64,000 nt of DNA from Haliotis cracherodii (lineage: Eukaryota), in contig NW_027266264.1 in NCBI RefSeq assembly GCF_022045235.1, positions 64,666,001 through 64,730,000 on the forward strand, in the 5' to 3' direction. A program made the translations under genes and the position numbers. Below the pieces are notes generated by a model. It was not told the DNA's origin, searched no databases, and saw nothing but the letters and a program-made list of their open reading frames with translations. Position 1 is the first letter of the stretch, and every line of letters starts with the position of its first letter. Shown here in pieces: positions 1 to 64,000 of this stretch.

Positions 1-999
1 TGTCTTCCCACTGACTGGTTCATGGTGCAACATCCCCATCGCCTTCACAAACTGAGCAATATCTTTAGATCGTGGCTTCACTTTCGAGTTGCTGTGTGTA
101 CAAAGTCCCACAAAGGCTGACAGTAAGGACTGGGTCAACGGTTTGTGGTATACAGAGGCTGATGCATAAAATGCTGCAATATGCATCAAAACTGAAGGAT
201 TAATTGTTGTCTGAATGAAGGACAAAGTCAATATTTTGTCTGCAAAGTTTTGAAAGAAACTGAATTTGAAAAAGCTTGAATGGGACAATACTTTGGTTAT
301 ATTTATCAACATATTTTTCTCCACGAGTTCAAGTTCATCGACAAGTCTTTGACTGATTCGATCTAGAAGCTCATAAGATAATATTCGCACATTGCCTCGA
401 AAAAATCCAAGACAAATTAATCCTATATCATTGATGTGTAACATTTCCAGGTTAGTTGACAAATAATCTTCGACTTTTTTAAAAAGCATTGACGGTGCCC
501 TCCCGTGGAAATACACAAAATACATCAAATGGACGACAGTTTTGGGGGTGTAAGCACTGAAATCTGTATGCAGAGCATAATCAAACAGTCGAGGCAGGAA
601 CATTACTTCCATGTAGTTATGAGAAACATATACATCTGCAACTTGTAACGACTTGTCGAGTCCGATGTCATTGATGCGTGTACTGAATCCCTTCTCTACA
701 TCACGTCCAGCAGCCAAAGTTTTACTCAAATTGTTAATTTCACTTATCCAATCCTTTTCATCCACTGCATTCATGGATGCCCCATTCAATGTAGTGTTTA
801 TATCTGCCAGTATTGACTGTTTCTTCATAAACGTCAAGATTTTGTTGGCCACTCGGAATGGTACAGGGTTCCTCTCAAATCTGTCGTTCCCTGAGCGTTG
901 CTTGGTAGCAGCAGAGGCATGCCTGGGAGTGGCTGCACAGATGTTGTTGGGGAACTGACCCCTGCTGGCCAGCCTGGCAATGTTTCTTAGTGCCAACAT
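1..999 (-). CDS. FASTKD5: FAST kinase domain protein 5-like, paralogue A; first coding exon, open to the window edge (333 aa seen)
   Basis: Manual translation from ATG at 999 is stop-free to base 1: MLALRNIARLASRGQF... (Arg/Ala/Leu-rich, presequence-like), then VHLMYFVYFHGR, INDIGLICLGFFR and RSKDIAQFVKAMG. These match FASTKD5 motifs (VGTICLGFFK, RSKDVAK). A splice acceptor ttttcag lies just upstream (AG at 1061-1060). Confidence 0.85.
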   Translation of the reverse strand, partial: MLALRNIARLASRGQFPNNICAATPRHASAATKQRSGNDRFERNPVPFRVANKILTFMKKQSILADINTTLNGASMNAVDEKDWISEINNLSKTLAAGRDVEKGFSTRINDIGLDKSLQVADVYVSHNYMEVMFLPRLFDYALHTDFSAYTPKTVVHLMYFVYFHGRAPSMLFKKVEDYLSTNLEMLHINDIGLICLGFFRGNVRILSYELLDRISQRLVDELELVEKNMLINITKVLSHSSFFKFSFFQNFADKILTLSFIQTTINPSVLMHIAAFYASASVYHKPLTQSLLSAFVGLCTHSNSKVKPRSKDIAQFVKAMGMLHHEPVSGKT

Positions 1000-1599
1000 G
1001 TCGTCACTGACAATGTCTATAAGGGTACAGGATCGCCACTGCAGTCTTGTTCTGCAATACTGAAAAGACATGATGGAATAATACGATAAAATATGTTAAC
1101 ATCGTTACACATACTGAACACTTAGGAATACTAAGATTAGACAGTTAAATAAAGAGAATCTAGACTAGGGCTTAACTGTCAGTCTGTGAGTGAGTGAGTG
1201 AGTAACTTTCATGTCAATCTCAATTCGTATTGTGTAGACAGGCTATCATATTGCATTGCAATTACTATCAAGATCAGTATCATGTCATGACAAAGTGTTT
1301 AATTACAGCCCTAGTTTCGATGGACATTTGTTAAATAAGCATAGCAATTAGCATTAGCAGCTATCTAAAAATAGCCTCCTAAAACGTCCACATCAACAAC
1401 TGGTCACATCTATCTCAGTACACTAGAAACTTTCATCATGGACACTTAATACATCTCCATCAGTCTGCTTGTTTACTCTGCTTGTATACTCTGTGTTCAT
1501 TAGTCATCCACTGGCTTCCAATTAGCTTAATCACCATCAACTAGTCACTGTAACAACTTAGATGTCAATAAGTGTATATATACCTATGTTGTTTAGCCC

Positions 1600-1690
1600 T
1601 ATCCATCACTTGCTTGATAAAGGTGTTATGATCTACACCGAAACGTCGCACTAATTGTAATAAAGAAGTTGTTCATCCATAGAACTTGTC
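1600..1690 (+). mobile_element. Penelope-like terminal-repeat remnant with minimal hammerhead-like motif
   Basis: TGC-TTGATAA-GGTGT..ACACC-GAAACGTC-GCA, followed by aataaagaagttgttcatccat, a tail shared with the element at 63342. Confidence 0.55.
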
Positions 1691-1786
1691 TTACTTCATC
1701 ACTCCAACTTCTAAATGCCACTCAAAGAAGTGACACTTAATACGTCTATAGGCTATTTAGGGTCCATGCTTTCATTTACAATTTAG

Positions 1787-1950
1787 ACACAAGAACTCGA
1801 TGATAGCGTGTATAACATAATTTATTCGTAAAGAAAAAAATCACACCCTTCTATAAACATATAGACATATGTTTATGGAAGGGTGTGATTTTTTTCTTTA
1901 CGAATATATTATGTTTTACACACGTACGCTATCATCGAGTTCCTGTGAAT
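1787..1950. repeat. Foldback/MITE-like palindrome
   Basis: Arms aactcgatgatagcgt...cacaccctt and aagggtgtg...acgctatcatcgagtt. Confidence 0.7.
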
Positions 1951-4058
1951 TTAGGCAACCACTGCATGGGGACTGATATGTCGAGGTGTGCTGAGTCATC
2001 AAAAGCTTGCAAAGCCACGACGACTCCAAGTCACAATTAACTTATCCAGCAGCTTACTCTGTTACCAAATTACATAATGCTGATCATGTTGTTTCATAAC
2101 GTAAAATCGTAAACATACTAAGATTGAGGACTTCGTATGTCCTTGTGAGATTTTGTAGAACTATCGTTCCGTGGCGCATCGGGTGAGGAATGAAAAGAAT
2201 TCTTACTGAAACTTTTGCAAGATGTCAACTGTCTACTTATCTTACCGTTTCTGTGATCAACCGATGAGAGCGGCCTGCTCTAAAAGTCAAGCATCACGAA
2301 AAGCAATATTCAGACAGAAGCTGTTTCCACGCGAGATTGCAAGCTCCAAACAGCGTGATCTTTATCTTCGAATGTACAGTGTGTTGACGAGGCCGATACC
2401 AAGCGTTGGGGTGGAGCTTGATGGTTATCTAATGTAAGCTGGGCCCCGTCTCTAATATCACAATATAGCTTGGCGCAAGTTGACGACGCGCACAGAGAGC
2501 CGGGAACCAGCTTATATCTAATGCATACTGGGATCCGGGAGTAAACAAACTCGATGCATTGGAGCATCGGGGCACAATAAAAAAGTTACCATTCTCTTAT
2601 CATAAAGAACACAATTAGCATCAATCAGTGTCATGAACTCTGATTTATTATGATTGCAAGGTCGAGAAAATATATTATTTTCAAGCTCCTATCAGCGCCT
2701 GACAAGTTATTTCAAGCTTCTCACAGCGATTGCCCATTCGCGGAGCTCTCTACCGGTAGTGTAACGAAGGTTTAACGCGCTGGGAAGGAGTTTTAAGTTC
2801 GTGATACCAATGTGAGGAGATTAGGCTTTTTATAACTAGGATGGGCTACGTAATTGTGCGCTGCAATTTGCGATAACTAGTTTAGAAGAAAACCGTGAGC
2901 TCAAAACATCATCATATGCAGTACCGCTGTGGTGCACAAGGAGAGCCGAGGAAGGTACACACGCTGCGCTAGAGCTTAGCAATACTCACCACGAGGAAGC
3001 TTAACTGGTTCCTCTGTTGGAATGCGTTGCCGCATTCACATATTTAGAAATAGGTTTTTGGAGACAAACTCAAGTCTAAAAGAAGCGTTGATAGACATGT
3101 GAAGGTTACGGGAATCCAACATCAACAGTCTCATACCGGCAGGTAGATCTAGTTACCGTTATGACAGCCTCTATTTGCGATAAGTACTGACAGTGTGTGG
3201 AATTGAGACGCATTAGCGGGGCTGACTTCCGAGATCGTGAATGCAGTAGACCTGTATGTAATTTGATTGAAGGAGATCGAGGCAACAACACTGACCTATG
3301 TCACGAATCATTGACCGCTTATTGACTGCAAGGCACATCAGTTAGTTAATCTAAATGTATACACATGTTGCTGTCGACATGACCAATGCCGTATAACACC
3401 TGTAGATTGTCTTGCCAAGACTGACAGAACTACAAGATTCATTCACTCACTCATGTTTGTTTGTTAATATCGCAATCAGCGATATTCGTATGCCCACGGT
3501 CTGTAAATAATCAAATCTGGATCAGACTTTCTAGTAACATGACACTAGATCCTCCATTTGGGACATGACATGCATCAACCATGCAGCTTGTTGAGGCTGA
3601 GTCTGCCCACATGAACCATTTAGCCACCTCTCACGACAAGCATAGGACCGATTCCGGGGTAGAACTGGTCTTCATGAATTGATAATGACCTGTTTGATCA
3701 CATATAATACGCGAGTTTCCTCCTCAGCTTAAGCCTGCATCTCTTGTCATCCCTTTGCTCGGGACCCGTGAAGATTCCGGGGTAGAATGGGTCTTCAGGA
3801 GCCCATGCTTGCTGTAAAAGGTGACGCGTGGATTGATGCTCATGTTGTCAATCACTGGATTGTCCGGCCCAGACTCAGTTATTTACAGACCGCTGTCATA
3901 TAGGTTTAATATTGCTGAGTGCGGCGTTAAACAACAAACAATGCGAACCTCTCCATTTAAAACAGCTGTATTGGTACTTGATAAGAGGAGAGAATAATGG
4001 CAGATCTAGTGAATGAGGACATGTTTCCTACATTTCAGGGGCCCAGTAACATGTGGAC

Positions 4059-5562
4059 ATGAAGGTGTCATCTTTATACAAGTTGACGTGCCAGTATGGC
4101 CAAGCATTTAGGAGAGCTTGGATCCTGCATGGGTCCAGATGCAAGTCAGAATACCTACAACTCTCCCGCTGTTCCTCGTCAGTTTCATCAGGGAGAGGTC
4201 CTGGCCCAAGGACGGGTTCCCATCTTCACACAGCTCCGATCAAGCGTCCAGGCTCGGTGGCAGATTTCATTACCATGCAAGGGTTACAAGTTACAGACAA
4301 CGCACTAGCCAAAACACGTGAATTTGAAAACGAGTACTATCATTTTTACTTGGAACAGTCTGAGTTTAGGGAATATTTTCTGTCTGGAAGTCTCAAGGAT
4401 TCTTTCCAGCACCCAGATGCAAAACCATCTTCGCAGGTTTGGGAAAATAAACATTGTGAAAGTACGAACAGTGCTGATCAAATTGTATCTGAGCATGTAA
4501 GGCAGTTGTGGGAAGCGTCAGAAAGGCAAGACACAGATTCTGTGATAAAGTCAATGTGTGAACTGTCCAGATACCTAACTACAGAATTACCTGTCGTCAA
4601 TGACGATACATTGTTACAATGCATGAGAAATATCATAAAATACCCATTCCGAGACTGCCTCACAGGAGAGTCTAGAGTCCTTCGCTTAGAGATTGCAACT
4701 TTATTTCAGAAGGAATTCCTGAGAAGACATTCCGAATGGGACATGAAGACATATTTCCTCGCTGCAGACTTTCACTACCATTTTCGACTAAGTTACAGCA
4801 TAAGCCGCTTCATGAAGTCCTTTTTCAACCTTATGCAGAAAAACATTCACGACCTTTCTCACGGAGACCTCGTTGTTCTTATGTATCACGTGTCCCTCTA
4901 CCGAAAAATGTCCAGGTACACGTTGTTGTTACTCGTTGAAATAATTTCGGCAAGACTCTCTGAGTTTAACGCCCAAACCATTGGCATCGTTTGTTTAGGC
5001 CTTTTCAAATCAGAGTGGTATTGTCCGAATAAACAGCTTTTAAACAAGATCATTGATTTATCAGGAGGCATCGTCAATGAGCTAGATGATGTTTCCCTGA
5101 CAGCTCTTCTTAAGTATCTGCGGAGGTACACACACAGACGAATGATATTTGCTGTACCAGATAAGTACCAGACATTAATAGATCTCCAACCAGTGCTTCA
5201 AGCCCGTATGCAAGACACTCATCACAGCACTCTGATAAACATTGTTCATCTTTACGAACATCTCAACGATATATCTGCAGATATGATTCAGGAATTGTGT
5301 AGAATTCTGTTAAAAGAAGATTTGGAAAGTTGGCGCCTCAAGGATCTCGCCAAGTTTTGCTCCATGGTTGGGAGGTTATCGTTCCCTGTTCAAGGACGAA
5401 GAGAAGCCTTTAAGAAAATAGTATTGGAGTTGGCTTCCAATAGGCGTGCCATTGAGATGAGAACATTCATGCCATCATTTGTAGCTTGTCTTCGTGGAAT
5501 GTCTCTTGATGGATTCTACCCACTGGAGTTGATTAGTCAGCTGTTCAGCACTACAGAGGGAT
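4059..5562 (+). CDS. FASTKD5: FASTKD5-like B coding exon 1
   Basis: Acceptor ttcag ends at 4038, ATG at 4059; donor GTGAGT at 5563, with an alternative GTAAGT at 5569. Confidence 0.88.
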
Positions 5563-8500
5563 GTGAGTGTAAGTGTCCTTATGTTTTGCTTTGTGTTTTT
5601 TTTTTAGTTGATGCAAGACTCAGCAATATTCCAGATATATCATGGCATCCTATAAATAATCAAATCTGGGCCAGACAAACCAGTGATTGATATTCTGAGC
5701 AACATCCCACATGGTAGGGATACAATGACACGCAATCAGCCATTCAGTTGCCGTTTGGACAACCATAGGTTGCTAAGGACTTAATCTAACCTGGAATCCC
5801 CACAGTGTTTCGAGGTTAATAGAAAGTGTTATGATTTTTAGATAAAGTACTAGAGCTTCAAAATCCATTATAAAATTATGTACTTTATATTTCTATTGCA
5901 CGATTGTTAAGAAAGTTTGTAAAACGACAATCCATTAAGAGATTAAGATTCCAGTCTAGTTGTCGCAAGTCGTATATTTTTATAAGTAATGACACTCCAG
6001 AACCCATCACGCCCATGCTTGTCTCTTCTTTTGGGTTCCGGGCAGTATTAGTGACATAGCGCCTGTGCATAGTGCTTGTTATGACCATAATAAGGGAATA
6101 GATACAGTCCTAAGATCAAAGTGAGTGAGTTGGGTTTTACGCCACTTTTAACAGTATTCCAGTTATATCACGGCGTGTCAGCTTAATGTGGGAGGAAAGC
6201 CCGAAAGGGTGCAGGTCTCAGACGTTTACCACTTCAGTGAAACCCACGAGCACGGGTATGGTGCTGACAAATCTAGAAACATAATCGGGGCGAACCGTCT
6301 AAGATCAAAGGAGCAGTGGGGTAGCCTTGTGGTTAAAGCGTTTGCTTGTTACATCAAAGACCTGGGTTCGATTCCCTACATGGGTACAATGTGTGAAGCC
6401 CATTTCTGGTGTTCCCCGCCATGATATTGCTGGAATATTGCTAAAAGTAGCATAAAACCATACTCATTCCAAAAGATCAAACCACCAACCCCAATAATAA
6501 ATAACCACTCCTTAAGAACCAACTAATAAGGATTGGGTGGCTGTTATTGTGTGTCATCTGCTCATGCCATCATCCACTGGTTTACCTAGTCAGCAACATG
6601 GAGTCACACTACACAAGTAAAAGGGATATGTCATCTCCCAACTATTTTGAACTGAGAAAGTATTGCCTCATGTCTCTGTACACAGATCGGATACACATTG
6701 GCCAGAACCTGTACCACGTGTCGGAGAGCGTGAAGATCGAGGTCCCCCACTACACGGGACCGTTCCTAGCTGACCAGGGACAGATCGCTCTTGGCAGGGT
6801 ATGCTTACTACATGATCACAGACAGAATTTTGGGATGTTTTGTTTTGTTTAATTATAGGCACTGCAATTCGTAGAGAGGAGTTTTGTTATAAGCTAAGCA
6901 TGTTAAGTGGGTCAGAAATCTATGATCATGAGTTTGAATCCTGGAATCGCCATGATTATATTTCTTGAAACCTCTGCTTATGGGTGTTTACCTAACACGT
7001 CAACAGTCGCAGACGTAACGTGTACGCGTGACGGCTCTGCTGTCTCTTGTACGCGAGACGGGTGCGGTCCGCAGTACTCAGTGAAGAGCTTGATACTAAT
7101 TATTTCAATCACCAAAGTGGTAAGCATCTGAGACCTGCATCACTTTCAGCTGTTCCTCCACATAAACATGATGAAGCTGATACGCCGTGATATAGCTGGA
7201 ATACTGTTCACAGTAGCTTAAACTAAGATCACTCACCATTTCAGTTCCAAGTTGGCAGTATTAGGCATGCCTGGTAATACTACAGTATTGTCAAATCTAG
7301 ACCTCAACCATGGAATCAGGAGATAGTGAGTGAGTAAGTGAGTTGGGTTTAATGCTGCTTTTAGCACTATTCCAGTTTTATCATGGCATGTCAGCTTAAT
7401 GTGGCAGGAGAGCCCGAAGTGATGCAAGTCTGAGACATTACAACTTTGGTGAAACCTACAAGCACGAGTATGGTGCTGACAATCCTGGAAACATAATCGG
7501 AGCGAACTGGGATTCGAACCCACAATCATAGGTTACTGGCATATGCATGGCCAAGGGATGCAACTCTGTACAAGAACAATACATCCAAACGTTTTATTCT
7601 TACTTCTGATAGGTGAGCATTTATTTATTAATAATACAATGGCTGCAGGGATACATGTGTGCATTAGGATTGTTTTCTGTACCAACATGAAAAAAATAAT
7701 TAAAATATGAAAATCTGTACTTTACTAAGAAAGTGTTATCACAAATACATGAATATTCCTGTTAGTCATTTCATTGGTAGGTCATAGTTTGCGAAAGGTT
7801 GTTCTGACGTGACCTGTTATTGGATGTCCTAGCCGATAGCTCGGGCAGATAACCACAGAGTATGCTGATCACTGTGTCGGATTAACGAGACTGATTAATG
7901 ATTGATTTCGGTAATTCATTGCAAATTAGGTGTGTCAGCATCAGAGTGCGAGACTGTCGGATGAACGGGTCTAAATAGCACTGATTTAATAGGTTCCCAT
8001 CATTAGTGTCGATAAAGCCAATTGTCGGATTTACGAGTGTCAGATTAACTAGACGTGACTGTATATATAACATAACATTTGTTACATCACCATGATCAAC
8101 ACAATTGGTATTGAATACACTATTCTGATTTTTAAATATGCTTTCAGTGCAGGAAGTATGAGTCTGTTCAACAAAAGCAAAACCAGAAAAAAGTAGAAAG
8201 AGAAGACTTGACAAATGAACTGATCTGCTTGTACTCGAATATCCTCGGTGGGAAAGAGTATGTGCATCTTGGCACACTCCTTTCTCACTACAATACCCCT
8301 GGTGAGTACCGTCCTCTAGCTGCCTCCACGGTGATTAGTGTACAGGCAGTGTGTGACAAACTCACTTGAAAACACTACCTCTGAGTTATATCGGGGCGGT
8401 CGGGTAGCCTAGTGGTTAAAGCGTTTGCTCGTCACGCCGAAGACCCGGGTTCGATTCCCGACATGAGTACAATGTGTGAAGCCCATTTCTGGTGTCCCCC

Positions 8501-11400
8501 GCCATGATATTGCTGGAATATTGCTAAAAGCGGCGTAAATCCATATATATACATATAAAACCGGTATATAACAGTGTGTCAGTGAGGGAAAAGGCCTAAA
8601 GAGATGCAAGCCCGAGACAGTTTCCAATTTGGTGAAGGCCCCTAGCATGGTACGGTACTGACAAAACAAGTATCTGAAATTAATAACCATGATCATAGGA
8701 TGCTGGAGTATCTAAGGGAGATAACTCTACATGGATAGGAGGACAATCAGGATAGGAGGAGACTTAATACTGGCAACAACACTGATAGGTTTTCATTGCT
8801 GAAGTGACTTGCTGGTAAGCAAAATCTAGGAAAACTCTCCTCACATCTGTGGTCAACCAGTCTTAAAATGAAACCTAGTGCTCCGATTATCAGGATCGAA
8901 ACAACTCTATGTACACATCTCTTGGTGGGGAGGTGCACAATTGGATGTGTTGTACAATGTACGTAATTGAGTATTAATCTAATTTGAACCTCACAGTCAA
9001 GGTTAGTGAATATTTTACACACTGACAAAGAATGAACTTTAACATTACATCTGTTAGAACACATATGCACATGCAAATGAGTATGTGGGCACATGGAACT
9101 TGTATTATGTCTATTGTAAAACAGGTGATGCATGGATATGAACAGCTGTGACGAGCTATAGAGCTTGTGTGTAATATGATTTACTGTACCCGCCTACTTG
9201 CAATGATTGTTTTGATAATCTGCAACCAGTTGCTTTTAACTTCGTACACATCCCCCTCCTCCTACGAACTTGATTGTAAAATCTATAGCTTCAAATCTTG
9301 GTGAAAACATTTCTTTTTACTGTAACAGTATTTTAATCATTATGCGATATTTACATCCCAAATCGTGGTACACAATTCTTAGTCGTTAGGTGAATACATC
9401 TAGAGATTCAGGGTTATCCTTTTGATTTTGTCATCATGACATGCAGGAGTGGACTTCGTGTTTCAGACATTGAACTGAGACTTGATTCTCACGGGACAGC
9501 GATACCCGTAGCTGAATGGACCACTCAGGCAGCCAACAAGAATCAAAGGCCACATGTCAAGTATGTCAGAGACTTTACTCAGCTTTCATGTTGGTACCTA
9601 TTTGAGGTTATTTGAAATGGGTATTTAACGTTGCATCCAAGATTATTGCACTTATACTACTCAAAAGAAGTTAAGGATCACGTGATTCTTTCATATTACA
9701 ATAGTTAATCTCTCACGCCATGACAGATTAACATTACCAATAGGAAAGAATGGGGTGATTCTTAACTTCTTTTGAGTAGTTTATATTGCCTGTATAGTGT
9801 GTTGATGTCAGCAAATGATTTGTATTGGGGTTTTGGTGCATGGTTTCAGCTCCTATGGGGATTCCAGGCTAGAACAGGTCCCCAGCAACCTATGCTTGTA
9901 CGCAGAGGGTAAATGAAACGGGTGATCTGACTGTGATTTGGTTGATTGCATACCATTGTACCCTGACAGCATGGGACGTCACTCGTAACATCCATTCCTA
10001 TTTTGTCTGGTCCAGACTCGTTAGTTTTAGGCCACCACTGTGGCGGGAATATTGTTAAAAGTGTGCTGTCAGACAACAGAAGGCATGTCTTTACCTTGTG
10101 CACACCTGGTCCTGTCTGTGGTTGCAGAGTGGCAGTGCTGCTGTATCCCTTCAACGCCATCTACCTACTGCGGAGGCTGCAGGGAGACGTGGAGATGCAT
10201 GTGTCCGGCTACTATCTGTGTAAAGCAAGGCAACTCAGGCAACTTGGCTATCAAGTCGTGGAGGTATGGCTGGGATGAATCACTGTCTATAACTGGGTTT
10301 ACTGAAGGAGAACAGGATGGGACTATAACATGATAAATACTCACACAAGATACAACTGCCCCGTGAAGATCAGGGGTAGAATAGGTCTTCAGCAACCCAT
10401 GCTTTGCTGTAAAAGGTGACTATGCTTGTCGTAAGAGGCAAATACGTAACAGGATCGGTAGGTCAGTCTTGGTGACTCAGCTGATGCATGTCATCGTATC
10501 CCAATTACGTATATCAATGCTCATGATCACAATGATTGGATTGTCTGGTCCAGACTCAATTATTTACAGACTGCCATAGTATAGCTGGAATATTGCCGAG
10601 TGTGGTGTTAAACAAATAACAAATCAAACCAAACAAGCAACAACCTAACGAATCCTGAAGGCCTCAAAATATCTTTATCATGCCCAGTTCTCTTGAATAT
10701 CCCGATATCTCGATGTTACGAGACAGTCCTGTTAGGGTTTGACTGTATATGTAGGAGCAGCTCTTTAACAATTTTATCCTGCATGCATAGCTGTTCAACC
10801 CCATGGGGAACCGGGGCAGAATAGATCCCAGCATCCTTTGCATGGGGTGGTTATCACTATATCAGCTGATGCCCACTGAGTAGATGTTGCTCACAACATC
10901 AATCACTGGTTTATGGTTTATCTGGGCGAGACTTGATTATTAACAGGCTGCTGGACATAGCTGGAGTATTGCTGATTGTGGTGTAAGATTTGATTTGATA
11001 AACGTACTAGTGGTGAACACAGTTCTGAAGAACACTTGTTTGCTTCCTACCCTAGATATGTAGAACGGGAACGGGTGGTCAGGCTCGCTGACTTGGTTGA
11101 TGCATGTCATCAGTCCCAATAGCATTGATCGATGCTCATGATGTCAATTACTGGATTGTCTGGTACAGACTCGATTATATACATATAGCTGGAATATTGC
11201 TGAGTGCAGCATTAACAACAAAAGAAAAAAACAACCCAAAAAACAACCTAGATATGTTCTGTGTTGGGCTATAATTCTGCATGATCTTCAGGTTTTCTGC
11301 TCTAATAACTCTTTTGTTGTCACAGATTCCTCACTATGAGTTTCAAGAAGCACAGGATAAGCAGTCCTACCTCAAACAGAAGTACTTGGAGCGATCATGA
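4059..11400 (+). CDS. FASTKD5: FAST kinase domain protein 5-like, paralogue B; spliced CDS join(4059..5562 or 5568, 6686..6798, 8148..8301, 9467..9560, 10128..10263, 11326..11400), about 691 aa
   Basis: All introns are GT-AG with consistent phases (1,0,1,2,0). Motifs IGIVCLGLFK, RLKDLAKF, FYPLELI, VKIEVPHYTG, ILGGKEYV, PDIELRLD and the RAP-domain end KARQLRQLGYQVVEIPHYEF are collinear with vertebrate FASTKD5. Confidence 0.9.
6686..6798 (+). CDS. FASTKD5: FASTKD5-like B coding exon 2
   Basis: acag|AT...AGG|gtatgc; encodes RIHIGQNLYHVSESVKIEVPHYTGPFL. Confidence 0.85.
8148..8301 (+). CDS. FASTKD5: FASTKD5-like B coding exon 3
   Basis: tttcag|TGC...CCTG|gtgagt; encodes NILGGKEYVHLGTLLSHYNTP. 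Confidence 0.85.
8392..8540 (+). mobile_element. tRNA-derived SINE family A
   Basis: A box tagcctagtgg, B box ggttcgattcc; other copies at about 6315-6470(+), 43138(+), 61784(-) and a partial near 44245-44340(-). Confidence 0.85.
9467..9560 (+). CDS. FASTKD5: FASTKD5-like B coding exon 4
   Basis: tttcag|AC...TCAA|gtatgt; encodes (D)IELRLDSHGTAIP. Confidence 0.83.
9656..9782. mobile_element. Tc1/mariner-like MITE
   Basis: TIRs ctactcaaaagaagttaaggatcac and gtgattcttaacttcttttgagtag. Confidence 0.65.
10128..10263 (+). CDS. FASTKD5: FASTKD5-like B coding exon 5 (RAP domain)
   Basis: ttgcag|A GTG GCA...GAG|gtatgg; encodes VAVLLYP...KARQLRQLGYQVVE. Confidence 0.87.
11326..11400 (+). CDS. FASTKD5: FASTKD5-like B last coding exon
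   Basis: cacag|ATT; encodes IPHYEFQEAQDKQSYLKQKYLERS*, completing the RAP domain. Confidence 0.87.
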   Translation: MPHYEFQEAQDKQSYLKQKYLERS

Positions 11401-11483
11401 CAGCATGGTAATGCTGCATAGCAGATGGCCAAACCAAACTTACCACTGTTTGCAACCTCTATTCAGTGGACAACAGGATATCA

Positions 11484-11752
11484 ACCAATCAAGAGAATCT
11501 TGATACCGGCCAATCAAGAGAATCTGGATACCGGCCAATCAAGAGAGAATCTGGATACCGATCAATCAAGAGAATCTGGATACCGACCAATCAAGAGAAT
11601 CTGGATACCGGCCAATCAAGAGAGAATCTGGATACCGACCAATCAAGAGAATCTGGATACCAGCCAATCAAGAGAGAATCTGGATACCGACCAATCAAGA
11701 GAGAATCTGGATACCGACCAATCAAGATTGAGTCAGGATATCGACCAATCAA
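11484..11752. repeat. 25/27-bp minisatellite in the FASTKD5-like B 3' UTR
   Basis: About 10 units of ccaatcaaga(ga)gaatctggataccg. Confidence 0.9.
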
Positions 11753-12478
11753 GAAGGGCAGTGTTACATGACAAGCTTTGTGTGAACTAGTATGCTGTCG
11801 AGAGTCAAGTATTCCAACACATACATGTGTGTAAGTCAACAAACCAAAAGGACATGTTTAGATATGGGGAAATGAGTGTTTATTGACAACTCCATCTTTC
11901 AATGCCATAAAGTTATTCTGTACAATGTTATGTACATACTGTACACATGAGGGACAGCGGGATGCGGAGTACTGCAACATGAACAGCCGGAGTGCATCTG
12001 CTCCATCATTGTTCACACACCTACTTCAACAAGTTATCCCATCCTCAGGACTAATCACATTATCAGATTTAATGAAATATGTATCAGTGCCATATTAACA
12101 TGATTAAAGCAAAGAAACATAATTTTTGTCTACATATTTTCAGCATAGCAGTACTTTCATTCCAGAAAATGTTGAACTTGGTGAACTCTTCAAAAGCAAT
12201 GCCACAAAGAGACAAAACATGACACTTTGCTTAATGTTGCAGACAGACAGATACACATGATAAACAATCTCCAGGAGTCCTGAACAGTCCAGTCATTGCT
12301 GTACACTAACATCTTACACCAAGGTTCCTCCTTGTGAGTTCCCATTAACTGTACAGTGTACAGGATGACCTGCATGCTGAAGATCACCAAGTGTCCTGTA
12401 ACATCAGAATTACTACAAACTTCATTGATACTTGTTCGATACAAGTCATCAAACATCATGATCATCTCCTGTCCTGTC

Positions 12479-12556
12479 TCAGTCATCATTCTCGCTATCA
12501 TCCTCACTCTCCAGTCCTGATAAAAGCATCATCAGCTTCTCAAATCTCGCTGCAAC
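12479..12556 (-). CDS. GON4L: GON4L last coding exon
   Basis: Encodes VAARFEKLMMLLSGLESEDDSENDD*; acceptor ttgcag. Confidence 0.87.
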   Translation of the reverse strand, partial: VAARFEKLMMLLSGLESEDDSENDD

Positions 12557-15500
12557 CTGCAACAAATGATAAGTGAATTTCAGCATGTGACCAAGGTTGA
12601 ATGTATCCTTCACTTTATTCTACACAAAGAGCTTGTTTGTTTGTTGTTTAACGCTGCACTCAGCAATATTCCAGCTATATGAGGACAGTCTGTAAATAAT
12701 CAAGTCTGGACCAGACAATCCAGTGATTGACATCATGAGCATCGATCCACAAAATTGGAATATGACGACATGCATCAACCAAGTCAGCAAGCCTGACCAC
12801 CCGATTCCGTTAATCGCCTTTTTTGACAAGCATAGTCGCCATTTAGGGCAAGAATTTTCTTGGGTTGCTGAAGACACAAAGAGTACATGTACATGATCTT
12901 GGGCCTTGAATCAATGATTGGGCTTTATGATAAAATTATATGTTCAGTGATAGTAAGGTCATATGACAGTACACAAATACATGAATTTTGTTTCCATCAA
13001 CAAAGGGAATGACTTCAATTTCTTGTCCATACCCTGATATGAAACAATAAATAAATGACATTTCAGCAGATCTTGTATGCATCCATTTTGTTTATTCAAT
13101 ACTGTACCTCGTTAGGGGTGACAACTTTGAGTTTCTCTGCAACTTGTGCAAAGGTTTCATCGCCTGGACCATTCTTCTTACACATCTCCAGGCAAACTTT
13201 GTCCATGTCCCTGAAAGAAATGATAGAAGTAACATCACATTGTTACGAAGGTGAGAGGCGGTGAAACGTGCATGCACATGCGTGTGTGTGAGACTACTTG
13301 TACTAGTCCACTACTTACACTGGTTTTATAGAGCTAGTCCACTGAGATACCATGCCACAGTTTAAAAAGGGTCATGAAGATCAAAACACTTTATACCAAC
13401 GCTGGTGATGCTGCCAAGGGATCAAACTACCGACAGGCATTCTACCCACTAGACCACAAGGGAAGTCTTCTCATAAAGAAGGAATAACAGACAATTACAC
13501 GAATATCTGATGCAGAAGAACACAGCTCGATGAAAGCCAGTGTACTTGTTTCACAAGACTTATATTGTCATGATACCTTAACTAATGGGCAGTTTGGCAA
13601 GGACGAGAGGACTAGTTCCAATTTCTATCGCTGGTGATGTCAGCCTGTACACATGGCAAATAACTTGGTCAAGGTTGGCTGGCAAAGCCTTCAGGGAATG
13701 ACACTCAATCGGCCAGATCACACATTGTCACCATTAATTTTATATATCATCTTTTATGGCAAACATACAGTACTGCGGACCTACACTGCCCCAAATCTGT
13801 CCCCGGAACTACCGTAGTCGTAAGAGACCTGGAACCTGTGGGGTTCCGGGTTACAATTGGTCCAAAGCTACCTATGCTTGAAGTAAGGGGTGAATAATTG
13901 AATCGTGTTGTCAGGCTCAGTGACTTGGTTCAAGGCACGTCATCAAACCTCAATGGGTTAAAATATCACAGAGATGCCAACCCTAACTTCGGAGTAATCA
14001 CTGGAGAAAAAAATCATTATTTCCTGTGAAAAAAAGTAATGTTAAGAGTACCATGCAGGTGCTGTTTTTTTATACGTATACAGGCCTATACGTACGTGAA
14101 GCATAGGTACACATGCATTGACGTTAGTACTGTAGCTGCACATATAAGCCGCACTATTTTATAAACGGGACAATAAAGCTAAAAAAAAAGCAGAAAAAAT
14201 GACTCCTCTTGCGTTTGTATAGTTAAATATGACCAAACCTCGAAACTGAATATCAATCCAAACATAAAAAAATATGGACATCAACATAAAGTACTCAAAG
14301 AGAAGTTCCACAACGGCATGCGACAACCTCATCAGTGACATACATTGGGCCCACATTTCAGACAAACATGTATTTTGAATAACTTTGGTAATTATATATA
14401 GATTATTAATCACTCATGAAAGCATTTAATTCAAGGTGTTGTGCATTAACCATTTGCTCTCTGTGATATATTATACATGTAAATAATTTGTCCAAAAAAT
14501 GTCAAAACTCATAATTTGGGTAGGATAAGCGTAATAGTGTAATTTTAGGCTGAAAAGCATAATCATTACGCCAAAGGAGCAATGGTTGGCATCTCTTATA
14601 TCATACTCCAGACTTGGTAACTTACGTTTGCTGAAATCAGCGTTAGAAATTGGCACTAGTCCTATAGTCCTTGCCAAACTGCCCAATGGTAAAATAACAT
14701 AAGGACTAGTAAAAAATTACCCTTTTCAAGGTTTTTGCTATATGTTATCATTATAAGGACTAGTGGACGAAAACTGTTAGTTTCTTACCCTGTGAAATAT
14801 TGCAGAGTACGGCTCTAAACAACAAACAACCAGATATCTGATTTTGTAACGTTTCAAAGTTTACTTTTTGTTACCAATTCCTACTCACTTTGTCCATTCC
14901 ACCTCAGTCTCCTCTTCCTCCTCCCACTCCATCGGTTCATCGGTGACAGGACCTGTCTGAGGTGAGGACGATACTGCACTGCCCACGGGTCCAAGCTGTG
15001 GGACATCATTGTCTCTCCCCTCAGTCAAAGCCTGGGGTTCATGTGTCCCCCAAACGCCATCGCTCTTCACAACAGCACTTGTTTCTCTGGACACTGCTGC
15101 CTGACTCGGTGGAAGGACCGATTCACCCACAGTGGGGGTATTCACCTCTGGATAACTTAGAGAAGATGCCCCAGACACTCCATGAGGCTGTAGTTTACCC
15201 TCACTATGGTCCATTCCCAGTGGAAAGGATTGTGCCCTTATGCCACTGCGTTCTGTACTGGGAGACTGTATAAGTGTCACTGGTATTCCGTCAACAGTCG
15301 TTACAACAGAGTTTCCAAATCCACCTGACTGACCTCCAATATTATTATTTTGGTGAGTACTTGAACCGCCTTGTAGATCATCTGGCTTATGGATGATGCC
15401 AGCTTTGACTAAATGTTCCTTCAACGATATAACACTCTGTTGGGTCACTTCGCTTGAAACAGGCATATTTTTCACAGGGGAATTATTTTTTGATCCAAAT

Positions 15501-18500
15501 GTTTTGAAATTGCTGGCCAAGAAGTTGTTCATGAAGTCCATGGACATTGATATTTCTGCATCACTTCTACTTATCTCTGCTGTTTTCATTGCCTTGGCAA
15601 GAATGTCTGACATACAACTCTGTGAAGCATCCCCTTGCATAGATTGGCCATCAAACATTTCCAGGATGGACATTCCGAAGCCTGTTCCAGACACACTGCC
15701 ACCGTCAGAGGCTTGGACTTGTGCTGATGTTGCCGTGCAGGACGGTGTGTTGGCTGCAGAAGCTGTCGGCGTTGGCATCTGTTTGCCACTGTTCAGTGTG
15801 ATGGCATCTGTATGAGATACGCCGACTGGCATCAGATTAGGGAAACTCACAGCTCCCTTGGACCTTCCTGCCTCAAAATTTGGTAATGAAGCTGCTTCCC
15901 TAGGAATCTTACTCTCCTTTACTGAAGGAACAGATGACCCAGACAGTGCTGAGATTGAGGAACCTATGGTTAATGTCGTTTTCACAGCTCCACTTGATCT
16001 CCCAGAAGTCTGAGTCACCCCAATAGAGATCTGTGTGACATTAGGACTAGAGGGACCCTTTGATGGAGACAGCTTTACAAATCCACCCATTTGCCCTGCT
16101 GGCTTGATAGTACTGGGTGGTGCAATCTCAATGAGTCTGTCGGACCCTGGGACCTGTGTTGAGGGGGTGGTGACAGAGGGGGGGACCAGGGTCAGAACAC
16201 TGGGACACACAGCTGTAACTGTAGCACTAGAGGTGAACACAGGACTAAAGGAGGTGAACATGACTGGACAGGATGTCACAGGAGTCGGGGAGTCGCCATT
16301 CTGATCCTGCAGTATCTGGTCCTGCATGATCACTGGGGGGTTGACGATGAGGTCATCGGGCACACTGACAACATATTCGGATGTCCGTGTGGCGGAAGTC
16401 TTTTCACGGAACTTCCTTGTTCTTGTCATGACACCTGCGTCAGAATGAGCACTTCCTGCTACCTCAGAGGCAGCATCCGACTCGCAGCTTGTCACCGGCT
16501 CCTGTTTGACCGGCTCCTGTTTGACCGGGGAGTATCCTATCTCATTGAGGGACAGAAACCTCTTCTGGCCAGCCTTCTGACGACAGATCTTCAACTGAAA
16601 GAGCAGGTTCATTTCATAAGTAATAAGATTAAATATACAATGGCATGTCTGAAAACAGCATATCAATTATTAGGAGCACAGCATCACTTTAAGCAGCAGT
16701 TGCCAGGTGTTGCAGTCAATGTTTTGTAAATTTTTTAATCATGGTTCCTTGGGTGAAAATAATATTCACACTTTTCGCTCATTGGAGAGAAAACTAGGCT
16801 ACTCTTCTGCCCAGGATCCTGTTTCACAAAGACATTGTAGTGTTACACTTTAGATTTGTTGCAACTCCCATAGTAACACTGATAAAAGTCATAGCTAGAA
16901 TCCCTAGGCCCTTGGTTTCCAAGACAGACTGAGACTGTACAATAAACCAATCTCACTTTGATCTTCTTTGCCCTGGCCGGCGAGGAGTGACTGACTGATG
17001 GGGACACAATGGTTGGCCGACTGCTGAGACAATTGTGGTTCTCCTTGTCTGCGGTCTGGTCTTCCTCCAGCTCCAGGGAGGTGCTGGTATGGGGGGAGGG
17101 GGGCATAGCCTTGTGGACCACCACTTCAGCTGGATGCAGCTTCTTGCTGCTAGGTTGGAAGTATAGCTTCCCATCAATCACCTGCAACAAATTACCTCGT
17201 CAATATACAATGTTCTGAGATCAATCTAGGAATTTTACATAAGTGCCTGTGGCCATTAAACTGCAAAAGAACATTATGTTGTCCCAAACTGAGAATCTTT
17301 AAAGGACGTTTCTCCATAAATAATGTATCAGAGCATGGTGTATTGATATAGATATAGAACTTCCTTTGAATGAGTACCCGAGGCAGGCAAGAGACTTTAT
17401 TTCTCTCATTGTTATACTACATCTGAGACAGGCAAGCTTGGGGATCGAAGAGGGCATGTAAGGAAACATCACTGCTCAAGGATCACAAAGGTGATCATTG
17501 CAGGTTGTAACACATTATCAGGGATGTGAGCAGGTTTTGCCCAAGAGAGAGGAAAACTCTAAGGGGGTCTGGGGGCATGCCCCCCCCATAAATATTTGGT
17601 TGCATTTTAAGCAATTTCGCGCCGTTTGGACATCCTTCAAACCAAGAAATATAATTAAGTCTATGGCAAAAGTCAAGTCAAATAAACAAAGATGGCAGAT
17701 GCAGTAAAATTACAAAGTTAAATCAGTACTTTTAAAAAATCTGGCACAGCTTCCATGCATCCGGCTACCCGCGGGGTCTGGATGTTCAAGCATATTGATA
17801 AAAGATTACCTTATACTTACCTTGAAAAAAACAAAACAACATTGCAATTAGACATTAATACAACATATATCCCCTGAAGGACGATGAAGAAACATACATA
17901 GTTTTCTCGCTAATCACATGAACAACTGTAAAACATCTCATTCACTTATGGGCTAAAAGACAACTTTATCTTAAAAACAAGCCATCTTCAGAGTATTAAC
18001 AATTGCTGTGAGACGCCACACCCCACGTTATAGTGCAAGTATTCGTGACAGAAAACATATGTGTCATGAATGATAGTAAAGGCATATATGATGCTGAAAG
18101 CTCTGATCGAAAACAGGACAATCCGCGACGGTTGGGCGAAAACACAATAATATTTTTCGGAGAATTTTTTCAAATCTTTGATTATATTTTTATGAGGAAG
18201 ACGATTTTTTCCGAGGACTACTGTTCTAAAAAACACGATTTTCCGCGTTTCCGCTGAGATTTCACATCCCTGCATTATATATACAATCCCTCCTCAGTCT
18301 CACCATCCTTTACAGTTGGTTGCATTTGAATGATATGTGAGTGAACTATATTTCCCATTTGGGAATTTGGGAAATTTTACTTTTAATTGCTCCAGACTTG
18401 GAGGCCTCTGAGCAGGTGTAAATAAATCATTTTACAGACCTAACAGTAGATTACGTACCTTGAGACAACAGTTGAAGCAATGTCTGATGCGTTTGTGCAG

Positions 18501-21500
18501 CTTCATGTCATTGGGATCGTCGTGACAGTCACACGGACAGCAATTGGTGCGGTACGGGTCCATCTCACTTGGCATGATGACGTCTTCGAAACTGTCCACA
18601 CTCGCATCCTCATCCAAGTCACTATCACCAAGGGTCACCATCTCAAAGCTGTCCATGTAGCTGCCAACACACATTGTTTTCCACCTCAACACAACAGGCG
18701 AAACATGACACAGAGTTAGAAGGCGCTACCTACAAGATGCTGGTCATAAACATAAGATTATGGAATTTTTCATAATTATGAAATATGTGAACAGTATAAC
18801 AGAAAATGTTCTCCAATATATTTTAATCTTATTCAACACACAGAACCTGTCTGAGGTACACTAACCTCCCCTAGTGTTCACGAGGAGATGGATACAGTAC
18901 CTGTCTGACCTACACTAAACTACCCTAGTGTTCACGAGGAGATGGATACAGTACCTGTCTGACCTACTCTAACCCCCCCTAGTGTTCACGAGGAGATGGA
19001 TACAGTACCTGTCTGACCTACTCTAACCCACCCTAGTGTTCACGGGGAGATGGATACAGTACCTGTCTGACCTACACTAGCCTTCCCTAGTTTTCACGAG
19101 GAGATGGATACAGTACCTGTCTGACCTACTCTAACCCCCCCTATTGTTCACGAGGAGATGGATAAAGTACTTGTCTGACCAACACTAACCTCCCCTAGTG
19201 TTCACGAAATGGATACAGTACCTGTCTGACCTACACTAACCTCCCCTAGTGTTCACGAGATGGATACAGTACCTGTCTGACCTACACTAACCTCCCCTAG
19301 TGTTCACGAGGAGATGGATACAGTATGTGTCTAACCTACACTAGCCTTCCCTAGTGTTCACGAGGAGATGGATACAGTACCTGTCTGACCTACACTAGCC
19401 TTCCCTACTGTTCACGAGGAGATGGATACAGTACCTGTCTGACCTATTCTAACCCCCCCCTAGTGTTCAAGAGATGGATACAGTACCTGTCTGACCTACA
19501 CTAGCCTCCCCTAGTGTTCACGAGGAGATGGATACAGTATGTGTCTAACCTTCACTAAACTCCCCTACTGTTCACAAGGAGATGAATACAGTACCTGTCT
19601 GGTGGCTTGTCCTCGGGGAAGAACACGGAGAACTCCTCCTGAAGATGAGGCATACCTCGAATGAGGGGCTTAATGAGGTCTCGCAGATCGTCGGGAGATC
19701 GCTTGGGGTTCTGGTACCACTGGGACAGAGTCTTGAGAACTCGCTGGAAGTGATGCGGCTGCTGCTCGTAGTTCACCTGCAGACAGTTACAGTATTTCGC
19801 ATCATCAATACCTTACCTTATTCCAGCTATTAAGCGAGGTCTGTAAATAATCAAATCTGGACCAGACAATCCAGTGATTAACATCATTAGCATCGATCTA
19901 TGCGATTGGGATACCAAGACATGCATGACACAAGTCAGCGAGCCTGACCGCTCAATCCTGTTAGTCGCCTCTTACGACAAGCATAAATTAGCGCTGATAA
20001 TAAGGTAATGAACCTTGGTCAGCAATGTGGTATAGCCCTTTAGCTATCTCCTCTATGCTTTTCTATTGTCACCATCTTCAAGGGAGTTACCTGACTATAA
20101 AAGTACAGTTTCCACTAGGCTGGGATTTCTGGGCTTGATAGTAGCACCACCTGTGGCTATTAGGAGTTATGTCCCTTCTATGTCCCTCCTATTGACTAAT
20201 CAGATTCCACTTCTCAGTAAAATCATAATCTGACATCTGACCCAGTTGATGTGAATAATCTATGTAGTCGGTAACAACATGGGGGAAGGTTGACGTTTCT
20301 ATAACTTCCGAAGACAACTACAGCGGAACAAATATCTCAATAAACAGTGCAGACATCAATTCACTAATCTGAACAGCTCCAGTGCATGTGTAGAGTCGAT
20401 TTGACACATTGATGCATATATATATACATAGAACATGAATTCCACGTGCACTGAATCAAACTCCACTGCAGCCCCCTGTCCAGTAACACTGTATTCCCAC
20501 AGATTAGTCTACAGTTTCATTGTCAGTAGTTTCATGTAAGCAAGCCATCCTTCTACTAAGTGAGTGAGTGAGTTGGGTTTAACGCCGCGTTTAACTATAT
20601 TGCAGTTATACCGCGGTGTGTAAGCTTAATGTGGGAGGAAAGCCCGAAGTGATGAAGGTCTCAGACATTGAACACTTCGGTGAAATCCACGAGCACGAGT
20701 ATGGTGCTGACAAACCTAGAAACATAATCGGGGTGAACAGGGATTCGAACCCACAATAATAGGTTGATGGTGTGTCCAAAGATGCAACTCTGCACAGTCA
20801 ATCAGAGGGCCTTAGATGACTGGGCCACCCGTGCCCCCCTTTCTACTAAGAAGTGAGTGGGCAACAAGCTTTGTTTCTTGTTTAACTTTTCACTCAGCAA
20901 TATTAAATCTATATGATGTCGGGCGGAAATTCATTGGGTCTGTAGTAGACTCTGTACAGACAGTCCATTGATTAACATCATGAGCAACAATGACATGAGA
21001 TCAACCAAGTCCCCAAGACGGACAACCAAACCATTGCTTGCCTCTTACAACCATAATAGGTCGCTGGGGACAAACTTTATACCAGTATACCGAAATAAGC
21101 TTTTCAAATGATACGTCTTGCAATATTTTGTCCAGAGTTCCAGTATATTGGGTAAAACATATATATGACAAGTTTCATTATTAATTGAATCTTTTAACCT
21201 GAAATCGACTTAGAAATTCATTCACATATGATGTTTCCCTTCAAAATTGATTGACAAAAGGACAGAATGCATATGTGGCTGACTTTTACAGTGTAATATT
21301 TACTTTTGTATGTATAAAAAAAGGATTCAATTAATAATGAAACTTGTCATATATATGTTTTACCCAGTGTCAATCACTATCAAATACCTTAGCTACCAGT
21401 ATATCCCAACACATGCCGTAAAACAGATACCTGTATCACTATAAATTGTAATACAATTGTCTTTTCAGCCCTACCATCCTTTCACCAGACATAAATTGTC

Positions 21501-24500
21501 ATCAAACAGTAGGACGTCCTTATGATCATGCTAATATGTTCCTATCTAGCTGTGGGTACCTCCAGCTTCCTGAGGAGTGTCCTGGCCTTGGTGACCTCCT
21601 GGTTCTGCATGAAGCAGCCACACATCAGGGCCTGTTCCGGGAGGAGGAACCCCGCGAAGTCCCCCAGCAGCTCGGGGAAGTCCTTCAGCAGCTGGCTCAG
21701 CCTCTTGTACACCTGGAGGAGAGAAAACCACCATTTTGTACAAAAGATCTATACTTTCACTTTGCATTTTAAATTGACGTACACAAGTAGAAACAGTGTT
21801 CAAAATACCTGCCTCCCTGACAGTCCGAGATATTCTGTTTCGCTGATGGATGGTCAGTTTTCGAAAGTTGCATGAGCGATGGTCGGGAGTTATAGTTACT
21901 ATAGTTGCCAATCCACCATTTTATTGTTATCTTCTTAGAACTAACATTAAACTGTTTGGTTAACGAAGGATAGGGCAACCCTGGATAAAACGACCCTCGA
22001 TGGACAGGTACATCGGATATAACAAAGGATAGGCCATCCTGGATACAACGACCCTCAACTGACAGGTACATAGGATGTAACGAAGGATAGGGCAACCCTG
22101 GATACAACGACCCTTAATGGTCAGGTACATCGGATATAACAAAGGATACAGGCAACCCTGGATAAAACGACCCTCGATGGACAGGTACATCGGATGTAAT
22201 GAAGGATAGGGCAACCCTGGATACAACAACCCTCGATGGACAGGTAAAACAGATATAACAAAGGATACGGGCAACCTTGGACACAACGACCCTCAATGGA
22301 CAGGTACATCGGATATAATTAAGGATTGACTGTGTATTTTTTTTTGGTTCATTGAGGTATGTTTCGAAAAACGGATATGCAAACTTTTGTAAGAATCCGC
22401 TACGCGCTGCCCAAGGGCTGCCCATATCTTCAATACCTCAATGAACCGAAAAAAATATACAGTCAATGCTTATAATTAAATTCGACAACGTAAAACATGT
22501 TTTATCTACAATAGTTTAACCCAAAACAGTTGCATATATCAAAACAGACAAAAATGACGACATTGATAAACATTCCAGGTGTAGGAATACATACTGTGGC
22601 GTGACATGAATCAGGTGATCATTTAATTTATGCACATAACTTGACATGCCTACAGTCAGTAGCCAATCAACGGAGAGTGGGATTAAAACAATGTTCATTG
22701 GACCTGTCAATTAAGGCAAGAGGCGAAAAGAACTGCAACAGTCAGACTGTAACGAACCGGAAGAAATATGTCCGAGAGAAGGCGGCTGTTTCAAATAACA
22801 TGGTCATTTACTGCATGATTCAAACATTACTTCCCTGATTACGGTAAAACACAGTTGGAGAAATGCTAGTTAGAAATGAAACCCGAAGACATAAAAGTTG
22901 AACCGAGGCGAGCGGGAAAAAAACAGGCGAGCGAGCCTGCACGTTTGCTGTTTCATTCATTATCGGCCTTCAGTTTCAAAGGGTAGTTTGGACAATGAAT
23001 ATGCATGAAAGTCGCTAAATGTCTTGTGTATGACGTTACACGTGAGCAAAAAGGGAATTCCCTCGACTGTACTATTGGGATTCCCCGACATTCCGCAGTA
23101 ATAAAAGTAGTGCGCCGCGGTGGGCGTGGCTTAATTTTTTACATTCATTGGGAAATGAATGCAAGAACACGTGACCAATTCAGCTAATCAGAATGCAGGA
23201 ATTTCCATGAACACACCGAAAATTTAATTATCAAAGGATACAGGCAACCCTGGACACAACCATAATGAGGAAGTACTGGGGATAGTACTGGGGATATAAT
23301 GAGGAAGTACATGGATATAATGAGGAAGTACATGGATATAATGAGGAAGTACGAGGGGAAGTACTGGGGACATAATGAGGAAGCACTAGTGATATAATGA
23401 GGAAGTACTGGGGATATAATGAGGAAGTACTGGGGATATAATGAGGAAGTACTGGGGACATAATGAGGAAGTACTAGGGATATGATGAGGAAGTACATGG
23501 ATATAATGAGGGAGTACTGGGGACATAATGAGGAAGTACTGGGGATATAATGAGGAAGTACTTGGATATAATGAGGAAGTATTAGGGATATAATGAGGAA
23601 GTATTAGGGATATAATGAGGAAGTACTAGGGATATAATGAGGAAGTACATGGATATAATGAGGAAGTACATGGATATAATGAGGAAGTACATGGATATAA
23701 TGAGGAAGTACATGGACATAATGAGGAAGTACATGGATATAATGAGGAAGTACATGGATATAATGAGGAAGTACATGGATATAATGATGAAGTACTAGGG
23801 ATATAACGAGGAAGTATATGGAGATATAACAAGGAGGCAAACCCTTGATACAATGCCCTGGGACTGGCAGATACATAAGTTATGGCAAGGGCAATCTCAA
23901 ATTCTAATCTAAACACATCCCTGTCATCGAGATATTGGAAATCTAATAGAGAAACACTAGGATGCTCAACGTTTACCATGGCTACCATGGCTACCTCCAC
24001 CCTTTGATTTATGAGATATGAGCAGTATAACTGACAAGTCAGCTGCTAAATATAATAATGTTAAGTTAATATCCAAGCTACAACACATTTGATTCAGCTT
24101 TTATTGGTTGAGACCGAAATGTTATCGCTATCCGCCACCATGGAGCACATTACAATCTAAAGAGTCCTATAAAGCCTGAAGAAGAGATAGGCAATAGGGT
24201 TGATTTATGTCATCAGAAAAAATGACTAAATGTAAAATCAATACACACAAAAGGCACCTTCTCAGGAAAAAATAATTTATGGCAGCCGCACAATTCTCGA
24301 ACTCAGTCTTGTTAAGTATCTCTTAGACAAACTAACTTCAGTTGTTTCTAAAAAACAAGTCTCCATTGCAGACACTATGCACTTAAGTTGAAAAGCACAG
24401 AGCAAGGGCCATAACTCCGCATAATTTACACCACCAATTTTCGAACTCTGTCTTGGCAAGTATCTCTAATATATTAGCATGCAAACATCATTCATGTAAT

Positions 24501-27500
24501 TTCAGTAGTTTCTGAGACGCAGAATGCACGAAGTAAAAAAGAACAGAGCAAGGGCCAAACTAGGTAAAAAATGAATTTAAGACACCAACTATCAAACTCA
24601 TTTAACATCATGACCAGTAATATCAATGTGTAAAGTTTCACTTCTCTAACTTGAATATTTTTTTAGACACTTTGTCCCCTTTGAGAATGGACAAACTCCA
24701 TTCCTATATCCTCTGCTACACTTCAAGGTGGGGGATAAAAATGCACCTTGCAGAACCATTCCTCACTGCACCTACCTTCCACTATATTTTTTTATTTCTG
24801 AGTACTTCTTCTTGTAGAAGAAACGACAAAAAAACCTTATCAAATTGGATATAAAACCAAATTTGTTAAAAACAATATGATGACAACAACTGTGATGAGG
24901 AGAATATGGGATGTACAAATTACCACCATGAAGTTGAACAGAAGTTGTCTTTTGTCCATACACTTTAAACAAGAACTTCCTAAACTTCAGACAAAACTAC
25001 ATTTTCTTTTACATGAAAATATGCCAGTGATTGCTAATCAATAGAATTTCTGTGCTCAATTCCACTTGTACAACAAACAAAGGAAGAGGTTGCCACAGTG
25101 GAAAGATAAGCATGTGATAAGAGCTCTCTTCAACTGGAAATGTCAAATATTTAAGTTACGCCTAACCAATACATTACACATTATTTCAAGTCCCAAACAA
25201 TTGTTAAAAGTAACAACTCCAATTCTAATACATATGACCAAATCTTCGGATCTTGAGGGCCAATAATATGGGAGTTTTTCACACCATGTCCTTTAACTTT
25301 TCATACTAAAACATATTATGACCTAATTACAGCATAACGCTACTCCACATCAGCTGACTGGACAGGTGGAACTTGGCTCTCACCAGTCATAATATAACTG
25401 ACCCAACCAGCCCATGAAGGGTTCTCAAACAGTCATAAATAATTGTGTCAACAAAACCAAGATGGGAAGAAAGCATATTTACTGATACTGGTGATATCAA
25501 GTGGGCCACGCTGTATTATTAGTCAGCATTGAACAAGTGGACCACTTGCTGTCTGTCATATTCTGTTTTATGCTCCATCTGGGTCCTATGACACACAAAC
25601 CTTAAGCCACTTCTGACTTTAACACTTTTGAGGCCCCAGAAAACTGCAATGACTCGGCTGATTCAGTGTGCAATATATAGCAATCCAAAGCCAAATTATC
25701 ACAAAACCGCTACCAAACTTTTGATTCTCAACATACACCCCTTAATGAACTGTTTGATTGGCATTTGAAGAAGGTGGTAAGTAGCAGTAAAGACTTTATG
25801 GATGACAACTTCTTTATTCCATTAGACCCCTAAATGGCTGTATGACATGGTGCACAGCGATAGAAACTCACAGTTTTAGTCCACTAGTCCTTATAAAGAA
25901 AACATATAGCTAACACTTAAAAAGGGCATATTTCTACCAATTATTGAGCAGTTTGGCAACGACTACAGGACTAGTGCCAATTTCTAATGCTGCTGCACCA
26001 AGGTAAATGGCTTCAGCTTGAGCAGGTGCTTCCTGCCTAGGTGGTGGGTGTTGATGGGTTAACTCTCCTCCTGACCTAGCCACGTGAACAGTGAGGAGAC
26101 CACTCACGCCAGCTGTCTTTCACCTGCCAGTCCTCACGATGTTGCTCCATACAGACATAACGCTCGGAGACAGTCAAATCTCTAGCTGTGAGTACAAGTA
26201 GTCGCTTACATAACTCACACAGCTTGTATGCTGTATGTTCTCACTGAGCAGAGATCTGTGTTTCGTGTTAATGTGTATATCCAGGAGGATTATGAACCAG
26301 AGAGACGTTTGTGATCATCTTGATGTCTTGGATCATGTCCATACACATCTCGATACTGGGTAAAATCGGTGCCACCATTTCCACCATCCAATCATAAACG
26401 TGAGCTATCGTGTCAACCCAACAATGGCAGGGAACTCAACGCAAGAAATGACAACAATAATGTTTGATGTCGACATGACGGAGAACGGTACAAACTCAAC
26501 TCTCAATGGCACAGATGGAGGTATTCGTCCACCAATGCCATCCTTTGATCTGGAAACTATTCTCAACTCGTATGTAGAGTACCGATGGTCGAGATACCTC
26601 GGTATCTACTGTTACCCTATTCTTGTTGTGCTTGGAACTATAGGCAATGTGCTAAGTTTTATTGTGATGACTAGGAAAACGATGCTGAGATCGTCCACCT
26701 GCTACTACATGGCCGTGTTGGCAGTTGCCGATACTATGGTTCTGTATTTCGGTTGTCTCCGGAAGTGGTTCGCTTACCTCACTGGATGGGATGCTCTCAT
26801 ACTGAGTCCAGCGGCTTGCAAAATATTCAACTTTCTCACGTACTGGAGTTTTGACTTTGCAGCTTGGATACTGGTTGCCATGACAGTGGAACGCTACATT
26901 GCCATACACTTTCCATTCACTGTCACTAAACATGCAACTATTCCCCGAGCTAAAGTTGTGTCCATTTTTCTTGGAGTGATTTTCGTGGGGATCAACGCTC
27001 ACTTCTTTGCAACAGTGACCATCAGTGATAGGGGATACTGCAGCTCTCAGGAAGAGTACATCCGATTCAATGATTATGTGTTTCCATGGATAGATGCAGC
27101 CTTGTATTCCTTCATTCCCTTCATCGTTCTGCTTGTGTTCAACATCCTTATCATCCTCGACAGCAGGAAAGCCATTAAGCGACAACAAACTCTTCAAGCA
27201 TCATCACTGAATAACACAAATACCTTTACCATCCGTTCAAACTCACGTCTAACGGTGATGCTTCTGTCAGTGTCCTTGACCTTCCTTGTGGCCTCTGCAC
27301 CGAAAGCTGCTCTAATTATCATAAAGCCATACACTTTCGACTTCTACGATGGGCCTTTGGTTGACTTCCATCTACTATCGAAGTACACGCTGACGGCTTC
27401 GGTGATGAACTTCTTAACGTATGGCAACCATGCCATAAACTTCTTACTGTACTGCATCAATGGACAGAAGTTCCGCAGCGAGTTGAAACGACTCATATAT

Positions 27501-30500
27501 GTGTGCACTCACAGGAAACAACGAAGAAGAATAGCCTCACTGCAGATTGAGATGGGGGATGGTGTCAGAAGGAACTCGACTTGCACTGACTTGGTCATGA
27601 AGTCAATGCCTGACTTCGTCACAACCATTAGGGATCCTCAAGTCAGTGAACCATAAAGTTAAACACATGGGACATAAAAGGGGATCAAGTGTGAAATCAG
27701 CTTCACTAGAAACACTCATAAAATCTCCAATATGATCAAGGTGACAAATATTTGTTCAACCTAACTGGATGACAACAAATGTGACCAAAAGGTGATCAGG
27801 TGCAAAAAATCAGACTCACTAGAAGCACTCACAAACTCAATATGATCAAGGTGACAAATATTCTCCACCCAACCGTTACACTGGATCATAACACAAGGAT
27901 ACAGACATGTGATGAAAAGGTGATCAAGTGCAAAATAAGGTTCACCTGAAACATTCATAAAATCTCCAACATCATCAAGGTGACATTTGCCAAGGACACC
28001 ACCGAACTCAGAACTACTTTACTGTGGTGAGACAATGTAATGTGGGTTACAGCACCAGAGCAGTAAGATTACTGTGGAATGAGAACTTGATCCTGTTTGT
28101 TTGTTGTTTAACACCGCCCTCAGCAATATTCAAGCTATATGACGGTGGTCTGTAAATAATCGAGTCTGGACAGACAATCCAGTGATTGTTAACATGAGCA
28201 TCGATCCACGCAATTGGGATACGATGACATGCATCAGCTAAGTCAGCGAGCCTGACTACCTGATCCTGTTAGTCGCCTCTTATGACAAGCATAGTCGCCT
28301 TTGTCCCATGGGTTGCTGAAGACCTATTCTAACCCGGATCTTCATGGGTCCCTCGATCCTGACAGAGACTTGTTACATAAAGCCTGATTCATGTTGGTTT
28401 TTTTTCCACAAAATATATTCAGCAAAGTGTTACTGTTAAGAAGGGTCAGGACACAGTACAAAGATATCAATGAACTTATTTTCTACTCCTGTATCATGGA
28501 CAAACCAGATGAACAAAGACAGATGATCACACTGCAGTGACTGAAAATGGCACAGTCATCGCCCTACTGTTCACACTGCTATCAAGGCATCTACATCAAA
28601 GCAATGACTTTTACCAGAATAAACGTAAGATTCATGACACATACTTTGAGTTGTTTCCTTGATATTGACAAAGTATTTCATACTGTCATACATCTGATAT
28701 ATGTCTTGATCTGAGATTATGTATATACTGAACAAAAGAATTTAGGGATCAAACATTTTGGGGATTATTTTTTGTAGTGAAGACTGAGCACACAATTTCA
28801 TAAAAATATTCATTCTTTTGTTCAGAATATATGTAATCTCGGTATTTAGCATATATCAAAAACTGTTGTCACTTTACTGTACATTCAAGATATCAAAATC
28901 TTTGTGAGCTCTTTTTATTTTATCAAGTTTTTCTGCGATAAATTTTGTCTATAATCTATGAGTAAATAAACATGTTGGTTTACATCTCATGTTGGTCAGA
29001 ACAATTGTAATGCGAATCAGACAAAAAGCACATCTAAAAGTGTAAGCAGTGAAAAATAAGAAGAAATTAAAAGAAATTCCAGTCACATAAATATCTACTT
29101 AACAAAAGAATGTTGTGTTTATGAAGACATACCACTGATCCAATCTGTTGATGAGCAGATGGCAAAATTTCCTTCTTGTAATTCTGATGATAAATTGATT
29201 TAGTACTATTAAAGCTTCAAGGAAGCCTTCTGATACTCACCTCGACAGCTGAGAGTCCATCCTTCCCTACGTTGTACATGAGTGTGAGGAACTCCTCGTA
29301 TACCTGCAGGTTCCCACTCAGACCATCACGAACCCTGTCCAGGTACGCCTGGGCGAACGCCGTGTCCTTCTCGTCTTTCTATACATGAGGAATATGTTCA
29401 TTTTGTATTTAGTGATGAAACAATGAATTCTTTGAAAAATAACTCATTTGAGTATACAATCAATATCTCACTCAAGAATAAAACTGGAAATACTTTAAGC
29501 CTGCCTGAAAGACACTATGGTTGTATTTCTGGTCAAATGACATGATTATCTCAATTTGGGACCTGACAAGATGAGAAAAACATGTTTTTTGACAAGGAAA
29601 GACAAATATCCTGAGTATTTTGATTAGCAATAATTCAGGAATATTTTAGAATACCGTCAGATCAGACAGAAGTTGTGCTGGAGTTATCTCAAAATACCAG
29701 AGTATGTGATCAGGACAAAAAGGCTGAGAGGTTTTCTCTACATCTATATCGCCTATCACCTCTATCAACAGATGCAGGTTGTCGGCCATTATAACTCAGG
29801 TGGAAAGAACAAGGATATGGTGGTGACAAAGGTTCATATTTGTGGCAAATTGGGATTCAAACCACAGATCAGCGCATCCTGGCATCGATAAAACTGTCAG
29901 TGACATTGCTTGAAACAAATATCATCGGCACATTTTCATGACTTTAGCTTCTATACCATGATTTCCATGAGTAATTCTCTTACCTCGCACATGGATGTCA
30001 GATTCTGATTGACTTGAGACCCATTATATTATTTTCGATGCATGTTAGGTACATTTCTTGTTTCCCACTCGAACTGCCGAAATGTTGGCATGACATTTGC
30101 AACATGCCAACCACAATTTTGTATCTTGAATTAATGATGTAAGACACCATTCTTTGGATATTTACCATATTTTCTTAACGAAAAAGACCTAGGGAAATTC
30201 TGTGGTAACTGGTATTCTTACTGAATTGTTCCTAAGCATGCACACCGGTACATAAGACACACCCCCTAACATAATGAGGTTTGTGGCAAGTTAAATTTGT
30301 TGTCCACCGGTCTCTCAGGTGACATGGGTTGATGAAGCTTCTCTGTTTATGTATGTTTCCCTCGCCCTTCGTGCTCAAGGGAAATATTCTAACATAGAGG
30401 GTATCGGAGTACATAATCAAACATACAGGGGTATCAGGGAACATAATCTAACATAGAGGGTATCGGGGAACATGAACTAACATAGAGGGTATCGGGGAAC

Positions 30501-33500
30501 ATGAACTAACATAGCGGGTATCGGAGTACATACTCAAACATAGAGGGTATCGGGGAACATGAACTAACACAGGGGGTATCAGGGAACATAATCTAACATA
30601 GAGGGTATCGGTGAACATGAACTAACATAGAGGGTATCGGGGAACATGAACTAACATAGAGGATATCAGGGAACATAAACTAACATAGAGGGTATCGGGG
30701 AACATGATCTAACATAGAGGGTATCGGGGAACATGAACTAACACAGGGGGTATCAGGGAACATAAACTAACATAGAGGGTATCAGGGAACATGAACTAAC
30801 ATACAGGGTATCGGGGAACATGAACTAACATAGAGGGTATCAGGGAACATGAACTAACATAGAGGGTATCAGGGAACATGAACTAACATAGAGGGTATCA
30901 TGGAACATGAACTTACATAGAGGGTATCGGGGAACATGAACTAACATAGAGGGTATCAGGGAACATGAACTAACATAGAGGGTATCGGGGAACATGAACT
31001 AACATAGAGGGTATCAGGGAACATGAACTAACATAGAGGGTATCGGGGAACATGAACTAACATAGAGGGTATCATGGAACATAAACTAACATAGAGGGTA
31101 TCGGGGAACATGAACTAACATAGAGGGGAACAGGGAACATGAACTAACATAGAGGGTATCGGGGAACATAAACTAACATAGAGGGTATCAGGGAATATAA
31201 ACTAACATAGAGGGTATCGGGGAACATGAACTAACATAGAGGGTATCGGGGAACATAAACTAACATAGAGGGTATCAGGGAATATAAACTAACATAGAGG
31301 GTATCAGGGAACATGAACTAACATAGAGGGTATCGGGGAACATGAACTAACATAGAGGGTATCAGGGAACATGAACTAACATAGAGGGTATCAGGGAACA
31401 TGAACTAACATAGAGGGTATCGGGGAACATGAACTAACATAGAGGGTATCAGGGAACATAAACTAACATAGAGGGTATCAGGGAACATAAACTAACATAG
31501 AGGGTATCAGGGAACATGAACTAACATAGAGGGTATCAGGGAACATGAACTAACATAGAGGGTATCAGGGAATATAAACTAACATAGAGGGTATCAGGGA
31601 ACATAAACTAACATAGAGGGTATCGGGGAACATGAACTAACATAGAGGGTATCGGGGAACATGAACTAACATAGAGGGTATCAGGGAACATGAACTAACA
31701 TAGAGGGTATCAGGGAACATGAACTAACATAGAGGGTATCGGGGAACATGAACTAACATAGAGGGTATCAGGGAACATAAACTAACATAGAGGGTATCAG
31801 GGAACATAAACTAACATAGAGGGTATCGGGGAACATGAACTAACATAGAGGGTATCAGGGAACATGAACTAACATAGAGGGTATCGGGGAACATGAACTA
31901 ACATAGAGGGTATCAGGGAACATAAACTAACATAGAGGGTATCAGGGAACATGAACTAACATAGAGGGTATCAGGGAACATGAACTAACATAGAGGGTAT
32001 CAGGGAACATGAACTAACATAGAGGGTATCAGGGAATATAAACTAACATAGAGGGTATCAGGGAACATAAACTAACATAGAGTGTACTTCAACCTATGTC
32101 CCCCTCGAAACCAGTGGACAGCTAATAACGTTAGCGAGCAAATGCATTGTAACCATGGCAACACTAACCCTTGGATCCATCTCCAAGAGATCTGGCGCCA
32201 ACATGGCCAGCGTTTGTTCCTTCTTCTTCTTGCTCTTGCTCCTCTCTCGGTTTTTCTTGTGGTCAAACCTAAACAACACAAAATGTGTGGAATTCCATTA
32301 GAAAATGTTTACATAATAAATTAATGTTGAAATGGATGAAGAATCTTTGACTGGTTAATCTATAACTCAGCAGTGACTGTTAACATGGAGCCCATCTCTC
32401 TAAACTATACTTTGTACAAATGGCAACAGACAACCAGTCTGAAAAGACCCAAGGGAAACAACTCTAGATACAAACTTAACATGGAGAATGAAATCAGCCC
32501 ATCTCAAATAATTTATACGATGAATACATGGCATATGAAGAGGTCACGCTGATCACACAACAACCTGAAAGACCCAAGGGAAACAACTCTAGATACAAAC
32601 TGTGAGCTGAGAATCATATGAAAATTAAGGTAATTTACTTTCTTAAAGTTTCTGATGTCAACTTCCTTAGTTATCATGGTTATGGCTCTAATTTCAGAGT
32701 AATTCCACTAAAACTGAGGCGTCTGCTTAAGCCACATGCACTATAACCTTCAGCACGTTTAGTGAGCACTCATAAACATATTTTAAAGATGTCAGCATGA
32801 TAAGTATTCCATACAAACAAAACATTATTCCCCAATTATGATATCCAAGAAGTCTGCTAACGGTCCTATCGTCACTGTGAAGGAGTTCAGTGAGTGAATG
32901 AACGGCTTTAAGTCAATTTCAGAAACACTCCACTTGACATGGCCCTTTTTAGATATCAGCACAACAAGCTTGTTTGTTTGTTGTTTAACACCACACTCAG
33001 CAATATTCCAGCTATATGACGGTGTTCTGTAAATAATCAAGTCTGGACCAGACAATCCAGTGATTGATATCATGAGCATCAATCCAAGCAATTGGGATAG
33101 GATGACATGCATCAGTCAACGAGCCTGACCACCCGATCCTGTTAGTGGCCACTTGCGACAAGCATAGTCACCTTCTACAGCAAGCATGGGTTGCTGAAGA
33201 CCTTTTTTAAACCTGGATCTTCAAGGGCGCATGATAAGTGAATGACTTTACAATTGACCTGACCCTAACCTCAACAGAAAATTATCATATGCAAAACCAT
33301 GTTAACAGTGCGGGTGACGCAACAATGTCACAGCTAGGTTTTAGATTTCAGTTCAGTATCAAAATAATGGAGCAACTCCCATACCACTTGTCCCCTTGTA
33401 CATATACCAGCTTGTTTTGCTTAAACTCTCCACACAAATAATTATTATATAATTAAATATATATTTAGCAAGTTTAGACTAACGATGTGGTTTTGTGTTT

Positions 33501-36500
33501 TTGTTTGTTGTTTAATGCTGCACTCAGCAATATTCCAGCTATATGCCAGCTGTCTGAAAATAATCAAATTTGGGCCAGATAATCCAGTGATTGACATCAT
33601 GAGCATCAATCCTTGCAATAGGAATATGATGACATATATCAACCAAGTCAGCAAGCCTGACCACCCGATCCCGTAAGTCGCCTCTTACGACAAGCAGAGT
33701 CATCATTTACGACAAGAATTGGTTGCTGAAGACTTATTCTACCCCAGATTTTCACAGGTGCAAACCTCCTCTGAAATTATGAAAATGAGAAAGACCTATA
33801 AATATTGACAATCCATGCCTACCTGAGTGTAGTGCTAGCTGTCATCAGCATATCAAGATGGTTCTTATCTGCCGTCTGTCCGTCCTCCGCCTCGTCCTCA
33901 TTCTGGCTGTCTTCCTGTGACAACACTGCATCCTCCATCTCGCTCTGACCACCATCACTCTCTTCCTGCTTCCCATCAACATCAGACATTTTCCGTTTAG
34001 GGCCTATCCTCAGTCTAGGACTATCCTCTGATCGTCTGCCTTCGTCTGTTTCGGATAAATCATCACTCTCACTGTTGGAACGTTTCAGGGAGTTATGCAG
34101 CAGCTTGCGCACTGGAGTCGCCTGCTTTCGTTTAGACCGCCCGATATTTGATAAAGATTTGCCGAGAGGGCAAAGCTGCAGTCTCTGAATCCTTTGGAGG
34201 TCAGTCTGAGGGAGAAGTTTACAGGGGCTAGTTCTCTGACAAATCATCTGAGCTCGTTTCCGTAAGCTCCTAGCTGCCCTCTTTGTCGGTGACTCTTTGG
34301 TATCCAACACAAATGCTTTTGGTAGAATTGTCCTGTTTCCCACCACAACTCTCTTATTCTTGGGACTTTTTGAGACTATCTTTGGGAGGAAAGGAGAAAC
34401 TGGCATGGGTAGGTCACCCTCAGGCTCATTCAGCTTACATGGTGGTTTTGGTTTCAGTTCACGGAAGCCTGTTTCCGACTGCCTCTTTGGTGGAGTCCTT
34501 TCTAAGCAACTCTGTTGAGCAGTCTTGGAGGTAGATGCAGGAGAGTAGTAGGGGCAGAAGGCTGCAATGATCTCTAATGGGGTCACATTGGGCGTACTGG
34601 CGAAGGAGGGGGAACCTCTAGGTGAGAGCTCATCTACAGCTGGACCAGATGCTTTGGTAGTGTTGCCATGGTTACTTGCATCTCCAGACATGCCCATAAC
34701 AACTTCTTGTTTCTGTTCTGAGCTTGTTTCAAGCTCTTCTGAACTAGTTGTTACAGGCTCCTTAGAATCTTTGTCACCAACTGAAGTTTGATCCGAGCTG
34801 CTGATGGATTGGTCCATTTTCTCGGAACCTGATGTGATCTCAAACACCTGGTCTGGCACAACCCCATGAATACTGACAGCACTTGATACTACTGGTGCCC
34901 TGTCCTCACCTGAATGAGCTGGAGCATCTGCAACACCGACTTCCTGGACTTGTCCAACACTGACTTCCTCGACATCTGCAACACTGACTTCCTTGACGTC
35001 TGAAACACTCACTTCCTTGACGTCAGCACCACTGATTTCCTTGACGTCTGCAACACTCACTTTCTTGACGTCTGCAACACCGACTTCCTCGGCGTCAGCA
35101 CCTCTCACTTTCTTGACGTCAGCACCACTGACTTCCTTGACATCTGCAACACTCACTTCCTTGACGTCTGAAACTCTCACTTCATTGACACCTGCAACAC
35201 TGACTTTCTTGACCTCTGAAACACTCACTTCCTTGACGTCTGCAACACTCACTTCCTTGACGTCTGCACCACTCACTTCCTTGACGTCTGCACCACTCAC
35301 TTCCTTGACATCTGCAACACTCACTTGCTTGACGTCTGCATCACTCACTTCCTTGACGTCTGCACCACTCACTTCCTTGACGTCTGCATCACTCACTTCC
35401 TTGACGTCTGCACCACTCACTTCCTTGACGTCTGCAACACTCACTTCCTTGACGTCTACAACACTCACTTGCTTGACGTCTGCACCACTCACTTCCTTGA
35501 CGTCTGCATCACTCACTTCCTTGACGTCTGCAACACTCACTTCCTTGACGTCTGCAACACTCACTTCCTTGACGTCTGCAACACTCACTTCACAGATATC
35601 TCCTTCACTAAGCTGAGGCTGGGTACTGTCAACAATCACAGCAGAAGCTATGGAAGTATTGACGTCTGCTTCATTCTGCTTCTCAGATATCACTGCACTA
35701 GCAGCAACCTCCAAACTCAAGTTCACAACACTTTCCCTCTGTGATTCCTTCATGCTTGTGGCCACAGCTTGACTAGCTGGATGTGATATGTCATTCGATA
35801 AGGATGCTTCAACAAGAGAACCCTCTGCCAAGGCATCAAACGAGTCTGAAACATCTTGTGTGTGATCTGTAGTATCATCAGACTCGAGCTGCTGGGCGCC
35901 ATGTTCAGCTTCATCAACCGCTGTTCCTGACAAGCTTGGCTGCACAACAGCATTATTTTGAATATTGTCGGAGACCACAGTGTTATCATGGCCTGAATTT
36001 AACCCTGGATCTTCTGGAAGGTTTCTGAGAGTTACTTGAGTATTATCATCCACATCCATCTCCACATCTGTGGGACATGTTACATCACAATTTTCAGCAA
36101 CGCCCGACTCCATAGCTGCTGGAGATGTTACATGGGGATTGTTAGTCATGTCAGACACTGTACCTGCCGGACATTTTACCAGAGGATTATCAGTATCATC
36201 AAACTCCATAACTGTCGGAAACGTCTGGCTTCTGACTTTATTAATGTTCAACAAGTTCAAATGGCTCATTTCAGAAGCCATTTTTCTTGTGGCGTCAGCT
36301 ATGTGTCCTTTGCTAACACCACAAGCGCTGCTGCTAGTCTCTACTTGACAATGATCAGCCCCCTCAACCGACTGTGTGTTCACTGTATCCACAGCATCAG
36401 TGTTACATTCAAAGAACATCCCTTCATCAACCAAAACACTTTCATGTGCAGCAGATGTTAATGAAGGACTTCCAGATTCATGCACCTCAGTCTGTTCACA

Positions 36501-39500
36501 AACATCCCTACTCACCACCTCAACCGACTCCGTCACATCAACTGCTCGACCCTGGTTTGACACAGATGTCTGCTCGAGATCAGAGGTCGGTTCCTGGTAG
36601 TGACCTCTGTCTTGTCCTTTTGAGCCCTCAACAGCAGCAGTCCCTGTGTCCGGGCCACAGAAGAGCTGAACTGGCTTCCCAGGAATAGCTATCAGAGACG
36701 ATAAAATCTGAGGGGATTCCCCTGGTTTGGTACCAGGAATCACTCGAATGGACCCACGCAGGGAATTAAAATCGGAAGAAATACTTGTAGGGAGAGATAG
36801 TTTCGGGTTAGGAAATGTTGAGGATGGTGTGGATGGTGTTGATACTGAGGTACCTTGGGGCACTATCTTGAAGGGGATGAAGATGCCTTCTGGTGTGATG
36901 ATAGGTTTGCCAACTGGCGTCTTTGGTGGGAAGTCATACGTCAGACGAGGGTAAGTGTCTTCTACACAGCGTCTGAAAGGGTGGTTCTGAATTTGTACAT
37001 GCAGGTCCATTGTTATATTCAGTGTAATTTAAAAGGTTTGGCATATTATGATTGTTCTCAAGAATTGTTTGCAATCATTAATGTATCAGGGATTTGACAT
37101 AGGTTCAACTGATCAACCGAGATTTATAACATTCGTTATTCGCCAAGGCCTTCATGTACTCGGCACACTTGTGGTGAGTCTCACAATGAAACAAGTAGCC
37201 TAAACATCATGTTTGTTTACTTTAGAATAGAGGCCTCTTTTTTTAACAACTTTGTTTATAAAACCATTGGTAAACACGATAATCAATTTTAAAAAAATAC
37301 TTTCTCAAAATGATCCAATGAAACAATTTTTTTCTATTTATTGAAAAAGTATCCAGACAAGACAGAAGACATTTGCGATATTTTCTTTATCTGTAACCAA
37401 AGCAATTTGTAATCAAGCGCCTTACCTCTTTGCACCACTGTCTCCGTCCTCATTATCAGCGGGTGAAACTGGTGCCGATCGGTGCTTCTTCCTTGGAGAC
37501 CATGTGACATCCACCTGACAGACACAACACTCTCAGGTTACTTCCCTCACAACCGAGTAGAACGCCATGACGTATTTTGGAGCACTGAACCATGGTAACA
37601 TAGATGTAGCCACAAGGGCACATCCTTACAGACTTGTAAAAAGTATTATCTGAAACCATTTACCTCGAGTTGATTGTTAATGTCCGCTAAGTCCAATGGA
37701 GCACTCAGACTTGACGATCTCTTCCTCTCACTGCTCTTCTTCTCTTGCTTCTTCTTCTCCTTGACAGCAAGGGCTGTCTCTTTGGCCCGTTTTTTCTACA
37801 ATACATAGGACTTCATCTTAAAGAGAGACATCCGAGTGTCATAAATTCTTTTAATTTAAGGATGAAACAAAGGGGAAAAAAATATTTTCTGATCACTGTG
37901 TAAAAACAAAGTTAACATGTTAAATTCTACCATAAAAACAGATTCATGACAGCAACGGTAGCATATTTTGTGTAAAACAGGTGTATATGCCAACACTTAA
38001 GTTGACTTAGAAATAATAACAGGCTGTAGATAAGCCCAAACCTTGGCCCAGATAGGCAGAACACTGTCGTCCTGGTCTTGTAAAGCCACCATTTGGTCTG
38101 GGGAGAAGGCTTCCACAACCAGCGTCTTTGCCATCATGTTTTTATTTTGCCGGAAATACTGTAGGGAGAAAGAATTTAAAACTACAAAAAACAAAGCACA
38201 TGTGAATATCTTCTATATAGTGTCTGGCATCATATGCAATGACAATCATTTTTGCATGCAGGAGTAAGCTCCTTCCCAGCGCGTGACACCTTCGTTACAC
38301 TCTTGGTAACATCGCTGCCACGAGTGTGTGCGTGGCCATTACAAGAATCTTGAAATTTGCCCTCTAACCCCAAATGTAGTAATGTTCATACTTTTGTTTA
38401 TGTCTTTGGGAATGCCATCATAGTGAATTTTGAAAAGGTTTACGACTGACAATGTTTTCCAGATGAATTTACTTTGTTGTTTGTATAATCAGATTGGTTC
38501 GAGATTGCTGGCTAATGGAATATCAACCAACTTCTCCCTTACATTCTTACTATATCAATAACACAATAGTTTTAATGAAATAGAAATTCAAATTGACAAA
38601 CAAAGAAAGTAATTAAGCAGGGGTAAGTGTAATCGCGTCACGACAGCCGTCACTTGTTTGTAAACATAACGGTCCTTCGCTTGCGAGTTCAACTCCAAGC
38701 ACAGTTGGGGCCACCTATCACAGTGGGGAGTTTTGACTGGTGGCAGCGATAGTATAGAGAGCTCCGCAAACGGGCTATCGATGCAAGGAGTTTGGCGGGT
38801 AATGACAAGGGGAGACAACTCTACCTTGATAGGATTGTCTGGAGACCTCTGGCTGGACATATTCTTGATTCTGAGGTTGATCTGCTTGATGGTTTTGGCT
38901 GGTAGCAGGTACTTCTGAAGGAGACTGCGAGGGTTTTTCAGATGCTGGAACTGCTCGAGACCCAGGGCTATCAAGCTGGGGAGGCAGAAAGATAATCTGA
39001 TCAACCAATTCCCGTTTACAATGAATACAAGAATCTTAATTTAGAAACTGGTCTTACTCGTACTCACCAAAAGTAAATATATCACTATGACTAGTAGGAA
39101 GAACTTAATCTTGAAGGTGTGTCCAATAATACACATTATTATTATGCCGTCACTACATAGTCAAGAGAGTGAATGAAAGACTTGGGTTTAACATTGCTTT
39201 AGACAGTATACAGCATGTCACCTCAATGTGGTGAAACCATAGAGTTTAGATGTGATGCTACCAGACAAAGGGAACTAGGAGATCCTGGCATGGGAAGGAA
39301 GCAACTCTAAGAATAAGTTAGGTTTTTAACCATCAAAGTGCAAAACCATGGCCATCAAGTGTTATACAAAGTAAACTTATGAACAAAAATGCATACTTGT
39401 CCTCCCCGGTAGTGAAAGTAAGCCGGCTGTCTCTGGCTTCCTCTTGTGACAATAACCGTCGACACGGCAGCAACTGTGGGTAGAGGAACACCGGACTGGA

Positions 39501-42500
39501 CCAGAACACCTCAATCTGAGACGGCAGTAACGGGTGCTTTGTAGATGTGCTGCCTGGGAGGGACGAACAAATGCCGGTTAAAGATTAGCAACACGCCAGC
39601 AGGAATTACACAAAAGGAGCCGAGAGGTTTCATTGTTAATGATTTACCTTTCTTTCTGGCAGTCTTCTTTCCACCATCCACTGAATCGTAGTCGGAGTCT
39701 GTTGCGTTGCTGTTGGTGTCTTCGACGGAGTAGGAGGAAGCATCCTCATTCTCCTGGCTGAGGTTCCATGAGTTATCTTCACCAACCGCATCTATAGCTA
39801 GCTGCAGGTTACACACGTTGTAGGACGACAGGTCACGCGCCATCGACACACATCGGAAGATATCCAGTTCCCTCTACAGTTTGAGTGAATGATTGTTATT
39901 CTATGAAGCAGTAAGTGACATTACTGCTGTATCATGTGAGGTTGTAAATAATGAGTCTGGCAAACCTGTGGTTGATAGCATGAGCATAATCCAAGCATTG
40001 TGACCACCAACTCATGACTTTTAGTCAGCTGATACTAGGCTTACCATTGCTTACTGTACAGGGGGCCTATTCTGGCCATGAATCAGCACTTGGCCTGGTT
40101 TACTTGTTCTACTGAATCATTTAGAGACAAAATGCCCAGAAATCTCACTGGTCCATCAGAGAAGTTTTGAAGTATTTGTATCACAAATTTCCTACCTTAC
40201 ATTTACAATAGGTAAACAAAACAAGAAGACTGTCGTATTTTCCACCCATGGGTTAGACAAAATCTATCTTACATTAGCTGGTTTACTGTTTACTGGAACT
40301 TGTCTGGTCGACCACCCAGGGGTTTAACTAGACCTGCTCAGAGAGAGTGTGTGAACTGGGTTTAACGCCGCTTTTAACAGTATTCCAGGCGTGTCAGGTT
40401 AATGTGGGAGGAAAGCCCGAAGTGATGCAGGTCTCAGACGTTTACCACTTCGGTGAAACCAACGAGCACGGGTATGGTGCTGACAAACCTAGAAACATCA
40501 CTGGGGCGAACCGGGATTCGAACCCACAATCATAGGTTAAGGGATGCAACTCTGCACAGTGAATCAAGGCGCCTCAGATGACTGGGCCACCCGTGCCCCT
40601 GACCTGCTCAGAGGCCGACATTTGGTCCCAAGTCTGCAGCAAACAACAGTAAAAATTCCCAATTTCAATTAAAAATTTCATATATAAAACATCCAATTTT
40701 GAACAAAACACGATTTTCCCCAATTTGCCTCCCAAGGAAACTTAGTCTGGAGTCCTCAATTAATCCCTGCCTCCATATTGATCCCCCCTGCACAGAGCCT
40801 CATTACCAGGCAACTCCATGGAAGTGAAACATGCAACTAGTTCTCACCAGTAGCTGTCTGCACGTGCTGGTCAGGGGCTCGAAGTCCTCGCTCCCCTTAC
40901 ACAGGAAGAAGAGCTGTGTTGTCAGTTGGACATGCTGCAACAGAAATCTTTGTTACTCCTTGTTACACTTACTGGCCGACCTTGAGTGCACAACATCACC
41001 AACAAGGCAGTGGACATCACTGTTAAAGTACTGTCAGGATTAAATGCTAGCATAAGTCCCATATGTAGTAACATGTACCACTTCATTTAATTTCATCAAG
41101 TGACTCTTGACAAGTCAAAGATATCTGGTGAGGTGAAGTCGCTTTCAAGATTATTTCACTGATATAAGTTTTGCTGCAGTTTAACATGGATACCCCCGTC
41201 AGACACAGTACACTGAATCCATGCCGACCAGTCCTTGTTTTATTCCCTGAATTCCAAGGGCCAGCCAGGGTAACAACAAGTACCATCTTTTAAGATCTTT
41301 TGGTATGACACGACCTGGGATCCTCGGGCAAGTGAATTCTTTTCAAATTGTGCCTCTGTTCACCCAGCAGTGAATGGGTACCCGGTAGGATGAGATGGCA
41401 ATGTGGTTGTTAACCTTCAAGCGCCTAACAGGCAGCATGGGTAGTATACTCCCCATGGAGCTGAGAATGATTGTTGAGTGGCCACAGATCCATTGACCGG
41501 GATAATAAAATGTCTATGCGCTTAGAGCACGCGTATACATGGAGTACAGTGCCAAATAAACTGACTATTATTATTATTATTATTACAGTTGTGGACTGTC
41601 AGTTCTGTAAGTGGCAGGAGTATAGGGAAAAGTGATTCTTTACTCATAAACCATGTCCTGACATTACAATTACATGGAGCAACTGAACAAACAAAGCATT
41701 ATTTTAGTTTGACCGTAACATACCTTTCGCATTTGTTCCTCGATGAGCAGTTTCTCCTCTGCAGTGATGATGAGAGCATTCTCCTCCAGTTCTGCCCGAT
41801 GAACACTGGTGAGGGAAGCCTTAATAGGAGACTTTTTGGCCTTGACGATCGGCCTTCTGGAACAGACAACACCGATATTACCATATATACTAGTGGAAAA
41901 CTACAGCCAAAGTCCAAATACACATGGATTCATTACAGCTGCATGCTATCTTTGTGCAAAGATTTGTTGGTTGGTTTGTTGATTAATGCCACACTCAGCA
42001 ATATTCCAGCCATATGACGACATTATGAAAATGATAGAGTCTGGAACAGACTATACAGTGATTGATATAATGAAGATAATCCTCCACCTATACCTCCTAT
42101 GGTATAATAGATCTACCAGGAGACGGTCAGTACATACTGTGGCAGTGGTTCCCCCAGGTACATAGACTTATCTCCCTCCTATACATGGTATAATAGATCT
42201 ACCAGGAGACGTCAGTACATACTGTGGCAGTGGTTCCTCCAGGTACATAGACTTATCTCCCTCCTATACATGGTATAATAGATCTACCAGGAGATGGTCA
42301 GTACATACTGTGGCAGTGGTTCCCCCAGGTACATAGACTTATCTCCCTCCTATACATGGTATAATAGATCTACCAGGAGACGGTCAGTACATACTGTGGC
42401 AGTGGTTCCCCCAGGTACATAGACTTATCTCCCTCCTATACATGGTATAATAGATCTACCAGGAGACGGTCAGTACATACTGTGGCAGTGGTTCCCCCAG

Positions 42501-45500
42501 GTACATAGACTTATCTCCCTCCTATACATGGTATAATAGATCTACCAGGAGACGGTCAGTACATACTGTGGCAGTGGTTCCCCCAGGTACATAGACTTAT
42601 CTCCCTCCTATACATGGTATAATAGATCTACCAGGAGACGGTCAGTACATACTGTGGCAGTGGTTCCTCCAGGTACATAGACTTACACATGGTATAATAG
42701 ATCTACCAGGAGACGTCAGTACATACTGTGGCAGTGGTTCCCCCAGATACATAGACTTATCTCCCTCCTGTACATGGTATAATAGATCTACCAGGAGACG
42801 TCAGTACACACTGTGGCAGTGGTTCCCCCAGGTACATAGACTTATCTCCCTCCTATACATGGTATAATAGATCTACCAGGAGACGGTCAGTACACACTGT
42901 GGCAGTGGCTCCCCCAGGTACATAGACTTATCTCCCTCCTATACATGGTATAATAGATCTACCAGGAGACGGTCAGTACATACTGTGGCAGTGGTTCCTC
43001 CAGGTACATGGACTTATCTTCCTCCTCCTGTTCAGGGAACAGTTCGTCCAGTTCATCTATCAGCTGGTTCAGTTCCTTCTCTGAAACAATTGGTGAGAAT
43101 TAGGCAAACCAAGACTTACAGTCATCAACTGAGACATGGGGCGGTTGGGTAGCCTAGTGGTTAAAGCGTTTGCTCGTCACGCACCTGGGTTGGATTCCCG
43201 ACATGGGTACAATGTGTGAAGCCCATTTCTGGTGTCCCCCGCCATGATATTGCTGGAATATTACTAAAAGCGGCGTAAAACCATACTCACTCACTCACTC
43301 AACTGAGACATCAGAGACTGACCAACATAATTAGAAAATTTATAACAAATTGTACATTTATGTACCTGTCCATTTACCATACCTATCACACTATGCATTT
43401 CTTCCTTTTTCTTCGATCCTGGAGTGGAAATGTCTTGGAACAAAGTTTCCAGATTCCCAAAAAACACTTCACCCCAACACATCACATACGTCACCACCTA
43501 AACAATGGGTCATGCACCACTGCAATCCTGTGCAATACAACCCTTTGCATCCTGATCACCTGCCTCTTCATTTTCTTTCTAGAGCATTTAGGCTGGTGTA
43601 ACTGTGACGTGGGGATAATTGGATGGATATTAGCATGTCAGTGCTGAGGTGTTCTTTTACAAACACTCCCTCACCGGCCAGTAAGGTTCGACAAGAGAGA
43701 CCTTGCACATATGCTCGTTGGACGTAAGACTGATCTGCTTGGCATCTCTTTTGATGATTCATCAAAGAAATCAATCATGAATGTGGGACTGAAGCATGCT
43801 AAGACGAAAGAGGAAACGATCGACAACCGTACAAGTCTTCAACCAACTACTGAAACATGACATGCACAAGAATGAGGTGATTGGGACACCATTTGTACAA
43901 ATGGCCTCACCTCTTGCATAGTGACTTCAATGGCGCAGACCTATGTATGTACCTTCTGTCTGGGAATTCGTCTGGAGACTCAATGAGGACAAAAACAATA
44001 AAACAATTTCTAGGTTTATTGTCTAGGATACGACGAGATGTGGGACAGTAGCACATGGGTATCCTCATCTGCACTGAGGGCTGCTGTCAGTTGCTCGGGG
44101 GGGGGACCAATCGGATGAAGTCCCTGGACATTGGTTACTCAGATATCTCAAAGGCAGTGGGACACCAACACTGTTTACAAACCTCTGATGACCTTTCTTC
44201 AAAATGTTGGCACAGTGCGTCAGATAATTTTACAACCATGAGTGACTGAGTAAGTTGGATCTAATGCTGCTTTTAGCAATATTCCAGTAGTATCACAGCA
44301 GGGGACACCAGAAAAGGGCTTCCCACATTGTACCCAAGGTAAACAGAAGTTTAAAACAATGTTTAGAAGAAAGTTTGGGAGAATAAAAGTATGGTAACAA
44401 TTAATCATGAGGGCATAGTATTGTTTGGCTGAGTATTTGATACAGTTGTAAATTGCAATCCGGATACATTTGACTTCAGCAGTACACATATACCATCTGT
44501 CTGAAGCAGTGATGGAGGATGCGAGAGCTGGGCTTAGCATCACCTTGAGCATCGCCTTGAGCATCACCTTGAGCATCACCTTGAGCATCACCACAGCCTG
44601 GCACAGACACTGACAGAGGGTAAAACAAAATCTCACACCAGAAATGAAATCAGCCCTTACTTGAAACCCTAAAAGGTCGGTCGAATCTGAAATCTTCATC
44701 CACTTCAACAATTTTTTCAGCTTCCTCCAAGAAATTGAATTCAGGATCATTTGCCTCATCGTCAACTGGCTGATCAACAGGTTCCGCTGAAACATAAAAT
44801 ATGGTCATATTTCAAGTCTCTTTATTTGAGGTGAACATGGTACATGAAATCAACCTTTCTTACCCTGACCTTCAGCAAGAAAATGAAAGACACTGTCCAT
44901 GGTTGGAAATTAACCAAATAAGTCAACTAGCCCAAATGATGAAAATATAGCAATACCCCCAAAATGTTTGAAATTCTACTAGCCCTTAGGATAGCTTTAA
45001 ACATTAACAAACTGGTCCCGGTGAGTAGAATAGTGCTAATTTCTATCCCTGCTGTCTAGCCCATTGCTATAATTATCCTTTGCCAAAAAGTGAGTGAGTT
45101 AGGTTCAATACCACTATGAACAGTGTTCGAGTCATATCACTCAGTGCCGATTTAAGACAGCAAAGTGTCACAAAGGCCACAGGGCCACATGAGTTCTGGT
45201 ATCTATGGTGGTGGCATAATCATTGTGAATTTTGGATTCAAAACCAAGACCAGCAGATCTTGGCACAGCAAAGGAATGTAACTGAGGAAATGCCACTCGG
45301 TCCCAAAGCTTCTGGACTCCTTGTCAAATAAGAGTTTCCGTGAGTGGGTAATGGAATAAGGTTTCCCTTTCAACTCACAGTCTGGTTTGACGAGGGAGCG
45401 AAGGAACTCCTGCCACTCGGAGTCGTCACACTCCGTGTCGTACATATCTGGGGTGATGTCCGGCGCAACAAATGCTTCCTCTATGGCCGTCAGGGACGTG

Positions 45501-48500
45501 TCAGTCAGGGGCAGTTTGGATCTTGTTCTGCGAGCTATTATGTCTGAATGTGTACTCTGGAAAAAAAACAAATTGGAAATTTTAACTATAAATTGTATAT
45601 TTGTATACTTATCCTGTCTCACATTGTGCATTTCTTCCTTCTATCTCGATCCTGGCATGGAAATGTCTCAAAACAAAGTTTTCAGCTTCAAAAGAACACC
45701 TCACCTCAACACATCCCACTCATCACCATGGTCGCTAACATAAACATCAGGACACGCACCACTGCAGTCCCATGCAACCCTACCCCAAGCAATCGGATCA
45801 CCTGATATTCCCTACAGTTCTTCAAATTGAGACCAACTTGGGACCTGTTTGCGACCTGTATTTAGTGCTTGGTTGCCAGTTGGCTCCCATTAATAAAATT
45901 AGCTTGGCAACTAAAATGTTTCACATGTTGAAAGAAACTGAGTTCAACATCGCTTGTGTCTATCGACATCATGACTTCCCTGTTTAGGGTGTAGTGAAAC
46001 TCCTCACAGTGATACTGATGCCTATCTTGCTTCTGATGCTGTTGTCCGTGATGCTGCAAGTTTATGACTTTCTGGTCAGGTGCACATTTCTCAGTTTACT
46101 TTTACAACTTTCAGCAATATTCCAGCTATATGATGGCGGTCTGTAAATAATTGAGTCTGAGCCTGACAATCCAGTGATTGACATCACAACAATTGATCCA
46201 CACAATCAATCTCATTAAAATCATATCTTAGTTCTTGCTACCGCTAAACAAAGATCTGAAGACACCCCATTACGGGTCACGTCAGACCGACCTTGTGCGA
46301 ACTTTGACCGACCAATGGAATGACCAATCAGAAAGTAGCTTTCTCGTGCCTTACGGCACTAATTTCAAATTGGCGACTATGCTTCAAAACATATTTTGAC
46401 AAATTCTCGAAATTTGAAACTTGAACAAAAGAACATTCTGGAATGGCTAATAGATGGGCTCGATTGTATGGATTCTATCGATAAACCCGTAACTATTGTT
46501 CGGAATAAAGATTTCGAGGTTGCATGATTAGAAATCATATTCCGACTGTCACTTTCATAATCTGGTAAGCGACACTCTGATTGGTCGGATGAAAGGTTGT
46601 TCTGACGTGACCCCTAATGGGATGTCTTCAGATCTTTGTTTAGCGGTAGCGAGAACAAAGGTCTGATTTCAATGAGATTGTCCACGCAATTGGGATACAA
46701 TGACATGCATCAGCCATGTCAGTGAGCCTGACCACACAATCCCCTTAGTCGCCTCTTGCAACAAGTATAGTGACCTCATACGACAAGCATGGGTTGCTGA
46801 AGACCTATTCTCAACCAGGATCTTCATGAAATAGAACAACAATAGAAGGTTTGCCATGTAAGATAACAATATGATAACATAGAACTTATCAACATTAACA
46901 TAGCAAATTGCAAACATTCTAAAGAACTCCATTCTTATTCCTGTAAGCGAGAGAGGGAATTCGCTATCGCTGTTTTTAACATTTCAGTTTTATCAGCTTG
47001 ATGAGGGAGGACAGTCCAAAGTGAAGCAGCACAAGCACCAGCATGACGCTGAAATATCTAAAACCATCATCAGGGCTCATTATCATAGATTCCTGGTACA
47101 TCTAAGGGACACAATTCTGCACAGGGCACTGCAGGGCTTATACAATTGGGAACCTGTCAGCCTAAATTTTACAAAAGGAAAAATAGACATCTGCAAGCAC
47201 TACCTGTTAATATGTTCAACAGCTGTGTGCTGGACAAACAAAAACATGACAGATGACTGCCATTTTAAACATAACATTTCATCGTGATAACACTGTATGT
47301 GATACTGTGTACACTATCTCCAGTACCTCCTGTGTTGAAGTGTCTTCCAGGGCTGCCATGGAGTTCTTGAAATGCTGCCCAAGTGCCGATGTACGTTGTA
47401 AACTCACACCTGACGTACAAGCCATAGGACTCCGGAATGTCTGCAACAAGAAGCCCAGGTGTCTCATCAATGGTGGGTTAGAACTGCAAAGTTATTGTTA
47501 AAAGGCAATGTCTGTACACTTGTAACATCATTTTCACTGCAATTTCAACAAAGGAGTTTATTTTTATCCCATTCGCCGTGCGACATACCTCGGAGTCCCT
47601 TGTCTGTGGGGTGTTGACCTGCAGGGGGGTCCTCACTGTGGGGGTGGAGGGGGTGGGGGGCATGGGGGATCCCAGATCACTCGCATGGGAGGATATCATA
47701 CTCTCCATATCGTCGTCACTTTCATGCTGAGCCTAAATTAATTAGACAACACATATTGCAAAATATGCTGATTCAGCAATCCGTTTGGTTGAAATTGTTC
47801 CAAAGAAGTCAGGAAATTTGCTGGGCTTTTCACGGCTTATGAATATGTATCTATGTAAATTGTGATGGAAGCACATGATATCTGCCACTGCCTACATTCC
47901 AGAGTCACATCAAATACGTCACTCACTTGTTTGAGGTGAAGTGGGGTTTCATTTCGCATCCAAGATTATTGCACTGATATAGTGACACGCATGCACATAC
48001 CTAGTCCGGACAGATGCCGCATATCTGCCGCAGTTTAACATGAATACCTCACTCAGACACAGTATATTGACTCCGAGCCAACCAGTCCTTGTTATAGAAG
48101 TATACTGCAGATTGCCAGAGAGAGTAACAACAAGTACTATCTTTTAACGTCTTTGGTATGACACGGCTGGGGATTGAAACCCCGGACCTTCTGCTCTACC
48201 ACTAGACCATGGAGGCGGTGATTGTTTGAGGACACACAGAGAGTTGAGTGTTATGTTTCCCATAACTTCCAAAATAACAATGTTAAGTAGCATCCTCATT
48301 ATCATGTGCTTCCTGACTTGCTGGTATTATTGACATTTGGATAACATTTGAAGCTTCAACATGAAGCCACTGCACTGGCCACAGAACCATTTCAGCTATT
48401 TGCAGCTATCTCAAAGATTTGTTTGGTTGTGGTTCAATGCCAATGTAATTTTCAGGCTGTATGAAAGTGGACTGTAAATAATCGTCTGGACCAGACAATA

Positions 48501-51267
48501 CAGTGATTGATGATATGAGCAATGAGCAATGACCCATGCTATTGGGTACAGTGATCCTCTATCAAACAAGTTGCAGAGTCTGACCACCTGATCCATGCTG
48601 CCAACCAATTCTAACCCGGCAGAAACAACTATAGGGTTTGCACTAGTCTCATAGACATGTAAGATAATATCCATAATAATAATGGTCCAATGTTTCAAAA
48701 TTTCAGCAACTTGACCTGAACAAGTACAAGAACAAAGTGTACACAATACATGCAATAGATGGACAGAGATCACCATGATCACAACATGCACAATGATGAA
48801 AAAAATATTTTAGCAAAGGAAGAAACAGTTAGTTTCAAACAAATGGAAAACTGCCATCAATGTAGTAATTATAGATGTAAAGGGAAATTTGTGACTTGTC
48901 CAAAGTTTGTGCTTAGAGTAAAAGCTTATAACAAAAGGGAGATAACTCAAGAACACATGGTCTCACACAAAACAGGAAGTACATACCTCAGCATCTTTAT
49001 CTGGGGAGTACTCATCATCATCTTCATCCTCAGGAAAGTATATGTCCAGGATACTCGGCTTCTTGGCTGCTGTTGTCTTCTTCACTGGTGAAAGCGGCCA
49101 TTTTTCTAAGGGCTAAGAAGTAAAAATACACGATAAAAATGACGAATATCTGAAACCAATCTCGAACATCCAGGCTAAGAAAATCCCTGTTTTTAAAAGA
49201 CTAGTCCTGAGGAAAAGTGTAAACTTGATTTGACTAGTCCTCAGAGTTTGAAGCCAGTCTCGCTTAAACAAGATATTTACTATGTTCACATATTGTATCA
49301 GTTTTATCCAGTTCCAATTTGTAGCAAAACTGAAACAATGAGAACTGGTTCAAAATTATAGTCATCAAATTATTCTAGTCAATGAGGATGACTATCAATG
49401 GATTTTACTTGTCCTCAGAACAATTTAGCTGGTGGACTAGTTTGAATTTCATATTGTCTACAGAGAAGAGGAAGAGTACCTACCACCCCTTTCTCTATGA
49501 CCTCCTTCACTTTAGCGCGGGTCATCTTGGGCTCGTAGGCAAGACGGCCGATACTGGTCAGCTGTTCATTCAGACTGTTCCGAATCATCTGCTGGACATC
49601 CTCGTTCTTCACTAGCTCCTGGACAACATTCATATCAGACAAAATGAATCAACAGCGTTAGTCAAATGTTTTGAAGGGATTGAACTTTGTCGGAGAAGTA
49701 TTGACCGGTGGAATGTCTACAATGAACCTGATGAACACTAGCTACCTGAGTTAAGCACAGCTAAGTGCACATGACTAAGACAATCAGATTCACAACAATC
49801 AGACATAAACTAAAATAGGAAATACAATTGGGACAAAACATGGTGATAACGACTATGCATCAACAAAACCTACATGAATGATATTCTTCACATTGATTGC
49901 AGTCAGGCCTTTGCTAATCGCACTCTTTTCCAACATGTCATCCATTTCGGTATCAGCAATGTGCAATCTATCCTGGGAGGTGTCAGCATCGTCAGCACTC
50001 AGGTAGTCAACACCAGCAACCCCAGTACCGCCAGCACCACAGGAAGCAGCAGCAGCAGCAGCAACACACTTTCTTGGTGTTGATGGAGGTGTGGTTTCAA
50101 GTCTCTTCTTGATTGATTTTCTGAAAAGGAAAATATAATCTTAAATAAGCATGTGTACTTTACTTTTAGCCCCATGATGATCCCGGGTTAGAATACGTCT
50201 TCAGCAACCCATGCTTGTTGTAAGAGGCGACTAATGGGATCGGGTGGTCAGACTCGCCGACTTGGTTGACGCATGTCATCATATCTCATTTGGGTAGATC
50301 GATGCTCATGATCTGATGATGTCAATCACTGGATTGTCTGATCCAGATTTGATTATTTACAGACCACCGTCATGTAGCTGGAATATTGCTGGGCGCAAGA
50401 TGGTCACAAGTTCTTCATCATGTTCATGAACTTTACAGGTCTCAGACAAGCAGACTTATGTTAATTTCAAACCCTGGTTAAATGCATACAACTTCACGCT
50501 TTAAAAAAGGTGTTCTTGTATCATGTGTATGTTTTTATGATTTTCAAGCATATCATTGTAAATAGGCAAACAACTATTCCAAATACTTTACAAAAGTATG
50601 GAGAGACATACCTGTTCTCTAGTTCTAAGCTGGCCATGATTAACTGTTTCCGAGGTGTCTTCTTCTGGTCTCCCTTGTGCTTAGATGGTGTGTCCTTCTT
50701 GTGCAGTTTCTTCTGTGAGCAATGCATGGCCGTATTCACTTCACTGCTCTCCTGATTCAAGATTGACAACTGTTCGCTTATAAAAGCATAGTTCTGCTTC
50801 TCCTCTTCACTCAAGGTGCTGGAGTTCTGAGCTGCTTTGTCCTTGACCGGTGTGCTTGCAAAACTCTGGCCGCAAACAATCTGAACTGCAGATTCGTCCT
50901 CGTCTTCTGTTACTTCATCCGATATATCGGTCCACTGGCTGTCATCAGAGTCAGCATCAGGGCTTCCGACCCCATCAGAACATGCTGAAGTCACATTGTC
51001 AGAACCACCTTCCATTACGTCTTCGACTCCCTTACTTCCTTTGCAATCAATAACCTGTTCTTCACTCAAATCTGAGGTTTCTTTCGGATTCTTAGTAATA
51101 TCTGTGTGTTCATCTTCAGTTGATACTGACTCTTGTTTAACACAGAGGTCATTGTTTGACTCATCAGCATCTTGTGGACTGTTATCCATCACAATGACAC
51201 AGTTAGCTGGTGTATTCACACCAGTTATGACATGACAAACATTCAGAATAATGTCGACTTCATACAC
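12479..51267 (-). CDS. GON4L: GON-4-like protein (YY1AP1/GON4L family); 27 coding exons, about 2957 aa from ATG 51189 or about 2983 aa from ATG 51267
   Basis: Family motifs occur in order: LTAINVKNIIH, EPKMTRAKVKEVIEKG, IARRTRSKLPL..APDITPDMYD, DPEFNFLEE, HVQLTTQ, VFLYPQLLP..FTTGEDNLIALGL, KDTAFAQAYLDRV, PAH-like [16 protein letters not shown] and PHLQEEFSVFF, and C-terminal SANT WTKDMDKVCLEMC..VAARFEKLM. Every junction is GT-AG and phase-consistent. Confidence 0.93.
13108..13210 (-). CDS. GON4L: GON4L exon (SANT/Myb)
   Basis: Encodes DMDKVCLEMCKKNGPGDETFAQVAEKL; AG/GT flanks. Confidence 0.88.
14889..16594 (-). CDS. GON4L: GON4L large low-complexity exon
   Basis: Lies within the 593-aa ORF; ends EVEWTK|gtgagt. 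Confidence 0.88.
16957..17181 (-). CDS. GON4L: GON4L exon
   Basis: Encodes VIDGKLYFQP...KKIK; phases 0/0. Confidence 0.83.
17519..18272. mobile_element. Non-autonomous hAT-like DNA transposon
   Basis: TIRs CAGGGATGTGA and TCACATCCCTG, flanked by cattat on both sides. Confidence 0.6.
18459..18660 (-). CDS. GON4L: GON4L exon (acidic plus Cys/His cluster)
   Basis: Encodes YMDSFEMV..SFEDVIMP..CCPCDCH..HCFNCCLK. Confidence 0.87.
18845..19601. repeat. 54-bp minisatellite (about 14 units) seeded at a GON4L donor site
   Basis: Unit gatggatacagtacctgtctgacctacactaacctcccctagtgttcacgagga. Confidence 0.92.
19595..19776 (-). CDS. GON4L: GON4L exon (second PAH-like repeat)
   Basis: Encodes VNYEQQPHHFQRVLK...HLQEEFSVFFPEDKPP. 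Confidence 0.9.
20561..20840 (-). mobile_element. tRNA-derived SINE family B
   Basis: TSD ttctactaag; other copies at 6121-6297, 7327-7570, 40344-40600 (TSD gacctgctcagag), 58447-58730 (all minus) and 61085-61332(+). Confidence 0.83.
21148..21368. repeat. Foldback/MITE with about 45-bp inverted arms
   Basis: gggtaaaacatat..gacaagtttcattattaattgaatc and its reverse complement. Confidence 0.7.
21560..21712 (-). CDS. GON4L: GON4L exon (PAH-like)
   Basis: Encodes [32 protein letters not shown]. Confidence 0.9.
21962..22317. repeat. 59-bp minisatellite (about 6 units)
   Basis: Unit aaggatagggcaaccctggatacaacgaccctcgatggacaggtacatcggatataac. Confidence 0.88.
22318..23230. mobile_element. Non-autonomous element with a subterminal inverted repeat, inserted into a minisatellite
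   Basis: Hairpin arms at 22321-22360 and 22433-22470; the 59-bp repeat resumes at 23231. Confidence 0.55.
23262..23825. repeat. 21/22-bp minisatellite
   Basis: Unit ataatgaggaagtac(atg/tggg)gat. Confidence 0.9.
26424..27656 (+). CDS. Class A (rhodopsin-like) peptide-type GPCR, FMRFamide/TRH-receptor-like; single-exon CDS of 410 aa nested in a GON4L intron
   Basis: N-glycosylation sequons in the N-terminus, GN in TM1, LAVAD in TM2, Cys before TM3, ERY, FIPF in TM5, P in TM6 and NHAINFLLY..FR in TM7/helix 8. Confidence 0.93.
   Translation: MAGNSTQEMTTIMFDVDMTENGTNSTLNGTDGGIRPPMPSFDLETILNSYVEYRWSRYLGIYCYPILVVLGTIGNVLSFIVMTRKTMLRSSTCYYMAVLAVADTMVLYFGCLRKWFAYLTGWDALILSPAACKIFNFLTYWSFDFAAWILVAMTVERYIAIHFPFTVTKHATIPRAKVVSIFLGVIFVGINAHFFATVTISDRGYCSSQEEYIRFNDYVFPWIDAALYSFIPFIVLLVFNILIILDSRKAIKRQQTLQASSLNNTNTFTIRSNSRLTVMLLSVSLTFLVASAPKAALIIIKPYTFDFYDGPLVDFHLLSKYTLTASVMNFLTYGNHAINFLLYCINGQKFRSELKRLIYVCTHRKQRRRIASLQIEMGDGVRRNSTCTDLVMKSMPDFVTTIRDPQVSEP
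28095..28352 (-). mobile_element. Retroposon family C (no tRNA head, (CAAA)n tail), representative copy
   Basis: More than 15 related copies or fragments, e.g. 3763-3940, 10358-10640, 11065-11225, 12633-12875, 32970-33228, 33490-33760, 50169-50392, 53150-53370 and 63881-64000. Confidence 0.85.
29241..29378 (-). CDS. GON4L: GON4L exon (start of first PAH-like repeat)
   Basis: Encodes KDEKDTAFAQAYLDRVRDGL...YEEFL. Confidence 0.9.
30391..32082. repeat. 29-bp minisatellite (about 58 units)
   Basis: Unit aacatagagggtatc(a/g)gggaacat(g/a)aact. Confidence 0.95.
32169..32268 (-). CDS. GON4L: GON4L exon
   Basis: Encodes FDHKKNRERSKSKKKKEQTLAMLAPDLLEMDPR. Confidence 0.85.
33823..36972 (-). CDS. GON4L: GON4L 3150-nt exon containing the coding VNTR
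   Basis: Lies within the 1063-aa ORF; acceptor tttcag, donor gtaggc; phases 2/2. Confidence 0.88.
34925..35592 (-). repeat. Coding 24-bp VNTR, (EVSVADVK)n, about 28 units
   Basis: In-frame repeat inside the 3150-nt GON4L exon. Confidence 0.92.
37426..37514 (-). CDS. GON4L: GON4L exon
   Basis: Encodes VDVTWSPRKKHR...; phases 0/2. Confidence 0.75.
37664..37795 (-). CDS. GON4L: GON4L exon
   Basis: Encodes KKRAKETALAVKEKKK...; phases 0/0. Confidence 0.8.
38042..38158 (-). CDS. GON4L: GON4L exon
   Basis: Encodes YFRQNK...VLPIWAK. Confidence 0.85.
38825..38975 (-). CDS. GON4L: GON4L exon
   Basis: Encodes LIALGLEQF...KYLLPAKTIKQINLRIKN..PDNPIK. Confidence 0.9.
39397..39553 (-). CDS. GON4L: GON4L exon
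   Basis: Encodes SPVFLYPQLLP...YFTTGED. Confidence 0.88.
39648..39873 (-). CDS. GON4L: GON4L exon
   Basis: Encodes RELDIF...YNVCNLQLAID. Confidence 0.83.
40848..40934 (-). CDS. GON4L: GON4L exon
   Basis: Encodes HVQLTTQLFFLC. Confidence 0.87.
41330..41586 (+). mobile_element. SINE fragment with an L2-type tail and (TAT)n end
   Basis: ttcacccagcagtgaatgggtacc ... gcgcttagagca ... (tat)n. Confidence 0.55.
41724..41856 (-). CDS. GON4L: GON4L exon
   Basis: Encodes RPIVKAKKSP...LIEEQMRK. Confidence 0.83.
42095..43028. repeat. 86-bp minisatellite (about 11 units) copying a GON4L exon end and donor
   Basis: Unit atacatggtataatagatctaccaggagacggtcagtacatactgtggcagtggttcccccaggtacatagacttatctccctcct. 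Confidence 0.92.
42984..43080 (-). CDS. GON4L: GON4L exon whose 3' end is the first unit of the 86-bp minisatellite
   Basis: Encodes KELNQLIDELDELFPEQEEEDKSMYLEEPLP, donor CA|gtatgt; phase 2 fits the next exon. Confidence 0.83.
43138..43298 (+). mobile_element. tRNA-derived SINE family A with TSD
   Basis: 13-bp TSD tcaactgagacat; (ACTC)n tail. Confidence 0.88.
44661..44786 (-). CDS. GON4L: GON4L exon
   Basis: Encodes DDEANDPEFNFLEE...EDFRFDRPFRVS. Confidence 0.88.
45379..45556 (-). CDS. GON4L: GON4L exon
   Basis: Encodes IIARRTRSKLPLTD..APDITPDMYD..EWQEFL. Confidence 0.92.
46207..46680. mobile_element. MITE with long TIRs and 10-bp TSD (Mutator-like), inserted in a family C repeat
   Basis: TIRs caatctcatt...gctaccgctaaacaaagatctgaagaca; TSD tccacacaat/tccacgcaat. 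Confidence 0.8.
47327..47440 (-). CDS. GON4L: GON4L exon (low conservation, 3n length)
   Basis: ttgcag|ACA TTC CGG...GAG|gtactg; stop-free, phases 0/0. Confidence 0.65.
47589..47732 (-). CDS. GON4L: GON4L exon
   Basis: Encodes ESDDDMESMISSHASDLGSP. Confidence 0.83.
48987..49112 (-). CDS. GON4L: GON4L exon
   Basis: Encodes WPLSPVKK...EDEDDDEYSP. Confidence 0.87.
49484..49618 (-). CDS. GON4L: GON4L exon
   Basis: Encodes ELVKNEDVQQMIR...EPKMTRAKVKEVIEKG. Confidence 0.9.
49874..50120 (-). CDS. GON4L: GON4L exon
   Basis: Encodes ...LEKSAISKGLTAINVKNIIH. Confidence 0.87.
50612..51267 (-). CDS. GON4L: GON4L first coding exon (ATG 51267 or 51189)
   Basis: Acidic N-terminus; donor AG|gtatgt at 50611; acceptor candidates near 51423-51430. 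Confidence 0.78.
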
Positions 51268-51468
51268 TTCATGTTGGTATGAAGATCAAGAGCTGATGAC
51301 AACATGTGAGTTCTGTCTGGATCTCCCATAGTCCGAGGTACATGGTAGAATATATCACCTATCATTGAACACTTTCACCACAGTGACTGGCTTCATTCTT
51401 TAGTTTGACAAGTACTGTGTATCTGAAACTGTAAACACAGGCAAAAGTAAAAATCTGTATCTTAAAGT

Positions 51469-51810
51469 TACCCTATTTGACGTAAAAAGCACCCTGCTCT
51501 AATAAGCACCCACGGCAATATTTGCTCATATATTGGCTGGTGAACAATCCCAATAGAACCCCTTGCGATTGATCGATGTACACAAGACTTGTATTCGCAT
51601 ATAATATGCACTCGTGTTTTATATGCACCTTAATTATGGGCAATTAAATTCTGGAAAATTATATCTGTCATATATAAACATTTCAGGCTGTCAGCATAAA
51701 CCACGAAATCTATCTTTCAACTGTTTTTTTCACCAAAAGAATATGCTAATAAGAGCCCCCTATTTCTAATTATGAGAGCGTCCTGGATGCTTATTACGTT
51801 GAATATGGTC
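51469..51810. mobile_element. MITE, copy 1
   Basis: TIR-like ends taccctatttgacgtaa and ttacgttgaatatggt; homologous to 52342-52700. Confidence 0.65.
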
Positions 51811-52341
51811 GTTTAATTTTGCAGAAGCGGTATTGTGTGTCACGGTAGTGTTATTAACATCACTAGTGATATGGAATGATATGTGGAATTTACATCATGA
51901 TCATTAGTTTGTTTTCATTGTTGTTTAACGCTACACTCAGCAATATCTGAGTCATGAGCTGGTGGTTTGTAAATGATCAAGTCTGGACCAGACAATCAAA
52001 TGATCAATATCATAAGCAACAATCCACACTGTTTGGGTATGATGACATGCAATAAACCAAGTCACTGAGTCTGACCACCAGATCAATTTGATCGCCTTTT
52101 ATGACCAGCATTGGCTGCTTATGACCTATTCTAATCTGACAAGAACAATTGTAGGTTTTGTCCTAGACTAAGATATGTATACGATGTAACTTGTAAGATA
52201 ATCCATAATAACCCAACAATATTGTTTCAATTATTTAAAAAGACATTGCACTTCTAATTAAGGCAGCATGCACACATAAATTTAATTTCATATCAACACA
52301 TACCGCATCAGATACAAAGGACGAACTTCGCAAATGCAAAT

Positions 52342-52700
52342 TACTGTATTCACATAATAAGCGCCCCGCACTAATAAGTGCCCACAGGGGTATTTGCTAA
52401 TATATTGGCTAGTGAACAATCCCAAATACCACCCCTTCCGATTGATCAGTGTACACATATTTATTCGTGTATAATACACACTCGTGTGTTGTACATCTTA
52501 TACGACCCTTAATTATGGGCAGTCAAATTCTTGAAAATATATCTGTTGCTACCCAGACTTTTCTTTTATATCATTTCAGGCTATCAGCATAAACCACAAA
52601 ATTTACTATCTTTCCACTCTGTATTTTTCCTCACCTAATAAGATCCCTCTATTTATAATTTTGAGAGCGCCCTGGGCACTTATTACGTCGAATATGGTAT
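52342..52700. mobile_element. MITE, copy 2
   Basis: Same family as 51469-51810. Confidence 0.65.
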
Positions 52701-53928
52701 TTTTTTGTCCTGACCATTACCTAGTGCATCATGGTGCATGTTGTGCATGAATTTTGTTTCCAGACCATGAGACAGCTGATTAAAATAAAAGAAATTAAAA
52801 AAACATATACATGTTTTACATCCTTAAAAAGAAAAAGAATGGTTCACAAGATAGAATCCCAAGTCAGAATGTTACATCCCTTCACGTAGCATTATATATA
52901 TTATGTGTACTTCAGACGGCAAGACAATTAAAACCAATTTATAAAGTTTATATACTATTTACAGTAAATACCAAAATCCTGTTTCAGAATAGAATATCGG
53001 AATAGCAATGACTTAATTAACATACATGTCATCCCCAGCAGTAGAGTATCATCCCACAGCGGCCCCGGGTGGTAATTGGGCCCTAGTAGGACTGTTATCT
53101 ACTCATCATGTTCATAGTAAACTGCTATCAACTCATGTTCATCGAACAGTTGAAGATTCAGGTAGAGAATAGGTCTTTAGCAACCCATGCTTGATGTAAA
53201 AGGCAATTAACAGGATTGGGTGGTCAGGCCCGCTGACTTGGCTGATGCATGTCATTGTATCCCAATTGCGTGGATTGATGCTGATGTCAATCACTGGATA
53301 GTCTGGTCCAGACTCGATTATCGTTTATAGCTGGAATTTTGCTGAGTGCAGCGTTAAACAACAAACATGACAAACAAAGCAAAGAAACAACATCATGTTC
53401 ATACCACATTCCCACTCACAGCATGAATAGGATCAATAGCAAAAGCACATATTTCTTCATCTAGTGCATGAATTTACGCAGTAACTGGGACGAGAAATGT
53501 TAAGACTGAGTAAATCGTGGAATAATCATAGTATTAAATGAGAAATGGTCAAGAACCATTGAGAACATGGAAGATCTGTGTTGAACATGTTAATCATCAA
53601 TGACCATATATTTCATTTGACATAAACATGACAAAAGAATATCAGGTTCGATTCCAAACAATAATGTTTCTGTTGTGTTGATGATTGTTTAATTTATGTA
53701 ACACATCAAAACCAGTATAAATGAAATGCGAATCTGAAGACCCCCGGTGTATTTATAAATTCAGATTATTTCTGCGTCACTGTCAGGCACAAATAGTGTA
53801 AACATTAAAAAACCATCAATCACCATCGGTGTTTGACGATTTATTTCCTTCGAACAATCTTCACCGATGCAACCCACTTCGGATAAACACATACTTTGCA
53901 AATGATAGCGATCAATACAATTTAATAC

Positions 53929-54012
53929 CTTACTACTTCGTCTGTGAGTAGCATTCACATTTCTGCATGCAAGCCCGCGCCATTTTAGTCGCTGATCAAA
54001 ACTTCCGGTGGG
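53929..54012 (-). promoter_or_regulatory. Probable GON4L promoter and first non-coding exon with YY1 and ETS motifs
   Basis: CGCCATTTT (YY1 consensus) at 53978-53986, ACTTCCGGT (ETS) at 54001-54009, and a donor-like AAG|gtatt at 53928. Confidence 0.6.
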
Positions 54013-55132
54013 TATGTACCAAAATATTAACCATGAGTGATTGGTGAAAGGAAACGGATTTAAAACAAAACGTTCCTGTGTATATTATCTGCTGGTATCA
54101 AGGCAGGATATTTTCTTGTAGACTTGGTACAGCATCGTTAAATCAGTTAGCATACGATTGGCATAAATATGAATACTAAGTGTGTTAAACATTTTGAAGC
54201 GTACATAAAATACAGAGACACATACGACTATTGTCGTGCATGGTCGTTCTAATTTTACGAACGAGCGTGACGTGAAGTTATTTACTCACTCGGTTCCAGC
54301 GAGTGAGTGGGTTTGATTAAGGTAAGACTTAAAGGATGCAGATCCTGACACTGGAAAGATTTTGTTTCTTTTTCACGGGTCTTTAATTAATCATGGCCAC
54401 GGGAGGACATGTGCACCTGACTCCTTCGGGCTAAAGTGGAGAAGGTGCTAGATACTTCATGTTCATGGTGTAAATTTTGTTAAAAAACCCAGTGCTCTAA
54501 GTTTTCACAGGTGGTATTTCATTTAGAACCAAAATGTCCATCTCCTTTTTGGGAAGTAATTCTTATATCGATGTTATAACTGGGGTAGTTGTTTTTTAGG
54601 TGAAGGTAATGACGACAGACTATAAAACATGGTCAACGCTGTGTAGGGGAAGAGGTTGTGAGGGGAAGGCGTCCTGGTTAAAAGGTCCATCTCTCTGTCC
54701 CGAGATATATTTTCAACAAGTGAAAAAACCCTGAAAAAGACCAAACAAAGAAAAGTGAAGTGGTCAACTCGAGGACAACCTACATTTGAAATACAATCTG
54801 TGATACATTCTGTTGTTCAGAGGATCGAGAGTGAGTTGAAAAAATGTAATAAGACGGCCGAAATCACCTTTAAGGCACCATGGAAAAGAAGGTACCATAT
54901 TCTGCGGGAGAGAATTATTTTCGAGAATAGACGCCATGCTCACACACAAGAAAACTGTTTCTCTACCAGCATAGGTAGGGCCATCAGAAACAACGAAACC
55001 GGCACCACCCAAAATAGCAGAGACTTTTTACTGAGGCCCTGTGCTACTCAAGTCACCATGGAGTCCACATCTTATCCAGAATGTAAGAGACACTTTTCCA
55101 GATATGCTGAGACACAGAAGACAGACAACCGA

Positions 55133-56175
55133 TCCTCCTCTTCACGTCCCTCTTCCTCCTCAGAACCCTCCTCCTATTCATGCCCCTTCTCCCCTTCACG
55201 TCCCTTCTCCTCAGTCCCCTCCTCCCTTCACTCCCCTTCTCCACCCCCCCCCCTTTACGCTCATCGTCCTCTTAACCCCTTCTCCTCCTTCACGCCCCTT
55301 CTCCTCTTCACGCCCCTTCTCCCCTTCACGCCCCTCTCCTCCCCACGTCCATCTTCCTCTTCACGTCCCTTCTCTTCACGTCCTTCTTCCCCTTCACGCC
55401 CCTTCTTTTTATGCTCCTTCTTCTCTTCACGCCCCTTCTCTTCACGTCCTTCTTCCCCTTCACGCCCCTTCTCCTCTTCACGTCCTACTTCCCCTTCACG
55501 CCCCTTCTCTTTACGCTCCTCCTCTTTACGCCCCTTCTCCTCTTCGCGACCCTTCATCCCTTCACGCCCCTTCTCCTCTTCACGTCCTTTCTCTTCACGT
55601 CCTTCTTCCCTTCACGCCCCTTCTCTTTACGCTCCTTCTCCTCTTCACGTCCCTTCTCTTCACGTCCTTCTTCCCCTTCACGCCCCTTCTCTTCACGCCC
55701 CTTCTCCTTTTCACGTCCTTCTTCTCCTTCACGCCCCTTCTCTTTACGCTCCTCCTCTTCACGCCCCTTCTCTTCACGTCCATCTTCCTCTTCACGCCCC
55801 TTCTCCTCTTCGCGACCCTTCACCCCTTCAAGTCCCTTCTCCTCTTCACGATCCTTCTCCCCTTCACGTCCATCTTCCTCTTCATGCCCTTTCTCCTCCT
55901 CACGCCCCTCCTTCTCTTCACGCCCCTTCTCTTCGCGACCCTTCATCCCTTCAAGTCCCTTCTCCTCTTCACGATCCTTCTCCCCTTCACGTCCATCTTT
56001 CTCTTTCTCCCCTTTCTCCTCCTCACGCCCCTCCTTCTCTTCACGCACTCTTCCTCTTACCGCCCCTTTTCCTCTTCATGCCCCCCCCCCCCCCCCTTCA
56101 CGCCCCTTCTTCTCTACAGGCCCTTCTTCCTCTTCACGCCCCTTCTCCTCTTAACGCCCCTTCTTATCTACACGT
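55133..56175. repeat. Polypyrimidine satellite with 15/18-bp units (ttcacgccccttctcctc)
   Basis: About 1 kb of C/T-rich tandem repeat; its ORFs are artefacts. Confidence 0.9.
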
Positions 56176-56739
56176 TCTGCACTTTCACAACAGTAAAATA
56201 ACTACAGAATATTAACCACCATACTAGAGACCGTAGGGGCTTACAATACTTTTGCTTTCTGCACGGTGCCCAGCAGGATTTATCTCTCATCACAAGGGAT
56301 ACAAAATACAGTATCCTCACCTTTCAACAAATATTCATGTGTATTTCTGATATGACCAATACGACATGTCGTATTATGACCTCTTCAAATCTGAACTGAC
56401 AACCCAAGCAGGTGTAACCGATATTTGGTTTTATTTCATCTAAATTATTTATACCCACTTTGGTGTCCCACTTCTTTTGCATAAGATATCGGATGTAACA
56501 TCATATGACCGGCCTATACACACTGAATTGGATTAGAAGTGGTATCTTCCCGAGGCAAGGGACTCCACAAGGCGATCTTAGTGTTAAGTTGGTCGTAACT
56601 CCCATACTTTATCATAGGATTACGATCAACGTAGCACTAAGATCGCTTTGTGGAACGGGGCCCAGTTTCCACCCTTGCCGAACTAGGCCGGAATTTCTGG
56701 ATTCGATCGTAGATGTAATTGCAAGGGGTATATTAGCAT

Positions 56740-58425
56740 CATGAATAACAGGTTATATTTGTATTCCTAGAGGTGGAATAAGTGATGCTTTTTATTGTAC
56801 AAGTCCTCATAGGAAGGGTGAAATTGCAATGACATATTGCAAGGCTATTTGTATGCGACGTTGCTTCAGGGATGGCTCATCAGCTTCCACATATAGGCTA
56901 TTGAGGGGAGAAGTTCTGAAGCCACCAAGACAAAACCCCATTCCTTGATGATGAATAGTATCCAATAATATTCAATTACTTTTACAGGTTCCACCATAGA
57001 CGATGGAGCCATAATCTTGTTTAGAGCGAATAAGTGATCGGAGTTGGAGTAAAGTTTTCTGATCCCCACCCCACTTTGAATTCGACACGACTTTCAGAAA
57101 ATCAAGGGCCTTCGGACATCTTTTTTTTTTAAAAGGTAAAACGGCTGTCAAACAATAGACCCAAGAACTTTGCCTCGTTGACAACCTTAATAGGACTGCC
57201 ATTCAAAACTAGTTCTGGGTCTCATTGAGGTTTGTATTTTCTACAAAAGTGAATAAAATTTGTTTTAGATTTTGAAAATTTAAAACCGTTTTCTGAAGAC
57301 CATTTATGTATTTTTTTAGACAAAATTGTCTTTCTATAGTACCATATTTCTGACTATATCGTCACTATGTGGCCCGTTATGCACATGCCAGGAATAATTC
57401 TGTTATTTTTGCCAATAATACCCTTCATTCTACACCAAATGGACTTACATGGGGTAAACCTATTCAATGTCGAGATGAAGGACCGCCCGTTTGAACGCTT
57501 GGTAGTCCTAACACGAGTTGTCTGTTGTGAGCTCATTTCCTTTTCCTGTAGGCTTTTCACATTCCTTGTTCCTTCAGGGTTTGGAGTCTAAGGCTGGATG
57601 TTACTATTGTACATTCGCACCCGACATTCCAAAGGGAGCATCCTCTGTTTCAACAATCTGTATAGTAATATGTCCACTGAGGATATCATTATCATCATTG
57701 ATCAAATCAAGAGTGATATGTTCATCACACAGAGCGTCAACCCAATTTGTCTTTAGTTTTAAGCTTCCATCTAGGTCCAAGATAATAACATGACGCAGTG
57801 GACTCACCTGGATGTCTGCAAACACTGGGAAATGATCCCTGTGAAGTGCATCATCTTGGAAAACATCTCAGTTGCACTTATTTGCCATTGAAGAGGAAAC
57901 GATAAATAGCTCTAAAGGGGAAAAGATCCACCTTCCAAGATCCATTCCGGTCATTTTTCTGTTGTTCGGGATTACTAGATCAGCTTCATTCAAAAGAGAT
58001 TCTACAACTGTCCCTTGATATTTAATTTATCACTGCCACACAATTCATTATGACTGTTGAATTCACCACAAATGAAATGTAGGCCACCAGATGCCTTAAC
58101 AATTTTCTTTATCATTCACACTTTTCTTCATCAACATAATATATTTTTACCGGATTAGCTTCAAAAACTGTTTGTGGTAATGTATGTTCCTTGAAATACA
58201 CATCAGATTCAATCAGCATAGCCCAACCTCCTCTACAGGGATTGTTACACATTAGGATTACTAGTTACTATGTTACCAACCTGGTATAATAGTTAATTTT
58301 TAAAAAAATACTTCAGGTCATAATAAACGTTTCCTAAACGCAAATGGTATCTGGCAGTTGTGAAAAAGCGTTTAAGGTGATCTCCATGTGACTTTGGGGG
58401 TTCCAGGGCAAGATTATAAGGAGTT
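56740..58425 (-). mobile_element. Decayed APE-type non-LTR retrotransposon (I/Nimb-like)
   Basis: Endonuclease remnants IILPWN, DTICV*ETF, ICGEFNSHNELCGS and RDHFPV, plus post-RT RSLIRSKQDYGSIVYG, all with stops and frameshifts. Confidence 0.8.
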
Positions 58426-59106
58426 TCAGTGCAAGATAGTAAGGATTGAGTGAGTTGGGTTTAACGCCGCTTTTAACAGTATTCCAGTTATATCACGGCG
58501 TGTCAGCTTACTGTGGGAGGAAAGCCCGAAGTGATGCAGGTCTTAGATGTTTACCACTTTGATGAAACCCACGAGCAAGGGTATGGTGCTGACAAACCTA
58601 GAAACATAATCGGGGCGAACCGGGATTCGAACCCACAATCATACTTATTTATTAGGTTTCTCGCGTGTCCAAGGGACGCAACCCTGCATAGCGAATTGCG
58701 GCGCTTTAGACGACTGGGCCAAACGTGACCACAAATAGTAAGGAAGACGAGTGCATTATCCATTATTCTTTATCAACATGCATTTTTTCAAGATATCATT
58801 TGACACATCAGAGACAATATATCGGTATATAGTCTCTGGACACATCAGGTGAGGTGAGGTGAAATGGGGTTAAACGTCGCGTCCAAGATTATTGCACTTA
58901 TATAGCGACGTGCATGTACGTGTGTGTGTGGCTGCTTGTACTAGTCCGGACTGATGCCGATTTATAGTGCTAGCTCACTGAGATACCATGCCGCAGTTTA
59001 ACATGACGAAGGTCATATAAGTAAAATAACTTTATTAACTTTGTTATGTTCTTTGGTAACCCGACTATATGAGTGCAATGGGGGTTGAGATGCTGGTCCA
59101 TGTTTC

Positions 59107-59910
59107 TCAACTGTTTGTCTGATGATGGTGGCCATTGAATAGGTGAGACTGTTCCCGACACCTCAAGTAGAAAGTACAGAGAATTTGTGAAGCGACCACA
59201 AACATAGACTTGATCCAACATAGCTCCAGCGTGCTCCCCATCCTCCGCGACAGCAGCGTGAACCAGCCACACGTGCAGCGCGACATCGACAACCGCAATA
59301 TGAAATAGAAGACTTGAAATAGTAAAGTTGATAACAGAGGCAAAACTATATCCTTTGCGATGTTCTGATTGGACGAACCCTTCCCCTCCTCAGAGATGTC
59401 TGTTTTGAGTCGGTTAAGACAAAGGAATGTTGAAGAAAGTAAGATGGTAATGCACATTACGACTTGAGGAATGAGAGACTTCAGCCCTATTGAGCGGGCC
59501 ATTTGTTTCATCGACCAATACTGGCAACTCTCATCGTCCATTTCATCTGACGGCTCATCTCGGGAAATTCCGGAGAGAAACGCCCATGTCATAACGAGGT
59601 TCAGTATTGACGTGATGACGAAGGCACTTTTCAAACTTTTCACAATGTCTTTGTTTGTCCTGGGCGATAGGCGAATAATATTGCTCGTGCAAAATGCTAC
59701 AGCTAATAAGCTGCATATCGTGGTGATAACGAACACACAATTCACAAACAAGACGTAATGTTTGTTGCAACTCAGTATGACCTCGGTGCGCGAATACAAG
59801 TCCACTAGGAGGGGAGATAGGAGAACCGTCGTGATTGGTTCTGTCAAAGCAAGAGCCACCGGCAGTGATTGGTTGATGCGATACGATCCGCACAATCGTA
59901 ATGGTCTCAT
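59107..59910 (-). CDS. Multi-pass membrane protein, 267 aa; divergent GPCR-like, apparently lacking TM1
   Basis: About six hydrophobic segments and Cys in two predicted extracellular loops. An acceptor ttgcag precedes base 59995, a donor AG|gtgagt lies near 61362, and an in-frame TAA sits two codons upstream of the ATG. Confidence 0.55.
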   Translation of the reverse strand: MRPLRLCGSYRINQSLPVALALTEPITTVLLSPLLVDLYSRTEVILSCNKHYVLFVNCVFVITTICSLLAVAFCTSNIIRLSPRTNKDIVKSLKSAFVITSILNLVMTWAFLSGISRDEPSDEMDDESCQYWSMKQMARSIGLKSLIPQVVMCITILLSSTFLCLNRLKTDISEEGKGSSNQNIAKDIVLPLLSTLLFQVFYFILRLSMSRCTCGWFTLLSRRMGSTLELCWIKSMFVVASQILCTFYLRCREQSHLFNGHHHQTNS

Positions 59911-60217
59911 GGTTTAATCTGTATGTTGAATGGCCCTGACACGGATTCCTGTTCAAAGTTCAAAGGTTATTGCATAATCTTCCCCACACGTTCACCTGCA
60001 ACAGACACAGAACGACGGGTGATATATCTTATAATTACCGACAGTGTGAAAACAGGTGCTAACACACGTTCACAACCACAGGGGCTGCTTCTACGGGCCT
60101 GGCACAGGCTCTTGTGGACATACTTTGCTGGCTACAATCCCCAGAGAGCATTATCTGAGCCACTGAATATTTATTCACAGGTTATAAATCTTACTGGGTA
60201 TTCAAGATTTTCTTTGG

Positions 60218-61008
60218 GTATTCATTGTGGGGCTAGATATTTATTGTCAATATCCCTTCATTGTGGGCTACATACTGACAGCATCCCCTCATTCTGGGAT
60301 AGACACTTACTGGCAGTATCCACTCATTGTCAGGCTAGATACTTACTGACAATATCCCTTCATTGTGGGATAGATACTTACTGACAATATCCCTTCATTG
60401 TGGGGCAAGATACTGGCAGTATCCCTTCATTCTGGGATAGACACTAACTGACAGTATCCCCTCTTTGTGGGGCTAAATACTTATTGACAGTATCCCTTCA
60501 TTGTTTGGCTAGATACTTACTGACAAAATCCCGTCATTGTTGGGTTAGATACTTATATTATTGACAGTATCCATTCATTGTTGGGCTAGATACTTATTGA
60601 CAGTATCCCTTCATTGTTGGGCTAGATATTTACTGACAATATTCCCTCATTGTGGGGCTGAATACTTACTGACAATATCCCTTCATTGTGTGGCTAGATA
60701 CTTATTGACAGTATCCCTTCATTGTTGGGCTAGATACTTACTGACAATATCCCTTTATTGTTGGGCTAGATACTGATATTATTGACAGTATCCCTTCATT
60801 GTTGGGCTAGATACTTACTGACAATATCCCTTCATTGTTGGGCTAGATACTTATTGGCAGTATCCCTTCATTGTTGGGCTAGATACTTACTGACATTATC
60901 CCTTCATAATCGGGCTAGATATTTACTGACAATATCCCTTCATAATCGGGCTAGATATTTACTGACAATATCCCTTCATTGTTGGGCTAGATATTTACTG
61001 ACAACATC
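60218..61008. repeat. 36-bp minisatellite (about 21 units)
   Basis: Unit tagatacttactgacaatatcccttcattgttgggc. Confidence 0.9.
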
Positions 61009-61783
61009 CCCGGATGTTTATTCAATGTCCGTCCTCCACCGTGAGCTGAGTTGTTGACAGGACCAACCCTTGCCAATCATATAGACCAACACAATTCCTC
61101 ACTAGCTCGTCCCTTGGGCACGCCAGAAACCTATGATTGTGGGTTCGAATCCCGGTTCGCCCCAATGATGTTTCTAGGTTTGTCAGCACCATATCCGTGC
61201 TCGTGGGTTTCATAGAAGTGGTAAACGTCTGAGACCTGCATCACTTCGGGCTTTCCTCCCACATTAAGCTGACACGCGGTGATATAACTGGAATAATGTT
61301 AAAAATGGCGTTAAAACCCCAACTCACTCACCTCACTAGCTGGACATTGCAAAACAACTCACCTTGATATCAACACAGTGTCATGAGCGTTATGACGTGA
61401 TCGTTTACATTTTTCAAGCCATCAATAATCTCAGTAGACGTGAAATCGAAATACTAGAAACTGAAGGTAACAGCCGATGTTAGTTGCTAGGCAGACACAC
61501 GTTATGGATGACATGAAGATATAGATTTGCCATTATTCAGCAAACACGACTGACAGTTATATCCTCAACTGAACAACATTTAACACGACCGGGGATGTGA
61601 AACCTGCAATTTACCCTTTCACACAGTGGGGCCGTCTATACAAGTAGGCACAATATGAGAGAGAACGCTTAGGTCTGGAAGCTTTGATATTTGTTATTAT
61701 ATCAATATATTGAATTGGCATAATTTTACAAAGGATGCATATAAAACGCATGACTACTATACCTCCCAGTTACTCATACATTA

Positions 61784-61949
61784 GTGAGTGAGTGAGTATG
61801 GTTTTACGCCGCTTTTAGCAATATTCCAGCAATATCACGGCGGGGGACACCAGAAATGGGCTTCACACATGGTACCCATGTCGGGAATCGAACCCGGGTC
61901 TTCGGCGTGACGAGCGAACACTTTAACCACTCGGCTACCCGACCGCCCC
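61784..61949 (-). mobile_element. tRNA-derived SINE family A with TSD
   Basis: 13-bp TSD tactcatacatta; intact A and B boxes. Confidence 0.88.
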
Positions 61950-62874
61950 TACTCATACATTAAGGAGGGTACGTGCCATATGCAACACCCTCCTCCCCTG
62001 AATCCCCAATACCATCGAATGTTTCACTCTTGTGTGTGACTGCTCACCCCTGAGTCCTGAATACTACTTAACACAAATCTCAAAAGGATTTAGAAAAGGA
62101 AAAGCGAAGTTATGGATAAAAATATTGAAAAAAAATACCGAAAAAATTATTTACGTACTCGATCATGTTTGTTTCATTTTGAATATCTGCCTTCCAAATA
62201 CAATCTTATTTTCGTTTCGCCTACCACACTGCGGAGTTCCTAGTCTGTCTTACAGACCCTGATACAAATATATATCAAATATAGCCCATGCAAGTCTATA
62301 ATGTTTGGCAAGTCTAGATTATTGCAGTATCAGGTATCTGAAAATGAAGAGAGTCACTGGGCTCTTTTTTATTATATTTTTATTAAGATAACTGAACAAC
62401 TGTTTTTTCTGTACGATATGTTCATTTCAGAGACTAGATGTTAGACTACGGAGTCCCGAACACCCTCTGAATTGACCTCCCAAATCCCGTGTACCAAAAG
62501 GTGGTTGGCAGCCTCATTTTTAAGAAGCTACAGCATACCATCGCGGTATAGCGAGGATCAATATTTCCCTGACATGTTCGAGTGTCTACGCTATAGCGCT
62601 GATATGCTGGGGGAGGACACGACAGAGACTTGCAACGAAACAAAGTCACACATGAACCACGTACCCGTCTGACTTTTTGGTCCTCCATTTAGCGACCCCT
62701 CAAGCTACCTAGATTCGTACTCTGGCTTTGACAGTACCTGCGAATATTCGAGACTTGGTTTCTGCTCGCTCTGTTCAGGATCCGCCAGCTTGCCATGTGC
62801 AACTAGGTCACACCGTCTCACACAGAGAGTGAAATGATAGCTGGTCACGTGACTAGGTCCATTTAACATTGGGA

Positions 62875-63200
62875 TTAACGTCGCGCCCAAGATTATTGCA
62901 CTTATATAGCGACGTGCATGCACGTGTGTGTGAGGCTGCTTGTACTAGTCCGGACTGATACCGATTTATAGTGCTATACCACTGAGATACCATGCCGCAG
63001 TTTAACATGAATACACCACTCAGACACAGTATACTGACTCCGAGCCGACCAGTCCTTTTTTTAGCTAATGCCGAGCGCCAGACAGGATAACAACAAGTAC
63101 CATCTTTTAACGTCTTTTGGTATGACGCGGCTGGGGATCGAACCCCGGACTTTCCGCTCTCCGGGCGGACACTCTACCACTAGACCACGGAGGCGGTCCA
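62875..63200 (-). mobile_element. tRNA-derived SINE family D with a gtcataccaaaagac..aagatggtac middle domain (Meta-SINE-like)
   Basis: A box ggtctagtgg, B box ggttcgatcc; related copies at 47945-48220, 58860-59010 and 41130-41325. Confidence 0.75.
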
Positions 63201-63341
63201 TTTTTTTTTTTTTTAACAATGAGATTGTATAGCAATAGCAGCCCACACTATTGTTTTAGTTGTCAACATTAAGGCTTGATAACTATATTAATGAAGGTAT
63301 TTGAAAGGCATTTTGAGTGATACACATAAAGAAGAGAATTT

Positions 63342-63474
63342 ATGGATGTCAACTGCTTTATAGTGAGGAACACAACGTTTCGGAGTATATGCTCACCCCT
63401 TCATTAACCTGATGATGGAGTTAGCATATACTCCGAAATGTTGTGTTCCTCACTATAAAGCAGTTGACATCCAT
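63342..63474. mobile_element. Inverted pair of Penelope-like terminal repeats with hammerhead core
   Basis: Near-perfect palindrome; CTGATGA at 63409, stem GGAGT/ACTCC, GAAA at 63435. Confidence 0.65.
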
Positions 63475-64000
63475 GACTTCTCTTCCTTATATTAATGAAT
63501 ATCATATAAATGAATAAAATATTGCTGACAATATCAACGTCGACCATTTTGCTCCCTGTGAGAAACAGTAACTCTATAAAGTTGCCATAATCCTTGCTGA
63601 CCGACACCAAAGACGTATATAGATGTAGCAACCAGTTATCGCCGAGGACCAATTATCGCAAACCCCCGTTAAAGCGCGCACGTGATCGCATTTCGTGTTA
63701 CTTTTTCTCGTTTTCATTATAAGAGAGAAATATTTATCCGAAAATGATGAAGAAAACTGACTCCTGTCTGGAAATAAAAAACCCAAAACATTTCATAAGC
63801 ACCTAGCTTGCTCAAAATCAACGTGCGGGTGTTGTGACGTGACTAATTACGCATAAATAAATCTCCAACAACAAATCAATGTTTGTTTGTTTGTTGTTTA
63901 ACGCCGCACTCAGCAATATTCCAGCTACATGAAGGCAGCCTGTAAATAATCGAGACTGGACCAGACAATCCAGTGAATGACACTATGAACTTCGATCCAC

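What the first reader, a model, noticed from the sequence alone, without database searches (positions are those of the whole stretch)
1..11400. Head-to-head pair of highly diverged FASTKD5-like paralogues
Seen: a minus-strand ORF (ATG 999, absent from the ORF track) and the plus-strand gene (ATG 4059) share FASTKD5 motifs (IGLICLGFFR vs IGIVCLGLFK; RSKDIAQF vs RLKDLAKF) but have no evident nucleotide similarity. Their starts are about 3 kb apart and diverge, and each has a splice acceptor shortly before its ATG. Known: FASTKD5 processes mitochondrial precursor junctions that lack tRNA punctuation. Inference: an old inverted duplication kept both copies under a shared promoter, possibly dividing non-canonical mt-RNA junctions between them.
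Basis: partly seen in the sequence, partly recalled or inferred. Interest (0 to 1): 0.7.

Follow-up and report, generated by a model that had tools for sequence, protein, structure and literature searches.

The report
Ancient FASTKD5 twins, one likely disarmed
An abalone carries two intact, back-to-back copies of FASTKD5, the enzyme that cuts mitochondrial RNA where no tRNA marks the cut; the copies likely split before molluscs and arthropods did, and one naturally has the histidine-to-asparagine change that stops cutting in the human enzyme, so it is predicted to bind RNA rather than cut it.

Summary
Gene A (minus strand, 612 aa, runs off the window's left edge) and gene B (plus strand, 693 aa) are intact six-exon FASTKD5-subfamily genes. 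They are 23% identical and spliced in public RNA-type contigs. The genome is abalone-like.

They are not a recent pair. In the tree A groups with molluscan, nemertean, priapulid and horseshoe-crab proteins (99/97). B groups with molluscan, annelid, nemertean and insect proteins (100/99). A lophotrochozoan-only duplication is rejected (AU p=4e-8).

New here: A keeps the full His-Lys-Asp nuclease motif of human FASTKD5 (H273, K312, D313). B keeps Lys-Asp but has Asn394 at the catalytic His, as does its H. rubra orthologue. A 2026 preprint reports that human H395N abolishes cleavage and keeps RNA binding. B's core is as conserved as A's (92% to H. rubra). The best reading is one cutter plus one non-cutting RNA binder, not two cutters sharing junctions.

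Against this: 11 of 46 proteins in the insect-containing B group also lack the His. A shared promoter is plausible but not shown, because B's first exon was not seen directly.

The parts
2246..2434 (-). Gene A non-coding first exon; 5' end at 2434 or beyond, donor at 2245
   Evidence: RNA-type contigs cover 2254-2345 (X2), 2246-2371 (X4) and 2246-2434 (X9), each joined to the sequence at 1059; X3 laid nothing
1..1059 (-). Gene A second exon (ATG 999). It continues 160 nt left of the window. Five more coding exons lie at G000:C1 64664280-64664189, 64662470-64662314, 64661878-64661752, 64660573-64660393 and 64659367-64659245. Protein 612 aa.
   Evidence: Model with GT-AG introns and no internal stop, identical to database protein P0002; Pfam FAST_2 1e-7, FAST_1 2e-5, RAP 3e-3
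61..183 (-). Gene A catalytic-motif codons: H273 (181-183), K312 and D313 (61-66), equivalent to human H395, K428, D429
   Evidence: Three independent alignments through bat FASTKD5, whose offset to human numbering fits 8 of 8 residues; codon positions computed from ATG 999
1800..3400 (.). CpG-rich stretch between the genes, candidate shared bidirectional promoter
   Evidence: CpG observed/expected 0.8-1.3 in 200-nt windows against 0.53 for the whole window
2435..2515 (.). End of a dispersed inverted-repeat element lying just upstream of A's mapped 5' exon
   Evidence: 55 matches listed in G000, most of them 83-96% identical to these ~80 nt; weak inverted partner at 2879-2940
3045..3142 (+). 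Candidate non-coding first exon of gene B (inferred, not seen directly)
   Evidence: B contigs carry 29-96 extra 5' letters and none was laid in 1990-2480. A CAG/GT donor lies at 3142/3143. X4 depth 2.63 in bin 2920-3336 equals about 92 nt at the contig's depth of 11.9.
4039..5568 (+). Gene B first coding exon (ATG 4059; aa 1-503), helical-repeat domain
   Evidence: predicted fold mean pLDDT 83, helical solenoid
5238..5240 (+). Codon for N394, the position of the catalytic His (human H395)
   Evidence: also N in H. rubra orthologue P0001
5340..5345 (+). Codons for K428 and D429, retained
   Evidence: positions computed from ATG 4059
6686..6798 (+). Gene B coding exon 2 (FAST_2 start)
   Evidence: contig coordinates leave 112-113 nt between flanking exons
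8148..8301 (+). Gene B coding exon 3
9467..9560 (+). Gene B coding exon 4
   Evidence: contig coordinates leave about 95 nt between flanking exons
10128..10263 (+). Gene B coding exon 5 (RAP-like; Pfam match weak, E 0.17)
11326..11400 (+). Gene B last coding exon, stop at 11398-11400; the 3' UTR continues past 12500

Best explanation
Two intact FASTKD5-subfamily genes that likely arose from one duplication at or before the protostome ancestor sit head to head, likely under one promoter; A keeps the His-Lys-Asp motif and is predicted to cut tRNA-less mitochondrial RNA junctions, while B has Asn at the catalytic His and is predicted to bind mitochondrial RNA without cutting. SHOWN here: gene structures, splicing in RNA-type contigs, subfamily, tree placement, residue states, and strong conservation of B's core. 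INFERRED: inverted tandem duplication as the origin of the adjacency, shared promoter, mitochondrial import, A's nuclease activity, B's loss of activity. B would most likely hold or protect precursor RNA ends, or present particular junctions to A, much as non-catalytic FASTKD4 assists FASTKD5 in human cells. Rough odds per step: old pair 0.9, A active 0.8, B non-cutting 0.6, shared promoter 0.7.
For: Tree of 38 proteins x 566 columns, LG+C20+F+G4: A side 99/97, B side 100/99, deuterostomes 99/97, each protostome side splitting into ecdysozoan and lophotrochozoan branches. AU rejects lophotrochozoan A+B as one clade, p=1.9e-4 without mixture and 3.9e-8 with. Gigantopelta and the nemertean Tubulanus each have both types. 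A and B orthologues share the same longest-contig length in H. rubra (1,948,122) and Gigantopelta (54,566,076). A = H273/K312/D313 and B = N394/K428/D429 in three alignments, in the same helix register in the two models. Human H395N abolishes cleavage and keeps binding (bioRxiv 10.64898/2026.05.28.728550). B core is 92% identical to H. rubra, 96% around the motif; A core is 92%. All 9 classified variants in B aa 226-503 are synonymous. The His is lost in the B copy of 3 of 4 named gastropod genera (N, K, R; kept in Gigantopelta) and kept in the A copy of 4 of 4. Tubulanus shows the reverse, A = E and B = H. N-termini are basic and nearly free of acidic residues.
Against: No activity, localisation or transcription start was measured. 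The His is not invariant elsewhere: 11 of 46 in the insect-containing B group have Q or N, including the one named insect, and 2 of 26 on the deuterostome side have Q, so cutting may not need it everywhere. B has another His at 397, one turn along the same helix; that column is Leu in 30 and His in 7 of 63 relatives, and no atomic distances were available. The H395N result comes from a preprint whose supplementary figure I could not see. B's first exon was not seen and could lie elsewhere, including 1060-1990. A repeat end sits between the two 5' regions. Only 1 of 7 insect-side and 2 of 4 ecdysozoan A rows carry names. The groups were drawn after a first tree. The root is assumed: the outgroup did not resolve it.
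Confidence: 0.5

Rival explanations
1. Both proteins cut and divide the tRNA-less junctions between them. B would use H397, or chemistry that does not need the His.
For: K428 is kept in 67 of 67 B-side proteins and D/E429 in 67 of 67; the His is kept in 48 of 67, including Gigantopelta, chiton, cephalopod and bivalve B, so the ancestral B was probably active. The vetigastropod mtDNA table shows nad2-cox1, cox1-cox2, atp8-atp6 and nad6-cytb without a tRNA between, plus overlapping nad4L-nad4 (PMC9690427 Table 2, a relative whose protein-gene order matches Haliotis rufescens); human has three such processing sites. Human FASTKD5 needs different residues for different junctions.
Against: Abalone B carries exactly the substitution reported to abolish cleavage. 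Lys and Asp also serve early RNA binding in that report, so their retention fits a binder. Position 397 is usually hydrophobic.
Confidence: 0.3
2. The two old paralogues work independently. Their adjacency is only a relic of the duplication or a later rearrangement, with separate promoters and no functional coupling.
For: B's start was not mapped; a repeat end lies between the genes; the Tubulanus copies are on different records; several lineages appear to keep only one type in this sample.
Against: One continuous CpG-rich stretch spans 1800-3400. Both genes are covered by spliced contigs in the same runs. The pair shares a record in two other gastropods.
Confidence: 0.17
3. B is a decaying duplicate or pseudogene.
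For: Loss of the catalytic His; weak RAP match; NCBI calls the H. rubra orthologue uncharacterized, with a shorter C-terminus.
Against: Open 693-codon model with canonical splice sites, spliced contigs from three studies, 92-96% core identity and only synonymous core variants among those classified, and orthologues across molluscs, an annelid and a nemertean.
Confidence: 0.03

Closest known systems
Human FASTKD5 (PMC12242768; bioRxiv 10.64898/2026.05.28.728550)
   Same: [quoted passage not shown]
   Different: Sampled vertebrates form one FASTKD5 clade; abalone has two anciently split copies side by side, one with the natural equivalent of H395N. A has Asn at the D589 position.
Human FASTKD4/TBRG4 (PDB 9GEK) as non-catalytic helper of non-canonical processing
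   Same: An RNA-binding FASTK protein without nuclease activity that assists junction processing; a working model for B. A's model matches 9GEK at E 2e-7.
   Different: B belongs to the FASTKD5 subfamily by tree and motif. The other three abalone FASTK genes lack R-x-K-D.
Drosophila CG2124
   Same: Named in the preprint as an unrecognised FASTK ribonuclease with His-Lys-Asp; shows an invertebrate FASTKD5 missed by reviews that count two fly FASTK genes.
   Different: Its sequence was not in my set, so its A or B type is untested. No paired paralogue is described for it in what I read.
Bidirectional (head-to-head) promoters of nuclear genes for mitochondrial proteins (recalled, no call)
   Same: Divergent genes around a CpG-rich stretch.
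   Different: Here the partners are paralogues of one enzyme family, and only one of the two starts is roughly mapped.

Membership tests
FASTK family | [quoted passage not shown] | tested here: met
   A: FAST_2 above cut-off, FAST_1 E 2e-5 and RAP E 3e-3 below cut-off. B: FAST_2 above cut-off in the H. rubra orthologue, RAP E 0.17; whole model scores E 8e-78 on a FASTKD5 profile built without it, positions 69-630 of 641.
FASTK family | N-terminal helix-turn-helix solenoid | tested here: met
   Models with pLDDT 84 and 83; top PDB matches are FASTKD4 and organellar helical-repeat proteins
FASTK family | Import into the mitochondrial matrix | not testable with these tools
   First 35 aa hold 6 basic and 0-1 acidic residues in each; suggestive only
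FASTKD5 subfamily | Closer to vertebrate FASTKD5 than to other FASTK genes | tested here: met
   Named relatives are annotated FASTKD5 or FASTKD5-like, or are unnamed; scores against bat FASTKD5. Vertebrate FASTKD1-4 were not in the tree; the outgroup was three abalone paralogues on long branches.
FASTKD5 subfamily | R-x-K-D motif (human R426, K428, D429) | tested here: met
   Present in A and B, absent from three other abalone FASTK genes
Active FASTKD5 ribonuclease, gene A | His-Lys-Asp catalytic motif | tested here: met
   H273, K312, D313
Active FASTKD5 ribonuclease, gene B | His-Lys-Asp catalytic motif | tested here: not met
   N394, K428, D429
Active FASTKD5 ribonuclease | Cleaves tRNA-less junction RNA | not testable with these tools
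   Needs purified protein
Bidirectional promoter pair | Divergent starts under 1 kb apart | tested here: inconclusive
   A's 5' exon reaches at least 2434; B's is inferred near 3045-3142; contigs cannot fix starts
Recent lineage-specific tandem duplicate | The two copies group together within the lineage | tested here: not met
   AU p=1.9e-4 and 3.9e-8

The most novel reading that the evidence does not exclude
Protostomes inherited two FASTKD5 genes. Where both are kept, one repeatedly and independently loses its catalytic histidine and becomes a conserved RNA-binding specificity partner for the active copy. Abalone preserves the original inverted pair under one promoter after more than half a billion years: a natural enzyme and pseudo-enzyme module for mitochondrial RNA punctuation without tRNAs.
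Probability: 0.3. Interest if true: 0.8.

Novelty: new variant of a known kind. Interest (0 to 1): 0.57.

Why it matters
FASTKD5 was shown to be the nuclease for tRNA-less junctions only in 2025, and its active site was proposed in a 2026 preprint. How it picks its sites is open. The papers read describe the family as expanded in vertebrates, with two members in flies. This locus shows a separate, very old FASTKD5 duplication in protostomes and at least five FASTK genes in an abalone. It also gives a naturally evolved, strongly conserved H395N-type protein next to a motif-complete twin. The pair is a ready test of the His-Lys-Asp model and of whether a non-cutting FASTK protein can direct a cutting one, in animals whose mitochondrial gene orders have several tRNA-less junctions.

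Tried and rejected
Shared intron positions as evidence of a special A-B link: rejected. A and B both have phases 1,0,1,2,0, but the unrelated paralogue at G000:C8:15.82 Mb has the same five, so the pattern is family-wide.

Rooting with three other abalone FASTK genes (one spliced model, two first-exon ORFs): branches over 3 changes per column, outgroup not monophyletic, root unresolved. Spliced models of those two paralogues were not used, so their C-termini are missing from that tree.

A-B complex prediction: no verdict, score 0.00, alignments not used; not evidence either way.

Sequencing-run search: no RNA holder listed on record; the runs are guessed to be RNA. I rely only on the exon-exact joins in the contigs.

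No mitochondrial genome found in G000 (COX1 search), so junction counts come from a related vetigastropod. Metagenome scan for other loci with the pair: 63 pattern hits, none confirmed. Single-sequence PDB search found nothing; the profile search found FASTKD4. Pfam on the first coding exons alone found nothing. Own-genome searches with A and B first exons found no third FASTKD5 copy (lower bounds). Earlier scan notes: nothing relevant.
Full report
Setting. The window is G000:C1:64666001-64730000. The closest named proteins are from Haliotis rubra and H. asinina at 82-84% over the first exons, so this is an abalone-like genome.

Gene structures. Gene B (plus strand) has coding exons 4059-5568, 6686-6798, 8148-8301, 9467-9560, 10128-10263 and 11326-11400, all GT-AG, giving 693 aa. 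Gene A (minus strand) starts at 999 and runs 6.8 kb beyond the left edge. With the neighbouring stretch it has six coding exons and 612 aa without internal stop, identical to database protein P0002. The proteins are 23% identical over 462 aa (E 8e-18); the best DNA match is 38 nt. Both have intron phases 1,0,1,2,0, but so does an unrelated FASTK gene on C8, so this is a family trait. Searches with RAP and FAST_2 plus a profile scan show three further FASTK genes, at C8:15.82 Mb, C8:23.00 Mb and C2:51.47 Mb: at least five in all.

Transcription. No run is on record as RNA; 18 of 23 listed are guessed RNA. In all 4 runs laid (3 studies) single contigs join B's exons and skip its introns, with record coordinates matching the modelled exon sizes. 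Contigs of 2100 and 2131 nt cover A's exon and run off the window by 943 nt, which fits 840 nt of spliced CDS plus UTR. In a narrow second lay, 3 of 4 runs show A's non-coding first exon from 2246 up to 2345, 2371 or 2434, joined to 1059. A donor at 3142 and the X4 depth in bin 2920-3336 point to an exon near 3045-3142; this is inference. CpG observed/expected is 0.8-1.3 over 1800-3400 against 0.53 for the window. A repeat end lies at 2435-2515. A shared promoter about 0.6 kb wide is therefore likely but unproven.

Age. A profile search found 402 proteins at E<=0.001, of which the best 150 were listed. A first FastTree of 140 sequences of at least 400 aa put A and B in different deep clades. 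Thirty were looked up by name; 23 carried a name themselves and one more through a cluster member. A careful tree of 38 chosen rows (566 columns, LG+C20+F+G4) gives deuterostomes 99/97; an A side 99/97 made of Priapulus, Limulus and two unnamed rows (95/87) plus molluscs and Tubulanus (99/99); and a B side 100/99 made of an insect with six unnamed rows (100/98) plus molluscs, Owenia and Tubulanus (99/98). Forcing lophotrochozoan A and B together is rejected (p 1.9e-4; 3.9e-8). The duplication is thus at or before the protostome ancestor. Whether it predates the deuterostome split is open, because the outgroup failed. Limits: rows were chosen after the first tree, many are unnamed, and end branches are long. 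A and B orthologues share a longest-contig length in H. rubra and in Gigantopelta but not in Tubulanus, which suggests old linkage in gastropods without showing adjacency.

Active site. Bat FASTKD5 maps to human numbering with an offset of 52 at 8 of 8 published residues; primer contexts in the paper's supplement agree for H395 and R426-D429. PMC12242768 names D429 as essential. The 2026 preprint defines His395-Lys428-Asp429 and reports that H395N abolishes cleavage but keeps binding. A has H273, K312, D313. B has N394, K428, D429, as does H. rubra B; three alignments agree, and the predicted helices are in register. Across 152 aligned rows (hits under 250 aa and two duplicate isoforms dropped; clades from FastTree, with weak support of 0.20 for the lophotrochozoan A node) the His is kept in 24 of 26 deuterostome-side, 40 of 59 A-side (28 of 34 lophotrochozoan A), 13 of 21 lophotrochozoan B and 35 of 46 insect-side proteins, while K428 is kept in 67 of 67 on the B side. 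Gastropod B has N (Haliotis), K (Patella), R (Babylonia) or H (Gigantopelta); Tubulanus lost the His in A instead. B is not decaying: its core is 92% identical to H. rubra, as A's is, and 9 of 9 classified core variants are synonymous. I classified 19 of the variants shown for B, from a table that displayed 40 of 284 rows.

Mechanism. Most likely both proteins enter the mitochondrial matrix (inferred). A would cut precursor RNA at tRNA-less junctions; a related vetigastropod has nad2-cox1, cox1-cox2, atp8-atp6 and nad6-cytb. B would bind such RNA through the retained basic trough without cutting, protecting ends or presenting junctions, as FASTKD4 is thought to do in human cells. The chief doubt is that the His is replaced in 11 of 46 insect-side proteins and that B has a spare His at 397, so B may still cut.

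Novelty. FASTKD5 plus mollusc gave 0 papers; searches listed no paper on a protostome FASTKD5 duplication. The library lacks most subscription journals. NCBI already annotates A orthologues as FASTKD5-like, so the genes are known as entries; the two-clade history, the head-to-head pair and the natural His loss were not found in print.

What I saw of each paper: PMC12687428 parts 1-3 of 6; PMC12242768 passages, section 35, first part of the Discussion and a supplement search; PMC8601606, PMC5449608, PMC5737537 and PMC9525292 passages; the bioRxiv preprint passages and section 16, supplements not seen, and its figure S15 bears on the H395N claim; PMC9690427 passages and tables. The half-billion-year age of the protostome split and the general link between bidirectional promoters and mitochondrial genes are recalled, not from a call.

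Verdict. A real and old feature, a new variant of a known kind; interest 0.57.

Noticed in passing
window 4051-4062: A three-codon out-of-frame upstream ORF whose stop overlaps gene B's ATG; it could tune B translation.
   Followed up: no
window 1788-1947: A 160-nt near-perfect palindrome (86%) in gene A's first intron, probably a short inverted-repeat element.
   Followed up: partly
window 11476-11754: 25-27 nt tandem repeat, about 11 copies, in gene B's 3' UTR; the UTR is covered by contigs past 12500.
   Followed up: partly
window 26364-27656 (+): Intronless rhodopsin-family GPCR (7tm_1, E 5e-21) lying on the opposite strand between large minus-strand exons at 14885-16666, 33819-37028 and 50521-51285, which may belong to one long gene; possibly a nested gene.
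   Followed up: partly
G000:C8:15.82 Mb (L017-L018), C8:23.00 Mb (L023-L024), C2:51.47 Mb (L020-L021): Three further FASTK-family genes without the R-x-K-D motif, sharing the large-first-exon layout; subfamilies not assigned.
   Followed up: partly
P0012 and P0124 (Tubulanus polymorphus): The nemertean lost the catalytic His in its A-type copy and kept it in its B-type copy, the reverse of abalone.
   Followed up: partly
P0022, P0047, P0053 (echinoderms): Echinoderm FASTKD5-like proteins fall in two separate groups on the deuterostome side, hinting at a further duplication.
   Followed up: no
P0049, P0055, P0057, P0059, P0065, P0097, P0101, P0104, P0118, P0127, P0134, P0146: A clade of unnamed 400-480 aa A-side proteins (probably first exons from assemblies); the A side outside the core groups often has N, T or Q at the His position.
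   Followed up: no
L002 4720-5690: About 1 kb tandem array inside gene A's intron 4 of the coding region.
   Followed up: no
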